Assembly: GCA_977020255.1 (NCBI GenBank)
Contig: CDROCS010003045.1
Coordinates: forward strand, 1 to 60,180
DNA: 60,180 nt
Source of the DNA: Obrimoposthia wandeli
Taxonomy: Eukaryota
Direction: 5' to 3'
In this document: piece by piece, positions 1 through 60,180 of the stretch
Numbering within the stretch: position 1 is the first letter of the stretch
Layout of the letters: each line of letters begins with the position of its first letter
Notes under the pieces: model-generated
The model's input: only the letters and a program-made list of their open reading frames with translations
The model's database searches: none
Told to the model about the DNA's origin: nothing
Position numbers and translations under genes: made by a program

Positions 1-799
1 TTCTATCTTGACAGTCCAGTTATTCCAGTAACGTAATTTCTTACTTGTCTCTAGTTACGCACAGTGTATCTATAATTACGCCTATGTAATTTATAATAGA
101 AACACTTGCTAAAACTGGCTGTTTATCCACTGATATCACCATTTCGCAATCGAGGAACAAAATTGCTGGTTTCTGTGCGATTTTTAATTCAAAAAGGGCT
201 TATTGGTTGAGGTTCTTCTGCTTTTCTTATTTTTTCTATAAAGAATAGATTTGATCCTCTTCCCTATTTTGCTATATTGATTTTCTAATTGAGCTGCTTG
301 TAAGGTGTAGGTATGATTTCCTATCAGAAAGTTTAAGGTCTTATCTGATTTGGTTTAAATGGCTAGTGCCACGTGAATATCTATTTTTCACACTAATTGG
401 GGAATATTTCTACCTGAGAGCCATATGGGTTGGTCTTTTTCTCATTGGAAAAAAAATAAGTGCGCTTGTTCTTTCTGTGGTAATTTTTAACTTATTGGGA
501 AGAAATGTTTGATTTTAAAACATTTTTCTTCCTCCGTTGTTTGTAAAGTATGCAATACTAAACTGATTTTCATCTTTTGATAAAGGAATTTGCTAAATAC
601 CACCTTTCTGGCATATTTTCCGATTTTCCTTTCTATTTTTGCTGTGCTTTTGTTTGATTTGGCCGAGTGAGCTCCTCCTGGTCTGGAGTCGTATCCAGGT
701 GATTGATATCCATTCGTCTGCTTTAATCAATTTGTTAGTTGAATAAATAATGGAATTATTTCTCAGTCTTAAAGTTATAAAAATATCAGTCTTATACAT
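1..799 (-). pseudogene. Degenerate accessory ORF of the gypsy element (unknown product)
   Basis: ORF 593..799 (MYKTDIFITLRLR...); coding-like sequence continues to the window start with stops; same strand and composition as the rest of the element. No recognisable motif. Confidence 0.3.
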
Positions 800-882
800 G
801 CAGTATGTGGATTTGTCATGAAAATAAACCTACTAATAAAATTTAGACAATCTGTACAAAAAGAAGGATGTATGTTTATGGT

Positions 883-1278
883 TTAACCAGAGTTTTGTTC
901 ACCAATGTTCATATCCGAGTCATATCCATCATCAAGTGTTGTATTAGTTGGGATAGTAGGATTTATGGTCATATAAAAGTTTATCATGTCGCTATAGGTC
1001 ATCATTTGTTTTCTTAATGAGGCTATAGTTGATCGTTGACTTAAAGTTTGTTGTATTAAATAGTCTATTCTGACAAAACTATGTGTCAACCTCCCTTCTA
1101 GTTCGTCAATTGTCAAATCATTATTCAATTTTTCTTCCACACTTTGTTTTATTACTTGTTTCAGTGATTCATTTTGAGTTGTGATCTTTATATAGTAGTC
1201 GTCATGCTGTCTGGAAACATCTCGAATCTTCTTTCTCTTAATTTTTGCATTTTTACAAACTTTTGTCAATCTGTTCAA
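883..1278 (-). CDS. 131-aa accessory ORF, helical/coiled-coil-like, unknown function
   Basis: Uninterrupted ORF on the element strand: basic N-terminus (KIKRKKIR), heptad-like middle, acidic tail (DDGYDSD). Confidence 0.5.
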   Translation of the reverse strand: MNRLTKVCKNAKIKRKKIRDVSRQHDDYYIKITTQNESLKQVIKQSVEEKLNNDLTIDELEGRLTHSFVRIDYLIQQTLSQRSTIASLRKQMMTYSDMINFYMTINPTIPTNTTLDDGYDSDMNIGEQNSG

Positions 1279-1480
1279 TTTTATATCTAAAAATAACCAT
1301 TATTAAATTTCAGGATGCGTTTCCTGGTGATTTTATTTTAACATTATTTTCATTAAATCCTCCCTAAAATACACATATATATCTTAATTTCTATTAATAT
1401 TTATTCTATTTCCAAACTAATTTAGATTTACGTAATAGTACTAACATTATTTGTTACTTAAATGGTTTTAAAAAATTTGA

Positions 1481-2806
1481 TTATTGTGTCATATTTCTTT
1501 TCCTATTTTCTATTACAGTATTTATGGATAATTCTGAAGAATTCTCATCTTTAGGAATAATATAAATAGTAAAAAGGGCCTGGGGGCCGCAAAAGTGTTT
1601 TCGTTGTTTTGTTTCTATCATTTTCGTATGTTTCAAAATTAAGATTCTCCATGATATTTGATTTATAAATGTAATTATTTCGATTACTATAACTATTATT
1701 ATAAGTTCTTTTTTATCTTCATTCCTTGAATGTTCTTTTTGTTTACCATAGTGCATTTTTAAACTTTCATTAAATGATTTATAGGATATTGTTTTTGTTG
1801 TTTTTAATTTTAATTTAATTCTTATTCTCTCTCCATGATTTCAACTTGATTTGTAACTCTGTAAATCTTTGATGTAAATGCTGTAAGTATGTAGCATTTG
1901 TTTTGTGGTTGTTTCTTTGACATGTTTCTTAATTTTTTACTGCTGACCAACGACCACAAAAAATTGTAGGTTGATATAGTTTGGATATCTTATTTCCTAA
2001 AAATTGTTAATTTTGTTAGATTTTATAACTTTCAAACTTTTGACTCCATTGTCTGTACATTATTGGTTTATTAGTGATTACGCATTCTCTATTGTCCATA
2101 ATTATTTTCTGGATATCTATATTTTCTATGGTTAAATTTGTTTTAGTTTGTGTATTTTCTAATTGTTTTCTTGAGTCTTTCCAAAAATTAGCATTATTTC
2201 TTTCTATATCTAATTTAATGAGGGCTTTATCTAAATCATCTATTTTAATTGAAATTTCCATTTTATCATTATTTTATGTTTTGATATATAATTTGCTGTT
2301 GTTTTTAATATTGATGCTAGGTATATGTGAGTTTCTATAATTCTTTCATAGAGTGTTATATTTTTTTAATTTCTGACTTAATTCTTATTTTATATTGTGT
2401 TTCTGTTCTTAAAAATGGTATTGTATATTTTTGTGAATTTATTCCTGAAATAATTATATTTTGTTTTCTATCTGTTTGTGTGATTTGCACATTTCCTGTT
2501 TTGTTTGTAAGAAGAGAAATTTTTAACTTTATTGATGTGATTTCAGATATTATTGTTATTAATCCAAAAATATTTTATGAGATGAGTTGTTGAGTCGTAT
2601 TTATTTGTTTGTTGTTGTATGATTGATTGATTGTCATTTATGTTTGTTGCGTTTACTTTCAGTAGGTTATATTTTATTGTAAAATATATTATCAATAACA
2701 TCATTATTTTACCAATTTCTTTCATTGACATTTTTATTGTATTTCTGGTTTGATGACTCAAAATAGTTTTGTTTTTTGTTTTTTGTGAGTTTTTTATTGT
2801 CAACAT
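1481..2806 (-). pseudogene. Frameshifted type-I membrane protein with FN3-like domain(s) downstream of integrase
   Basis: Signal-like MKEIGKIMMLLIIYFTIKYNLL; manual translation 2540-2350 gives ITSIKLK...KYTIPFLRTETQYKIRIKS (FN3 L-x-x-x-T-x-Y pattern); IMIKW and GRWSAV further on; TM ELIIIVIVIEIITFINQISWRILIL in ORF 1481..1756. Confidence 0.5.
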
Positions 2807-2819
2807 TTGTAGAAGTGTA

Positions 2820-5800
2820 TTATCGTTAGTTGATCTTAAGTTATATTTGTGACTTTTTACTTTTGTATTCTCCTCAGGTATTTCTCGACATCTGTTTATA
2901 TGTGCTCTTATTTCTTTTGATTTTGGTTCATTATCTAGTTTAGCTGTTATGTTGGTTACGTTGGTACTAATGACTGTATATGGTTTTGTATGGTTTTGAT
3001 AATTTGTGTGACAATCCTACATTAATTTGTGGATTGTGAATCATCACTTTACTTCCGCTTTTTATATTTGATGGCTTAGTTCTTCTATCATAATATTCTT
3101 TGTAATTTTCTTGTATGTTTTTTACAAATAGTTTAGCTTTTTCGAATACTAGTTTTATTCTTTCTCTAATTTCTATTTTATATTCAGGTATTTCTAAGTA
3201 TTGTGTATTAGGTTGTAGTAATGTTAGGTCAATAGGCATTTGAGGAACATAAGATAAAAATGTGTTTCTCCTGTGGATGCATGTACTGATGTTCTATATG
3301 CAAAAAGGCATGGATGTATGTGTAAATCCCAATCTGTTTGGTTGTTGTTTGTGTATGATGCCATCATATCTTCTAGGGTTCTATTAAATCTTTCTACTAA
3401 CCCGTCAGTTTGAGGGTGATATGGTGTTGTATTGATCTTTTATGTCAAAAATTTCAGCTATTGACGCTAATACATTATTTATAAATCCAGGTCCTTTGTC
3501 GGTTAATAATTTTCGAGGTGCACCGAAAGTAAAAATAATTTTTTCGACTAAAACCTTCGCGATGGTTTCAGCCTTATGATCATGTGTTGGAAAAGCCTCT
3601 GGCCATCTTGTAAAATAATCAGAAAATACTATTATATATCGATTTCCTCGGGGTGTTTCAGGTAATGGTCCCATTACATCCATGGCAACAGTTTCCATGG
3701 GGCTGATGGATAAGGTATTGGTTTTAAAGGTATTTTTGTGGTACGTAAAGTATTTTTCCGTTTAAGACATATTTCACAGGTTTTACACCAATTTGTTATA
3801 TCTTTTTTCATGTCAATCCAATAGTATTTTAAATTTAATCGTGAATGTGTCTTTTTTGATGATAAATGTCCTCCTAGCGCTCCATTGTGATATTGAAGAA
3901 GTAATTGACACTGAATTTCTTTAGGAATAACTAGTGAATATAGATTTTTGTCATTTAAATAATATAATATTTCATTACTATATTTGTATCGTGATTCGTG
4001 AATTTTTAAATGTTTTCTTAATTTTTCATCTGTTGGTACTTCGTTTGTGCTAATGTATTTAGTTATTTGCTGAATTTCATTATCTTTGCTTTGAAGTTTA
4101 GTAATTACTTTTTTTATCATATTTAGCTTGAATTATTGTAAAAAGATTTAATTCGATGTCGTTTGCAGTTATTTCGTTTATTTCTTCTCTTATTCGTGAT
4201 AGACAATCTGCATTAGCGTTAGATTTTCCTTTTCTATATTTTATTTCAATATCATATTTTTGTAAAATCAATGCCCATCTCATTAATCTAGATGTTGTAT
4301 CCTTATGATTTAAAAGCCATTGTAATGGTCTTTGATCTGTGTAAACATAAACCTTTCGACCTAATAAGTAATGTTTAAAATGTTCCATTGCGAAGCAAAT
4401 AGCTAGGCATTCTCTTTCTATCGTTGAGCAATTTTTTCATGTTTTTAAGACCTCTGCTCACATATGCTATCACATGATCTTTTTCGTTATTTTCCTGTTG
4501 TCCTAAAACTGCTCCTAACGCATAACCACTGGCGTCAGTCATAACTAAAAATGAGTTATTAAAATTAGGATATCTAAGTATAGGTTTTTTCGATTAATTT
4601 TTGTTTTAAATATTCATAAGATTCTTGTTGTTCTTTTTCCCATTCAAATTTTTTCATCTTTTTTAATAAGTTTATTTAATGGTATTGTTATTTGTGCGAA
4701 ATTTCTAATAAATCTACGATAATATCCTGCAAGCCCTAAAAATTCCTGTATATTTTTACTGTTTTTGGGATTGGAAAATTTTTAATCTTTTCTACATTTC
4801 TCTCGTCTGGTTGTATTCCTTTTTGCTGATACAGCATGTCCTAAGTAATTTACTTTATCTTTTATCCATTCACATTTCTTTGGTTTTAGTTTTAATCCTG
4901 CTACCTGTAATCTAAAGAATACGTTTTCTAAATCTTTTAAATATTCTTCAAAATTTTTTTAAAAATAAGAATGTCGTCGATATATACCATTACATGATCT
5001 GCATCCATTAAAATATGGCTCATACATCTCTGAAATGTTGCTGGAGCTCCGGTTAATCCAAATGGTAAGACATTGAATTCATACAATCCTTCTCTTGTTG
5101 AGAAAACTGTTTTATATTTATCTGACTCCTCAATTTCTATTTGCCAGTATCCACTCTGTAAATCTAAAGTTGTAAATACTTTTGCATTTTTTAGTTTGTC
5201 TAATATTTCATCAATTCTTGGCAGTGGATGAGTATCTTTGTGAGTGATTTCGTTTAGTTTTCTGTAGTCTACGCAAAATCTCAAAGAACCATCTTTCTTT
5301 TTTACTAAAACAACAGGTGATGTCCATGCAGAAAAACTTCTTCTAACAATTTCATTTTCTAACATTCCTTTTATTTGTCTTTGAGCCTCATCTCTGTAAG
5401 TATATGGAATTCGGTAGGGTCGTTGTTTTATTGCTGTGTTTGTTGTTAACGGAAGATTATGTTTTATCAAATTTGTTCGACCTAAATCGTATTCATTTTT
5501 AGCAAATATTACATAATATTTTTCTGTTAAAGTTTTAAGTTTTGATTTTTCATAATCATTTAATTTGATATCGTTAAAATTTATCGTAGATTTATCTTCT
5601 ATTTTTTCATTATCTATTAATTCAATATTTTCAATAACACTTATTTTTCCAAGACGTACTCCTTCTTTGAGATGAATTTCATTAATGTCTGCATTTAGAA
5701 TTCTGATTGGTATTGTGTTGTTTTTTATTTTACAAATTATATTTGGCAAAACGTAGTTCAAGGTTTCTTGTTGATATTTATAAGGTTCAAATAATACATA

Positions 5801-6397
5801 TTTTTCTGTGATTATGTTAGTTTCTAGTTGTAACATTGTTTCTGTTCTTGGTTGGAGAATGATATCTCCTTTTATTTCTAACTCGTATTCATTTTTGGCG
5901 TTAGGTCTGTAAATGTCTTTTATTTGATTTTTTTCAAAATCAAAGTGGAAATTATTTCCTAATTTTCTTAATGTATCTATTCCTATGATCATTTGGCAAG
6001 GACAATTTTTCATGATTTTTGTAGGTATTTTTATGAATTTATTTCCTATTTTAAAAAGACAGTCTAATTTTCCTATTATATTTACGGGTTGACCGTTTGC
6101 TGCTGTGACTTGACTATTTTCCTTAAGAAGAAGTAATTTTTGTTGTGTTTTTAAGAAAGATTCGTCTAAAACTGTTACGCTTGATCCTGTGTCAATTAAA
6201 GCTTTAAGTTTATATTCGTTAATTTCTACTTTTACATATGGTCGTTTGTCGTTATCTTTTTGATTTATTGTATATATTGTTGGTGCAGTTGGTTTTTGTA
6301 TATTTGTTTTATATATATATTTTTCTAAATCAGGATATTGTGAAGATTCCGCTTTTTCTGTTTCTTTGGTACTTGTAATTTTTTGTATATTTGTTTC
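2820..6397 (-). pseudogene. pol: Ty3/gypsy Pol: aspartic protease, reverse transcriptase, RNase H, integrase (frameshifted)
   Basis: PR KALIDTGSS (DTG 6193-6185); RT FCVDYRKLN, LDLQSGYWQI, LPFGL, VYIDDILI; RNase H TDASGYALGAVL, TDQRPL, NANADCLSR; IN GHLS/CKTCEIC, AMDVMGPL, LLTDKG, YHPQTDGLVERFNRTL. Confidence 0.96.
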
Positions 6398-8333
6398 TCA
6401 CATTTCATTTGATAATGTGTTTACTATGTTTTGATGATGATTAAAAATAAGGAATTTTGCCAAAAATGGGAAACATCCTAAGATTAATTTCCATGTTAAT
6501 CCTCCAACTTTATAAATATAATATGTTGATAAAATTTGACTTAGAAGAATCTTAAAGCAAATTAATAGAGCATATATTCCAACTAATCCAGAAAATGCTT
6601 GTCCAAAAATTAAAAAATTTTCCCATATTTTTGACATGGTGTTTTTAGTGGCTTTTATAAAATGATTTGGAGAAAGTAATAAGTCGTAATCAGGACGGCT
6701 AATTCCGTCAGGTACTGATCTTTCTATGATTTGTGTTAAAATTTTGGATCTTATTTGTGGAAATAAAATTTATTTTCTTAACTTATCTATATCTTTCTGT
6801 ATATAAATTCCTTTTGTGTTTAATTCGTTATCTGTTTGTATATTGATGTCGTTGCTGAGAGTGGTTAATTGTAATTTTTGTGGTTCTGCGACAATATCTC
6901 TTCTTGGAAGTGAAATCCAAATATCTTTTGAAATTTGATAATGAGGTGCCATTATGTTTGAGCAGTTTATTTCTTTTATGCTAAATGTGTTAAAGAGTAT
7001 GATTCTAGTGATTGGTTCTACAAATAATGAATTGTTTTTGTAAAAAATTGGTAATTCTTTTGTACATTTTTGGTGATTTCTTATGTTAACTATTACTTTT
7101 TTACATTGATAAGTGTATAACACTACTCCCATTACTCTTCCAAAAGTACCGTCAGCTAATGGTAATAATGGTGTTATTAATTCTGGGCTAGTAGCAATAA
7201 TTGCCAATTTCGTTTTTAATATTTCTTGATTTAATTTACAAGCATTCATTATGGTTTCTCTATATATTGCTTCTATTGTCATTAGTCCTTTGTGATAAAA
7301 ATAATCTAATTTATTGTTAAAATAATCATAATTTTTAATATCGAATTTAGTTGGTGTCGTTTTTGCATTATGTATTTTTTCATTACTTAAATATATTCCT
7401 TTATAATTAGTTGTATAAACAGAGTGTCCACATCGGGATTCCTCTTTCTTTTAATAAATCGCATTCCCTGAACCTTGTTCAATAGACATTAATATAGTTG
7501 GAGTTGATGTTTTTCGTATTTTTCGAGTTCTATATTTTTTGCGTATGTCCTTTGGAATTTGTTGATCTAGTTCCGGATCATCTCTAAATCTTTTTCCTTG
7601 AATTATTTGAAAAGTTTCTGATTTTAAATGTATTAATTTACATTGATCCATTTTTACTTTTTAGTAAAGTATTGAAGAACCCGTGTTACAGTGACCTATG
7701 TTTGCTTCACAAAATGGCATTGTTACCATTGTGTTTGTGGAAGGATCGAATGTTGCTTTAAAAGTTCTTAGTTCGACTTCAAAATTTTTAATAACTACTA
7801 AACCACTTTGCTTAACTCTCATTACGACATAAGTTCCTGTTGTACATTCTCCATCCGATTTAATCTACAATTTTTTTTTACCTACAACTGATATCATTTG
7901 TTGAATTATATTATTTTTCGCCGCTCGGACTTTAATTTCTCTATCTATTCTCAATTCTCCTGTTGCGAAAGCATCTTTACAATTTAAAGCGTCAACTATT
8001 ATTGGTGTTTTTCCTAATGCTGGTTTTCCTATTGAATTGTGACTATGTTGTCCACAATATGTTATAAATGTCTCTACATGTACTCTACAAATCTAAAACT
8101 TCTGCATATATGAAATCTGTTTCCTGATATACTTGATACAACTTAGTATTTTTGATTTTTACCTCGTTTGGGTCAGCGTCTGCACATTGCTGTAAATCCA
8201 TTAAAGAATATTTATTTTGAATTTTATATTTTGAACAATCATATGCTTCTAAAGCATTAATTGGTTTTATCATGTTCATAATTAGACATATTGTTAATAT
8301 TATCTGAATAATTTTCCATAATTTTTTCATCAT
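6398..8333 (-). pseudogene. env: Chuvirus-like (class III, gB-type) envelope glycoprotein, between gag and pol
   Basis: Signal MMKKLWKIIQIILTICLIM; AYDC..SL.D...C; CRVHVETFITYCGQHSH; DGEC; CGHSVYTT; FNNKLDY; CKKVIVNIRNHQKCTKELPI; FVEPITRI; LRK*ILFP; C-terminal hydrophobic WENFLIFGQAFSGLVGIYALL. The Cys pattern matches chuvirus G as I recall it. Two frameshifts and three internal stops. Confidence 0.85.
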
Positions 8334-8370
8334 TTTATTAAGATTATTTGTATTTTTAAAATTTTAGTTT

Positions 8371-10150
8371 TTAGATTTTTTGTGTTTTACGTTTTTTCTT
8401 GTGTTTTACTTTCTTTTCTTGTGTTTGAGTAGTTTGGTTTGTTTTTGTGATTGTATATTTATTTTTTTGTAATGTCAAACAACCATCTCTAAACATGTCT
8501 CCAAATTCGGATTGTAAGTTTGTTCTATTTGTTTGTGGTTCACTGTTATGGCATTGTTGGTGTATTTCTCTGTAACGATTATCCATTTCTTTAAGTCGTA
8601 ATTTTAACAATGCTAATTCATCTGTGTTTGGAGTTGTTTCTGCATTTTCTATAGTGTGGATAGGGTTTCTTGGGGTATATTGTCGATCTTGAGTACTGTT
8701 TTTGAACTTGTGGTTGCTGTGTTATTGTTGTGTTTCCAAATTGATTCATCATTGTGTTTAATTTTCCACAGTCATCAGTGTTGTGATTTTTCATATTACA
8801 AATCTTACAAAATTTTGTATCGATATTAAAATATCTATTTTGATTATTGTCATAATTGTTTGGTTTATTGAAGTTATTATTCATGGTAGTGTATTATTAC
8901 TTTGTCTATTTATTAATTTTCTACAAGTTTCAATTGTGTGATTGTCTTTTTGCAAAATCTGCAAAATTTTATGTTATAATTTTCGACAATTTTCTATTGT
9001 GTGATTTTGGAGTCCACAATTTGTGCATTTTTGAAAAGATCTTTGTGTAAATTGTGAGTTTGCAAAATTTATATTTGTTTGGTTTCTATAAAAATTATTT
9101 ATTGGTGGTCTAAATTGTTGAGGATTTTGAAAATTATATTGAGTATCTTGGTTAAAATTCCTAGTTTGGTTGTAGTTTGGTGGCGTTTGTGGTCGTTCTA
9201 TTTTTTCAAAAGATAATGCTGAAACCTCGGTTTGCTGTATCATATTTAGTCTTGCTTCTACTAGCTGAGCTTTTCCTATAGCCTGTTGAAAGTTTTCTAC
9301 TTCTAGTAATGCAGGGTGATCTCTAATTTTATTATTTAATCCATGTAAAAATTGATGTAAAAGTAATCGTTCTCTTTGTGCTTCTTCTATTTCGGGAAAA
9401 GATTTTAATGCAAGTCGTCGTAATTCGACTGCGAATATATTTGTGGGTTCTCCTACATGTTGCTCTCGTTGTCTAAATTGATTTAAGTAGTTCTGGTCGG
9501 ACTGTACTCCTAAAACCATATTTTAGAAATGTTGGACTAAGTGTTCCCATGTGTCTTTTTGCAGATTTGTTAGGGCAGTGCCTTTTAGGTATGCTGGAAA
9601 AACTCTAAGTTTTTCTAGGTCTGTCCATTCGAATGCTTGAGCAAAAGAATCATATCTATTCAAGAATTCTGGTAAAGATGATTTATCGCCATTAAATGCG
9701 TCTAGTGGTATGTTTAATCTATGATTTACCCTTTTGATGTACTTCGTTTATTTGTTCGTTATTTATTTCTATGTTAGGTGGTACTGGTTCTGCCACTGTT
9801 TCTGATGTTTCTGACGAGTTGTCTGAGTCAGATGTTTGTGGTAAGGATAAACTTTCTGTATCCGAATTTGATGTTAGGTTTTGGTTTTCAGAGTCGGTTG
9901 AAATTAAGCGATCCGTGTGTTGGTGAACTAACGGAGTTTCAGGGAAAAATTCGTTATTGGTTCTAAAATTTATCTGGGATTTAGGTCTCTGTGGTAGTGT
10001 TTCACTTGTGTTAGTTCTTACTAACCTAGTTTGAATGCGTCTCCAGTGAAGATTAGCATTACGTTTAGATTTTGAAATCTTTGTGTATTGTTCACTATTA
10101 TCCTGCGTACTGGGTCGAAAATTAATTTACGTGTTTATATATTCTTGTCT
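8371..10150 (-). pseudogene. gag: Gag with two CCHC zinc knuckles (frameshifted)
   Basis: AFNGDKSSLPEFLNRYDSFAQAFEWTD..AYLKGTAL; QREQHVGEPTNIFAVELRRLA; FLHGL; knuckles CTNCGLQNHTIENC and CKICNMKNHNTDDC; coiled-coil and basic C-terminal extension. Confidence 0.87.
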
Positions 10151-10768
10151 AGTTTTATTGAAAAACGATTAAAGAAAATGTATATTTAAATAAATTGTTT
10201 TTTAAAAACAGTCAGGAATTATCTCTACTCTGAGATCAAAATACAGCTCGGCCTTATGATAATCGATTACCGTGATTTGAGCTGTAAGTCCAACCAAAGT
10301 AATAGAAAAAATTTCTAACCTATCAATATCCTTAAGTCAAATCTGCTATCGCTATTTTTATTTTAAAAACTAATATTGTAAATTTATTAATTTAAATTAT
10401 GTTAAGATAAATTATTTAATATATCTTAATCAGACACAGGATAATTTTGAATCAAAAACTATTGCTTCAAAAACTATGAAAACTTGTTAATTCGATAACC
10501 CCAGTTTATGATCTCTAACCTAAACCAGTAAAAATATTAAAATAAATTGGTGAAAATCCTAAATCTAAATAAAGTAATATGTTTGTATTTTATTTCAAAA
10601 ATAGTCCTAATATTTTACAACTAAATTTCGAATTTCTTATTTTCACTTCAACAGAAAAATGAATTCCAATATGAATTATGTATTTTTATTATTATTGTTT
10701 CTATTTTACAAATGTATATATATTGCTCTAAATTTTTATTTTAATAGATCGAGACAATGTAGTTGGGC

Positions 10769-10877
10769 TTAAAATAATAATGAAAACTCCTTGCAAAACC
10801 TCTGGCGGTATGTACCACAAAGTTAAAAATAATAATGAAAACTCCTTGCAAAACCTCTGGCGGTATGTACCACAAAG
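10769..10877. repeat. ~54-bp tandem duplication in the 5' leader
   Basis: Two copies of TTAAAATAATAATGAAAACTCCTTGCAAAACCTCTGGCGGTATGTACCACAAAG. Confidence 0.9.
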
Positions 10878-10913
10878 TATTTTTACTTTACTTTAACTAT
10901 CACAACCAAGAAA

Positions 10914-11017
10914 TTATTCTAAAAAATACAGTATAATTTTATTCTAAAAAATACAGTATAATTTTATTCTAAAAAATACAGTATAATTTTATTCTAAAAA
11001 ATACAGTATAATTTTAT
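10914..11017. repeat. 25-bp tandem repeat x4
   Basis: (TTATTCTAAAAAATACAGTATAATT)n. Confidence 0.9.
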
Positions 11018-11325
11018 TAAAAATGAATTAAAACGTATATTTAATATTATAAACTATGAGGGACTTATTCAAAATAGCACTTATTAATAAATGTATTAAA
11101 AAATATTATATTGGGGGTATTGAAAGCACAATGTATTTAAAATTTTAAAGAAAATATACTTATGTAAGATCGTATATATTCAGTATAAATTATTTTAAAA
11201 TACTAAAAAAAAATGTTATTATGTAATACTGAAATAGTAAGATAAGAATAATAAGTAATAATAAGTTAAAATAGTCAATAACAATAAAATAAAAACAAAA
11301 CACAATAAAATTACCTTTATGTGTT

Positions 11326-11343
11326 CACTCTTCGGGCTCACCA
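11326..11343 (-). promoter_or_regulatory. Putative primer-binding site of the gypsy element
   Basis: Minus strand TGGTGAGCCCGAAGAGTG upstream of gag, TGG start; resembles tRNA-Trp/Arg 3' complements, cognate tRNA not determined. Confidence 0.5.
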
Positions 11344-12340
11344 CTATTAATAAATAGAATAATAAGTAATTTTATTATCAATTTTTATTGTCAAATCAAA
11401 TCAATAAATCAAATCCAATTGTTGTTTCTGTAATAGAATATAGTCCTGATTTCGAATCAAATTATTGTTTCAGTAATAGATTATTGTCCTGAATTCGAAT
11501 CAAATTATTGTTTCAATAATAGATTATTGTCCTTGAATTCGAATCAAATTATTGTTTCTGTAATTATAATTATTTTGAAGTTAATTCAATTTTGTATTTC
11601 TTCAATAATTTTGCTTTTTATGAAAAAATTGTGAAACGAGGCAATACTAATAATTGTGATTACAAGTCTGCAAGTAGACTTTTATATATGCCATTACATG
11701 TACGTTTTGGTAATATCACAAAGTTAAATTGGGCAGGTGAATTTGGTAGTGTGTGGCCTTCATTGATAATTTTCGCTGCCTGCTTGAATTATTATTAGAC
11801 ATGTTGTGGAGGAGAGATCTGGGTAGAGGAAGCTGGTATTTCCTTTGGCTCTGCACACACACACACACATGTGCAGCCAGGGAAATTTCACCGTCTTTCA
11901 AAATTCTGACAGGTGGAAAATGCCAAATTAAACACACATACACTGAGAACACCAATCATCACACATGTGCACAATGGATAGGTGAGTGAGTACAGAGAAT
12001 ACGTGAGTGAGTACAGAGAATAAGTGAGTGAGTACAGTGATTTCCGCTGTGTATGTGTGTTGAGTGATGTCGGCTGTGTGAGTGTGTGTGTTGAAATGTG
12101 CACTTGCACACCAACATCACATGTCGACGATATTCGTCGGCACATGAAAGGGGATATCTTTCCTTCTTTTCTGGTTTTTATTATTGTTATCTCAGGCTTC
12201 GCGGAATCCACTGCGAAGTTAGAGATAAATGGGGCCATCTCCCTGATGAGCCCGGTAGACGAAACGGGCTTTTCCTGTCGGAGATTAACCACTCTAAACT
12301 AAAATGCCAGTAAGTGCATATTTTATCTAAATAGAACTTT
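11344..12340 (-). repeat. Candidate 5' LTR containing ~43-bp x3 (11445-11570) and 21-bp x3 (~11981-12040) tandem repeats
   Basis: Directly upstream of the PBS, GC-richer than its flank, CA-microsatellites. No partner LTR in the window and no clear TG..CA ends. Confidence 0.35.
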
Positions 12341-13595
12341 TCCCTAATTAAGGAAAGTTCTTAATTAATTCCTTAATTAATTAATTCTTATTTTAATTTT
12401 TTTTATATATATATATATTTTTAATTTTAAAATAAATATTTATAAGATATTCCCAACATATATATATATATATATTTAAATTACAATCATAAAATAATGT
12501 AATTTTAAAATTAATAAATGTTTAAGATATTTAACTTAGAGTTATAATAATTAGGTTTGTATATACATTTGTTTAAATACATCAAAAGGATAATATAAAA
12601 ATCGCGGTAATTTAAAAATATGTTATAATTTATTACTTTACTGACTTTTATCAAAATTTAAGTTATTAAAATCTAAAGGGTGTGTTTAAAGCATAAATTG
12701 TAACAACAACAAAAGTACAAGTGAGTTAATATCTTGTAATATTCTATCATTTTTAACATTTGTATTTTAGTAATTATTAGTTAAACTTGAAGTATTCTTT
12801 TTTAAATAAATTATTTATATTTTAAAAATATCAAATAGTACTTGTTAATATGAATTGCATTGCGTTTGAAACTATTTTCGTCATTGTTTTAATATATTAA
12901 TTGTAATTAATTTGTATTTATTTTCTAAAGTTACAGTCAGATTATAGAATAATGATATTAGTCTGTCGGATATACATCAATGGATTCGATGAATAACATG
13001 TGGTAAGATGAATATTTATCAAATTATTAATTATTTTATAATTAACATTATGTTTAAAATCAAATTTGTTTAATTAAATCAAACAAATGATAAAAAATTT
13101 GGCAAAAATTTAAATTAAAAAAATATTTTTATTTTAGAAAATTACAAGTATTTTTCTCCAGGACCCATTAAAGTATGCATGACATGTAATTTAAGTTATT
13201 TAAAGAAATTTTACCATAATTCTTTAGATGCGTAAGCCTGGGAAAAACTTTGATATAAATTTTCACATAGAATAGTGTGTGTATTATTACGTAATACATT
13301 AAAATTTGTTAAATTTAATATCTAACAAATTAAATTGGCACAAATTTTAATTATTATTTTGAAGAAAACAAAATTACAAGTATTGTTCTGAAATAACTTT
13401 TAATGATTAGAAGAAATTCTAAAATACTTCATAATTTACTTGATTAGTATGAAAATAGATTCAAAAATAATCATGTGTACGTACTCAATATGTGATAAAC
13501 TAATAAAAGCTTTGAAAAATAACAAATATATTTTAAAATCTACTGAAAACTGGATAAATATAATTTATACTTTGTATATTATTAATTCAGTAATT

Positions 13596-14050
13596 TTACT
13601 CAAAAAAATACACGTTTAATTTTGAATTATATCTACGCATGGTCGTTGTTTTCAGTTCATATTGTTGGAGTTTCAGATAAAGTCTAGGATCATCTTCCAG
13701 GGCTTTAACGTCAGTTCTATAAGAGTAGAACTTACACTGGCCTATCCTGGTCGAGATTTCAGAAATAACTATATTGTCTCGTATTTTGTATGAGTGGTGC
13801 GTGCCTTGTTGTATGTACAATGAACGTAAATGAATCAAAACTATATGGCTTTGTGTTCGGTAGGTTAGGCTGATATGAGAGACTTGAAAACAATTGTCTG
13901 GGTATATATATATGTATATTGATAGCAGCTTTGACAAAGGATAGTCGATTCTTCACATAAAGTAGATCTAATTCGTTAATTACAACTGAAATTGAGAACT
14001 TATAATTCAATGCACTCAATATGAAAATCAACAAATATTACGCTAGCTTC
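13596..14050 (-). mobile_element. Possible Penelope-like RT relic
   Basis: Degenerate ELDLLYVKN and LTYRTQSHIVLIHLRS resemble the PLE motifs FLD.l.r and YRKpt.t..ylhf.S. Weak. Confidence 0.28.
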
Positions 14051-14649
14051 TACCACAACCTTAGAGTAATTTATGACAAGTGTTGACTTAACTGAGGTGA
14101 ATGTAAACTTAACCTTATATAGTTTGATCATTCTAGTTCGTGATTTCTTAATATGCTTATGCTAGTGTGTTAGGGTGTCTTACATCTTTTAAGAGGGTCT
14201 GATTTGTTCCAGTAAATAGCCTCTTGTTAAGTTGGGTTGTTTTATCAGTGTCCTGTTCAGTGTCCCGGTTTTTGTATCTGTTTTCAATATAGATAAGATA
14301 TAAAAACTATATTCATTGTAAAGCACATGCAGGTACTAATATTCCCAATAGCAATACACCGTAAGGAGTCTTCTACTTCATGCAGGACCGATGAATCTCC
14401 AGGGAGATTCTTTATGTAATACACTGTTTATGGTTTTCCAGGATGTGACTGCATTTTCTGACTATTTCCAAAAGTATTTGAAAGGTAAATATTATATTTT
14501 CTGGTATTTCAATTTCTTCCAAAAAGTAATGGCAAGACATTTTAATTGGGTAATTTATTTTATAATACATACATCCACTTTTCAATCCTCTCCAACTTGT
14601 CGGCAGTCAGAGCATATACTCGATCAAGTATTGTATTCACAGTTTCTGA

Positions 14650-15350
14650 AACTCCACGTAATCTAAAGCTATTCCATTGGGCACAAGTATGTTCTAGGAC
14701 TTTGCGATTCGTATTTTAATCTTCTTTCTTTCTGCAGCTGAATATTTGTAAGCCTGGAAAAGTTGGTTGCTGTCGGTATTCTATAACCTGAAGGTCCCTT
14801 CTCTAATGACATAGAGTTCTACTATTTTGTCACTATTATCTTTCCGTGTAGTCTGGACTAGATTATGATATTTGTCCTTTGCTTTTGCTGTAACTATTAT
14901 TTTGACTCATATTACTGTTAAAAGTTCAGTCTTGCTCACTGAATATTGCTACTGTCATCCATAACCGTAGTAGTTTTCTCCATGGCAATAGTATCTCCGT
15001 CATTTAGGACAAGTTTAAGTGAAGGCTTATACTTCTCGAACTACCATATCGTATCTATGTAATGTCCAGTGGAGCATTTTATAGCATCCTACTATAGCAT
15101 GGAATACAGTCTTGGGTGATGGTTTTTTATTTATTTTACACCCATATCGGCAACAATTTAGACTTTCATTTACGGCTTGGGTCAGGCAACTCCAAAAGTC
15201 TCTGATCTTCGGGATTCGTTTTTTACTAATGATATTAGTTCAAGTCTAAAGGTTTGTTGTAATCCTCCCCCGATCTGCGTTTGCCGTTTAGAAGACTTGG
15301 ATTATAGCCTTGATACTTAGGATACCGAATCCTCCATGATCTTTATGTTT
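14650..15350 (-). mobile_element. 3' part of a non-LTR retrotransposon with restriction-like endonuclease (R2/R4/NeSL-like), degenerate
   Basis: HGGFGILSI, CCRYGC...HH...GC, HRYDMVV and KAKDKYHNLV resemble the GGxG, CCHC, RHD and K..KY..L motifs. Confidence 0.4.
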
Positions 15351-15639
15351 TATTAGCATTTTCCTTAATATTTATTTAAAAAAATGTTACTTTAATATTT
15401 TATTTAAAAAAACTTGTTAAATTAAAATTTGTTAAATTAAAATTTGTTTAATTAAATCAATAGAAACCATAAAAAATTTTGCACAAATTTAAAATATATT
15501 ATTTTTTGAAATTATAAGTATTTTTATTTTTTACCAGAACCTCTTAAAGTATGCATGACCTTAAAGGTATCTTTGAACTCAATTTTCATAGGCAAATACA
15601 ACCATGTAATAAAATTATCATGTTTGTTCCTAATCTGAC

Positions 15640-16408
15640 CCTTAACTTTCGAACGACGATAAAATTAACATTATTAAACTCATAATAGATTGACAAATAC
15701 AACCATGTACTTGAAACTATGAAATTCCAATTTTTTTTAACCCTTCATCTATAGACAACCATATCTATATGGATGAATTCGTCTTCTAAAGATGATTACA
15801 ACCATGTATTCAAACCTTGACATTTAAAACTTGATTTTGTCTTTAGCCTGACTCTTTGATTTATGGACGACCATACTTTATGTGGTGAATTTTACCTTCT
15901 AAAGATGATTCCAACCATGTACTAAAACCTTGATATTTAAAAACTTGATTTTGTTTTTAGCCCGACCCTTGATTTATGGACGTCCATGACCCTTTAGATG
16001 TGATGGACAACCATATAGCTTGACCTTTAATTATACCTTCCAAACCTTCAAGTCAAAACTGACCTTAATCTTGAACCTTTGATCTATGGACGACCATGAC
16101 CCTTTAGGATATGTTGGTTGACCATAGACGGTCATGACCATACCTTAAAACCTTCAAGTCAAAACTGACCTGACTTATTCCTTGATCTATGGACGACCAC
16201 AACCCCTTTGGGTATGTTGGCCGACCATAGACGGTTACGATTTCATACCTTCAAACCTTTATAACCTTTCTGAGCCAGACCCGTATGGTGTGGCCAGACA
16301 CCCCTATGGCGAGGCAACATATACCCCTATATGGTGTGACATCCCTATGGTGTGACACACTTTAACATGGTGCACAAGGGGGACCCTCCTCCGAAAGTGG
16401 TCTAGACT
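15640..16408. repeat. Degenerate ~105-120-bp tandem units plus short CCCTATGG repeats; possible TE terminus
   Basis: Repeated CTTCTAAAGATGATT.CAACCATGTA, GATTTATGGACG.CCAT and AAACCTTCAAGTCAAAACTGACCT; ends GGTCTAGACT. Confidence 0.6.
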
Positions 16409-17037
16409 CCATCAAAGTACCTACTTTTCTTAAGTGTCATATTGACCACAGATAATTAATATCGATATAGCAACTTTCAATACTTCTTATGCATAGTCAT
16501 ATTTTTAAAATAATTGTCATTTAAATGTTTAGGTTTACAAAAAATGGTTTGATTAGATTATACAAAAATAGTAAAAATATTGAATGAAAAATACTATTAA
16601 TTCAGACCAAAGATTAAAAAAGTCTTCTTTCATTTCAAAGCTTCCCGATTAGTGAGACACTAAATTTGTTTCTAGAAATGTTTTTAAAAAATCCATAAAT
16701 ATGTCGATGACCCACCTTGAAATGTCTATTGTATTTCTATTTATGAGATAAAATCAGGCTGAAAGTTGTCGAAATACTTTGTACAAGAAACAAGGCCTAT
16801 CGATCAGTTACAGTGCCTTTTTGGTTATTTCTTTTGGACCGACATTTTGAAATACCGTCTATATTATTTTTCCTTGATCGAATCAGATCTAGCTTTTAAT
16901 CGATCGGTTCCGTTTCTGCCGTTCATTAAGTCATAAATATTTTTAAAAAAAATTTAAATAAAGAAAAAAGAAGTATATATTTTGTTAGTTTAATAAAAAT
17001 AAAATATAAATTTATCAATAAATTTCGTAATTAAAAG

Positions 17038-17184
17038 TATTGTCGCTATCTGAACAACATCAACGCTTCATTTGCCAGTGGCGGCTTCCAAATCTTGCCA
17101 GAGGTTTTCTTACGAAGTTGTCGTGTAGCACAAATTGTCAATTATCTTTCCCGTTTTCGTTTTGGCTTCCAAATACATTCCTAA
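17038..17184 (+). other. Probable exon of an unidentified host gene
   Basis: GC-richer island after an AG; open frame YCRYLNNINASFASGGFQILPEVFLRSCRVAQIVNYLSRFRFGFQIHS*. Product not recognised and strand not certain. Confidence 0.25.
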
Positions 17185-18732
17185 ATCAAATCTCCATTAA
17201 AAACATAAAAATACAATGCCAAATCAGTTCCCTAAGCCACGATTTATATTAACAAGAGATAATCTTGAGCTATTTTGGACTACGTTTATTATTATACAAG
17301 ATATGTTCTAATTAGAATAAAATCCTGATAGAATTTATTAATCACAGTTCAACTTTATCTATTTTTAATTCATGTGATCTTCGACTTTTATCGTTAAAAG
17401 ACGGTATTGACTGACTGATGGTATGATAAGTATTATAGTAACTATTAGATAGAACTAAATATTAATTGTTCATATTTAAAATGTTAATTTTCGATTAGTA
17501 CCAAATTTATGGGAACACTAAATATAGAACAGACTGGTCTACACAATATGTAATTATCATGTATTTTATAAAGTGAGCCAGATTGAAATAATGGCCTTCT
17601 TCTATACTCAACGATTAAGAATCATGCTTCTGTTTTCACATACTTACTTTATATTACATTTTCTGACACAACCTGAACCTACACTAAAGAGATTTGGCAG
17701 GCAAGATATTTTTCCGTTCAAAAAGATGTAAAAGAGTAAAAGACCATGCATGTTAAACAAATCTCAAAATGGTATTCTGGTTAAATAAGAAAGTTTGTCG
17801 AGAATAAAATCTGGATTCAGTTCTTCTAAATAATCTAATAATCTTACAGGAACAAAATAACGAGACTTTAACCCAACCAAAAACCACTGATACAGCTGAA
17901 ATAGTATTGAAGAACCAATCAGTTTCTTCGGGGATACAATTTTCTTTTATAAAAGGGTAAATTTTGTTTCTTGTCTAGGTCGGGAATTTTTCTAGTCGAG
18001 CCTCTGGATGGCGTGTATGTCAAATATTTATACTTCTATTTAGTAATATATATATTTTTCATATTGAAATTAGATTTGGTAATTTATTTGACTGAAGATA
18101 ATCGGGATGAAAAATGTCAAATACTCTCGCCACACCCAATTTCCCATGCCGTCTTTTACAGTGTAATTACTTTCTCTGTATCGTGTATAAGAGAACTAAT
18201 TGAAAAGGATTTTTTTGTATATATATATGCCCAGGTTATTTGTGAGAATTTACAGTAATAACGACCCATACAAGACAATTGATCATCCAATTTATTTTAA
18301 TGTTTTACAAGTTCTGTAATTAAAAAAAATGAAATAATTTCAAACACACATACACACCTATTGCTTCATGAGGGGGCAGAGATATTTGTCTGAAATAATC
18401 GTCGCCTTCCAGCGTTAGTTTTTCTTTTATTTTCTGAGCAATAATCTGAAAGAAAATTGATTAAAAATCCTTTTAATATCTAAATAAAGTAAATACTCAT
18501 TCAAAAAGTGATTCTTAACACAAACCTTCATTGACGTAGTTGGCATTTTAAAAGCATTCACACATTACTGTCATTTTGATTAGAAATCAGATTCTGGGAG
18601 CCAGATGGATTTGAAGATATTGAAGATAACTCAAATTTACATAAATATGCTTTTACTCTCTATTTCACCCTAAAAATAATGCAAAGACTGAAAGTTGTAA
18701 TACCTCATAAATTTCGTTGTAAAACAAGCGAC

Positions 18733-19041
18733 TTTTAGATCGACTTCTTATTAATGTCTCAGACAGTAAAGGCATTATTAATGTATAATTAATTATTGAA
18801 AAATCAATACTGTCTGAGACTGCTTGGCAGTCAATGATGACAAAAGGATTTAAAAAGTTTGAAGATTTATTGCCAAGGATTTAGAATTTAAATTTGAAGA
18901 AGTTATGGATTGATATCAGAAAATCAAATCAAAAGGTTTGTAAAGTTTTCTAGAAAAGTTGGTAAAGGTTTTATATTAATAAAAAGATTTTAGAAGTGAT
19001 GCGTTTATGATAATTATATTCCGATGTCCGTTTACGAAACA
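18733..19041 (+). repeat. 5' LTR of BEL/Pao element
   Basis: Near-identical to 25689-26012; ends GAAACA. Confidence 0.92.
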
Positions 19042-19042
19042 A

Positions 19043-19053
19043 TGGTAGCAGAG
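19043..19053 (+). promoter_or_regulatory. PBS complementary to initiator tRNA-Met
   Basis: TGGTAGCAGAG 1 nt after the LTR; complement of the animal tRNA-iMet 3' end CUCUGCUACCA. Confidence 0.88.
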
Positions 19054-19093
19054 TGTATAACGAGGATATCGATAAGAAAAAAAAGAAGCATGC

Positions 19094-20600
19094 TTGATTT
19101 ATGTTGTCGTGTTTCATCCAGAAACTTATGAGATGAGCACTAAGAATCTACGATTTCTGCAAAATGCTACAGGACACTATTATGGAAGGTTTGGAAAATA
19201 CTTTAATGACAAAATTGATAAGGTAAACTTCAATATCCTTAAAATGAAAATGATTAGAGCACCAACAGCAACAGTAATCAGACTGATAGTTGCAGATAGT
19301 TGTGATACCTTCAGTGATAATTTTTTATTTGATTTTGATGTTAAATTTTGTGATATTAAATTAAATAAAAAATCTTGTTCCTATAGTTCCTGTGCTTTAG
19401 AACAACCAGGCGATAAGCGGGGGTTCTGGAGCATAAGGACACAAAATAAAATGATAAAGAGGATAAACATCCTCCTCCCTCTAATATTTTGATTGTTGGG
19501 GATAGAGTCCGACTTATGGAACACACGAAGTGTATTAAAGCTAGAAATGAACGGGAAAAGGTAAAATATATAGGGGTGAACGTGATAGATGATGTGAAGA
19601 GCGGGGGACTAAGATAGGAACAGTTTTGGCTTCAGAAGCATGGGGAGAGGTTAGAGGAGAATGACTTGGTAGAAGAAGGGGATCAGATCAGAGTAATGTT
19701 TAAATTACTAGGGGGAATGAAGAAAGAAGAAGTAGAGGAAACAGGAACAACATTTTCAGAATTAATACTAAGATTAGTAAGTCAACAAGAAAAGGGTGAA
19801 GTGTTGAAAGCACTAAATAAAGTGCACTATAAGAATAGAGAAGCAAGGGAGATATTCAGGGCGTTACCACGAATTATTATAAAAAGAAAGCTAAACATCT
19901 AAGAAATAAATTAATAAAGAAAGCGAATGCGGCACGAAGGCTAGGACAGGAAAATTGGAGGAACAAGAAGATTTCAATGTGCAGATTAATGGAGCTATAA
20001 AGGATGTCTGGATAATGGGAAGCGAGAACACCATCAGACATGTAAAACAGAAGATAGATGCAGTCATAAAAGGAGAGAGTTTTACAATAAAAATAAATAC
20101 AGTTTTTTATTCGGATGGGATCTTAGATCAATGTCTGATCTCAGAAGGTTTGAAAGTGAAAGTGATTAAAACATTGGTAATAAGTACAGAAAAGGATGAT
20201 GCAGAGTCTATCGCAGCGACAGAAATATTTGATAAGGAGTTAGACTGGGAAAGTTGCGATGAAGATGGCAAAATAAATACTTCGTGGTATGTTTTGTTTT
20301 TAACGGGTCAGAGATAATAGTTGAATTAAGTATAAACCATTCGGGTGGTAAAGCCAGTAGGGAGGTAGAAAAACGGTTAAAATTAAAGGAGGGGAAATTT
20401 TGGCTACATAGAGAAGGAAAAAGGTACATAAGGAAAATATAAGAATTTATAAATGACAAGATATACGTCATACGCCTAAAAGGAGGGTCTGAAATTGAGG
20501 AAAAGGAAATAACCAGGTGTGACTTCAATATTGCGATAAACAATTTCTTGCCTGGAAGATGATAAGAAAAAGAAAAAAGAAAAGCAGAATATCTATGAAG
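19094..20600 (+). pseudogene. Pre-Gag region with three ubiquitin-like domains (19532-19716, 19970-20179, 20281-20487)
   Basis: QFWLQKHGERLEENDLVEEGDQIRVMFKLLGG; FNVQING..ENTIRHVKQKI..LDQCLISEGLKVKVI; FVVCFVFNGSEIIVELSINH..FWLHREGK..KIYVIRLKGG. Confidence 0.7.
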
Positions 20601-20602
20601 AA

Positions 20603-21720
20603 ATGTATAGGTCATTAAGTGAAATCTATGAGAAAAAGATAGAGACGGCGTTTCAAGAGTATGACAGCAGAAAAGAAGAAAGATGGGTTAGCGAGCAGAA
20701 GAAGATGGAAAACAAATTCGATGAAATACAAGGGAAAGTATGGGAAAGGACAGAGGACACGAAGCGAAAGCTCAATGGTAAGATAGGGCCAAGGAAACAA
20801 AGGTATAAGTCAGTTGAAGAAAATTCAGCTCCCAATTTTTAGAGGAGAAGTACAAAAGTACGAAAACTGGCGAGCTATATTTAACAGAGTGATCGACCAG
20901 TCAACGGTGGATAAAGAAGAGAAAATGCTGCATCTACTGCAATATGTGGACAGAGAACCATTAAGGTTAATTGATAGCTTGGGATACTCAGCAGAAAGCT
21001 ATGATGAACCGCTGAAGATATTGTCATTAAGATACGGAGGGACGGACAGGAATTATATACAGTTGATGGAAAAGGTGGAAAGGTTCAGGTAAATAAGGTG
21101 GAACAACTATCGGGATTTGGATATGTATAGCCAACTATTACAAAAGTAACCGTACGAGCACGAGCACTAGGAAAATAGGAGGAATTAGGGGAGGTTTTCT
21201 ATGTGAAAAATTGCTACAGAAACTACCAATGTTAGGAACAGCAGCATGGTCAAAATGGTTAGAAGCAGGAGATATACAAAAGAGTATAATAAATTTAGAA
21301 GAATGGATACAACAAAAGGCCGAAAGTTGGCGAATAGCCGAGGAAATAGCGAGTTGCAGCAGAGAAGCACCAAAATATAAAAATAATGAAAGAGCAAAAA
21401 CCTTCGTAGAAGCGGTAAAGCAAAATGATAGAATGATCTCTGGACAATTTCAAAGGAAGGGGAGAAAGATGATAAAGTGTCTAAGGTATAAGAAGGAGCA
21501 TTACACAGACCAATGTAAAGAATTGCAGAGATTATCCCTAGCAGAGAGACGCTGGTGGGTTGAAAAGGAAAGTTTATGTAGAAATTGTCTGCGAAATAAT
21601 CATTACGTAAAACAATGCAAGGTGGATAAGTTGTGTAAAATGAGGAATCGCACCGAAAAACACGATTGGATATTGCATGTGGATGAAGAGCGTAGTAATC
21701 AGACGTGCCCACAATCCTAC
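20603..21720 (+). pseudogene. gag: BEL/Pao Gag (coiled coil, DUF1759-type region, three Cys-His motifs)
   Basis: LPIFRGEVQKYENW..FNRVID..EKMLHLLQY..LSLRYG; CLRYKKEHYTDQC, CRNCLRNNHYVKQC, CKMRNRTEKHDWILH. Confidence 0.9.
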
Positions 21721-24700
21721 TTAACAAGAGGGACAAGAGAAGAAACTACATTCTTGGCATTAAGAATCGTACCGGTTATGGTACGGCATAGAGGCCAAGA
21801 ATTGGTCAACGCCTTGTTAGATGATGCCAGCACACGCTCATATATTAGTAAGGATTTGTCACGAACGCTAAGAGTGTCAGGACAAAAACAAAATATTCGG
21901 GTGGAGATTATTGGAGGAAACGAGGAAACGATGGACTGTGCTGAAGTAAACATAGAATTAGAGAGCACGGATTGAAAATATGTGAAGCTAATCAACGCAT
22001 TAACAGTACCAGAGATTACCGGGGACTTAGAGGTAATAAATTGGTCAGTAAAAGCAAAAACGTGGAGGCATTTGGAGGGTATAAAATTCCCAGCGGTAAA
22101 TGTAAAGAGAAAAGTTGAATTATTACTGGGTGCGGACAACCTCGAATTGCAGAGTGCCCTTAAAGAAGTGAGAGGAGGACCAGTTGCACTGATAGAAAAA
22201 TTGACATCGTTGGGATGGACTTGTATTGGTCAGGTTAGAGGAGCTAATATAGGTAGACAACACACGAATTTGGCTCACACCTATTTTGGAACCCAGATCG
22301 AAACGGAGGAATTTAATATAGGAAAATTCTGGGAAGTAGAAGCCGTACCAAATCTCCAAAGTAAGTAAAGTTATAACGACAAAAAGTTATTAAAAGAAAC
22401 ACGACTCGGAATTAAAGAAATTGAAGGAAGGTATGAAGTCAGCCTACTGTGTGGAAAAATCGTTTATGTTAGATGGGATGGTAAAATGGCGAACCAGCGA
22501 CAGAAGAGTTTGGAGAGAAGATTAGACAAGGACACGTGGTTAAGATCGGAGTACATGGCCGTCATCGAGAGCCATATCCAGAAAGGTTATATCAGGAAGG
22601 TACCCGAAGAAGAAGTAAAATGACAATGTGGTTGTGACCACATTTTCCGGTCGTCAAGCGATAAAAGGATACAATGAAGGTGCGAATAGTGTTTGATGCG
22701 GCGGCGAAGGTGCGAGGCACAAGTTTGAATGATTTAATTCATTGTTGGCCGAAGTTGCAAGGAGATTTAGTCACGATCTTATTAAGATTCAGAAAAAATG
22801 CTGTAGCATTAGTTTGTGATATATCAGAGATGTATCTACAGATAAAGATAAAACGTGGCTGAGATTTATATGGAAAGACCGCAAACAAGTAGACACATAC
22901 GAATTTAATCGGGTAGTTTTTGGGATCAATGCGTCACCATTCTTAGCACAATTAGGGACTCGAATAAACACTGAAAGGTTCGTGGGAGTATGAAATAGGG
23001 CTATCGAGACGATATTAAAGTCCACATACATGCATGACAGTTTGAATTCGGTACCGTCAGTCGAGGAGGCGATACAATTACAACAAGACCTACTGCAGGT
23101 ATGGGGCGGTGCGGGAATGAGTGCCAAAAAGTGGCTAAGTAGCAATCACCGAGTTAATCAACAAATCGCCACAGCAGATCAAGCGAAGGTCTTACAAATT
23201 GCGGATGGCGAAACGATGCAAAGTATAAAGACGTTAGGAGTGGCGTAGAACGCGCAGGTGGAAGGTTTTTGAGATGACGACGAATGTAGAGATGTTAACG
23301 ACCATTACAAAGAGGACATTTCTAAGTCTTCTGTCAAAAGTATTTGATCCATTAGGGTTTGCTGGTCCGATAGTAATACGGGCGAATTATTATGCAGGAG
23401 CTATGGCTTTCAGGAAGGAATAGGATGAGAAGTGGAATGGGGTATTAAAGAAGAGAAAAATCCATTGGGTAGAAGACGTAAAGTTACTGAATAAGGTTAA
23501 AGTTCCCCTTGAGATGGATACGGGCGGGAGTAGCTAGTAAATGTTCGATACATATATTTGTAGACGCTTCTGAGCAGGCATATGGAGCAGTAGATTACTT
23601 GAGAAATGAAGAAGCGGAAAAATAGTAGTAAGTTTCATAGCGTCAAAAACAAAAGTTGCGCCTTTAAAAGTAAAAAGTATACCGCGTTTAGAGTTATTAG
23701 CTGCAGATGTCGGTTTTAAATTGGCAAAGGTACTCACGAGTGCGCTAGACTTAAAGTTAAAAGAGGTAAAGTTTTGGCTCGACAGTCTGAACGTACTGTG
23801 GTGGATACGCCAGCCAGGGCGGTATTATAATGCATTTGTTGCTAATCGCGTAGAACTTATAATGGAGGACACAAGTATAGCTCAGTGGAGGCATGTACCC
23901 ACAAAGTTAAACCCAACGGATATATTGTCAAGAAGAGTCGAGGTTCATCGACTGAGCCAAGATAAATTATGGTGGGAAGGTCCCGAGTTCTTATTAGGCT
24001 CAGAGACAGCGTGGCCGAAGCAATCAACACAAGGAGAAATGTCAACAGAAGTTGAAAATAAAAGAAAAGTGATAGTGACACATGTTACGCAGAAGATCGA
24101 TGGGTTCGACATAAGCAAGTATTCGACATTAGTAAGATTACAAAGATGCATGGCGTGGATAATACGCTTCACAACCAACGCACAGTTAGATCGAGATAGA
24201 CGATTATTGAAGGAACTGGAGATCACAGAGATCCAAACAGCCACAAAGCGGTTGGTAAAAGATGAGCAAAGAAGATATTATCAGGAGTATTATAAAAGGT
24301 TAGAACAACAGAAGCCGATAGAGAATAACAGTGGACTAATTAAATTGAATCCATGGATAGATCTAGATGGAATAATCTTGGCAAATACAAGAATTATCCA
24401 TGCACAATTTTTGGATTATCAAGCTAAGTATCCGATTATATTACCCTACGAAAGTTGGATCACAAAATTGATAGTAGAAGCCCAAAACAGGAAGTTGCAT
24501 CATTATGCAGGCGTGCAGCATGTATTGAGTGAGATCAACAAGCAATATTGGATCCCAAAAGCAAGACGATTAGTAAGAAGCGTAGAAATCAAATGTGTGA
24601 CCTGCTAAAAGAGTAAGTCGGGTGGAATGTCAGCGGCAATGGCTCCATTACCGTATTTTCGTTTTGAAGAACTACTCAGGGCATTTGCGAACGTTGGAGT

Positions 24701-25547
24701 GGATTACGCAGGACCAATTTTAACGAAGCAAGGCCGTGGAAATGTCAGAAGGAAACGGTACTTGTGTCTACTAACATGCTTACAGACCCGCGCAGAGCAT
24801 TTGGAAGTTACGTATGATTTAACAACAGATGAAGTGATCAGAGCGTTAAAACGTTGAAGGCGAGGACGACCAAGAATGTTTTTATCGGATAACGGGTGGA
24901 ATTTTGTTGGAAGATACGGAATTTTATAAAAGATACGTACAGTATTAAGAAAGAACTAGAAAAAGATGAGATCCGATTTGTGTTTAACTTACCTCACCGC
25001 ACTTTGGAAGAGTTTTTGAAATTATGGTGAAGTGTTCAAAAAGGCCATATTTAAACTACTGAAGAACGCGGATATTAGTGACGAAGAGTTAACAACCATC
25101 TTCATTGAAGCCGAAGCGTTGATAAATTCACGGCCGATTGGGATAAAAAATACAGATCCGAAGGAGAGCGAAGCGTTGACACCAAATCATTTTTTGATAG
25201 GCGAGGCACACGTAGAAACTGATTTTGAAGGAGAACGGTGTGGTATACAACAGCGTTGGAGGTTCGTGCAAAAGTTGACGACAGAGCTATGGAAACGATG
25301 GATGGAGGAGATTGTGCCAATGTGGGCACCTCGACAACGGTGGAATCAGGAACGTACGCCGTTGAAGAATGGAGATATGGTTTGGGTTATTGATAAGCAA
25401 AGTGAGAGAGGGCAATGGAAGTTGGGGAGAGTCGTCGAAGTCAGTCCGGGAACGGATAAGAATGTGAGAGTAGCAACGGTGAAGATTGGGACACAGACGG
25501 AAGTAAAGTCGCTCGGACTCCTTTGTAAGCTAGAATGTGAGGCGTGA
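21721..25547 (+). pseudogene. pol: BEL/Pao Pol: protease, RT, RNase H, integrase (multiple stops/frameshifts)
   Basis: PR NALLDDASTRSYI; [39 protein letters not shown], catalytic motif mutated to YMHD; RH FVDASEQAYG, VAPLKVKSIPRLELLAA, WLDSLNVLWWI, WRHVPTKLNPTDILSR; IN HHYAG/CVTC, VGVDYAGP, FLSDNG, ALTPNHFLIG. Confidence 0.95.
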
Positions 25548-25675
25548 ATAGGACGATGAAAAATAAAAGAAGGTGACGTATGATCCGGCATGATCTGAAA
25601 CTGCATCAAAGTATGATCCAGCATGATCTGAAACGGTATCGAGGAAAGGCTAGGTTAAGGTGATCTAGTTAGATC

Positions 25676-25688
25676 AAAGGGGTTAGGA
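25676..25688 (+). promoter_or_regulatory. Polypurine tract
   Basis: AAAGGGGTTAGGA immediately before the 3' LTR TG. Confidence 0.6.
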
Positions 25689-26012
25689 TGTTTAGGATCG
25701 ACTCTTATTAATGTCTCAGATAGTAAAGGCATTATTAATGCATAATTCATTATTTTTTAAATTAATTATTGAAAAATCAATACTGTCTGAGACTGCTTGG
25801 CAGTCAATGATGACAAAAGGATTTTAAAAGTTTGAAAATTTTTTGCCAAGGATTTAGAATTTAAATTTGAAGAAGTTATGGATTGATATCAGAAAATCAA
25901 ATCAAAAGGTTTGTAAAGTTTTCAGAAAAGTTGGTAAAGGTTTTATAGTAATAAAAAGATTTTAGAAGTGATGCGTTTACGATATTATATTCCGATATCC
26001 GTTTACGAAACA
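25689..26012 (+). repeat. 3' LTR of BEL/Pao element
   Basis: TGTTTAGG...GAAACA; matches the 5' LTR apart from scattered substitutions and an ~18-bp indel. Confidence 0.93.
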
Positions 26013-26528
26013 AGGACAAATCTGCCCATTTGTATCCACTGAAGGAAGATTAATTGGAATGCTAGAAAAGTTATATTTACTTATATCAATAAAATTGTTA
26101 TAAACCAAGCAAGCTACATAGATTAGGAAAATACGCGAAGGTACAGTTAGAAAGTTGTGGAGTCAATATAGAAAGTTGGATATGCGCAGAAAGAAGAAAG
26201 CAGAACCCTACACCTTCAGTGACCAGCTTTATAATCGAACAAGTGACCGAAAATTCGAAACACAAAACCCTCTATAAAGTGATTATTCGGGTGTATAGAA
26301 AATGTCAAACTGCATTTATTCTTACAATTTATATTTGTGGAAGGGGGAGATAATATCAATGAAGAACTGGAACAAGTTGGATTTCGTAATGTAAGTGCTG
26401 AAGAATATTAAAAGCACAGTGAAAATTGAGAATATTATGAAAACTTAAAGGCTGAAGAATTTTTTTTCAGTAATCGATTGAACGATTTTATGAAGATATC
26501 TAAATTGGTCATTTATCAATTTGTCATA

Positions 26529-26707
26529 CAGTAATTATTCACCTATAAGGGGTCCCACCTATAAGGGTGTCCGGTCACCGAAAATTTCACGCTTCACCTA
26601 TAATAGTACCTTTCCAAGCTTTTAAATAATGCATCTATAAGTGATTCGGTGTCGGTCTCTCTCAAAAACATGTTTTAATGAATACCCTTACAGGTGAATA
26701 ATTACTG
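26529..26707. mobile_element. Tc1/mariner-type MITE (179 bp)
   Basis: TIRs CAGTAATTATTCACCT(A/G)TAAGGG, flanked by TA on both sides. Confidence 0.9.
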
Positions 26708-26860
26708 TAGTGCTTAAAATTTTATCAACGCTATCAAAATTGTTTGCTTCTGTAAATTCACTAATACATTGTAATATCCTTCAAAAGCTCCGATATTCAA
26801 ATGGCCTGCTTGAGCCTATTATCGGGAATCATCAAATTAGCAATTATAAAACATCGTTGA

Positions 26861-27325
26861 TTATTCATTTATATCTGCTGCAGCAGTCAACTCATTTTCC
26901 AAAGACCATTTTGTTTTTTCGGTTTTGTTTCCATATGTAATTTGTCTTATAGCCTTAAATATTTAAGATTATGCTAATTTATCAATAATTAAAAATCTGA
27001 ATTAAATCCAAAATGACGATTGGAAAAATAAAATACCTTGACTTACTTTTACATCTCCGTATTTCTTTATTCCCATTTTTGGAAGATTATTCTGATTAAT
27101 TAAAAACAATCGACGCCCATTGATGAAATTTTCTGTGAAACACTCCTAATGACAATAATTGCTATACAGAAAAAAATTTACTTTATAGTGTCCATATCCA
27201 ATTTCTTCGATAAATTCGACCACCTCTTCACAATCCCAGTACAGACAAGCAGGAACATTTTCTGATTTCAGATCTTTAAATTTCACTAATTCTACTGGAT
27301 TTAATTTATCTGTAATTTCACTCAT
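26861..27325 (-). CDS. Small SAM-domain protein, SAMD15-like; exons 27325-27182, 27145-27047, 26953-26861
   Basis: VPACLYWDCEEVVEFIEEIGYGHYK | ECFTENFINGRRLFLINQNNLPKMGIKKYGDVK; GT-AG phase-0 introns of 36 and 93 bp. Exon 3 (AIRQITYG...DINE*) is less certain. Confidence 0.8.
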
Positions 27326-28674
27326 TTTAAGAATTTAAAGATATATGTGTCATATAGTTATTGGAAACATAGATTTGATTTATTTAAATATTATTTTATT
27401 TCAATACTTTACTAATTTGTTTCAAATTAAAAAATTTTAAACATAAAAATATTTAGAAAAAAATGAAATGACAATTATTGAACAAGTTTCTTACTTTTTA
27501 TAATTTTTTTCGGCTGAATTATATTTAGAAATTATTATAAAGTCCTTGTAGTACTTTAATTTGTATTTATGATCAAAGAAAAATGATATATTAAGATAAT
27601 TTAAAAATCCGTATTTGATGAAAATCTAGTCATTATTTTGAGGAAAGTTTTTTCCAATTACATGCAAAATTGGAATCAATAACTTTTATCCAGATGAAAT
27701 GGAAGAAAGATTACTAAAAACTCAATTTATAAGAACATAAAGAATCTTTCACACATTTTCTTCAAATAATTATGATTACAGATGTGTCTTGAAGTAGCAA
27801 ACCTCAAATAAACAATTATAGTTCAATAAAATAAACATTACTTTGAATGTAATTCAATCCCCACAATTCGTTGTACTTGACAGACGACTTATTTGACCAT
27901 CTAAAACTCCTTATAAGTATGTTAAAACTTAAAATTATAAAACTGTAAATCAGCTGTTTGATAATTAATATAAGTCTAGAATTCATTTTGAAATATCAAA
28001 TGAATTACATTTCATGAAGAACGCTGTTCTTTTCTGAGAATTGAAGGAATAATGAATAAACACAGCCTTGTCATATGAAAAATATTTAAAATCTCATAGT
28101 TTTGATTTTTTAAAATGAAATCTCCTGGAGTTTGCGTTTGGTTCCCAATGTTCGGTAACAAGCTATTGTTCACTTTTCTTTAATGAGAATATTTTAGGTC
28201 ACTCGTGCAAATTAAATCTTGAAACGTTGTTAATCTCATAGGAATGTGCAAAATACTTTAAAAATTTCTTGAAACTATCAGGGTTGCCATTATATTAATT
28301 TAACAAAATAATATAAGTTACTTAATTTTTTTTAGCAATTAAATCTATTAAAAATATTTAAGAGTATTAAGATTCAATTAAGAAAAGTAGGCTTAAATTA
28401 AAATGTTTTTATATTATAATAATTAATTATTCTATTATGTTAAATAGAAGGATTATATTACTTTTAATATATTTTAACTTCTTCATAAACGATCAGGAGT
28501 GAATGACGATGTGATTTGATTGGTTTGAACTGGAAAATTACCTCCACAAAAACGGATTATTCCCTCATCGATAAGCGATGCAACCAACTAGTGGTGCATC
28601 TGTGGCTAAGGGTGCGAGAGATTAGGGGTTATTAGAGAAAAAGAGGACTAAGAGGGTCTTATGCGACATTATCG

Positions 28675-30430
28675 TTGGATTTGACTATCGACATTGTTAT
28701 TGAATTAGATTTACCACAGCACTTTATCGACTCCTTAAGAGTAATAGTTGAAAGATTCCTCTCTTGTAAGGTGCAATTTGGGCTCCTGGTAGAGTTCGAC
28801 AATGATAATAGAGTGAAACAATGGAAGGTTTTCAAACAAGGCCACTTTCTTCTCACCCGAATTTATCGATCGGGGTATATAGTCTCTCAATGCTAAGATT
28901 GAAAAGTACTCACATAATGCTAGTAATTGGCAGCTCAAACGTATCCTGGAGATAAATTGTATTATCGGAAAAGAATAGGATATATTGCTACGCACAATGA
29001 ACTTCACAATTCGGTTGTGAATGTTCAGAATGCGGGTGTTTTGTGTTTTATATATAGCATACTTGCTATTCTGACGTACGATATTATATCTCAGCATAAG
29101 TATAGAGTCTCACAATATGATCGATATTCAGGAGATTTGATATACTCTTTAAACGACATGTCTATGAGATAAGCTAATATTCCTCGTTTCGAAAGAGAGA
29201 ATTCATCCTTATTAATTAATGTATTCACTTACAATCACATCGGCACAATTACTTCTTCACATCAGGATATTAAAAAAATCCTTTTATTGATGCATTATAT
29301 CGAACCACTAATCCTGAAGGCAATCCAGTTAATTTAATTCTGTTGGAAGAAGAAGAGAAATATCACTACGTCGCAATTCCAAATCTTAATAGGCTTCTAA
29401 CTATTATAACAACGAAGATTCTACTCGAATCCAATGTTAATGATATCATAAATGTCTTCATAGATTTAAACAGGAAATAAGTTTTGAGAAGCATAAACCT
29501 CTTCGTATGTTGATTATGGAGCATAATACTATATACCAGATGCCAGAAGACAAATATATTCAATTAACAGATTTTTCAGAAACGATTTCACCACCATTTG
29601 TTGTTTACAGAGATTTTGAAGCAGTTCTCCCACCCCATAGGATTCATAATCAAATTCATCTCCCCATTGTAGTCGGTATGTTGATGTTGCCAAATGCTGC
29701 AAGAAGATTCACTCAAAATTATTCACTTTTCACTGGTGGAACCCGTGTTGTTCAATTCTCTCCAAGTTGGAGATGTTGGTGAAGACAGTTGTTTTGCCTT
29801 GGTATAAGAAACACAGTGAAAGTTAAGCAAGCACTTACGATCGAGGAAGTAGCTAGGTTTCAAATAGGCTACTAGTTGTTACCTCTGTAATAAGATATGC
29901 ATTAAAAAGGTAGGATACCTTGCGACCATATGACCGGCAAGTAACTTGGAGCAGCTCACAGTAAGTGCAATTTATTCAGACGACTGAATTGTGCTATCCC
30001 AGTAGTGTTTCATAACCTGAGAGAGTACGATCTCCATCACATTCTCAAACATGCCCCGAACAAGTAACCTAAATGGAGTATTTAGGAAGTGATTCTATAG
30101 TCTACTGAGATATTTCAAGCAATGCTTCGCGCACATTGATGGAATGTGTATTAAATTCATCGATTCCATTCAGTTTGGAGAAAGTAGTTTTGAAAAACCT
30201 GTTGAAAATCTAATTTCCATTACATTGACACATATTTGTTTTTCAACCTCATCTTGTGGATTATAAAGGGATATTTCGATATGATATGGCAGTATCAGAG
30301 AGTGCTTTCAGATCAATAATAAGATTTATTTACCAGACCGATTGGAATTAGAAGTAATAATAGCTGAATTTGATTTGTACATCCTAATGATATGCATGAT
30401 CTATATTAGACGATGTTCCATTAGACCCAC
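28675..30430 (+). pseudogene. Protein-primed DNA polymerase B with EndoVII-like insert (degenerate)
   Basis: KVQFGLLVEF; MPEDKYIQL..PPFVVYRDFE; C.LC..V.D.C.HMTGK..GAAHSKCNL..IPVVFHNLREYD; KGIF; HP..MHD..DVPL.P. Confidence 0.85.
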
Positions 30431-30496
30431 GTAAGGATTTACCACATAGAAAATATTTAACTCGCTGAACAAAAAATACACTTAATGCGCACAAAC

Positions 30497-30546
30497 AATT
30501 TCCACTGGAAATTCATCGATCCTAGATGAAGTAGAACCTTACGGTG
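30497..30546. repeat. ~50-nt hairpin-containing motif, inverted homolog of 14357-14410
   Basis: AATTTCCACTGGAAATTCATCGATCCTAGATGAAGTAGAACCTTACGGTG versus the reverse complement of 14357-14410. Confidence 0.7.
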
Positions 30547-30559
30547 ATTATTAAATTGT

Positions 30560-30745
30560 AATGATTTATGAATCTGCGGTTGTGGTCTTATTGTCGTGTT
30601 ACTGAATAGATTCATTACCGTATTTAGTTTGCCACATTCGACAGTGTTGTGGTTTATCATATTACATATTTTACAATATTTCGTATTTAATTATTAAAAT
30701 ATATACTTTGATTATTATTCTGAGGTCTTCTATTTGCCATAATTT
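30560..30745 (-). mobile_element. Gag zinc-knuckle fragment related to the gypsy element at 8700-8880
   Basis: CKICNMINHNTVECGKLNTVMNLFSNTTIRPQPQI versus CKICNMKNHNTDDCGKLNTMMNQFGNTTITQQPQV. Confidence 0.85.
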
Positions 30746-30789
30746 GCTTATATAATAATTTTGACAAGTTTATGAAATCTTTGTATATG

Positions 30790-31600
30790 GTTTTACCTAG
30801 TAACGGATGCCCTACAGAACTCCAGCCGGATAAGGATGCTAGTAGCTTTATTATCGATTAGGACAATCCTATAAATCTTCAAGTAAAATGAGGAAGCGGC
30901 TTTAACAGAATTTTCTGTTTTATTATTCTCCAAATACTATCAGAAAACTCACATATTTCGGTTTAGAAAAGAAATGAAGTATGATGAAGCAAATAATGTT
31001 ATGATTGGGTTTGATAATAAAATAAAAATATTATATAGATAAAGAAGTGAAATGTTTATATGAAAATAACAAAGTCATGTTTAAAAATCGATAAGAATTT
31101 ATTCAATTGACATTTGAATCTAAAAAAGAAGCTGTTCAATTCGGTTTTGAAAGCTAACATGTATTAGGTAATATAAAACATGATTTTGTTTTATCTAAAT
31201 CGATTAGAAATGTTTCTGGAAGAGTAACAAACCTGTTGTTAGCTAATACTAGATCTAAAGATGTGCTGAACTGAAAAGGTTTTCAAAATATTATAAAATA
31301 GATAGTGAAGTGAATTTATGTAATTTTTTAATGAAGGAATTCAGTGAATATTTGGATAAATGTGTAACATTAAAAAATTGTAAATGACATTTACAGTAAA
31401 AGAAAGCAATATAAAACGATTTTTCTTTGATGATAAACTCGATAAAATTTGGTTTACTGGAAATACTTTGAAACACATACAAAAAAAAACATAAAAGCTA
31501 AAATTCAGGCAAATTTTTAAACTCTATTAATCAATTATATATTTCAACTAGTGTTATAGAACCAACGGTTTTAGGATGACTGCTGATTTCACTTTTGAGA
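30790..31600 (+). pseudogene. Maverick penton/minor capsid relic
   Basis: ASSFIID*DNPINLQVK*EAALTEFS (F..Lp.pi.L.g.We.aL) and QLYISTSVIEPT.(I/L)G motifs. Confidence 0.6.
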
Positions 31601-31789
31601 ACAGTATAGATCCCAAAGTCGAACTAAATTGGGAGAGTTATCGGTATTCGTAAGATCAACCAGTGTATCTTCCAGTTGCTGTCTTATATATAAAAATATA
31701 AAAAATTAATAATAGAGATGATTCCGGACAACTAATAGATTTCACATACAAAGCCAAGACAAGTTTAACAATACATTTAAGTAAACGAA

Positions 31790-31891
31790 ATGGCAAATAA
31801 GGCAATAATTGAGGCTTTTAGTCAAAGCAAACAAGTTGGAGAATTACCATATTTTGTTGGTAAACAATATGGATCTGGCTGCACAGCTTAG
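31790..31891 (+). pseudogene. Maverick core-protein (PZ/pVII-like) N-terminus
   Basis: MANKAIIEAFSQSKQVGELPYFVGKQYGSG. Confidence 0.6.
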
Positions 31892-31904
31892 GTAGATTAG
31901 GTAG

Positions 31905-34900
31905 ATCATAAAGCTTTGATTGAAAGTCTATTGAATTATAATACTGATACTCAAAATACTAATTTGTCCATTATTGGTTTTGATAAAAACGGTAGAAACT
32001 CGCAAAAAGAATATATTGCAGTTTAAAGTGTACTAAATGTGTGGGTCTATGAGAATAATTTATTTGAACAACCTAAATATTTAATTCCTGGTATTAATGT
32101 ACACCTTCGTTTAAACGCAACAAATGGAATTCTTCTTTGATGAGCACAGACGTTCTAAAACCTAGACTTGATATTTTGGATGCGTTTCGAAGAGTTAAAA
32201 CCGAGCCATATGTTTTAATGGCACATAATATGGGAATGGAAGAGAAATATTAGAGAAACTAAACTTATAGCATACTCTTTGGGTATGGGTACGCTAAAAG
32301 CTTTTTAATAAGGATCAAATGTTTATTGATGTAAGATTACCAAAATTCGTTTTTAATATAATTTCAAAAATCCTGCAAAGTTTTTTAAGAAATTAAATGA
32401 TAGATGTAACCAAATTTATAATCGTAATGTGGGGTTTAGTGAGACCTTCAAGAAAGAGCGATTATCGTGAAACCTTTAAAACAGATTTCAAAGGAAACTC
32501 TTATGAGTAGGTAGATATGTCCTTTCAGGCACAAAGTCCCTGATGTATGTTGTCAAGTCAAGGTCATATGAGGGCAAGGTCAGGGCTTTGTCCCGAGAGA
32601 CACACCTCAGAGTAGGGGATGTGCGTCATTCAGGACCAACGACATCCCATTAATGACTCATTGCATGGCTCATATTCTATTTTTAGTAACATACTTTTAA
32701 AACTATATATATTTTTTTATCTAAATGTTGAATTAACATGCGGTCTTTTACCAAAAGATATATCTTGTGTGTGTATGTTCTTCTTCAAGCTTAACTCACA
32801 TATATTATATGTGTGTGTACTCCCTCAACTCCCATACGTATGGGTGTGTATACTACCTCTAGGTTATTTTTATGTGTGTATCTGGAACTATCATCATAAA
32901 GATATTTTGTTTAAATACATCAATTGCATAATTATATTATTTAAACAAAATTCATTTAATTAAAATAATATAAATTTAATTAGCTGAATGTATCTACGTT
33001 ATTATATATCATGTGCATTTTATTTAATTCGAAATTCTATTAAATTATCCATTGTTAATTAAAAGAAAATTTGTTTTACTACATCAATAAAATTAATTAA
33101 TCCGAGAAGAGTATATAAGAGAAATATTTTAGTTTTAATTAATTATTTTGAAAAATGGAAGATACACGCCAAAAAATTACTCAACGAATTGATGGAGAGC
33201 GAGTCCACATGAGGGCGTGAGGCTCCAGGAGGCTTTCGAATTAAAATGATCCCGGGCTTCTTTGGCTGGTCATCAAAAGGCCAGCCACTCATCATGCCAA
33301 TTGACAACTGGCGATTAGGTCCATGAACACACGCACACACATGAGAACGAACCCAAAGTCCTCATTAGGGCTACATAAAACAGGGATGGAAGGGGAAAAG
33401 AAAAAGCCTTTAGTTAGAGTTTTTAAAAAAATATGATTTTAAACGTCATATAAAAAATTAATTTTTAAAACTTTAGCTATTTAAAAATATAATTAAACTA
33501 TCTACTCATAAAATTAGTATTATACAATTTCCTAAATTTAATTAAACTATCTACTCATAAAAATAAGTTTTATATAATTTGCAAAATATATTTGAACGTT
33601 CTTATACGTGTGTGTAACAAAGACGGCCAGGTATTGCACCTATATTGCAAAAACTTGCAACTTGATGTAATTACTAATCAAGTATTATATAATTTCTAAA
33701 TAAAATATTTTTTAACTACTTATAAGTTAAAATAATTGTATTAAGATAAATTTATCTAGGTAGCAAAGATGATTACGTACTACATCTATGTTGTAAAAAA
33801 ATCTTTATGTAATTACAGAGTCTTTTTAGCGTCAAATTTTGTACCAAGATTTTGTACCAAGATATGCATTAGGATTCTTTTTAATTGCACTGAATGCTTT
33901 ATTTAATCCTATAAAAATATCAAGTATACCATTCAATTTTTGTATACCTGCAATATAATTCATATTCTTTTTCAATTTTAGAGCATTCGTATTAACTCCA
34001 CTAAACCATCTACTTAAAAGATTTTCTACTATAAAAAGAACAGCCCCCTCTTCATAATTTTCTTTTTCGTCTTTTTAGACTTTAATGATTTAGTAACTTT
34101 TTTTACTCATATTCATATTAAATATTATTAAATTATTACAATAGTTTATATAAAAAATAATACAAATAAAAACATAAAAATATATTAATCAACTCTAACT
34201 GCCTCAATTATTTTCTATACCGGAGTTTCCAATTCAGAGGGCCCGATCTTGCATCATTGAATTCTGATTGAGAGAATCCATTCTAATCAAAGGGGATGTC
34301 CATCGAATATTGATCCATCCTCCTGCTTGAAAAATGGCATTTGATCTTGATTGTGAATTTGTTTTCTTGAAGCTCATATCTATTGATTCTCTCTTATCCA
34401 CTGAAGTCAAATTTGATACTTCAAAATCAAATTAAAAGCGATCCGATGTTGACAGGAAAAATAAAATTACAGTTATGAGCTTTCTTCAAAAAGTGCATCT
34501 CATATTCATAATATTTATGCATAGATTGATATAGCTTTTCAAAATTCATATTTATAATTATAAGTTGAAATATTCAATTGTTTATCCTCTAAAGCTCAGT
34601 TCTAATTAGTTAACATTCTTGTTTATGAAAATAGTTTAGTATTAGTCAAATCCTTAAAGGGCGTACGTTCAACAGTTACTCATGTAGGATTTGTTATTGT
34701 TTGATTCGATGGATTCATGTTTTTTATGGTTATTTCTATTATAATTCATATAAGCATATAAATGACTACCATAATCTACATATGTACTTGCTATATTTTA
34801 ATTATTTTGATTATTCATTTTCAATAAAATCATTATCAAAATATTGTTTATACTGCTTTGTTCTCAGAAACAAATACATCACATGACATCACTTGCACAT

Positions 34901-35707
34901 ATGTTGCAAAATTTGCAATATGGTTTAAAAATAGTATAAATAGAATAGACATGTTTATAATAATCAGAAGGGCTACTTCATAATATCAAATTAGTGAATA
35001 TTAATTACAAGGGAATGGTTGTAAGCGATATCTAACACTCCTTTCATTTCGAAGCCTCATCAGTATCGACTCAAATATGAAGGTAATACTATTAAAATTT
35101 TCAAATCTGGTAATTTATCTTTTACATTTTAATATTAATATAATTTCTGAACATGTAGAATAATTTAGATAAGAAAATATATAGTTTTAAAAATATGTTA
35201 CTAAAAATAAAATATGAGTCATGTTCCGGGGTATGAGTCATGTCTTTGCCCGGAAAGATGCACATCCCCTTCTCTGAGGTGTTCTTTTCAAGACAAAGCC
35301 TAGACCTTGACCTCATGTGACCTTGACCCCATGGTGACCTCATGAGGTCATGACCGTAACTTGACCTTAACTTGACATCATACCCCCGGGGGATTTGTGC
35401 CAGAAGAAACATATCTACCTACTCTCATGCACTGGCTTATACGCAATCTATTGTTCGAAATTTGAATCAATTACATAAAAATAAAAAACAATGGTATTTA
35501 TTTCACTGAGTTTAAAAGCAGCTACCCGTTCTTCACATTTATTTTTTGTCAGACTTTGATATAAACCAATGCCAACTACCAAAAGATGGAAATTTAAATC
35601 TAGAAATTAAATTCAATGCAGCTTTAACAAATCCTACTACAGTGCTTATTTACGGAGTATTTGATTCGGATATAAAAATCAACAAAAACAGAACTGTCAT
35701 ATTATAG
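31905..35707 (+). pseudogene. Maverick major capsid protein relic, split by an insertion (31905-32505 and 35430-35707)
   Basis: LIESLLNYNTD, LFEQPKYLIPGINVHLRL, KPRLDILDA; TDFKGNSY|ALAYTQSIVRNL across the insertion; KDGNLNLEIKFNAAL..IYGVFDSDIKINKNRTV*. Confidence 0.85.
32506..35423. mobile_element. Non-autonomous mini-Maverick (2918 bp) with ~220/260-bp TIRs and 6-bp TSD
   Basis: AGTAGGTAGATATGT...ACATATCTACCTACT; arms 32506-32726 and 35163-35423; TSD CTTATG/CTCATG; no coding capacity seen. Confidence 0.85.
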
Positions 35708-35708
35708 A

Positions 35709-36085
35709 ATGAAGTAAGATCCTTTTTAACTAATATTCATTAATTTTAATTTAGTTCAGTGCAAGTACAAGAATCAGCAGTGAAGTTACTAGGTGATAAA
35801 TTCAATCCTATTGATATAATTCCGTTTTTCAACCTGGATGTTACATTATCAATACTCATACTTTGAATTTATCAGAAGAACACTAAATAGCTATTTATGT
35901 TAAAGAGTGGACAATACAAGAATTTGATCCACTTGCAACGTATTATCCACACAAGCTAGTTTTGATTGTTTAAAAAGGATGAAAAAGAGTATTTTTACAA
36001 GATACAATACCAGGATCCCGCAACGATAAACTGTGGACATTTATGTATTGTATGGTTATCGTTTCAAAATGGTTTATATGATATA
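35709..36085 (+). pseudogene. Maverick adenain/Ulp1-like cysteine protease relic
   Basis: YIINTHT..EH*IAIYV..EFDPLA..QYQDPATINCGHLCIVWL (H-D-Q-C catalytic residues). Confidence 0.8.
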
Positions 36086-36399
36086 GTAATAAATATTTTA
36101 AAAAACATGTTTTATTTTGAATTATTTTATAAAGATAAATATAAACAATAATAAAAGATTCAAGAACTTTTTTTAATATGCATTTTTTCATAAAAAATAT
36201 CATAAAGAGATATTTCAGCAAAGATAAGGCCCAACCTAAAAAAGTATTGAAATAACAAAAAGTTAGTCAAGTTGCCATAGGGATCTAAAATTAAAAATAA
36301 AACTGATCAGAAAAATTAAATTATGAAAACCGTTTAAATTCGGAGGTGTCCGTAAGCCAGGCTAGCATTTTCTTTTCTACCCAAACGCGCTTGTTGTCA

Positions 36400-37050
36400 T
36401 TACTACTTAGAGTAATTTTATTGACTTATGGGAATACAGTTGATGGGCTCTTAAAATAAATTTAGTTTGCTCAAAGCTTTCAATACACTCAGTATCATAA
36501 ACGTTTCGGTAGGCTTCATGTGTAGGACTGTTTGTTATCACAACCTTTACTCTCATTGAACATGTATTATATGCATGTAAACTGTAGCATTTAGAACATA
36601 GGAAAATACAAATCATCATACGAAACATGACTCTCGCTTTCATCCTTAAATTTCCCGATAATATCCTTTAAACTCATAGAGTGTATAGGATGGTTAACGG
36701 GATATTTATGGGTATCAAGTAAGTTATCCCTAAACATTATCTTGCAGTAACTCGACATTAATCCTAAGAGATTTTATTGCCATTGTCCATGAAAGACCAG
36801 GTAAACTAAAGAAATACATTGGATCTAGCTCATCTTCTGCTAAAGATTTTACACGAAAGAACTCAAACACATAAGCTAAAAAATAAATGTCTAACTTCAG
36901 ATAATAAATCATATACTCTAGAAGATTTCGACAGTTACTCTCCAAAATGTACGTGCCTCATTATAGTCTTGAAGACTTACACCCTCGAATTCAGTTATGG
37001 TGGGATTTCTGTTGTATTTTGTAAATCTGCCAATATTTTTGCCAATTTAT
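36400..37050 (-). pseudogene. Second pPolB fragment, opposite orientation
   Basis: YLKLDIYFLAYVFEFFRVKSLAEDELDPMYFFSLPGLSWTMAIKSLRINVELLQD. Confidence 0.82.
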
Positions 37051-37086
37051 AAGAAAGAATGTAATTGTACATTTGAGGTTTAGTGC

Positions 37087-39910
37087 GTTCATGAGATAAT
37101 CACTGGCGTGAATAAATGTAAGAATGTAGATAGGAAGATTAGTTTGAAAACACTATTGTGGCTATCAGTTTTTGCTTATTTTGTATTAAAATATTTTTTA
37201 GTGAGATAATTTAATTTTTGAAACCTGACATTTCTTTTTATTGATATATTTAAAGGAAAATTTTATAAATTATGTCTTTCAACAAACATTAACATTGATA
37301 TTATCTCTAACATATCTCAATTTCAAGACATTACAGTATAACCTTGCAAAGTTTCCAACGATAAATTTAGATATACAAATATTTTTCGGATACACTTTTA
37401 TAATACTTTTTATGTCACGGCCTCTAGAAAAGTTCTTCTTCATACATTTTAAGGTATAATTATTTTTGATCGCTTAATAGCATAGGCATATTAAAATTTA
37501 AGAATTCAAAAAGGCTATAAATTTTAGACTTCATCAAAATATAATAATATTAATTTGATAGGCGTTTTTATGCGCATATAACAACTTATAATATTTCATT
37601 GACTTGATTATTTTTCATTCCAAATTAAACATTAAAAAAATAAAAATAACTTTATGAATATGAATAGTTAGCCCTAATAGCAACGCTTAGAGGTCTTGAC
37701 AAACTTCCCTTTCATTTCATTATTTTCTTGTACTGGATTTTTAATTTATTTGTAAAATAACACATCGTTATTCAGATATGTAAATTGTTAATATCTTATT
37801 CAAGATCACATACAGCAATGTGTATTTGATTTAAAAAACAGATTGTTGAACTTCTTAATAAGTTGTTCAAATAAACAATGAAGTCTTGTGAAGTTTCATG
37901 ATCTTCAGATAACCATAATCAAAGAGAATCTTGAGACTTACATCTTCACCAACTTAATGGTAGCAAATGCATTGAATGCGAAAAATGGTTATACCAAATA
38001 AAATGAATACCTGAATCAAAATTGAACAATATTAATTGTCAAGCATGTATAATCTTGCTTAAAGTTGAAACCACATATGTTTGTAAATATTTCCTGCTTA
38101 AATTAAAATATAAATTATTTTAAAATAAATTATATTTGAATTTGTGTATATGAGACAAAATAGACCCAATTCAATAAAGAAATAAAACAAAGGTCTGTGA
38201 AATATAGAATAATTATATACTTAATCAGAATTTACCCCGACTTTTTATTAATAATTAAATAATTTAAGTGTCATATTAATGATATGAAATATTTTTAAAT
38301 TAATTTATATAAAACTTTTTAAATTTTTTTTATTTATGTATCAAAATGTACATTTATTCGTTGTTGGCTTTTTAATAGCTGCATTATATTAAATTTAATA
38401 AAAAAAAAGCACTTGTCATTAAAAAATCATGTGAAATTTATTTACTTATTAAAATGGGGTGAGATTTCTGAATAAGTACCGAATAATCTTACTACAGTAT
38501 AATCCCAATATAATGAGCAATGCTTATAATGTACTGCTTCTTGGGTTGCGAATGAATTTATATCTAATTACATTAAATGATACTATAGTTAAAGCGTACT
38601 TGTATATTTAATTATTTTCTATTGTAACTAATTTATTTCACTGTTAAAAGTGTTCTAATTATTTTGTTGTTTTTAATTGAAACTAAAGTATAATTAAATT
38701 TTAATTAAATTAAAAATTCAATAATACAATTTGATATAATTAGAGATATAATTAAAAAAAAGTTTTTGTTTAAATAATATTTTATTAAATAAGTTAAACT
38801 TTTTGTATAATGTTTAAAAAGTACTTAACCTTTATTTCAAAAAATAAAATGATTGGATTTATTGAAAACAATGAAAAGCTGAAGTTGAAGTTGCTAAACA
38901 ATGTCAGTTGTCAAAAAGAACTGTATGGACGAAAAATATAAAAAGGTAAAGGCAGATTTCTGTGTGAATAGTTTCAAGAAGATCAAAAGATCAAATACCT
39001 TTCAAGTTGTAAGTGATGAATCTGGTGCGGTATCTTAACGATGGGTGGAGGACTGGCTTAAATATTAATCAGAAATTATCAAGGAGTATTTACCGATATA
39101 TATTTATAAGGTTGATGAAACGTTAATCAAACGTACACTTTCCAAGTTGACCCATGTTAAGGAGGAAAATAAAGCAAAAAACGTCTTTCAGTTGTAGTGG
39201 ATGTACACTCATGAATATCAACTTACAAAGCACAAGATGTATATTATATCCCTTCTAAATTTTGTTACTGCTTTCATGTTTTACTGTATTATTTTATTAT
39301 TAATATATGTAAATGTCACATATTTTCAAAAATTCTTTTGTTTTTGCAGTTCTTTAAAACCTTGGGACCAGAGAAAGACGACGCAAATCGAAATAATTTC
39401 CCCCATATATTTCTACATGATAGTTTTACAGCAGTATTTACTTTTTAAAATAACTTTATACATAAAAATGTAAGTTTTTCTAAATGGGAAATCCTCTTTA
39501 TAAAAGGGAAATCACCTCTAAACTCAAGAAATGTAAATAAAAATAATAACGGTTTCAAAAGAATTTCAACTTCAAACGCAACATAAATAGAGATTTTTAT
39601 AGAAGTTGCGCCAAATCTTATTTTTTATAGAAAAAGTTTTTTCTGTTTATATTTTAATTAAATTTTAAATATGCATATGATATATTGATAAAATGTTATT
39701 GTACGTGACAGATATATCAACATTTACTTTAGGTATTAGTGTTTTAAAAGATCAAAATATATTACTTTCAATAGTACGTAAACTGGTGTCAATAAAATAA
39801 TCTTTAAACTTAATTATGCTGGAACTGTCGTTTCATGAATTTTTATTATTTCGAAATAACAATTTTTTCAACATGTTTGAATCTATAGATCCTTGTGCAA
39901 AATGCTGTCA
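37087..39910 (+). repeat. ~2.8-kb direct duplication, copy 1
   Basis: Collinear with 52905-55826 from GTTCATGAGATAATCACTGGCG to GCAAAATGCTGTC. Confidence 0.93.
38860..39200 (+). mobile_element. Internally deleted pogo/Tigger-like transposase relic (copy at ~54690-55050)
   Basis: AEVAKQCQLSKRTV (HTH-like), S..DGW, YKVDET, KAKKRLSVVV. Confidence 0.5.
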
Positions 39911-41079
39911 TAAAGTGGAAGAACTTGAATTCTTTGAGAAACTCTTTGTGTTACTGTATTTGCTGGATTTTTTCTTTTTAAATGCCTTAACTAAATTTTA
40001 GTTATATCTCATTGGTATCAGAAAGCAGATATGATGCTTAGCTGACTATTTGCATTCTTAACCTTTCATTTTTCTTTTCTGTGATTAATCTTTTCAGCTG
40101 ATCTTTCTGATTATCTATTTTCTCGGTTGTCTTTTTCTTTTATTAATTTTTAAGAATATGAAAAATAATTGGCCTTCCAAAATATCGATGTTTAAAGTAC
40201 CCTGCAATTTGTTACTTGGTCCAATTCTCGTGACACTTCAAATTTCACCACAATTTCTTGCCTCTGCTTTTGAGTTAGCTTGTACATTTAAAGGCTGTTA
40301 AATGATAAAATTAGGTTATTTATTTAATATTACATATGTAATTATGAGTGTGTCAAGTTTATGTATTGCTTTTACAAGATAATTGCACAAACAACTGCTA
40401 TGTCCTGATATCTTTATAAAACATCTTTTATATAAACAGTCCATTGTAAATAAATTTCGGAATTTTATTAGAAAATAACGTATTCAAATTATAAAAATAT
40501 GCTCAACTTCTTAAGAAGAAATTAAAACAACATAAAAATCAAAAAAATATCTGTTGGAATTTAAATTATCAAACTTTTTCAAAATAAAGAGATACACATT
40601 ATTTAAAATCTTAAATAATATTCATATTAAGAGGACAAAATCATTAAAAAATTCATTTGAAATTGTTCATTTATTTGTAATGCATTTAGAGCTAATTTTG
40701 ATAATATTTATAATACAGTTCACAAAATTTAAATCGGTTTGACTTCAAATTTTAATATATTTAAATTTCATTGTTATTTTTCATAACAATCATTAAATAC
40801 CATGAATCATGTACGTTATTTTTTTATACAAAATTAGCCCAAATAATATTAAAAGAAACTAATAAAACTCAATTTCCAAAAATTAAACCAAAAAAGTACA
40901 AGATTTAAATAGGTACAATTATGAAAATTTAAAGATTTAAAAATACTAATATTTTGTTTTTATCCTTTTGAGCTTATTACTCCCCACATTATTATTAATT
41001 CCCTTTGAAAAGGCCGTTTTGAAAAATAAAACAGTTTCTTTCTTTTGTCCTGCCAAAAATATTTGAAACCATTTGGGTC

Positions 41080-41540
41080 ATACAGGTGAAACTTCCACTA
41101 CTTGGAGAACAATATTTTGGTTCAATTCATTTGATTTATCACCCTATTGCTACTCCAATGAAGCCATTTTGTTAAAGCTAGTTTCGTTTTTAACAAAAAA
41201 AACCATTAAATGTTTAGTCCTAAAGCAATTGTGGGACACGTCTGTACACAGTGAAATACTTTTTTGTGTTTTCGTCTACTTTCACTAGTTAACTCTTTGG
41301 ACACACTGCTATAGTGCCTTCTACTGGAATAGTATGAAACTGTAAATATGCCCCATATGACACTTCATATTCATCCAAATTGCGTAGAAACTTGCAAACG
41401 TTGTTCTTACTCTGATGGATAGGCCATGATGTCTTTGACCCACTAAGACCTTCTTCATTGAGCATTTTAATAGCATACTGTTCTTCGGAACTTAATCTAG
41501 GTGTTCTTGGGGTATTATTCTTTAACAAAATATTCAAATT
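41080..41540 (-). mobile_element. Tc1/Tc3-like transposase relic (N-terminal HTH joined to C-terminal remnant)
   Basis: PRTPRLSSEEQYAIKMLNEEGLSGSKTSWPIHQSKNNVCKFLRN. Confidence 0.6.
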
Positions 41541-41989
41541 TATTTAATATTTATTCCTTTACAAAATGCAATCATAAAATAGCGACACTGAATATTTTGC
41601 ATTCATTTTAATATCATTCTGTAGTAAATAAATATTTATTAAAAGTATAAAAATGTATTATAAGTTAAGTATTTTTCGCATCAAAATACATCAAAATTAA
41701 ACACCATCACTCTTTATTTTCTATGGTATATTCAATTTCATTATTTTCGTCATAACAGAAAGTTCAATTTATGCCAATTTAAAATAGCGACAAAAAGTTA
41801 ATTTCAATAATCTGACTACTATAAAGTCGAAATAGACACGAAGTACATTTATTATTAAAATAAGCTAAATTCAATACACATTTAATATTTTGTAGTTCCA
41901 CCTTTCCTATCAAAACAATCTACTAGCCTTTTAGGTATGCTTAAAAACAGATTTTGAATATATTCGCGATCCATCTTAACAGCTGATTC

Positions 41990-42850
41990 TAATATTGCGA
42001 TTTTTAATTCAACTTATGAAAAATATTGTTTGCCACAACTATATACATAGTTTGACATTTTGCACAAACATTCTCTATGATGTTTAAGTCAGGGCTTTGA
42101 GGTGGCCAGATTAGTACATTGATTTCGTTTTGTTGAAATCACTCCTTTACGATTCTAGACGTGTGACAAGGAGCGTTGTTTTGTTGAAATATTTGTTGGG
42201 GTCTAGAAACATTTGGTAGGATACATTAAAGAATATTAATATATTTGGTTCCATTTAAATTTCCATCTACAAAGGTGATACATAATGTTCCGTCGTAGGT
42301 TATACATCCCCATATCATCACTGATCCTCCCGACGTGTGTCGCTTCATTATTTTGTGCCTTTTGTATTTGGTGGATCATCCATCCATATTATTAATAGGA
42401 CCATCTAATCTGAAATACTTTTCGTCGGTAATGATTGTCTAAATCAGCGGTTTTCAAAATGTGGGGAACGATCCCCAAGAGGGGCAACTGATTTTCCAAA
42501 ATGGTCGCGTTAGAAAAATATTCTGATACTTCAAATAAAATTATTTGACATTATCATGAAAGAGTGATCTTCAATAATTTTACGAAGCTATTTTTACGTT
42601 AGAAATTTGTTTATAAAAAAGCCCTTTGAATTAATAAATATAAAAGTGTTATTAATTATTTGAAAGTGGGTGCGAAAGATTTCCTCTTCTTTTACTGTAG
42701 TGCTTTCCAAAAAGTTTGGAAACCGCTGAACTAAAGTAATTGCCAGATTTTATAGCCTGTTCCATCATTACCTTGCAGAATGCCGCATGGATGTGGAGGC
42801 AGAGGGAAATCCGATTCTGATTTATCCAAGATACTCCACCTCGATTGATC
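41990..42850 (-). mobile_element. Tc1 DDE transposase relic interrupted by a hAT MITE
   Basis: IITDEKYFRLDG, GGSVMIWGC, FQQNNAPCHTS, WPPQSPDLNIIENV. Confidence 0.9.
42445..42728. mobile_element. hAT (Charlie-like) MITE, 284 bp
   Basis: TIRs CAGCGGTTTTC; flanks GTCTAAAT / AACTAAAG form a partial 8-bp TSD. Confidence 0.75.
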
Positions 42851-45800
42851 GATATATTTCGAAATGGTCATACAATACTTTCAATTGCACTTACCGAATT
42901 TACTCAAAACCAATATGATGTTCGAAATCAACCAACTTGTTTCAAACATGAATCTAATGAATTCTCTGTAAATAGGCCATCAGATACAATTTATCACCCA
43001 GAAATGTTTCAAAAGGCTCGTCATTTATCTTTTCTGTACATGGTAGTCCAGGATATAGAATGTCGGGAATGGAGTTGAATATAACCTCAAGTGAGTGTTT
43101 TTGTTGTTGAGCCTTTTGTTCAAATAATCATAAGAATATTACATTTCTTTAAATGTATTAAGAGAGAAAACATTAAATATTAAGGAATAACTAAGAATCT
43201 TCAATACAAGAAAAGATATTTCAATCGAAATTAACATTTCATCCTGGTACAGCTCGAATCATACGATGTGCTACAAGAAATTACGACACGAGACGTTACG
43301 ACATACTGACCTTTTGAACCATTATTGAATTCCAAAATAAGTGTGTATCTTAGAAAAATATGACAAGTTCTTCAAAAATTCCAATTTTATAAAATGCCAA
43401 GTAAAAATTATGAAATGGAAATTCTATACTTTCACAACAGTAAAAAATATAATTACGTATATCAAGTACAATTTTCCCAATTTATGTTTAAAGTAAATTT
43501 CAATTATCTTTTTGAAATTTCACTGCCAAATTGATCGTGAATATTATCAAAAGTCAAAACTATAAACAACCAAATACTTTACCTTTAAATTTATTGAAGA
43601 TTATCGCAATTTTTACCCGAAATATCAAGTTAGTGAGAAACAATTTTATCATGAAGACCAGTTATCAAGTCAGAATGGGTTTCATTTATTGCATTAGAGC
43701 ACATTTGAATTTTATTTCATAAATCACATTTTGAGGTAAAATTAAATTTGTCATACACTTTATCTTTTATAACTTTCCAAACATATTCCAATATGTTCAT
43801 ATCTGAAATGTAGGGCGGAATTTTAATACTGAAACTATATTTTCACTGAGCATGTCCATTACAAACTTAGCAATGTGCAGTTTGGCGTAGTCCTCTTCAG
43901 TTATCATTGGTATTATTTGCTATTTAAAATTGTTTTATATCTCTCTGTATTTAAATTTTCATAAAATCTGTAGAAGAAAAATGTACTCAAAGAGGTTATG
44001 TAACCATACACAAAAATAGAACCACCTTCTATGAAACTTTTTCTCTCAGAGATTATCTGGTGCTTTGTGAGTTTCAGACACCATTCAGAAATTCAGGATG
44101 TTCTACTTGCGCATAGGTCGAAATATTGGTCTAGACATGCTACTCACAACAATACAGTGTAATTCCGTAAATCAAGAGAAGATAACTCTCGCTGTGTTAC
44201 TGGAAACGCTTTTGTTTAATGTTTGGATTTCAAGTTGATTTATAAAGTGTGGGTTTTGTTCAATTCATGTAATAGAATAAATATTTTTATCATATCCACC
44301 AAAGTCATTCGTGTGAAAAAATTGTTTTGAGCTGTATTTGTCAAAATCTTTGCATGTTGTGATTTGTAATTTGTGGTCATCATGTTCTTTTTATGGAATA
44401 TTATTTTCTTTACTCTTATTAACGGGGTTCTAGATGTTATAACTCAACTTATTCAATAACTGTCGATGTGGTATGAGCCAACAATTAAATCTGCAGGAAA
44501 ATAGAAGTGGGTACCCTGCAAGTGGATCTGGGGCCGTCGTCAAGGAAACCTGCTGATTCGGAATGCCAGTGAAACAAAGCACGAAGCGACCTACTTTTGT
44601 CTGGCCTGCAGCCCGTCAATACGATAGTCACTCGCACCCGTGTTACCGTAGCAAACTACATTGTCATGGCAACCGCTGCTGTAGCTAGCCAGACCCAACG
44701 GCAGCTACACAGTCGGAGACCTTGGCTTGGCTTAAATGTGTCCGTCAAGTGTCAAATGTTCTCGGTCGTGGTTCATTGGTCCGCGCTGGCACTGCACAAC
44801 CCCGTATTGAGTGTCACCAGTGTCCTCTACCGACTGGATCGTCTTGACAACCAAGCTGCAACCTTGAGAACGAGGCCAGTTACCGTGGAGACGAGGATAA
44901 TCTGGCAGACTGGAGTCAAAGTGAGTCAGATTTCATTTTAACAGTTCTGAAGAAGTTATCCACAGGGCAAAAATAATAATCTGGCAAACTGAAAGGTTTT
45001 TTGTTCCTCAACAACCGAACCAAATATATTGATTAGTATAGTTAATAATAATTTGAAATAGAAAAATAAAATTTTAAATTAACTTTTGAAAAAAGTTGTA
45101 AATAATTTATTCAAATTATTTTAAAATAATAGATGGAATGAGATAAGGATTCTTTGCATACACTAAGAAATATGTATTACTAAATTATCGCTGTGAACTT
45201 CATTTCAAGTTAGAGCTTTCAATTTTTTAAGTCATATAAGGAAACTAATTTTAAACATCTTTCTAACTGATTTATTATTTATTTTACCTTTTTAAATTTC
45301 ACTTATTAATAGACTTAAACAAAACTTCAATGAGAACCTTTATTGAGTAGACTAAACTTTATTATTTTTTTTTACATGTTTAAATTTCAAATTAATAAAG
45401 TATACTTTTGAAACGATTAGTGTAAAAATGTAGATATTGATCTATATATTAATCCTGTTATAATTATTTTTACTTCTCCATCTTCTTGTTGCTTTTAATC
45501 CGTCCTTTTTTATAAATATATGAAATTATTAAAATTTCTAAAACCTATCTTTGTTGTTTTTTTTCTTTTTAAGTCTTCTTATTTTAATTGTGGCATAATT
45601 TTGAAAAAAAAAGTACGAAACAATTAAAAAATATTTAAATCTACATATTTTACTTTTAAAAATTCAATTAGACAACCTAATAATTTTACCTAAACAGCAG
45701 ACAATTAATATCGATTTAAGGCAGTAATTCGTTAACTTTTTGTAGGTCAGCACTCCTTTGACTTTTAAAAAATATTTTGTGTCCCTATTTTTAAAATTTT

Positions 45801-48595
45801 ATCTTAAATACAAAATGGATTTAAAAATCTTCTTCGTATATGTAAGGAATGAAAAAAGTTATCAACAGTGTAACAAAAAGTTTTGCCTTGTTTTTGCAAC
45901 TTTGAGTTTATCTGATTTCTTATTTAGAAATGACCAGCAATGTTTTGATAAGTTCGGGTTTTAAGTTAAATAGAGTCCACGAATTTTAATACAACATGAT
46001 CAATAAACTGACAAGAAATTTTTGTTTGACATATGAATAAAATTTGATCAAGCTTTAATGATTATCTGATTAGTGGTCAGAAAATTTGAATTTAATTAAA
46101 TGAATGCTTTGCTGTTACCTATTAATAATAATTTCAATAAACTTAAGAAGAATTTAAATAAGATTTTTTCGACAATAGACAACCATTTTTGAAAACGCAC
46201 TAATTTTGCTTTTTAGATATTCGTTTGTTATAATCTAATTAGTATATTACTATATCCATGCAACTGCTGCACAAAACTGTATTTAAACAACCGTACATGC
46301 TATTAAGAAAAAATGGTAAATATTCAATAATTATTTGGAGTTTTTTAAAAATAAATCTACTAGAAGAAATTTTTTTTCTGATTTTGATCAAATGTTTGTT
46401 AGAGAGGAAAGATTTTTAAAAATAATATTATTTGATAACTACTTTAAATAATTCTCGGTCTTTGTTTAGATATTTGTTTTAAAAAGTCAAGAATCCAAAA
46501 TATTGGTTTATCGGCCACAATTTTGTTGATAAAAAATAAATCCAACGGATTTATTGAAAAGAATCTTTTGAGAGAATATTTTTGTTTCACATTTGGCTAT
46601 TTAAAACATGTGTCTGAAATAATATTAAAAAGACTGTGCGACACAAATTATTATGCAAAATAAATTTGTAAATTCGGTAGAACATCGATTATCCGTTCTT
46701 TTTTAATTCTTAATATAATTACCATTTGAGTAAATAATTCTTAATATAATTTACCAATTTGAGTAACTATGATAAAGATCTTATCTAATCGTGTTGTAAG
46801 TCTCAAAGAGCTGCTCGTTTTTCTTTGACCAAAGCTTTTAAGGCTGACTTAGTCTCAGGTTTTTACTTGAGTGACATGAGTACTCAAGCAAATCAATCGG
46901 TCTCATCAAGTAGCATGATTGATAAAAATGTTCGCATAAGCCAATGCTATCATGTGCATGTATGGTAGTTGTTAAAGGGCAAGGAAACGCACCTCTTCTT
47001 CGACTATGTATGATGATGATTTCACCTCAGAGACAACTCCTCCTTAATATCGTTAACTCGTAGTTTGACTTTAACCTCAGTGGTTGTATGTGGCTTCTTT
47101 TTTCGCGACACGCTGTGTTACTCCACAAGAGGCCTGCAATATTAAAACACTTAACAAAGACCAACTGGACGAGTTCGTTCATGACTTTCTGCAGTGTGAT
47201 AAGATGAAACCGAAAAGGGCTAAGTTTGGTAAACAAACGATGTTTCTAGCTTTAGGTGTTGAAAAAAGTTTATCTGTTCAAGTTAATGCTTCATTTTTCC
47301 GATTGAGAACAGTTTGGAGTATTTCTATTATAATCACAAAACATTCACACACCCACAACAGTTTTTAACCGTGAATATACGAGGTGACTAAACAATTCCA
47401 TTATAATATATAAAGTCTAAAATAATATTTCCAAAAGGATATCAGTTTTTACAATTCTGTTATATCCTGTAAAGTTACACTCGTTGTAACTTACTAAATT
47501 GAATCTAGAAAGTTACTAGATAAATTACAGCATAATACTTAACTTACTGTACAATAAGTCACCCAAAATTGGTCCAAAATATAATCTCAAACCTGTTAGT
47601 AGGTACAAAAAAAATTACTAGGTGGAAAAACAGGTAAAATAAAATTGCACGCACACTACACAACATTTTAAAATTAAAATCCAATTAAACACAGAGTAAG
47701 AAATTACACAAAATTTAAGAATTTTAATAGATGGATTTATAGTTTAATAGATTGATTTTAAATATTAAAAAACAATTTAAATTCAAAATTCAAAACTTTT
47801 TACGACAGATTTTGATGACTAGATTTGATGACCTTTTATTCTGGGACTATAAAACAAAAATAAGTGTTAAGAAAATTAAAATAGAAAATTTGGAGAAATT
47901 CAGTGATTTTAACAGTCTGCCAAAAGTCTGTTAAAATGAGAATGTTTGCTAAAAATTTAATCAAATAAATGTTTTACATACTTGATAATTTTAAATCCGT
48001 TTCATCAGGCTTTAAAATCGACTAAAATAGCTATTTAAAAAATTTCACTTACTAAGTTTCTTTATTCGACTTAGTAAGTTACACAGAGTGTGTAGTAAAA
48101 ATAAAGTACCAGTTGTCAAGCCTTCCACAAATATATTAAATCCAAAAATCCACTTCAAAATGAATAATAATACCATAGGTTTGTAATTAATATTTCAACA
48201 AACGCTTTTTAAAAAGCATGATATTTACCATTATCTATCTGTATACGAAATTTAATCATTACCTGATCATTTGAGGCGACTAATAAAATTATTTGGATAT
48301 TGTGTCTATCAAATTTTGTTTCTAAATGACCATCAAATGTCAACGTTACGCCGTAATCAATTGGTATGGTTATTTCGAGAATGCACTAAAATAAAAAATA
48401 AATACGTACCGAGATCAAATAACAGTGTTAGCTGTAAGAATTAGCAAACATTGTAGATTAATAATAGGTTTATACGATATATAAAATAAATTATAATTTT
48501 GACTAATAAAAAAAGGAGTAAATAATAATAATTTTTTGTTTTATGTATTTCGCCATTTTTTTTTATTGTTTTTTTATAAAACTAAATCACAAATT

Positions 48596-49530
48596 ATGGA
48601 TATGACAAGAGATGATTGCAGTATTTGTATTGAACCTATTGAGGCAGACGATTACTACGATGCAAGCTGTAACACAGCTTCCTCAAACTGTGCATAGTCA
48701 CATGGTTGGTAAACGCCAACACTTGTCCATATTGCCGAACAGTTTTAAAACATGTCATCGAGACTAATAATGAAAAGCATCGTAAAATTTGTTTGGTTGC
48801 ACTACAAGAAAGAAAGAAGATAGATGCTGTGAACTTGTCAAAGAAGTATGTGAAGGTCTCAATGAGTTACTGGAATGTCGGAGAAGCTGTACGAGCATAC
48901 TCGAGTCTTTTTAATTATCAAAGACGTTGAACCGTGTTCTGGAATGAAACGATTCCAGGCGCGATAAGCAACTGGCTTGATGTAAAAGAACCAGTTTACG
49001 GAATCTTATGAAGAAAATTATGACCAAATAACTGCAATTGCGGGTATAGCGGAAGCTCGGAGATTATTAAACACTGCAAAACTGTTTTGTATTAAACATT
49101 TACCTGGAATACGATACATTTGAAAACCTGTATCATCTTTTAAATGCCATTTTGAGAGGGCTGAGCTGATGTTCGAGGGGTCAACAAAGGGAGATGATAC
49201 TGACTTGATCACCCTGGGTCAGATTTGTGAAACCTCAAACATATTCACAATTTAATTGAAAAATTGTTAAAGAATCTCAAATTTTTTTATGGTGACAAGA
49301 AATTGGCTTTTGAAACCTTTGAATGCAACGACAAAAATTTTTTCTTCCTATGTTCGCGGATCACGACCTATGCATTTGCTGTAAGGAGAAACTAGATGAA
49401 GAAGCTTCAGGGACAAAGATTGCCGGCTGTGGGCACTTGTTATGTTTGAATGCTTTGACAAAGAAACTATGTTAAATTTACCAATTTGCTGCCATGTCAG
49501 GAATCTTAGTGCATTCCAGCCATATGGAAA
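48596..49530 (+). pseudogene. Intronless RING-finger ORF relic(s) with two RING domains
   Basis: CSICIEPI..SCN(H)SFLKLCIVTWLVNANTCPYCR (one frameshift) and CICCKEKL..GCGHLLC..CF..LPIC. Confidence 0.72.
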
Positions 49531-50109
49531 ATTTTAAAATACAAAGTAAAATCGTGTATCAGCTCGGAGTAATGTATTTGTGTGATAATTGTATAAGGGT
49601 ATATACTAGAATCCAGGGCTACAATGTTCAGAAGGATACCCCATAAGCTTATATGTTTTGAGTTATGTTGTTGAGAAAGTGAATGTATATGGTCGTCTAT
49701 GTAAAAGTATAAGAGAGTGTTTTATAAGAAAATATGGTCTGTGTTGGTAATTATAATTTTAAAGAATCCGTTTTGATTGATTTCACTTTAATTTTAATTT
49801 TTGAAATTGTAAAATAGGCCATATCCAATTTATCGCGGCATCATATTATCATATAGTGATGAAAAGGGTTATACGAAGTAACAACTTTTCTATGGTAATA
49901 GAACATATCTATATATATTATTTATTAATGGTATAAAAATAATTATGTATAACAACTATAAAAAATTTAACCGGTTTTTGTAGGATAACTCCTTTTTTCT
50001 GCTATCATTTATATAATTTCTATGAAATTATTTTTTAAATAATGAAATCAACTAAATGTTAAACCTTCTTTCATAAATTTCAAAATAATTTTAAACTTAT
50101 GATATTAAT

Positions 50110-51335
50110 TTAAATAAAATAGGATAACAAGCATTGTTTTTTTTTTTTCCATTTCTTTTATTATGTGCCATTAAAACTGATTGCTCGGTTTTAACTCTTC
50201 GAGACACATAGTTTTGCGCCAAAATATCAAGCCTAGGCTTTAGAACGCCTGTGCTTATCAAAGAAAATTCCATTTGTTGCGTTTCAAACAAAGATGTACA
50301 TTAACACCGGGAATTAAATATTTGGAGTTGTTTAAAGAAATTAATTCTCATAGACCCACACATTTAGTACACTTTAGACTGCAATATATTCTGTACTGAG
50401 TTTCTACCGTTTTATCAAGACCAATAATTGACAAATTAAATATTTTTGAGTATCAGTATTATAATTCAATAGACTTTCATTCAAAGCTTAATGATCTACC
50501 TAATCTACCTAAGCCAGCCAAGATCCATATTGTTTACTGTCAAAATATGGTAATTGTAATAACTTCAACTTGTTGGCTTTGACTAAAAGCTTAAATTTTT
50601 GCCTGATTTGCCATTTCGTTTACTTAAATGTATTGTTAAACTTGTCTTGGCTTTGTATGTGCTTCTCAAAGTGAAATTAGCAGTCATCCTATAGCCGTTG
50701 GTTCTATAACACTAGTTGAAATATATAATTGATTAACAGAATTTAAAAAATTTCCCTGAATTTTAGCTTTTATGTTTTTTTTTGTATGTGTTTCAAAGTA
50801 TTTCAGTAAACCAAGTTTTATCGAGTTTATCATGAAAATCGTTTTATATTGCTTTTTACTGTAAATGTCATTTAAATTTTTTTTAATGTTACTAACATTT
50901 ATCCAAATATTCACTGAATTCCTTCATTAAAAAGCCACATAAATTCACTTCCACTATCTATTTTATAATATTTTGAAAACCTTTTCAGTTCAGCACACCT
51001 TTAGATCTAATATCAGCTAACAACAGGTTTGCTACTCTTCGCGAGAACATTTTGAATCGATTTAGATAAAACATTATCCCGTTTTATATATTACCTACTA
51101 CATGTTAGCTTTCAAAACCGAATTGAACAGCTTCTTTTTTTTAGATTCAAATGTCAATTGAATAAATTCTTATCGATTTTTAAACATGACTTTGTTATTG
51201 TCATATAAACATTTCACTTCTTTATCCACACATATAATATTTTTATTTTATTATCAAACCCAATCATAACATTATTTGATTCATCATTCTTAATTTCTTT
51301 TCTAAACGAAATATGTGAGCTTTTTTTCTGATAGT
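50110..51335 (-). mobile_element. Inverted second copy of the deleted Maverick penton-core-capsid block (30933-32250)
   Basis: Nucleotide collinearity, including the same core/capsid junction; ORFs 50684..50914 and 50097..50291 carry penton and capsid motifs. Confidence 0.9.
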
Positions 51336-51399
51336 AATATCAATTTGTTTATTCGAGGAATATATCTCGTCGGACACAGCGAATTCACGTAGAATAATA

Positions 51400-51700
51400 A
51401 TTCACGACGAGCTATCCTTACTCTGGACACCATTTTAATAGGTTGGGGTTTCTATTTGAAACTCTTAAATAGATCCTCGGATGAAGGCTCCCAGCGTGAG
51501 TTCTATAGAACTTGGGCTTGTAGTTGTTTGTGGCCTACTTAGATTGTGCTTACATGTTTCAATGTCTTATCTGAAGGTTGGGAGATGTAAAGAGCTGTGT
51601 ATATGGGCATGGAGAAAATTTCCCTTAGTGTGATGTGGTGTATGGAGTGGTTGGTACTAGTTTGATTCCAAAGGCTTTGTTCAAACAACACTGAATAACT
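51400..51700 (-). mobile_element. Possible retroelement integrase relic
   Basis: AFGIKLVPTTPY motif only. Confidence 0.3.
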
Positions 51701-52904
51701 TTAGGAAACTTTATTCTCTGAAACACACTAAGTTACGTTTCTAAAAAATGACACAACTAATCCTAATTCTCTTCTAAACTTCGCACAAATGGGGATTTCT
51801 TACGTATCGATTTTATCTGTCTTAACAATTTCAATTTAAGTTTTTAATTTCCTTTAATGATTTTTTATGAATAAAATATGGGCAATTCAATTGAAACTTT
51901 TTAAATGATTTTTATGAATAAAATATGGGCAATTCAATTTTACTTTAAATGAAAGCAAATTAAACTTTACTTTCAATCTTTTCTCTATTTCTCTAATTCA
52001 CTTTTTCTGAGATAACAAATTATTCACTTTTACTGAAATAACAATTTACATTTCTCGCTTAATCCTCACCCTTCTCACCTTCCTCAGTCAGTCGCGTGGT
52101 GCGTTCCTCTCCGTCCAGTCCTTCGGGTACAGTTGGGTTCCGTACGTTTGCTACATCCTCAGGTAAGGGATTAGATTTCCCGTACGTTTGCTGTCCTCTG
52201 GGTAGGTTGGGTTCGGCCATCAATTTGTCTCTCGTTCAACTTCTTTTCCACACTGAACAATTGAAGAGACGGTCTAGAACCAACTACCGTCTGTTTCTTG
52301 CTTCCGTTTCAGCAGAATAAAGTTCTGAGGTAGAATAATATACTGAAATGCTTTTTCAAATAAACTTTCTTTGTCTACAGGAAGCAATTGATATGGTCCT
52401 GGAAAATCAACTCTCGTAAACAACTTCTTTCTGTCTCCTTTCAACTTTGATATATTTTTTCAATTTCAATTTTTCTTGTGTCCTTTGCCACTGTCTTCTT
52501 TTATATAGTCCTGAAATTGAAACAATTAAATTTACATAAATTAAGTGCACTCACTTCATTATCTGGCGCTAATGGACTGGATTCCCGGATTCGCTGCGCA
52601 TATGGACTGAATGTCTCGGTTTTGGCTTTCTTGATTTTCTTCTTTTTTTGATTATGCTTAGTTTTCTTCTTCTTAATTGTACTTCGTTTTCTCTTAGTCA
52701 CTCTCCAGTCCTTTTTGGGCCCCTAAACGTTTCCTTATATACAGCATTAAACGCCCCCGACCTCCTCAAGGTCCTAAAATACTTTTTCATTTTTATTATT
52801 TAATTTGAAATTTTATTTCATATTTAACCTTTCAAGGATTTATTTTATTATATAATAATTAATTATTTTTTGAAAATTATTAAAATCCTAATCCTAACAC
52901 ACAC

Positions 52905-55826
52905 GTTCATGAGATAATCACTGGCGTGAATAAATGTAAGGATGTAGATAGGAAGATTAGTTTGAAAACACTATTGTGGCTATCACTTTTTGCTTATTTT
53001 GTGTTAAAATATTTTTAGTGAGATAATTTTAATTTTTGAAAAACCTGACATTTCTTTTTAGTGATATATTTAAGGGAAATTTTATAAATGATGTCACAAA
53101 ACAGTAACATTGATATTATCTCTAACATAACTCAATTTCAAGACATTACAGTATAACCTTGCAAAGTTTCAACGATAAATTTAGATATACAACAATTTTT
53201 CGGATACACTTTTATAATACTTTTTATGTGCAGCCTCTAGAAAAAAGTTCTTCTTCATACACATTTTAATGTATAATTATTTTGATCGCTTAATAGCAGA
53301 GGCATATTAAAATTTAAAAATTCAAAAGGCTATAAAATTTTTAGACTTCATCAAAATATAATAATATTAATTTCATAGTCGTTTTTATGCGCATATAACA
53401 ACTAATCATATTTCATTGACTTGATTATTTTTCGTTCCAAATTAAACATTAAAAAATAAAAATAACTTTTATGAATATGAATAGTTAGCCCTAACAACAT
53501 AGAGGTCTCGACAAACTTCCCTTTTATTTTTAATATTTTTCTTGTACTGGATTTTAATTTATTTGTAAATAACACATCGTTATTCAGATATGTAAATTGT
53601 TAATATCTTAGTCAAGATCACATACAACAATGTGTATTTGGTTTAAAAAACAGATTGTTGAACTTCTCAATAAGTTGTTCATATAAACAATGAAGTTTTG
53701 TGAAGTTTCATGATGATCTTTGAATAACCATAATCAAGAGAATCTTTGAGACATCCTTCCTGTAGCACCGTGGTAGCAAAATGCATTGAATGCGAAAAAT
53801 GGTTATACCAAATAAAATGAATACCTGAATCAAAAAATTGAACAATATTAATTGTCAAAAGAAACATGTATAATCTTGCTTAAGTTGAAACCACATATGT
53901 TTGCATAAATATTTCCTGCTTAAATTAAAATATAAATTGCTTTAAAATAAATTATATTTGAATTTGTGTATAATAGTAAAATAGACCCAATTCAATAAAA
54001 GAAATAAAACAAAGGTCTGTGAAATATAGAATAATTATATACTTAATCAGAATTTACCCCGACTTTTTATTAATAATTAAATAATTTAAGTGTCATATTA
54101 ATGATATGAAGTATTTTTAAATTGTTTATATAAAACTTTAAATTTTTATTTATGTATCAAAATGTACATTTATTCGTTGTTGGCTTTTTAATAGCTGCAT
54201 TATATTAAATTTAATAAAAAAAAGCACTTGTCATTAAAAAAATCATGTGAAATTTATTTACTTATTAAAATGGGGTAGAGATTTTCTGAATAAGTACCGA
54301 ATAATCTTACTACAGTATAATCCCAATATAATGAGCAATGCTTATAATGTACTGCTTCTTGGGTTGCAGAATGAATTTATATCATTCTAATTACATTAAA
54401 TGATACTATATAGTTAAAAGAAGCGTACTTGTATATTTAATTATTTTCTATTGTAACTAATTTATTTCACTGTTAAAAGTGTTTCTATTATTTTATTTGT
54501 TTTTAATTGAAACTAAAGTATAATTAAATTTTAATTAAATTAAAAATTCAATAATACAATTTGATATAATTAGAAGATATATAATTAAAAAAAAGTTTTT
54601 GTTTAAATAATATTTTATTAAATAAGTTAAACTTTTTTGTATAATGTTTAAAAAAGTACTTAACGTTTATTTCAAAAAATAAAATGATTGGATTTATTGA
54701 AAACAATGAAAAAAGCTGAAGTTGAAGTTGCTTCTAAACAATGTCAGTTGTCAAAAAGAACTGTATGGACAGAAAAATACAAAAAGGTGAAAACTATTTC
54801 TGTGTGAATAGTTTCAAGAAGATCAAAAGCTCAAATACCTTTCAAGTTGTAAGTCGCTGAATCAGGTGCGGTATCTTAACACGATGGGTGGAGGACTGGC
54901 TTAAATATTAATCAGAAATTATCAAGGTATTTACCGATATATATTTATAAGGTTGATGAAACGTTAATCAAACGTACACTTTCAAAGGTGACTCATGTTA
55001 CAGAGGCAAATAAAAGCAAAAAGAAGAAACGTCTTTCAGTTGTAGTGGATGTACACTCATGGATATCAACTTCAAAGCACAAAGAATGTATATTATATCC
55101 CTTCTAAATTTTGTTACTTCTTTTTCATGCTTTACTGTATTATTTTATTATTAATATATGTAAATATCACATATTTCAAAAATTCTTTTATTTTACAGTA
55201 CTCCAAATCGCGGGACCAGAAAGACGACGCAAAGCGAAATTATTTTCCCCACATATTTCTACATGATTGGTTTACAGCAGTATTTACTTTTTTAAAACAA
55301 CTTTATACATAAAAATGTAAGTTTTTCTAAATGGAAATCCTCTTTATAAAGGGAAATCACCTCTAAACTCAAGAAATGTAAATAAAATTAATAACGGTTT
55401 CAAAACATTTCAACTTCGAGCGCCAACGAAAATAGAGATTTTAATTGAAGGCCAACTTTGAAACACCAAACTTTATGGACGACGCAACTTCAGAAGTGAC
55501 GTAAATCCAGATTTTTGGTGTATCTTGTAAAAGTTGCGTCTAATAATATTTTTTTATAGAAAAAGTTTTTCTGTTTTAATTTTAATTAATTTTAAATATG
55601 CACATGATATATTGATAAATGTTGTGTACGTGACAGATATATCAACATTTACTTTAGAGTATTAGAGTTTTTAAAAGATCGAAATAAGATTACTTTTCTG
55701 GTGTCAATAAAATAATCTTTTAAACTGAATTATGCTGAAACTATCGTTTCATGAATTTTTTAATTATTTTAGAATAACAATTTTTCAACATGTTTGAATC
55801 TATAGATCCTTGTGCAAAATGCTGTC
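52905..55826 (+). repeat. ~2.9-kb direct duplication, copy 2
   Basis: See 37087-39910; carries an extra ~85 bp near 55445-55530. Confidence 0.93.
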
Positions 55827-56079
55827 TTGAAGTAAGCAAGAATAAGACAGCGAATTGAGAATAAATTATAGAAGAAGAATATATGAAATCAAATTGAGAT
55901 AAGATAATTGGGCAAAGTGTGAATCGAGTTGATACATTCCTCGAAGTAATTTGAACAAGGTTTGAATCGAGGATTGATATGTATTTCTCAAAGTAATTAA
56001 TTGAATAAGTGTTAAAAATCAGTAGATTTGTTCCTCGAAGTAAGTAATTTGAATAAATTTGTAAATCGAGTTGAATAAA

Positions 56080-57400
56080 TTTGTACGCAGGAGCTCAACT
56101 AGGTAATAATGCAGGAAATAATGTAGGTGATATGAATGCAGAACAGTTGGCACAAGTTTTTGAATGGAACGTTGAGACCCGCTTTTCGGGATCATTACAG
56201 ATTGGAAAGTTTAAAGGAGATGAGGAAAGTATTTGTGACTTCCGCAAAGAATATTTAAGTTGTGCAGACGTTCAAGGATGGAACGATAGAGAAAAATGTG
56301 TCACATACACGCACATTTGACCGGATTAGCACTTGAAATGTATAAACATTTGACAGATGCAGAACGTGCAGATTGGAAAACGTTGGGAAATTCTTTTTTT
56401 TTTTGAAAATTGGTATTGGGTGACTTAGAAAAAGTGAATAAAAAAGCAATTTTTTTTTGAGAGAACGGAAACAGAAACATAACGAGCATGAATGAATACG
56501 CGTATGTTTGAGACCTTGGCCTCACGAGCGCGCAGGAAAATATTGAGAAATCAGGCAGGTGAACTTGTAGCCCCAGATGTACAATTATCGAAAGATGAAC
56601 GGAACCAAAAATAAATAGCGAAGTTTTTGTCAGAATATATTCAGGGAGGACTGAAAAAATACATTAAAAAAGTGTTATTGGCAGTATCGGATACAAATGA
56701 TTTTGACAACGCCGTACGGAAGAGAATTGAGAAAAATATATAGAATAACGTAGCATTAGCTATTTACGCAATGGCCACAGGTGATAACGAGAAGACAAAG
56801 GTATTTATGAATAAGACAGAATCAGTATTATTCAGAATCAAAATTATGGACAAATAAGTTAGAAAAGGAGATGAATTCTGTAACGGAAATAAGAGATAAT
56901 TTCAAGTAGAAATAGAGATGATTCGAGGGGTGGAAACAATAATGATCCCTGAAATAGGAATCGAGACTGATTCAGGAGGGTAAATAGTAATGATTAATTG
57001 GAACAGGAACAGAGATGATTCCAGAAATAGACTTGAGTACAGATACTTCACAAATCGCTACAACTGAGAGGGAGACGATAGAAATTATAACGCTAACAGA
57101 GGAGAGCGAAATGACTCTCGGTTGGAAATAATGCAGGAAATAGTGATGAAAGATTCAATAATCAGAAGCGGTTATGAATCAAATTTTCGAAAGAAATGAT
57201 TTTTAGAGGACGCTATGACAATAGACAGAATAGTCGTCGAGTACAGTTCGAAGATGAGGAGCAAGAAATAAGATAGATATTATAGGAAGAATAATGTGTT
57301 ATACGTGTATACAGTAGGTCACTACTCGAGAGAGATTGTACAAAGTAAGAATTTGGAACTAATAGATTCGGAAAAAATAATTTTGGAAATAATTACAGGG
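56080..57400 (+). pseudogene. gag: Highly degenerate Ty3/gypsy gag
   Basis: IGKFKGDEESICDFRKEYLSCADVQGWNDREK; knuckle CYTC..VGHYSRDC near 57295-57340. Confidence 0.75.
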
Positions 57401-58330
57401 ATATAATTCACCCCGGCCATGGAGATAGGGTGGTGGGTATGCCTCCCGCCTGGAGAACGAATAATCAGTATGGATAGACAACAGTCGTCAGGTAGATACA
57501 ATAATTATGCAGACAGCCAGGTGCTGATAGATACAATAATTCAGGAGATATAATAATAATAATGTGGATAAGACAAACGAATCATTGAGTTCACCAAAAC
57601 CAGAAAGGAAATTTTGAATTACATAAATGATGACGAAGTGATAGGAATCACTGACACCAGAAATAGATTTTGAAGATAGTGATAGTAGAGATTTGAACTA
57701 ATATTTGGGAATAATCAAAGATTCACCACATACAAAGATGGCGATCTCATCTACGTTGTCGCGACAAAGGGAAAAAGCTCACACGAAAGAAGAGATGAAT
57801 GATTTAATGAACCGTATATTAGAAGCGTATGAGACACCAATAGAAAAAAACATGTAACGCACAACCCTACTGACAGTCATATAGAAACAACAAAAAAAAT
57901 GCTAAGAGTATGGAAAATGTGAAGATAATTAGTGAAGCTAAATAAATGTTGAATCAACCGCTAGACAAAGCAGGCGAAGCTCCAGAAGTTTTGGTAAAAC
58001 TACAAAATTAAAGTGCACAGATTAGAAGAAGTGCAAGCAGAGATTGATTAAACGCGGCTCGAGGTTGGTAAAGGATACGGTCGTTACGTAGAGATCAAAT
58101 CAAAGGTACGATGGTTTACTTCGATTAATTTCCGGACAGATTATACATGAAAAAACGTAATTTATTCCAAACAATGAAAACTGATCGAAAAAGTTGGCGG
58201 AGAAACTCCAAATAGATGGAATGAATATGTTGTTTAATTTATAAAGGAAGATCATAACGAAGATGTACCAGTCGAGGTGCGGATATCCGATAGAAAAAAT
58301 TAGAATAAATTGATGTCATCACCGTAGGAC

Positions 58331-59408
58331 GTCAGGAGTTAGTAGATAATGAAGGATTGGCAGTGATATTGAATTTCCGCACTAGATATGATAACGGCGC
58401 CTATAGAAATTTTAGATAGTCAGCCGAACAAAGTGACAGTGGAAACAATGATGTGACGAAGCCTGGAACCAGACGTTCACACCCGAGCCGAACGTAAGCC
58501 GGAAACCACAAGGTACGGAACCAAATAAAGAATCAACAAATGTTGTTGAGGTACCACCAGAGCTGGAAATAAGTCAACCCGGACAAAATGAAGTCACGGA
58601 TGCTTACGCTAAATTAGTGGGGGCTGAAAACGTAATAGAACTAGTTGGAGAAGCCGAAGTGTCCAAGATTGTAGATCTAGATTCACCAATTTGGAATGCC
58701 GCATACAGAGACAGACAAGGCGCAGCAAGATCAGACCCACCTCTGAATTAGAAATTCCAATATGGAAAATAATTGAGGCAGTTAGAGTTTATTAATATAT
58801 TTTGTGTCTCTATTTGTATTATTTTTTTATATAAAAATTGTAATAATTTAATAATTTAATTAATAATATGTCAGGAGTTAGTAGATAATGAAGGATTGGC
58901 AGTGATATTGAATTCCGCACTAAAGGAATATGATAACAATGCCTATAGAAATTTTAGATAGTCCAGCCGAACAAAGTGACAGTGGAAACAATGATGTGAC
59001 TGAAGCCTGGAACCAGACGTTCACACCCGGAAGCCGGAACGTAGCCAAACCTGGGTACGGAACCGATAAAAAAGAATTGAAATCTGGTAATTGAGGGTAC
59101 CGCAGAGCTGGAAATAAGTCAGCCCGGACAAAATGAAGTCACGGATGTAGCTAAATTAGTGGGGAGAAAACGAAAGTAATAGTAGAACTAGTTGGAGAAG
59201 CCGAAGTGTCCAAGATTGTAAGATCTAGATTCACCAATTTGGAATGCCGCATGCAGAGACAGACAAGGCGCGAAAAGATCAGACCCCTCTGAATTAGAAA
59301 CTCAATATGGAAAATAGTGGGGCAGTTAGAGTTTATTAATATATTTTTTGTGTCTCTATTTGTATTATTTTTTATATAAAAAATTGTAATAATTTAATAA
59401 TATTTAAT
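58331..59408. repeat. ~539-bp tandem duplication
   Basis: Units begin GTCAGGAGTTAGTAGATAATGAAGG at 58331 and 58870. Confidence 0.92.
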
Positions 59409-60168
59409 ATGAAAATGAGTAAAAAACTACTAAATCATTAAAGTCTAAAACTAAAAAGAAAATGATGAAGGGTGGGGATGTTCTGTTAATAGTAGAAATC
59501 TTTTTAAGTAGATGGTTTGGTGGAGTTAATACACAGAATGTACCTAAGAATTGAAAGAATATGAATTATATTGCACGTATACAAAAATGAAATGGTATAT
59601 ATGATATTTTTATAGAGGATTAAATAAAGATTTCAGTACAATTAAAAATAATTCCTGATGCATATCTTGGTACAAAATCTTTCGCTAAAAAGACTCTGTA
59701 ATTACATAAAGTTGCAAGTTTTACAACATAGATGTATTACGTAATCATCTTCATTACCTAGATAAGAATTGATCTTAATACAATTATTTTAACTTATAAG
59801 TAGTTAAAAAATCTTTCATTTAGAAATTATATAATACTTGATTAGTAATTACATAAAGTTGCAAGGATTTTTGGAACATAGTTACAATACCTGACAAATC
59901 TTTGTTACACACACGCACACACGTATAAAATTTTAAATATATTTTACACAAATTATATATAAAACTTATTTGTATGAGTAGATAGTTTAACTAAATTTAA
60001 GAAATTGTATAATACTAATTTTATGAGTAGATAGTTTAATTAAATTTTTAATAAATTAAATTTAATAGTAAGTAGCTAAAGTTTTAAAAAATTAATTTTT
60101 ATATGACGTTTAAAACATATTTTTTAAAAACTCTAACTAAAGGTTTTTTCTTTTCCCCCTTCCATACC
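59270..60168 (-). repeat. Inverted homolog of 33385-34255 (interior of the mini-Maverick)
   Basis: Reverse complement matches GGAAGGGGAAAAGAAAAAGCCTTTAGTTAGAG...CAATTCAGAGGG. Confidence 0.88.
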
Positions 60169-60180
60169 TCTCTCTATGGA

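Follow-up and report, generated by a model that had tools for sequence, protein, structure and literature searches.

What does the LTR element at the start of contig CDROCS010003045.1 of Obrimoposthia wandeli encode next to its integrase? The initial annotation of the window, by which we mean the whole stretch of 60,180 nucleotides analyzed here, placed at positions 1481-2806 a second membrane protein with a signal peptide, FN3-like domains and a transmembrane (TM) helix, standing alone at the env position and captured from a host gene. The general view is that a single env gene serves both LTR retrotransposons and retroviruses. The element lies on the minus strand of window 1-12,460, as do all of its features given below, and is truncated by the contig start; it is a gag-gB-pol Ty3/Gypsy errantivirus of a Burro-related clade. 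Its 5' LTR (11346-12460, ends approximate) is matched by sister-copy LTRs at 11858-12458 and adjoins a tRNA primer-binding-site-like motif beginning with TGG (11330-11343), which also follows the LTR end in sister copies. Sister-copy mapping put the start of the polyprotein ORF and the gag region at 8332-10126. This region had no Pfam gag match of its own and aligned with the gag of a distant relative, P0124 (E 2.6e-18), which has a zf-CCHC and a weak Ty3_capsid match. A first internal signal peptide (8253-8339, hydropathy 2.02) precedes a gB-type (class III) fusion glycoprotein, composed of an ectodomain and two hydrophobic segments (6428-8252), and pol (2840-6280) follows with protease, RT, RNase H and integrase in the Ty3/Gypsy order. 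The env of HSV/gB type is located between gag and pol, in frame, in one polyprotein. In sister copies, Pfam matched the gB-type fusion protein (PF24664, E 6e-59 and 2.8e-29), protease, RT and integrase, and by eye this gB resembled the Schmidtea mediterranea errantivirus gB rows in the available part of a published supplement (PMC13524379). This likeness and the presence of a Burro-like family in the genome point to a flatworm, probably a triclad, as the host.

By mapping on an uninterrupted natural sister copy, we identified window 1481-2806 as a frameshifted copy of a 412-aa module, hereafter X. Module X consists of a signal peptide, a probable FN3-like domain, a second beta-rich domain, a basic stalk, a TM helix and a tail. 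The signal-like N-terminus, the FN3-type signature and the stretch IMIKW...NLTIENI...GRWSAV noticed earlier are all present in minus-strand frames (2806-1481). A basic linker (2730-2887), open in sister copies and 81-97% identical between subfamilies A and B of the family, joins the integrase in frame to a second internal signal peptide (2648-2749), predicted from its hydropathy (1.92) and A-x-A-like end and retained in subfamilies A, B and C. Domain 1 (2321-2584), the FN3-like candidate, is followed by domain 2 (1922-2323), beta-rich with two conserved Cys and an unproven FN3 resemblance, and by a basic, Thr-rich, hypervariable stalk (1709-1921). The TM helix (1616-1723, hydropathy 2.24) is of moderate hydrophobicity and includes charged residues, among them a Glu (E347) invariant across the three subfamilies. 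The cytoplasmic tail (1481-1630), initially put at about 45 aa, counts 47-52 aa (1630-1484) before the stop codon at 1481-1483, which ends the polyprotein. Its P380-G381-P382 is invariant, and a similar motif is found in the tail of one relative (P0006). The 310-aa ectodomain carries six sequons and a net charge of +10 per 100 aa; the gB and pol of this element reach +3.

One sister copy has a single 2,889-aa ORF that spans gag to the X tail in the order gag-gB-PR-RT-RH-IN-X, with a DEDDh exonuclease ORF behind it, all within the LTRs. Strong hydrophobic segments occur at residues 617, 1188, 1217, 2476 and 2816 of this ORF, and a weaker one at 2526. The LTR pairs of three sister copies are 96-99% identical and enclose X, so the segment is neither missing from the copies nor outside the LTRs. 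Since this single ORF exists and other copies have open frames extending into the integrase, X is the C-terminus of the polyprotein. It is part of the pol polyprotein and not a stand-alone env ORF, and in this respect the initial annotation had to be revised. Reading X as a separate ORF was rejected, as uninterrupted copies run in frame from integrase.

Copies of X are abundant in the genome. A DNA search of the assembly, with 40 matches scored of 2,653 candidates, returned the window and 39 further matches, all 94-100% identical. Using the uninterrupted copy P0002 (412 aa) as protein query, 101 of 6,697 candidates were scored, all 93-100% identical, and 75 of the 101 had no stop in 412 codons; in 54 of these 75, the open frame measures 500 aa or more and extends into the integrase. 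With many near-identical uninterrupted copies and a full-length ORF, the reading of X as a pure artefact was rejected; the feature is more than chance. The window copy is broken, with 18-19 indel events in the 1,310 nt of X against each of five sister copies and an indel density elsewhere of 3.8/kb in pol and 2.1/kb in gB. Between 11 and 12 of the X indels adjoin homopolymer runs (background 36%), and the X region is close to the contig start. This breakage may reflect assembly error or decay.

Three subfamilies were available to compare the rates of change. All 150 scored subfamily B matches were 92-100% identical to the B query. Subfamily C was represented by five of 12 loci chosen from an exonuclease search, the other seven being subfamily B (three), partial (one) or lacking both X and integrase in the 6 kb fetched (three). 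The X of A and B share 65% identity over 411 aligned residues, and those of C and A 57-60%, with integrases 94-96% identical; across the three subfamilies X is 57-66% identical and nearly colinear. The head domains are the more conserved part (70-81% identity, with about 80% in domain 2), compared with 22-59% in the stalk, which keeps an equal length at 55% (A/B) and 22% (A/C) identity. Pairwise Nei-Gojobori dN/dS of X was 0.46 [0.35-0.63] for A/B and 0.47 [0.35-0.62] for A/C, compared with 0.05-0.08 in gB and 0.05-0.11 in pol. As these intervals lie below 1 and above the gB values, X is maintained as a protein under purifying selection while evolving several times faster than gB. The dN of X (0.20-0.29, against about 0.05 in gB and pol) is the pattern that would be expected of an exposed, host-facing protein.

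These values also bear on the idea that X is a captured host fragment carried along as a passive passenger. Such a passenger would account for a dN/dS far above those of pol and gB, for stalk (0.7-0.9) and signal-region values whose intervals include 1, and for the broken window copy. It would not account for whole-X intervals that exclude 1, for an open frame and topology that persist at dS 0.44-0.61, for the predominance of open copies, or for the same layout in distant elements. The dN/dS results largely refute this reading, which we regard as very improbable. Separately, dS between A and B (L033 vs. L062-L069) was uneven, at 0.7-1.2 in gag, gB and RT, falling to 0.34-0.44 in the RNase H, integrase and X regions. 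This contrast suggests that the subfamilies have recombined, and L027/L028 has the appearance of an A/B recombinant.

The FN3 assignment was examined by several approaches, which agree with one another although each taken singly gives weak evidence. Pfam fn3 matched domain 1 at E 0.056-0.19 (13-14 bits for E 0.056-0.12), under the gathering score of 25, and gave no match for the X of subfamily B. When 53 FN3 domains from the assembly were used to build an HMM, it scored domain 1 at 12.9 (A), 10.8 (B) and 9.3 bits (C), values equalled by 0, 1 and 1 of 3,000 shuffles each, and other parts of the element stayed under 2 bits. By hhalign, domain 1 aligned with FN3 over 23 columns (E 0.0011, probability 21%). 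It has an alternating hydrophobic pattern and an L-x5-Y motif in the E-F strands, with L105 and Y111 invariant; the B-strand Trp and C-strand Tyr of FN3 are absent from it, and a W...Y pattern occurs in domain 2. ESM Atlas returned FN3 clusters at 0.89-0.92, whether queried with A or with B, and the recognition value was low. AlphaFold models were of low confidence (mean pLDDT 32-33), the second showing seven strands in domain 1 at pLDDT 42-50, and Foldseek results (TM-scores below 0.2) were set aside for that reason. A VIA search with a low-confidence model ranked C2-type chains best (Z 6.8), with FN3-containing chains at Z 5.6-5.9 (rmsd 2.7-3.2, 70-74 aligned). Profiles of X had no match in the PDB. 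Of the FN3-like domains proposed in the initial annotation, the first has statistical support, beating the shuffles, and we consider it quite probably FN3-like. The supposed second repeat, domain 2, gave no significant match (hhalign E 0.14, probability 0.4%; profile score 0.8 bits), and we lean slightly against an FN3 fold for it. A type I cytokine receptor homology region, with its two FN3 domains, four N-terminal Cys and WSxWS, was not recognized: domain 1 has no Cys, and of the WSxWS motif X shows a G-x-W resemblance alone.

Searches with X alone detected no relative, neither among 4,012 candidates at E 0.01 nor among 1.84 billion representatives. None of the 101 scored own-genome matches fell outside the family, and no host donor gene was found; we infer host capture, as proposed initially, from the fold only. 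Relatives were found by searching with RNase H-integrase-X. The ten closest proteins (P0004-P0013) were 40-52% identical, and six of them (P0006, P0007, P0008, P0010, P0011 and P0013) have a long in-frame extension after the integrase with a strong TM segment. A seventh, P0005, includes the start of such an extension, and P0004, P0009 and P0012 had no post-integrase module in the available sequence. Among the 110 matches, none of the 15 others with extensions above 100 aa had a TM segment. An FN3-like motif recurs one to three times in six extensions; most signal peptides were read by eye. The charge of the relatives' ectodomains ranges from -1 to +5 per 100 aa, so not all are basic. In P0124 (3,735 aa), which clusters with P0007, a single ORF encodes gag, gB, pol and the module. 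A scan of metagenome contigs for gB gave three loci, two of them long enough to analyze (L096 and L097). Both are single ORFs of gag, gB, pol, signal, two domains and TM, with an exonuclease ORF next in line. A module HMM from which these two had been left out matched both (E 3e-16 and 6e-10). Co-occurrence with a gB-type env, as expected from the initial annotation, was thus observed in the window family and in three distant elements of public assemblies, P0124, L096 and L097 (about 50% pol identity), each with a signal, two FN3-like domains and TM at the position of X. L096 has a second signal-FN3-like-TM module at 4750-5300, between duplicated protease domains and upstream of RT. No gB relatives were found in the viral_contigs set.

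For the relatives, whole-ectodomain profiles had PDB matches with FN3 proteins in 3/3 and 6/8 cases (E 0.07-1.5), the best of the eight being a kinase. We take the first three to be titin, tenascin and a monobody, and the six to be fibronectin or contactin, all FN3-containing. An expanded module HMM scored above 5 bits on 19 of 53 true FN3 domains and on 3 of 1,060 shuffles; domain-level comparisons of this kind are partly circular because the domains were cut around the L-x5-Y motif. The relatives' module profile retrieved its own members alone in a search of longer proteins. With the ectodomains of two relatives, an own-genome search gave two weak, stop-containing matches for one and none for the other. 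Integrase trees joined the family, its relatives and a giant Burro-like family of the same genome into one clade (100/100 support), with FN3-like modules in four subclades. X has no detectable homology to the relatives' modules and is not detected by their profile, so the clade-wide pattern may represent several captures.

Two further ORFs follow X in the window. ORF Y (883-1299), 138 aa and coiled-coil-like, is constant across subfamily A and was absent by tblastn from six subfamily B loci and from L096/L097. ORF Z (1-730), truncated by the contig start, is of the DEDDh exonuclease type, with a Pfam RNase_T match in a sister copy (E 5.7e-07) and an aligned D-E-D-H-D catalytic pattern. Exonuclease ORFs with this pattern were seen after the polyprotein in subfamilies A, B and C and in the two distant metagenome elements (L037:4901-6076, L096:10617-12107 and L097:12085-13473), the last two being related to Z (E 6e-28 and 3e-20). 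Given this distribution, the exonuclease is also clade-wide cargo.

In the giant Burro-like gB family (L042-L050, L052-L056), whose ORFs span 3,000-5,301 aa, BIR and RING domains lie between two protease copies, and a further ORF downstream encodes another RING. After the integrase, it encodes a dual-specificity phosphatase and several unrelated signal/TM cassettes. Together with P0004 and P0009, which show no module in the available sequence, these cassettes indicate that gB elements can do without an FN3 module. The last of the giant family's cassettes looked like X by eye, a likeness that hhalign did not bear out. The cassettes raise the possibility that X mainly serves assembly, its signal peptide anchoring the pol end at the ER membrane where gag and gB bud and its ectodomain acting as a spacer or gB chaperone. 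The in-frame fusion and linker are retained, and every gB element examined past integrase (A, B, C, with gB not fetched for C, P0124, L096, L097 and the giant family) has a signal/TM cassette with a differing ectodomain, as such a role would predict. An anchor, though, needs no two conserved domains (about 80% identity, dN/dS 0.2-0.5, and 0.23-0.52 in domain 2), and few parts of X are less conserved than its signal peptide and TM. We consider an assembly role improbable.

Tentatively, at a little under even chances, we predict from the sequence features that X is an accessory adhesion or attachment protein acting beside gB. The two internal signal peptides would thread the polyprotein through the ER membrane: the first would direct gB to the lumen, one of the two hydrophobic segments after gB would return the chain to the cytosol for pol, the second signal would direct X to the lumen, and the last TM helix would leave a short cytosolic tail. 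Both gB and X would then be lumenal, with gag and pol cytosolic, and signal peptidase would release both ectodomains. In this way X would be produced one-to-one with gB, glycosylated and in the same membrane. On particles or producer cells, its basic FN3-like head on a variable stalk would bind target-cell or matrix molecules and aid gB-mediated spread between cells. Adhesion or attachment is a role that would suit such a head, basic and open to glycosylation, on a stalk of variable sequence. The fast divergence, variable domain number and cassette replacement are more in keeping with an accessory protein than with an obligate partner of the gH/gL kind.

The main rival to attachment is that X modulates the host at the surface of the producer cell, as a receptor decoy, an interferer with immune or regeneration signalling, or a superinfection-exclusion factor. 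The nearest ESM Atlas clusters are indeed FNDC4/5 and cytokine receptors (recognition value 2070, weak), and binding to a partner is suggested by the Glu conserved within the membrane helix and by the PGP of the tail. The clade also gathers host-modulating cargo (BIR, RING, dual-specificity phosphatase, DEDDh exonuclease), as reported for Burro in the available part of a review (PMC6431247), and the second module of L096 sits between protease copies. On the other hand, the searches linked X to no particular host receptor by similarity, and co-translation with gB would tie X to particle production. We judge host modulation possible and somewhat unlikely. Even if X were a host modulator, the post-integrase position would be a surface-protein cargo slot in an abundant element clade.

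Herpesviruses combine gB, which needs partner glycoproteins, with accessory glycoproteins, and paramyxoviruses combine F with H/HN/G. The likeness to these viruses is that one mobile genome carries a fusogen together with another type I glycoprotein, observed here as co-encoding only; a difference is that gB and X both derive from one polyprotein. Searches that included low-confidence models showed no sequence or structural similarity of X to gH/gL, gD or H/HN/G. If X attaches, it would be a candidate for the means by which retrotransposon envelopes of gB type reach their target cells in the absence of herpesvirus-type partners. By extension, and with considerable doubt, a clade of invertebrate gB-errantiviruses may use two-glycoprotein entry, in which a class III fusogen and a fast-evolving, exchangeable FN3-type receptor-binding protein come from one membrane-threaded gag-gB-pol-X polyprotein and the post-integrase slot sets tropism. 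A single ORF with two internal signal peptides would be an unusual, RNA-virus-like route to a retroelement polyprotein.

The gag-gB-pol backbone is already known from Burro and flatworm errantiviruses. GAG-ENV(gB)-POL errantiviruses occur in Platyhelminthes, Nematoda and Bryozoa (Chary and Hayashi, PMC13524379) and share with the present element a Ty3/Gypsy pol, an HSV/gB-type env between gag and pol, LTRs and many near-identical copies. In the available part of that paper, a chromodomain is the sole domain noted after the integrase, the word fibronectin does not occur, and, unlike here, neither an exonuclease ORF nor another membrane protein is described. Burro/GYPSM1, the planarian giant Gypsy, likewise encodes a very large polyprotein in which env is in frame and flanked by gag and pol, along with additional domains and accessory ORFs, and the accessible text of its review lists no FN3-like type I membrane module (PMC6431247). 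The present element is compact in comparison: its ORF of 2,889 aa falls short of the Burro-style giant size (about 5,000 aa, above 25 kb), has no Pfam matches to BIR, BCL2 or MATH, and has the FN3-like type I membrane module at its C-terminus. The giant family of this genome shows the Burro-style size and cargo in part. LTR elements of bdelloid rotifers have also captured a DEDD-family exonuclease and small TM ORFs downstream of pol; as far as the available part of the report goes, their ORF3s replace env and their nuclease is DEDDy (PMC5408684), whereas gB, a second glycoprotein and a DEDDh-pattern nuclease are found together here. The sORF2/FAST-like proteins of MDG1-group retrotransposons, in the portion of the article available, are accessory TM proteins linked to cell-to-cell spread (PMC11952523); sORF2 is small and replaces env, whereas X has its large ectodomain and accompanies gB. 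No description of a second glycoprotein or of FN3 in retrotransposons was found in the literature covered, which took in supplements in part, and an earlier annotation may exist. X is thus a real, selected and apparently undescribed second membrane protein that recurs across the clade.

Other sequences met in these searches were of different origin. Multi-copy genomic FN3 matches, considered as element cargo, were rejected because they were host-like gene exons or bacterial contigs. L074-L079 are host-like FN3 exons with 10-20 copies each, some next to exons that we take to be kringle-like, and L058-L061 are gene-dense bacterial contigs in the assembly, with content that we assume to be Flavobacteria-like. 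Elsewhere in the window, a second LTR element lies on the plus strand at 18787-25984, with repeats at 18787 and 25760 and ORF fragments that we take to be Bel/Pao-like. An isolated gag fragment at 30544-30687 is 65% identical to the X-bearing family. Positions 37086-39916 and 52904-55833 are part of large direct and inverted duplications of several kb, a set that also includes 30961-34240 vs. 50142-51307 and 58740-60130.

Follow-up and report, generated by a model that had tools for sequence, protein, structure and literature searches.

A Ty3/gypsy retroelement lies on the minus strand of the window, by which we mean the whole 60,180-nt stretch of DNA analysed, and sequence evidence suggests that the genomic RNA of its family is likely translated into one polyprotein of ~2,900 residues. 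The order would be Gag, signal, gB-type Env, anchor, protease (PR), reverse transcriptase (RT), RNase H (RH), integrase (IN), second signal, second ectodomain and anchor. Of this arrangement, we observed how the genes are ordered, that they share a frame, how Env folds and that a segment after the integrase is conserved. As part of the same explanation, the family is likely to be a recently amplified, env-carrying member of Ty3/gypsy (Metaviridae) in a probable flatworm.

The element runs from window position 12458 to beyond position 1 (minus strand, ~14.2 kb). Six-frame reading agreed with an earlier note on this DNA, which had given the minus-strand order as gag, glycoprotein, PR-RT-RH-IN; outside the span of that note lie the 5′ LTR and, from 4600 to the window start, RNase H, integrase and three more coding parts. 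The 5′ LTR (11345..12458, minus; 1,114 nt) begins with TG and was paired with the 3′ LTR of L031, a locus on a twin contig, with 1019 of 1043 aligned columns identical (97.7%). The 3′ LTR ends in CA, and the window 5′ LTR carries one change at its 3′ dinucleotide. A primer-binding site (11332..11343, minus) matches the 3′ end of host tRNA-Trp(CCA) over 12 nt; this 3′-end pattern occurred 60 times in the genome compared to once for the reversed control, and ARAGORN identified one gene carrying it as tRNA-Trp. Both flanks, inspected for a 4-6 bp target-site duplication, consist of (TA)n; as the insertion site is itself a (TA)n tract, no duplication stands out clearly. Tandem repeats in the 5′ leader (10771..11018, unstranded; 55 nt x2 and 25 nt x4.2) fall in a region that differs from copy to copy. 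The genome holds over 100 recent copies of the family; every copy examined over a 5.5-kb core contained some break, and the window copy is dead. A COX1 that is multicopy in the assembly scored best under genetic code 9, used by flatworms or echinoderms (438 bits versus 425, 422 and 422 for codes 5, 13 and 4); of these two, features of its sequence favour a flatworm. Many bacterial-type oxidase genes are also present in the assembly.

In the window copy, gag (8371..10126, minus) encodes a capsid domain, three CCHC knuckles and a basic tail, and is interrupted by stops and frameshifts. The gag region of a natural copy matched Drosophila Arc capsids (E 4.5e-4 and 6.6e-4) and HIV nucleocapsid (E 5.4e-4), with nothing found in Pfam at E 0.1. 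The Pol domains run PR-RT-RH-IN (PF00077/PF13975, PF00078, PF17917, PF17921, PF00665), RNase H and integrase both being of gypsy type, and Pfam detected no BEL/Pao domain among them. A linker and aspartic protease occupy 5954..6397 (minus; PF09668, PF13975 and PF00077 above cut-off, protease motif at 6193), followed by RT and RNase H at 4252..5305 (minus; PF00078, and PF17917 with E 2e-38 in a natural copy), which in the window copy carry a frameshift at 4937 and further breaks. The integrase (2900..3918, minus) was recognized by its H2C2 zinc finger (PF17921), core (PF00665) and the position of a GPY-type C-terminal motif. Our RT tree comprised only 8 RT cores, all of them obtained in this analysis.

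Env begins with an internal signal-like segment (8250..8333, minus; hydropathy peak 2.24) immediately ahead of where the mature domain begins; here and below, signals and anchors were read from Kyte-Doolittle scans only. The ectodomain (6620..8249, minus; PF24664) is damaged in the window by indels near 8090, 7880 and 7455 and by stops at 7867, 7663, 7453 and 6772. When read through as X, it nevertheless matched PF24664 with E 3.6e-73, and the window RT matched RVT_1 with E 5.9e-27, so the Env/Pol reading is not due to chance. An AlphaFold model of Env from a natural copy was confident over its whole length (pLDDT 89.8). Foldseek placed pseudorabies gB first in the PDB (E 6.3e-13, TM 0.41), with all 38 of the PDB matches listed being herpesvirus gB, and a chu-like G first among viral structures (E 6.3e-42, the first six matches reaching TM values as high as 0.68), while a sequence search of the PDB returned no match. 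Based on the model, Env is a chuvirus-like class III fusogen with a predicted gB-like fold, in agreement with the earlier note. Its membrane anchor (6401..6619, minus) consists of two moderately hydrophobic segments (peaks 1.85 and 1.71) that are common to relatives, as aligned with P0008. The stop at 6772 found no support as a sub-lineage marker, requiring 7 changes on the copy tree versus 8.7 for shuffles, with 57 of 500 as low.

The reading frame continues past the integrase into a second membrane protein (1484..2731, minus), which the earlier note had overlooked. Although broken in the window copy, it has a short signal-like segment (~2731-2650), an ectodomain of ~300 residues, a transmembrane segment (~1708-1650) and a short tail, and a natural copy carries 8 N-glycosylation sequons. 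Integrase tail and second signal shared a single ORF in all six loci, and 38 of 104 scored genomic matches placed the protein in open frames of at least 740 codons. The second signal is short, with a hydropathy of 1.79 over 15 residues, below the 1.9 cut-off passed by relatives, and 2.93 over 9. Among six distant relatives reaching the integrase C-terminal motif, five continued beyond it into a signal-like segment, with a transmembrane segment further on, and the other, P0159, stops 20 residues past the motif. Across relatives with 49-72% RT identity, the position of this segment is kept but its sequence is not.

The look-alikes of the second ectodomain in the Atlas were fn3 clusters, scoring 0.87-0.89 and having 143-156 features in common with it, which makes an FN3 fold only a lead; the corresponding ectodomain of locus L038 had no usable match there. 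Pfam showed no fn3 for the second ectodomain, either singly or as a four-sequence profile of post-integrase ectodomains, and this profile, whose alignment was poor except between two relatives, had no match in the PDB. Single-sequence folding gave no confident model (pLDDT 29), and of 4,309 candidate homologues of similar length, none reached E 0.01. The second membrane protein may be a separate surface component, and in the literature that could be searched we found no mention of such a protein after integrase. Its presence fixes the likely topology: because a second signal-like segment follows the integrase, a cytosolic Pol is favoured, and the Env end would therefore be expected to cross the membrane an odd number of times.

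Two more ORFs lie downstream. A small ORF (886..1299, minus; 127-138 aa) was open in all six loci and is probably a coiled coil, with only weak Pfam matches, under cut-off. The other (1..720, minus), broken in the window copy and extending past the window start, encodes an ISG20/REX4-like DEDDh 3′-5′ exonuclease (PF00929, E 5e-7; ISG20 1wlj, E 3.6e-8), and a long ORF spanned this domain in all five loci besides the window.

Frame continuity could be judged from other copies and from relatives. According to the earlier note, ectodomain to RT read in one frame from ~7800 to 4937; the frame does run to 4937, but it starts at ~8092, and the stops listed at 7663, 7453, 6772 and 6400 are joined by a fifth at 7867-7865. 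The signal segment of the window copy sits in a different frame, with a break near 8090. Gag was said to reach within ~40 nt of the signal, and the distance is 38 nt (gag piece end at 8371, Met at 8333), but the basic tract quoted for its end is partly shaped by breakage of this copy, as local indels near 8370, 7880 and 7455 are absent from nearly all other copies. One frame for gag, env and pol nonetheless holds for the family in most copies, as the earlier note proposed. Of 28 other copies, 27 kept Env to protease in a single frame (open in 23) and 21 did so for Gag knuckle to Env (open in 16; landmark missing in 1), whereas only 14 did for a control stretch within Pol. The 104 scored matches included open frames of up to 2,889 codons, a length equal to the span's full requirement. 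Env and a downstream protease shared one chain in 12 of 20 relatives scanned, one of these 12 scoring under the Pfam cut-off. A complete 2,693-aa Gag-Env-Pol ORF with 27% Env identity was present on a metagenome contig, and continuity was maintained among relatives at 27-46% Env identity. Inspected for splicing, four sequencing runs of unspecified kind from one sample gave only low-depth joints, and no RNA run was among those listed as containing the sequence.

The in-frame TGA between Env and Pol (6398..6400, minus) had raised the prospect that ribosomes read through a conserved stop to produce Pol. This TGA is private to the window insertion, occurring in 2 of 30 loci, namely the window and its twin contig; in all 28 others the codon is a sense one, relatives have no stop at the junction, and in each of 4 runs (one sample) >99.7% of summed contig depth was without it. 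Readthrough is therefore refuted, to the point of being scarcely credible, and the family has a single Gag-Env-Pol frame. Equally far-fetched is a secondary, nested insertion of env into the window copy, an alternative for which we found no support: the env-protease stretch was present in 40 of 40 scored genomic candidates at 95-100% identity, and gene order is identical in distant relatives. These data support env as a constant component of the family.

Under the single-polyprotein explanation, the chain would be threaded at the ER, with host signal peptidase cutting Env and the second ectodomain free at their N-terminal ends. Pol would stay in the cytosol as a loop, held on one side by the Env anchor and on the other by the second signal, before being released by the element's protease, and Gag, Env and Pol would be produced 1:1:1. 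As in the earlier note, we infer that Pol would be membrane-tethered, such that the membrane, rather than a Gag-Pol fusion, would carry it to budding sites. Equal Gag:Pol output is unusual among retroelements and counts against this explanation.

That ratio problem would be solved if the continuous DNA frame served separate messages, with gag spliced or prematurely ended and env and the second membrane protein translated from their own starts. The window family has a Met 6 residues upstream of the Env signal and another 1 residue upstream of the second, which would allow each to be initiated separately, and the canonical errantivirus env is described as its own ORF (PMC6431247). However, 3 of the 7 relatives examined have no Met closer than 77-159 residues upstream of the Env signal core, making that signal internal in them, and in 3 of 5 relatives the Met nearest to the second signal is 82, 56 and 37 residues away. 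Separate messages would also not need the frame continuity that persists at 27-46% Env identity, and we consider them improbable. The element could instead be intracellular only, with Env and the second membrane protein carried along or acting as ER assembly tethers and no infectious particle formed. In favour of this, Env lacks a furin-type motif and has just 2 sequons, and all copies examined over the 5.5-kb core are broken. Even so, the furin site is reported not always to be kept in gB-type Env (PMC13524379), Env is predicted to fold confidently over its full length, and it is 41-46% identical to relatives while Gag barely aligns between them and the family. An exclusively intracellular element thus seems unlikely.

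Returning to the polyprotein, herpesvirus gB requires partner proteins, and a second membrane protein hints at a way in which retroelement envelopes of the gB type might recognise cells. We tentatively propose a two-glycoprotein envelope from one polyprotein, in which the conserved gB-like fusogen before Pol might be complemented, after integrase, by a type I membrane protein that changes fast, resembles host proteins (possibly FN3) and serves as attachment protein or decoy, with Pol membrane-tethered at both ends. If true, this would be a retroelement that divides attachment and fusion between two proteins, as herpes- or paramyxoviruses do, and that has also captured an ISG20-like nuclease.

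The gene layout itself, put forward as a candidate architecture in the earlier note, is a rediscovery, since both gene order and fusion were already published: planarian Burro elements, whose in-frame env separates gag from pol, in 2019 (PMC6431247), and GAG-ENV-POL gB-type errantiviruses of Platyhelminthes, Nematoda and Bryozoa in 2026 (PMC13524379). Our data add copy-level proof of frame continuity in a family that is compact and has more than 100 recent copies, together with the second membrane protein and the ISG20-like exonuclease. Like the window family, Burro/GYPSM1 has one ORF, a Gag with three CCHC knuckles and env in frame between gag and protease; its env is described as similar to mononegavirus fusion glycoproteins, and its host is a flatworm, as is probable here (PMC6431247). 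Burro is, however, larger (>30 kb and ~4,900-5,100 aa versus ~14 kb and ~2,900 aa) and carries apoptosis- and ubiquitin-related domains, whereas no ankyrin, BIR, Bcl-2 or MATH domain was found in the parts of the window family scanned. The portion of the Burro account consulted mentions neither a post-integrase membrane protein nor an exonuclease, both present in the window element (PMC6431247). The window family thus works like Burro but falls outside it by size and domains, and is much simpler than the 30-kb Burro for studying Pol packaging without Gag-Pol. Two relatives have Burro-like traits, as assigned from their domain content: P0158, with 4,844 aa, ankyrin repeats and an RT that is 72% identical, and P0013, in which a Bcl-2 domain precedes Env.

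Nematode endogenous retroviruses (NERV; Sacco et al. 2022, doi 10.1099/jgv.0.001739) reportedly have a continuous gag-env-pro-pol ORF and accessory ORFs, and we know of no second membrane protein after integrase in them. Their host is a nematode, and their flipped env-pol order is cited in PMC13524379. The GAG-ENV-POL HSV/gB-type errantiviruses of that paper, nine of those listed being from flatworms, share with our family the gene order, gB-type Env, Ty3/gypsy Pol and many recent copies; compared by description rather than sequence, its main text, as far as consulted, holds nothing on a fused single-ORF polyprotein, fibronectin/FN3 or an exonuclease (PMC13524379). Other candidates were rejected, namely the BEL/Pao element Anakin with chuvirus G, which has a BEL/Pao Pol and downstream env rather than a gypsy-type Pol and upstream env, and Troyka, whose CG ends do not fit a TG...CA element (PMC12440569). 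The part of PMC8532177 consulted makes no envelope or transmembrane mention. Related loci were found in metagenomes (at least one) but in neither viral contigs nor prokaryote genomes. Atlas virus is a hookworm belpaovirus with a single polyprotein of similar length (2,828 aa) in which a receptor-binding and fusion pair, GN and GC, is fused after Pol; it differs in its BEL/Pao Pol, class II fusogen and C-terminal position of both glycoproteins, compared to a class III fusogen before Pol in the window family (PMC9094657). The bdelloid rotifer gypsy elements Juno and Vesta carry, like the window element, a captured 3′-5′ exonuclease downstream of pol, but their ORF3 is RNase D-like (DEDDy) and replaces env, whereas the window element has an ISG20-like DEDDh enzyme alongside env (PMC5408684).

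Six-frame translation showed that a decayed LTR retroelement fills the minus strand from 12458 down to the window start, which is also the start of its contig in a eukaryotic assembly of 1.35 Gb. A second contig, C4659, agrees with the window across the element as well as the flank upstream of it (97% over 12000-18800, 99.3% over the core); it therefore carries the same insertion and, as a twin, was not treated as an independent copy. The twin's 3' LTR agrees with window 12458-11347 in 1019 of 1043 aligned columns. With a length of about 14.2 kb, the element lies within a (TA)n stretch and carries a tRNA-Trp primer-binding site of 12 nt. Elsewhere in the assembly, contig C5734 holds a tandem array of tRNA-type motifs (143176-151119, period about 207 nt, 36 matches listed), and the one unit scanned is a tRNA-Trp, the probable primer of the element. 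Directly upstream of the 5' LTR, window 12460-16425 represents another abundant repeat family, with 83-91% identity to many genomic copies.

The order proposed in the earlier note (gag, glycoprotein, protease, and RT) is real and was correctly seen, as were four stops at 7663, 7453, 6772, and 6400. In the window copy, one more stop lies at 7867, and the signal segment does not share the frame of the ectodomain. When 5900-8400 was used as a DNA query, all 40 scored candidates proved to be family copies (95-100% identity), and a protein search gave 104 scored matches (91-100% identity); both copy counts are lower bounds. We examined the best 30 of the 40, comprising the window, its twin, and 28 others. 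With a mean difference of 1.6% and a star-like tree, these 28 suggest a recent burst of amplification. Among the 30 loci, the codon at 6400 is a stop solely in the window and its twin, and more than 99.7% of the summed contig depth in four runs from one sample (possibly the source sample) has a non-stop reading. At six indel sites in the env region, the window copy disagrees with nearly all of the 29 other loci (27-29 per site), so these are its own lesions.

The Env anchor and protease share a frame in 27 of the 28 copies (23 stop-free), while the last Gag knuckle and mature Env do so in 21 (16 stop-free), with six shifted and one lacking a landmark. Control stretches were in frame in 20/28 copies within Env and 14/28 within Pol, so the junctions are no more broken than ordinary coding sequence. 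Of the two readings offered previously, readthrough from Env into Pol was wrong and the polyprotein was right. One natural frame of 1,383 codons spans capsid, knuckles, Env, and protease; the longest among the 104 matches has 2,889 codons, a length that would reach approximately from the gag start to where the final membrane segment ends.

Several copies are rearranged. Loci L003, L010, L017, and L013 have large deletions in gag or pol, and L023 has an internal 300-nt duplication at the env start. In L019 and L027, both on one contig, gag is interrupted by 185 nt that are identical to window 26526-26710; this insert could be a short mobile element that moved very recently, or else a duplicate created in assembly. 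In the env region of L003-L030, pairwise differences are 0.5% for A/T sites, 7.8% for CpG sites, and 4.3% for the remaining G/C sites, so that G and C have been lost strongly and the excess at CpG is no more than modest.

The window Env, read through with X, matched PF24664 (Monjiviricetes fusion glycoprotein) with E 3.6e-73, and an unbroken natural copy with E 8.8e-87. An AlphaFold model built with 115 aligned relatives reached pLDDT 89.8 and pTM 0.66. In Foldseek comparisons, each of the 38 PDB rows shown was herpesvirus gB (best E 6.3e-13, TM 0.41), and glycoproteins of chu-like viruses topped the viral library (best E 6.3e-42), so the proposed class III fusogen withstood the structural test. 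The stop at 6772-6770, just before the end of the ectodomain, is shared by 10 of 30 loci, or 8 of 28 once the window and its twin are set aside. Its carriers are dispersed across the copy tree, which may reflect either a site prone to mutation or sequence exchange among copies.

Searching 1.84 billion representatives, we found 1,319 Env relatives, and scanned 20 of the best 150, picked mostly by length. Env is followed by protease in one chain in 12 of the 20, five of which reach RT and RNase H; seven have Env without Pol, and one is a BEL/Pao-type pol-env fusion. Two more complete cases are relative P0158 (4,844 aa) and an ORF at the metagenome locus L038 (2,693 aa, with capsid and knuckle). 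The bacterial-bin label of P0008 is taken to be contamination. Several of P0009, P0010, P0011, P0012, P0015, P0020, and P0158 have two to five aspartic-protease-like domains per polyprotein, some of them after integrase. Ankyrin and C2H2 matches were additionally seen in P0158, and a weak Bcl-2 match before Env in P0013.

The frame runs on past integrase into a second membrane protein, which the earlier note overlooked. The integrase tail and a signal-like segment lie in one ORF at all six loci; at two, a single ORF of 745-747 codons links the integrase core with a transmembrane segment near window 1700, and 38 of the 104 genomic matches fall within open frames of at least 740 codons. Five of the six relatives that reach the integrase C-terminal motif extend beyond it by 371-1,573 residues, in which a signal-like segment is followed by a transmembrane one; P0159 ends 20 residues after the motif, and P0024, ending before it, was left out of this count. 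Since P0010 and P0158 are close kin, the five represent about four lineages. The post-integrase ectodomains align poorly with one another. Atlas neighbours of this family's second ectodomain, at 0.87-0.89, suggest an FN3 fold, as does a motif of FN3 domains that occurs in this family and three of the five relatives, but Pfam, PDB, and AlphaFold gave no support for it. The second signal of this family is short and lies below the hydropathy cut-off used. Downstream lie a small ORF of 127-138 aa, open at all six loci, and an exonuclease ORF (PF00929, E 5e-7) that matches human ISG20 (E 3.6e-8) with catalytic motifs aligned.

These data demonstrate a single frame, an Env of class III, a pair of internal hydrophobic segments resembling signals, and two anchors. 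By analogy with the general processing of viral polyproteins, the chain would enter the ER at the first signal, and signal peptidase would release Env into the lumen, where it would halt at its anchor. Pol would be made in the cytosol, the second signal would direct the final ectodomain to the lumen, and Gag and the enzymes would be cut free by the protease of the element. Since a signal placed behind integrase would be meaningful only with cytosolic Pol, the two hydrophobic segments at the Env end are predicted to give an odd number of membrane crossings, which would narrow the ambiguity in topology raised by the earlier note. Polyprotein processing is favoured by three of seven relatives, in which the Env signal core has no Met nearer than 77 residues; in this family a Met lies close to each signal, so Env and the second membrane protein may instead be started separately.

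In the assembly, several near-identical COX1 copies scored best under the echinoderm/flatworm mitochondrial code, and we presumed from their sequence features that they are flatworm. As the assembly also holds bacterial-type sequence, the tie between this COX1 and the window's contig is very probable rather than certain. The assembly as a whole includes numerous bacterial-type oxidase genes free of stops and numerous mitochondrial COX1 copies embedded in large contigs, and thus contains contigs of bacterial origin as well as mitochondrial DNA copied into the nucleus. Within the window, a decayed plus-strand LTR element of about 7.2 kb (18787-25944, 185-nt direct repeats) has ORF pieces that look BEL/Pao-like by eye, and a lone 172-nt piece (30545-30716, about 78% identity to the gag knuckle region) is left over from a related family. 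Large direct repeats with a spacing of about 15.8 kb (37086-39916 and 52904-55833) and long inverted repeats 18-26 kb apart (30961-34240 and 50142-60130) are probably copies of other transposons.

The main architecture has been described before. In PMC13524379, GAG-ENV-POL elements with gB-type Env are reported from Nematoda (citing Sacco et al. 2022), Bryozoa, and Platyhelminthes, with nine flatworm elements in supplement 1. The texts searched yielded no second membrane protein after integrase in a Gag-Env-Pol element, although Sacco 2022, Grohme 2018, Repbase, or figures could describe one. This protein and the ISG20-like nuclease set the present element apart as a variant of the known kind. 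Each has a parallel: Atlas virus likewise has glycoproteins fused after Pol (PMC9094657), and rotifer gypsy elements have likewise captured exonucleases (PMC5408684).

What the first reader, a model, noticed from the sequence alone, without database searches (positions are those of the whole stretch)
19094..20600. BEL/Pao retrotransposon encoding a triple ubiquitin-like leader (two with C-terminal di-Gly) upstream of Gag
Seen: between the PBS and gag lie three beta-grasp-like segments. UBL1 is ..QFWLQKHGERLEENDLVEEGDQIRVMFKLLGG. UBL2 has ENTIRHVKQKI (ubiquitin: SDTIENVKAKI) and no GG. UBL3 is FVVCFVFNGSEIIVELSINH..FWLHREGK..IYVIRLKGG (ubiquitin ends LVLRLRGG). They are separated by a helical and an acidic linker and run into gag with only frameshifts or stops. 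Established: ubiquitin fusions are cleaved after GG by host hydrolases, and cytopathic pestiviruses use captured ubiquitin as a polyprotein processing signal. Inference: this family may use host DUB/ULP cleavage to release Gag with a defined N-terminus, or release free UBLs as conjugatable modifiers or decoys. LLGG and LKGG also fit the adenain (M/I/L)xGG consensus. I know of no such leader described in BEL/Pao elements.
Basis: partly seen in the sequence, partly recalled or inferred. Interest (0 to 1): 0.86.

Follow-up and report, generated by a model that had tools for sequence, protein, structure and literature searches.

The report
Gag leader with ubiquitin-like modules
A decayed BEL/Pao retrotransposon family translates everything from its primer-binding site into Gag, first stolen in-frame host gene pieces and then three small modules, two ending in Gly-Gly like ubiquitin; the coding leader is real, but the ubiquitin fold and any cleavage remain unproven.

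Summary

**Shown**
- 19094-20600 is not an untranslated leader. It is the N-terminal part of the ancestral gag ORF.
- Across 40 independent sister copies, one frame has 0.5-1.8 stops per 100 codons and no shared stop, from about 19300 into gag. The other two frames have 3.6-18.
- Natural stop-free pieces tile this frame.
- Modules U1 (19477-19716) and U3 (20276-20497) are paralogs, about 30% identical.
- Gly-Gly is the commonest end state: U1 in 28/40 copies, U3 in 21/34. U2 ends GG in 11 of 37 copies, though not in the window.

**Ubiquitin fold: not shown**
- Against: Pfam, AlphaFold2 (pLDDT 51-54), Foldseek and VIA-align give nothing.
- For: the joint U1/U3 profile's best two PDB hits are ISG15, in register (E 0.7). 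Language-model neighbours are all beta-grasp families.
- For: other BEL/Pao elements in this genome carry a Pfam-grade ubiquitin domain about 600 nt upstream of the gag domain, where U3 sits.

**New here**
- The ORF starts in U5/PBS.
- The stretch after the PBS is a mosaic of sense, in-frame host coding fragments. The window has PIH1. Sister copies have HSP60, importin-alpha, SPT5, UBA1 and an LRR protein.

First readers of this scan noted ubiquitin-Gag fusions and an SPT5-importin-HSP60 chimera elsewhere in this genome. Cleavage by host hydrolases is inferred, not tested.

The parts
18734..19042 (+). 5' LTR
   Evidence: Aligns with 25691-26013, 298/326 identical with gaps. Direct repeats were found.
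19024..19055 (+). Two in-frame ATGs (19024-19026 in U5 and 19042-19044 at the LTR/PBS junction) and the PBS-like TGGTAGCAGAGTG (19043-19055)
   Evidence: Sequence read. In 27 of the 28 sister copies with a recognisable PBS the frame reads (M/L/F)VAE(R/H/L) or a one-residue variant across it; the LRR copy L024 reads TVAEC. The frame runs on into coding sequence and is open for up to 332 codons. In the window this frame is open for only 29 codons.
19094..19290 (+). Captured host coding fragment, the C-terminal part of a PIH1 N-terminal domain
   Evidence: Pfam PF08190 scores E 9e-6 and 25.7 bits (cut-off 24) on window:19094-19492. The same piece in sister L005:1369-1869 scores E 7.4e-22. Only 5-7 copies share this stretch; others carry different host pieces.
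19294..19476 (+). First block shared by all subfamilies: Cys-rich pre-U1 segment, coding
   Evidence: Homology between subfamilies begins at about 19294-19314. The family frame has 0.68 stops per 100 codons, against 8.8 and 16.1 in the other frames. A frame-shifting deletion lies near 19448 in the window.
19477..19716 (+). U1, an 80-aa module ending LLGG (GG = 19711-19716); in-frame TAG at 19615-19617 in the window
   Evidence: tblastn gives 90% identity to L010:1617-1856. U1 is a paralog of U3. GG is present in 28/40 copies and the next residue is M in 33. The AlphaFold2 model shows strand-strand-helix, then low confidence.
19717..19969 (+). Charged helical linker (84 aa)
   Evidence: Mean column identity is 92% over 14 natural copies. 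AlphaFold2 predicts helices with pLDDT up to 90. The only PDB hit is an NtrC-type HTH at E 0.1. Frame shifts lie near 19880 and 19954 in the window.
19970..20185 (+). U2, a 72-aa module; ends LVIS in the window, LVGG in 11 copies and LVRG in 13
   Evidence: The AlphaFold2 strand-strand-helix has pLDDT 74-84 and the C-terminal half has about 33. Nearest language-model clusters are ThiS/SAMP2 at 0.85-0.88. There is no profile relation to U1/U3.
20186..20275 (+). Acidic spacer
   Evidence: Family frame has 1.8 stops per 100 codons, against 10 and 14 in the other frames. Aligned across copies.
20276..20497 (+). U3, a 71-aa module ending RLKGG (GG = 20492-20497), directly upstream of Gag
   Evidence: About 30% identical to U1 over its full length. 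GG is present in 21/34 copies and the next residue is S in 29. Natural ORFs run from U3 into gag: L020:1112-1879:-, L024:2537-3298:+ and L004:2669-3322:+. Frame shifts lie near 20297, 20416, 20443 and 20470 in the window.
20498..20837 (+). Gag N-terminal charged region
   Evidence: In frame with U3 and DUF1759 in natural copies. Family frame has 1.07 stops per 100 codons.
20838..21092 (+). BEL/Pao gag domain DUF1759
   Evidence: PF03564 scores E 6.8e-4 on the window piece and E 9e-5 on L024. Both are below the curated cut-off.
21211..25547 (+). Broken pol
   Evidence: Peptidase_A17 (Pao peptidase) scores E 1.3e-4 and 22.4 bits (cut-off 22.3) at 23274-23423. Asp_protease_2 scores E 0.003 and Integrase_H2C2 E 0.0024. 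DUF5641 scores E 8e-22 at 25251-25532.
25691..26013 (+). 3' LTR

Best explanation
**Shown.** This is an old, broken copy of an abundant BEL/Pao family whose gag-pol ORF began in U5/PBS. The ORF carried a long N-terminal extension in front of the canonical Gag. The extension has two parts.
1. A hypervariable cassette lies right after the PBS. It is built from sense, in-frame fragments of host mRNAs. The window has PIH1. Sister subfamilies have HSP60, importin-alpha, SPT5, UBA1 and an LRR protein, often several joined in one ORF.
2. A block shared by all subfamilies follows: Cys-rich segment, U1, helical linker, U2, acidic spacer, U3, then Gag. U1 and U3 are duplicates of one another, and their majority state ends in hydrophobic-x-Gly-Gly.

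**Inferred.**
- U1 and U3, and less surely U2, are strongly diverged ubiquitin-like domains. They descend from or parallel the recognisable ubiquitin domain that other BEL/Pao elements of this genome carry at the same position in front of Gag.
- As with natural ubiquitin fusions, host ubiquitin-type hydrolases would cut after Gly-Gly. That would free Gag with a defined N-terminus from whatever lies upstream.
- Such a cut would explain why the extreme N-terminus could take up foreign coding pieces, as long as they kept the frame.
- The pieces were probably acquired by template switching of reverse transcriptase onto co-packaged host mRNAs next to the PBS.
For: **One ancestral ORF.**
- The family frame has 0.5-1.8 stops per 100 codons and no shared stop in any of eight segments from pre-U1 to DUF1759. 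The other frames have 3.6-18 stops with 2-14 shared stops.
- Natural ORFs of up to 388 aa tile this frame.

**Start at the PBS and in-frame host pieces.**
- One search shows the frame across the PBS running into host-derived sequence.
- Pfam confirms the host pieces: Cpn60, Arm, KOW1_SPT5, LRR, E1_FCCH and PIH1.
- Arm+Cpn60 chimeras sit in single stop-free ORFs that run into the shared block.
- A 577-aa open HSP60 frame elsewhere in the genome is 90% identical to a retrotransposon-borne HSP60 piece.

**U1/U3 paralogy.**

**GG and the following residue.**

**UBL hints.**
- The joint U1/U3 profile has three PDB hits at E<=10. The best two are ISG15 domains, aligned in register: profile 29-56 of 70 against chain 31-58 of 76.
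- All named language-model neighbours of U1, U2 and U3 are beta-grasp clan families: ThiS, SAMP2, TmoB, YukD, ubiquitin/Rad60-SLD and Ub-Mut7C.
- Twelve loci have a PF00240 domain (72-92 bits) 584-637 nt upstream of PF03564 on the same strand. In two of them the two hits report open frames of equal length, 614 and 628 aa. U3 starts about 556 nt upstream of DUF1759 here.
Against: - No Pfam ubiquitin-clan hit appears for any natural copy at E<=10.
- AlphaFold2 mean pLDDT is 53.7 and 50.6. The C-terminal halves of U1 and U2 are unmodelled.
- Foldseek (pdb, afdb_swissprot) and VIA-align (best Z 3.8) find no beta-grasp.
- The ISG15 hit is not significant (E 0.7) and disappears with U1-only or U3-only profiles.
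- Language-model scores of 0.81-0.88 are below the tool's 0.9 line. About 70-aa proteins ending in GG may attract ThiS-like clusters for trivial reasons.
- U2 shows no relation to U1/U3, and its end varies among RG, GG, RC and GC.
- dN/dS could not show selection. The gag control itself scores 0.94.
- I could not fetch the ubiquitin-Gag loci to align them with U3. The positional argument therefore rests on coordinates only.
- No RNA data were available.
Confidence: 0.5

Rival explanations
1. The three modules are lineage-specific N-terminal domains of Gag, comparable to matrix or p12 regions, with a fold other than ubiquitin. The Gly-Gly ends are coincidental. If the extension is removed at all, the element's own aspartic protease does it.
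For: No ubiquitin signal comes from Pfam, AlphaFold2, Foldseek or VIA-align. There are no homologs among 1.84 billion representative proteins or 5.8 billion clusters. U2 is unrelated to U1/U3 by profile. Single-module profiles hit no UBL.
Against: Two paralogous modules both end in hydrophobic-x-GG at a domain boundary followed by a charged spacer. The ISG15 hits are in register. Beta-grasp neighbours appear for all three modules. A genuine ubiquitin domain sits at the equivalent position in other BEL/Pao elements of the same genome.
Confidence: 0.28
2. The modules are ubiquitin-like but are not cut off. They stay on Gag as interaction domains, for example for the proteasome, p97 or ESCRT machinery, or as a degradation-resistant decoy, as in UBL-UBA shuttle proteins.
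For: The same UBL hints apply. The body of U1/U3 is so diverged that ubiquitin-specific hydrolases may no longer recognise it. U2 has RG or RC ends in many copies.
Against: Gly-Gly is the majority end state of both U1 and U3, with a non-Pro residue after it. An uncut leader would leave variable host-protein fragments of 100-400 aa on every Gag, yet several such subfamilies amplified.
Confidence: 0.12
3. The whole extension, U1-U3 included, is passenger material. It is a series of host coding fragments picked up next to the PBS and merely tolerated because the frame was kept. U1-U3 would be the oldest and most decayed capture, of a host multi-UBL gene, and have no role of their own.
For: At least six different host genes were captured in the same region. 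Ubiquitin-like sequences are hugely amplified in this genome, with 5,275 first-look candidates.
Against: The U1-U3 block is present in all subfamilies while the cassette upstream turns over. The linker is the best conserved part of the leader, at 92% column identity.
Confidence: 0.1

Closest known systems
Cytopathic pestiviruses (BVDV) with host ubiquitin or UBL-coding inserts in the polyprotein (from established knowledge)
   Same: Host mRNA fragments are recombined in frame into a viral polyprotein. A ubiquitin-type module ending in Gly-Gly lies directly upstream of a viral protein, where host hydrolases create the new N-terminus.
   Different: That is an RNA virus with recent, recognisable ubiquitin. 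Here the element is an LTR retrotransposon and the modules are fixed in the whole family. They are too diverged for Pfam, sit at the N-terminus of Gag, and cleavage is untested.
Cellular ubiquitin fusion genes (polyubiquitin, UBA52, RPS27A) and ISG15 (two tandem UBLs ending LRLRGG)
   Same: They have tandem modules of about 75 aa, each ending in Gly-Gly and followed by a non-Pro residue. The U1/U3 motif FWL..(Q/E)G resembles the ISG15 segment that HMMER aligned.
   Different: There is no significant sequence similarity. The modules are separated by an 84-aa helical linker and an acidic spacer. The downstream partner is a retroelement Gag.
Ubiquitin-Gag BEL/Pao elements of this same genome (first-reader notes s1-247194, s1-217560, s1-224266)
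   Same: A UBL module lies about 550-640 nt upstream of the DUF1759 gag domain on the same strand and, where open, apparently in the same ORF.
   Different: Those have Pfam-grade ubiquitin (72-92 bits). This family's U3 scores nothing in Pfam, and the family has three modules plus a host-fragment cassette. I could not compare the sequences directly.
Gene capture by retroelements: retroviral Gag-onc transduction, maize Bs1, Drosophila TART capturing nxf2, piwi and aub (PMC13534243)
   Same: Host gene fragments are carried and amplified inside a retroelement. Repeated independent captures occur.
   Different: The TART captures are 140-235 bp and are thought to act through piRNAs. Here the fragments reach over 1 kb and come from at least six genes. 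All are in sense, kept in frame from the PBS into Gag, and often chained as chimeras.
BEL/Pao LTR retrotransposons in general
   Same: The element has LTRs, a PBS, gag with DUF1759, Peptidase_A17 and an integrase with DUF5641.
   Different: I know of none with a 450-900 aa coding extension between the PBS and Gag, and I found none in the paper library.

Membership tests
BEL/Pao LTR retrotransposon | Two LTRs flanking an internal region, with a PBS next to the 5' LTR | tested here: met
   LTRs at 18734-19042 and 25691-26013 and a PBS-like motif at 19043.
BEL/Pao LTR retrotransposon | Pao-type pol markers (Peptidase_A17, DUF5641 after the integrase) | tested here: met
   PF05380 scores 22.4 bits against a cut-off of 22.3 at 23274-23423. 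PF18701 scores E 8e-22.
BEL/Pao LTR retrotransposon | Gag with DUF1759 | tested here: inconclusive
   PF03564 scores E 9e-5 and 6.8e-4. At 22.9 and 20.1 bits it is below the 25.4 cut-off.
Ubiquitin-like (beta-grasp) domain | Sequence match to a ubiquitin-clan profile | tested here: not met
   No ubiquitin-clan family at E<=10 for 5 ORFs and 19 domain copies. The joint profile against PDB gives ISG15 only at E 0.7, and single-module profiles give none.
Ubiquitin-like (beta-grasp) domain | Beta-grasp fold (beta-beta-alpha-beta-beta around one helix) | tested here: inconclusive
   The AlphaFold2 models have pLDDT 51-54. The N-terminal strand-strand-helix is seen in all three modules and the rest is low confidence. 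There are no fold matches. Language-model neighbours are all beta-grasp but score below 0.9.
Ubiquitin-like (beta-grasp) domain | C-terminal Gly-Gly at the domain end | tested here: met
   U1 has GG in 28/40 copies and U3 in 21/34. U2 is mixed, with GG in 11 and RG in 13.
Ubiquitin fusion processed by host hydrolases | Cleavage after Gly-Gly that releases the downstream protein | not testable with these tools
   Only the precondition was checked: the residue after GG is M, I or S, not Pro.
Host gene transduction by a retroelement | Insert homologous to a host gene present elsewhere in the genome | tested here: met
   Pfam domains of cellular proteins were found in the cassette. A 577-aa open HSP60 frame at C3717:223497-224096 is 90% identical to the element-borne piece.
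Host gene transduction by a retroelement | Insert lies inside the element and is amplified with it | tested here: met
   An LTR and PBS lie upstream of the host pieces and the shared leader lies downstream. More than 100 element-type HSP60 pieces were found.

The most novel reading that the evidence does not exclude
A retrotransposon lineage uses ubiquitin-like modules as a host-cleaved insulator in front of Gag. This turns its N-terminus into an open slot that collects, expresses and amplifies in-frame fragments of host proteins: chaperonin, importin-alpha, SPT5, the E1 enzyme and PIH1. The released fragments might act as decoys or dominant-negative inhibitors of host factors. This would be a natural ubiquitin-fusion expression vector inside a genome.
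Probability: 0.2. Interest if true: 0.9.

Novelty: new variant of a known kind. Interest (0 to 1): 0.72.

Why it matters
If the modules are ubiquitin-like and are cut by host enzymes, this would be a retroelement that outsources Gag maturation to the host ubiquitin system. That strategy is known only from a few RNA viruses that captured ubiquitin.

Whatever the fold, the family shows something rarely documented for LTR retrotransposons in animals. Translation starts at the primer-binding site and runs through a turnover-prone cassette of in-frame host coding fragments. This gives a direct view of template-switch gene capture and of the selection that keeps a polyprotein frame open.

It also matters for annotation. 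Thousands of ubiquitin-, HSP60- and importin-like hits in this genome are retrotransposon cargo, not genes.

Tried and rejected
1. **AlphaFold2 on two natural ORFs.** I folded L010:1392-2261 and L026:1486-2217:- with alignments of sister copies. Mean pLDDT was 53.7 and 50.6, too low to decide the fold.
2. **Fold searches on the second model.** Foldseek pdb, afdb_swissprot and VIA-align wide gave no match of note.
3. **Sequence searches for the leader.**
   - phmmer of the U1-U2 ORF against 1.84 billion representatives gave one hit. It was a bacterial He_PIG repeat protein whose score comes from summed repeats, so it is spurious.
   - The U1/U3 profile and the U3-gag ORF against 5.8 billion clusters gave nothing.
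4. **U2 profile against PDB.** It hit only RecA concatemer constructs, again a repeat artefact.
5. **dN/dS between copies.** Values were 0.4-0.98 in frame, but the gag control scored 0.94. Most differences are decay after insertion, so I replaced this test with the stop-codon-by-frame test.
6. **Helical linker as a UBA-like or HTH domain.** Only an NtrC HTH appeared, at E 0.1, with no Pfam UBA hit. This is not supported.
7. **Weak leader-like hits as older lineages.** Hits at 38-48% identity are full of stops and lie next to 80%-identical HSP60 pieces. They are probably frame-scrambled copies, so I make no claim about them.
8. **Fetching more loci.** This included the ubiquitin-Gag loci.
9. 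**RNA evidence.** No RNA run was on record.
10. **Adenain (M/I/L)xGG reading.** Rejected: a four-residue motif with no adenovirus-type protease in the element.
Full report
**1. What is at the coordinates**

The window comes from an AT-rich animal genome (about 30% G+C, 1.35 Gb).

- Bases 18734-19042 and 25691-26013 are the two LTRs of one element. They are 298/326 identical with gaps.
- A PBS-like TGGTAGCAGAGTG follows the 5' LTR at 19043.
- The internal part carries BEL/Pao markers:
  - DUF1759 in gag;
  - Pao peptidase PF05380, just over its cut-off;
  - an integrase zinc finger;
  - DUF5641 at E 8e-22.
- The copy is broken. Between 19300 and 21100 it has one in-frame TAG (19615) and about ten frame-shifting indels. 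These lie near 19448, 19880, 19954, 20297, 20416, 20443, 20470, 20551, 20786 and 21084.
- A second locus, L002, is 99% identical including 1.1 kb of flank. It is a duplicated locus or haplotig, not an independent insertion.

**2. The leader is a family feature and was coding**

- The 1.5-kb stretch has hundreds of relatives in the genome. A DNA search gave 387 first-look candidates. A protein search gave 1,029 candidates, of which 143 were scored.
- I worked with 40 unique copies.
- Every copy is damaged. Their natural stop-free pieces nevertheless overlap in one frame all the way into gag:
  - L010:1392-2261 (290 aa): pre-U1, U1, linker and part of U2;
  - L030:1663-2475 (271 aa);
  - L041:1126-2289 (388 aa);
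  - L026:1486-2217:- (244 aa): U2, spacer and U3;
  - L020:1112-1879:-, L024:2537-3298 and L004:2669-3322: U3 into DUF1759.
  
  Their frames agree on 1,728 of 1,842 alignment columns.
- The stop-codon test is the clearest result. It covers eight segments: pre-U1, U1, linker, U2, acidic spacer, U3, Gag N-terminus and DUF1759.
  - The family frame has 0.5-1.8 stops per 100 codons, and no position where most copies share a stop.
  - The other two frames have 3.6-18 stops per 100 codons and 2-14 shared stops per segment.
  - The leader behaves exactly like the known gag domain.
- dN/dS had no power. The gag control scored 0.94, because most differences arose after insertion.

**3. The three modules**

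- U1 (19477-19716), U2 (19970-20185) and U3 (20276-20497) are present in nearly every copy.
- U1 and U3 align over their whole length at about 30% identity, with one 10-residue insert in U1. Cross-hits between them recur in almost all copies. They are duplicates.
- U2 shows no profile relation to them.

End states over the copies:

| Module | GG count | Other end states | Residue after the end |
|---|---|---|---|
| U1 | 28/40 | scattered single changes | M (33), I (5) |
| U2 | 11 of 37 | RG 13, RC 4, GC 3; window IS | I (31) |
| U3 | 21/34 | scattered | S (29) |

- Gly-Gly was therefore the family state for U1 and U3 and a subfamily state for U2. The following residue is not Pro.

**4. Are they ubiquitin-like?**

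Direct tests failed to show it.

- Pfam finds no ubiquitin-clan family at E<=10 in five ORFs or in 19 separate domain copies.
- phmmer and profile searches of very large protein sets find no relatives at all.
- The two AlphaFold2 models are poor (pLDDT 53.7 and 50.6).
  - Each module starts with strand-strand-helix, as a beta-grasp does. U2 reaches pLDDT 74-84 there, and U3 adds two late strands.
  - The rest is unmodelled.
- Foldseek and VIA-align return nothing relevant.

Three indirect lines point to a UBL.

1. **ISG15 hits.** The joint U1/U3 profile has only three PDB hits at E<=10. The best two are ISG15 domains. Profile positions 29-56 of 70 align with chain residues 31-58 of 76. That is the helix-to-strand-4 region, with the shared FWL..(Q/E)G pattern. 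At E 0.7 this is not significant, and it vanishes with single-module profiles.
2. **Language-model neighbours.** For all three modules, every named neighbour belongs to the beta-grasp clan: ThiS, SAMP2, TmoB, YukD, ubiquitin/Rad60-SLD and Ub-Mut7C. Scores of 0.81-0.88 lie below the tool's 0.9 line.
3. **Context in the same genome.** I followed notes by other first readers of this scan and searched the genome with PF00240 and PF03564.
   - Ubiquitin has 5,275 first-look candidates.
   - Among the 150 best of each search, twelve loci pair a ubiquitin domain (72-92 bits) with a DUF1759 domain. The DUF1759 domain lies 584-637 nt downstream on the same strand.
   - At C332 and C2349 the two hits report open frames of the same length, 614 and 628 aa, so both domains probably sit in one open frame.
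   - U3 starts about 556 nt upstream of DUF1759 in the window, which is the same place.
   - I could not fetch those loci to align them.

My estimates are about 0.6 that U1 and U3 are diverged UBLs, and about 0.4 for U2.

**5.

- Homology between subfamilies begins only at about 19294-19314. Upstream of that point the copies differ.
- In all 28 copies with a recognisable PBS, one frame stays open across the PBS and runs straight into coding sequence. It reads (M/L/F)VAE(R/H/L) or a one-residue variant in 27 copies, and TVAEC in L024. An in-frame ATG lies at the LTR/PBS junction or 6-8 codons upstream in U5. The frame stays open for up to 332 codons.
- That sequence is host-derived, in sense, and in the host protein's own frame:

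| Host piece | Copies | Evidence |
|---|---|---|
| PIH1 N-terminal domain | window and its close relatives | E 9e-6; E 7e-22 in L005 |
| Cpn60/HSP60 | L014, L011, L028, L055 |, 76 |
| Armadillo repeats (importin-alpha type) | L025, L041, L042, L044 |, 76 |
| SPT5 KOW1 | L013 | |
| Leucine-rich repeats | L024 | |
| E1 FCCH domain of the ubiquitin-activating enzyme | L016 | E 1.6e-8 |

- Single stop-free ORFs hold Arm plus Cpn60 and continue into the shared block: L046:775-1329, L029:956-1558 and L055:749-1348.
- At least seven different junction types between a host piece and the shared block are in frame. Chance alone would give one in three for each.
- A 577-aa open HSP60 frame elsewhere in the genome is 90% identical to an element-borne piece. 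More than 100 element-type HSP60 pieces exist.
- LTRs lie upstream of these cassettes.
- So 19094-19290 of the finding is a captured PIH1 fragment, and the "leader" is coding throughout.

**6. How it most likely works**

Shown: the gag-pol ORF began at U5/PBS. It ran through a turnover-prone cassette of host coding fragments and a conserved block (Cys-rich segment, U1, linker, U2, spacer, U3) before Gag.

Inferred:

- The fragments were picked up by template switching of reverse transcriptase onto co-packaged host mRNAs near the PBS. That mechanism gives sense orientation automatically. Only in-frame products survived, because gag-pol lies downstream.
- A Gag that carries 100-400 residues of random host protein at its N-terminus is unlikely to assemble, so a release step is expected.
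- The Gly-Gly ends of U1 and U3, the permissive next residue, and the ubiquitin domains at the same position in sister families make ubiquitin-fusion-type cutting by host hydrolases the best candidate. I put this at about 0.35-0.4.

Rivals:

- non-UBL Gag domains cut, if at all, by the element's own protease;
- UBLs that stay attached as interaction modules;
- a passenger-only reading.

**7. Comparison and novelty**

The nearest known parallels are listed here.

- Cytopathic pestiviruses with captured ubiquitin as a processing signal, and cellular ubiquitin fusion genes. Both comparisons rest on established knowledge.
- Gene capture by retroelements such as TART (PMC13534243). There the pieces are short and are thought to act through piRNAs.

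Searches of the paper library found no description of a UBL leader or an in-frame host-fragment cassette in BEL/Pao or other LTR retrotransposons. Absence from that library is not proof.

I class the finding as a new variant of a known kind. The scan's first readers had already noted ubiquitin-Gag fusions and an SPT5-importin-HSP60 chimera on other pieces of this genome. This report ties them to one architecture.

**8. Limits**

- The organism is coded, and no RNA data were available.
- All copies seen are broken, so the family looks extinct. Its LTRs are about 9% diverged.

Noticed in passing
G000:C2050:143565-144848; C2592:108492-110327; C1456:374610-376436; C4682:39914-41725; C1351:88680-89429: Tandem arrays of Pfam-grade ubiquitin units with a period of about 270 nt. 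Each unit sits in its own open frame of about 89 aa. These are distinct from the canonical 228-nt polyubiquitin genes at C2160, C2465, C83 and C1890. Overall there are 5,275 first-look ubiquitin candidates in the genome.
   Followed up: no
G000: e.g. C3834:37433-38032, C5895:141388-141987, C336:319734-320333, C493:67672-68271 (about 25 contigs): Full-length open GroEL-type frames of 545-585 aa, only 42-48% identical to the animal-type HSP60 piece. They look bacterial, so the assembly probably holds contigs of symbionts or contaminants.
   Followed up: no
G000:C3717:223497-224096: Candidate host HSP60 gene: one open frame of 577 aa with no stop. It is 90% identical to the retrotransposon-borne fragments and apparently has no intron in the matched part.
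   Followed up: partly
L002 = G000:C4659:165392-169900: A second locus 99% identical to the window copy, including 1.1 kb of upstream flank. It is a segmental duplication or an uncollapsed haplotype.
   Followed up: partly
L016:1120-1560, L017:1153-1560, L052, L022: One subfamily carries a fragment of the ubiquitin-activating enzyme E1 (FCCH domain, PF16190 E 1.6e-8) in frame just upstream of the putative ubiquitin-like modules. This could be coincidence or a functional link.
   Followed up: partly
window 19717-19969: The 84-aa linker between U1 and U2 is the best conserved part of the leader, at 92% column identity. It is predicted helical, and its only weak PDB hit is a Fis/NtrC-type helix-turn-helix at E 0.1.
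   Followed up: partly
L012:583-1416, L030 (706-1080 of the upstream piece), L045, L004: Another recurrent in-frame cassette piece of unknown origin. It has no credible Pfam hit and is followed by a long Asp/Glu run.
   Followed up: no
window 6013-10150 and 56000-60180: Another first-reader note (s1-208392) concerns a Ty3/gypsy element at 6013-10150. The last 4 kb of the window show the same strong purine skew as this element and may be another retroelement. Neither was examined.
   Followed up: no
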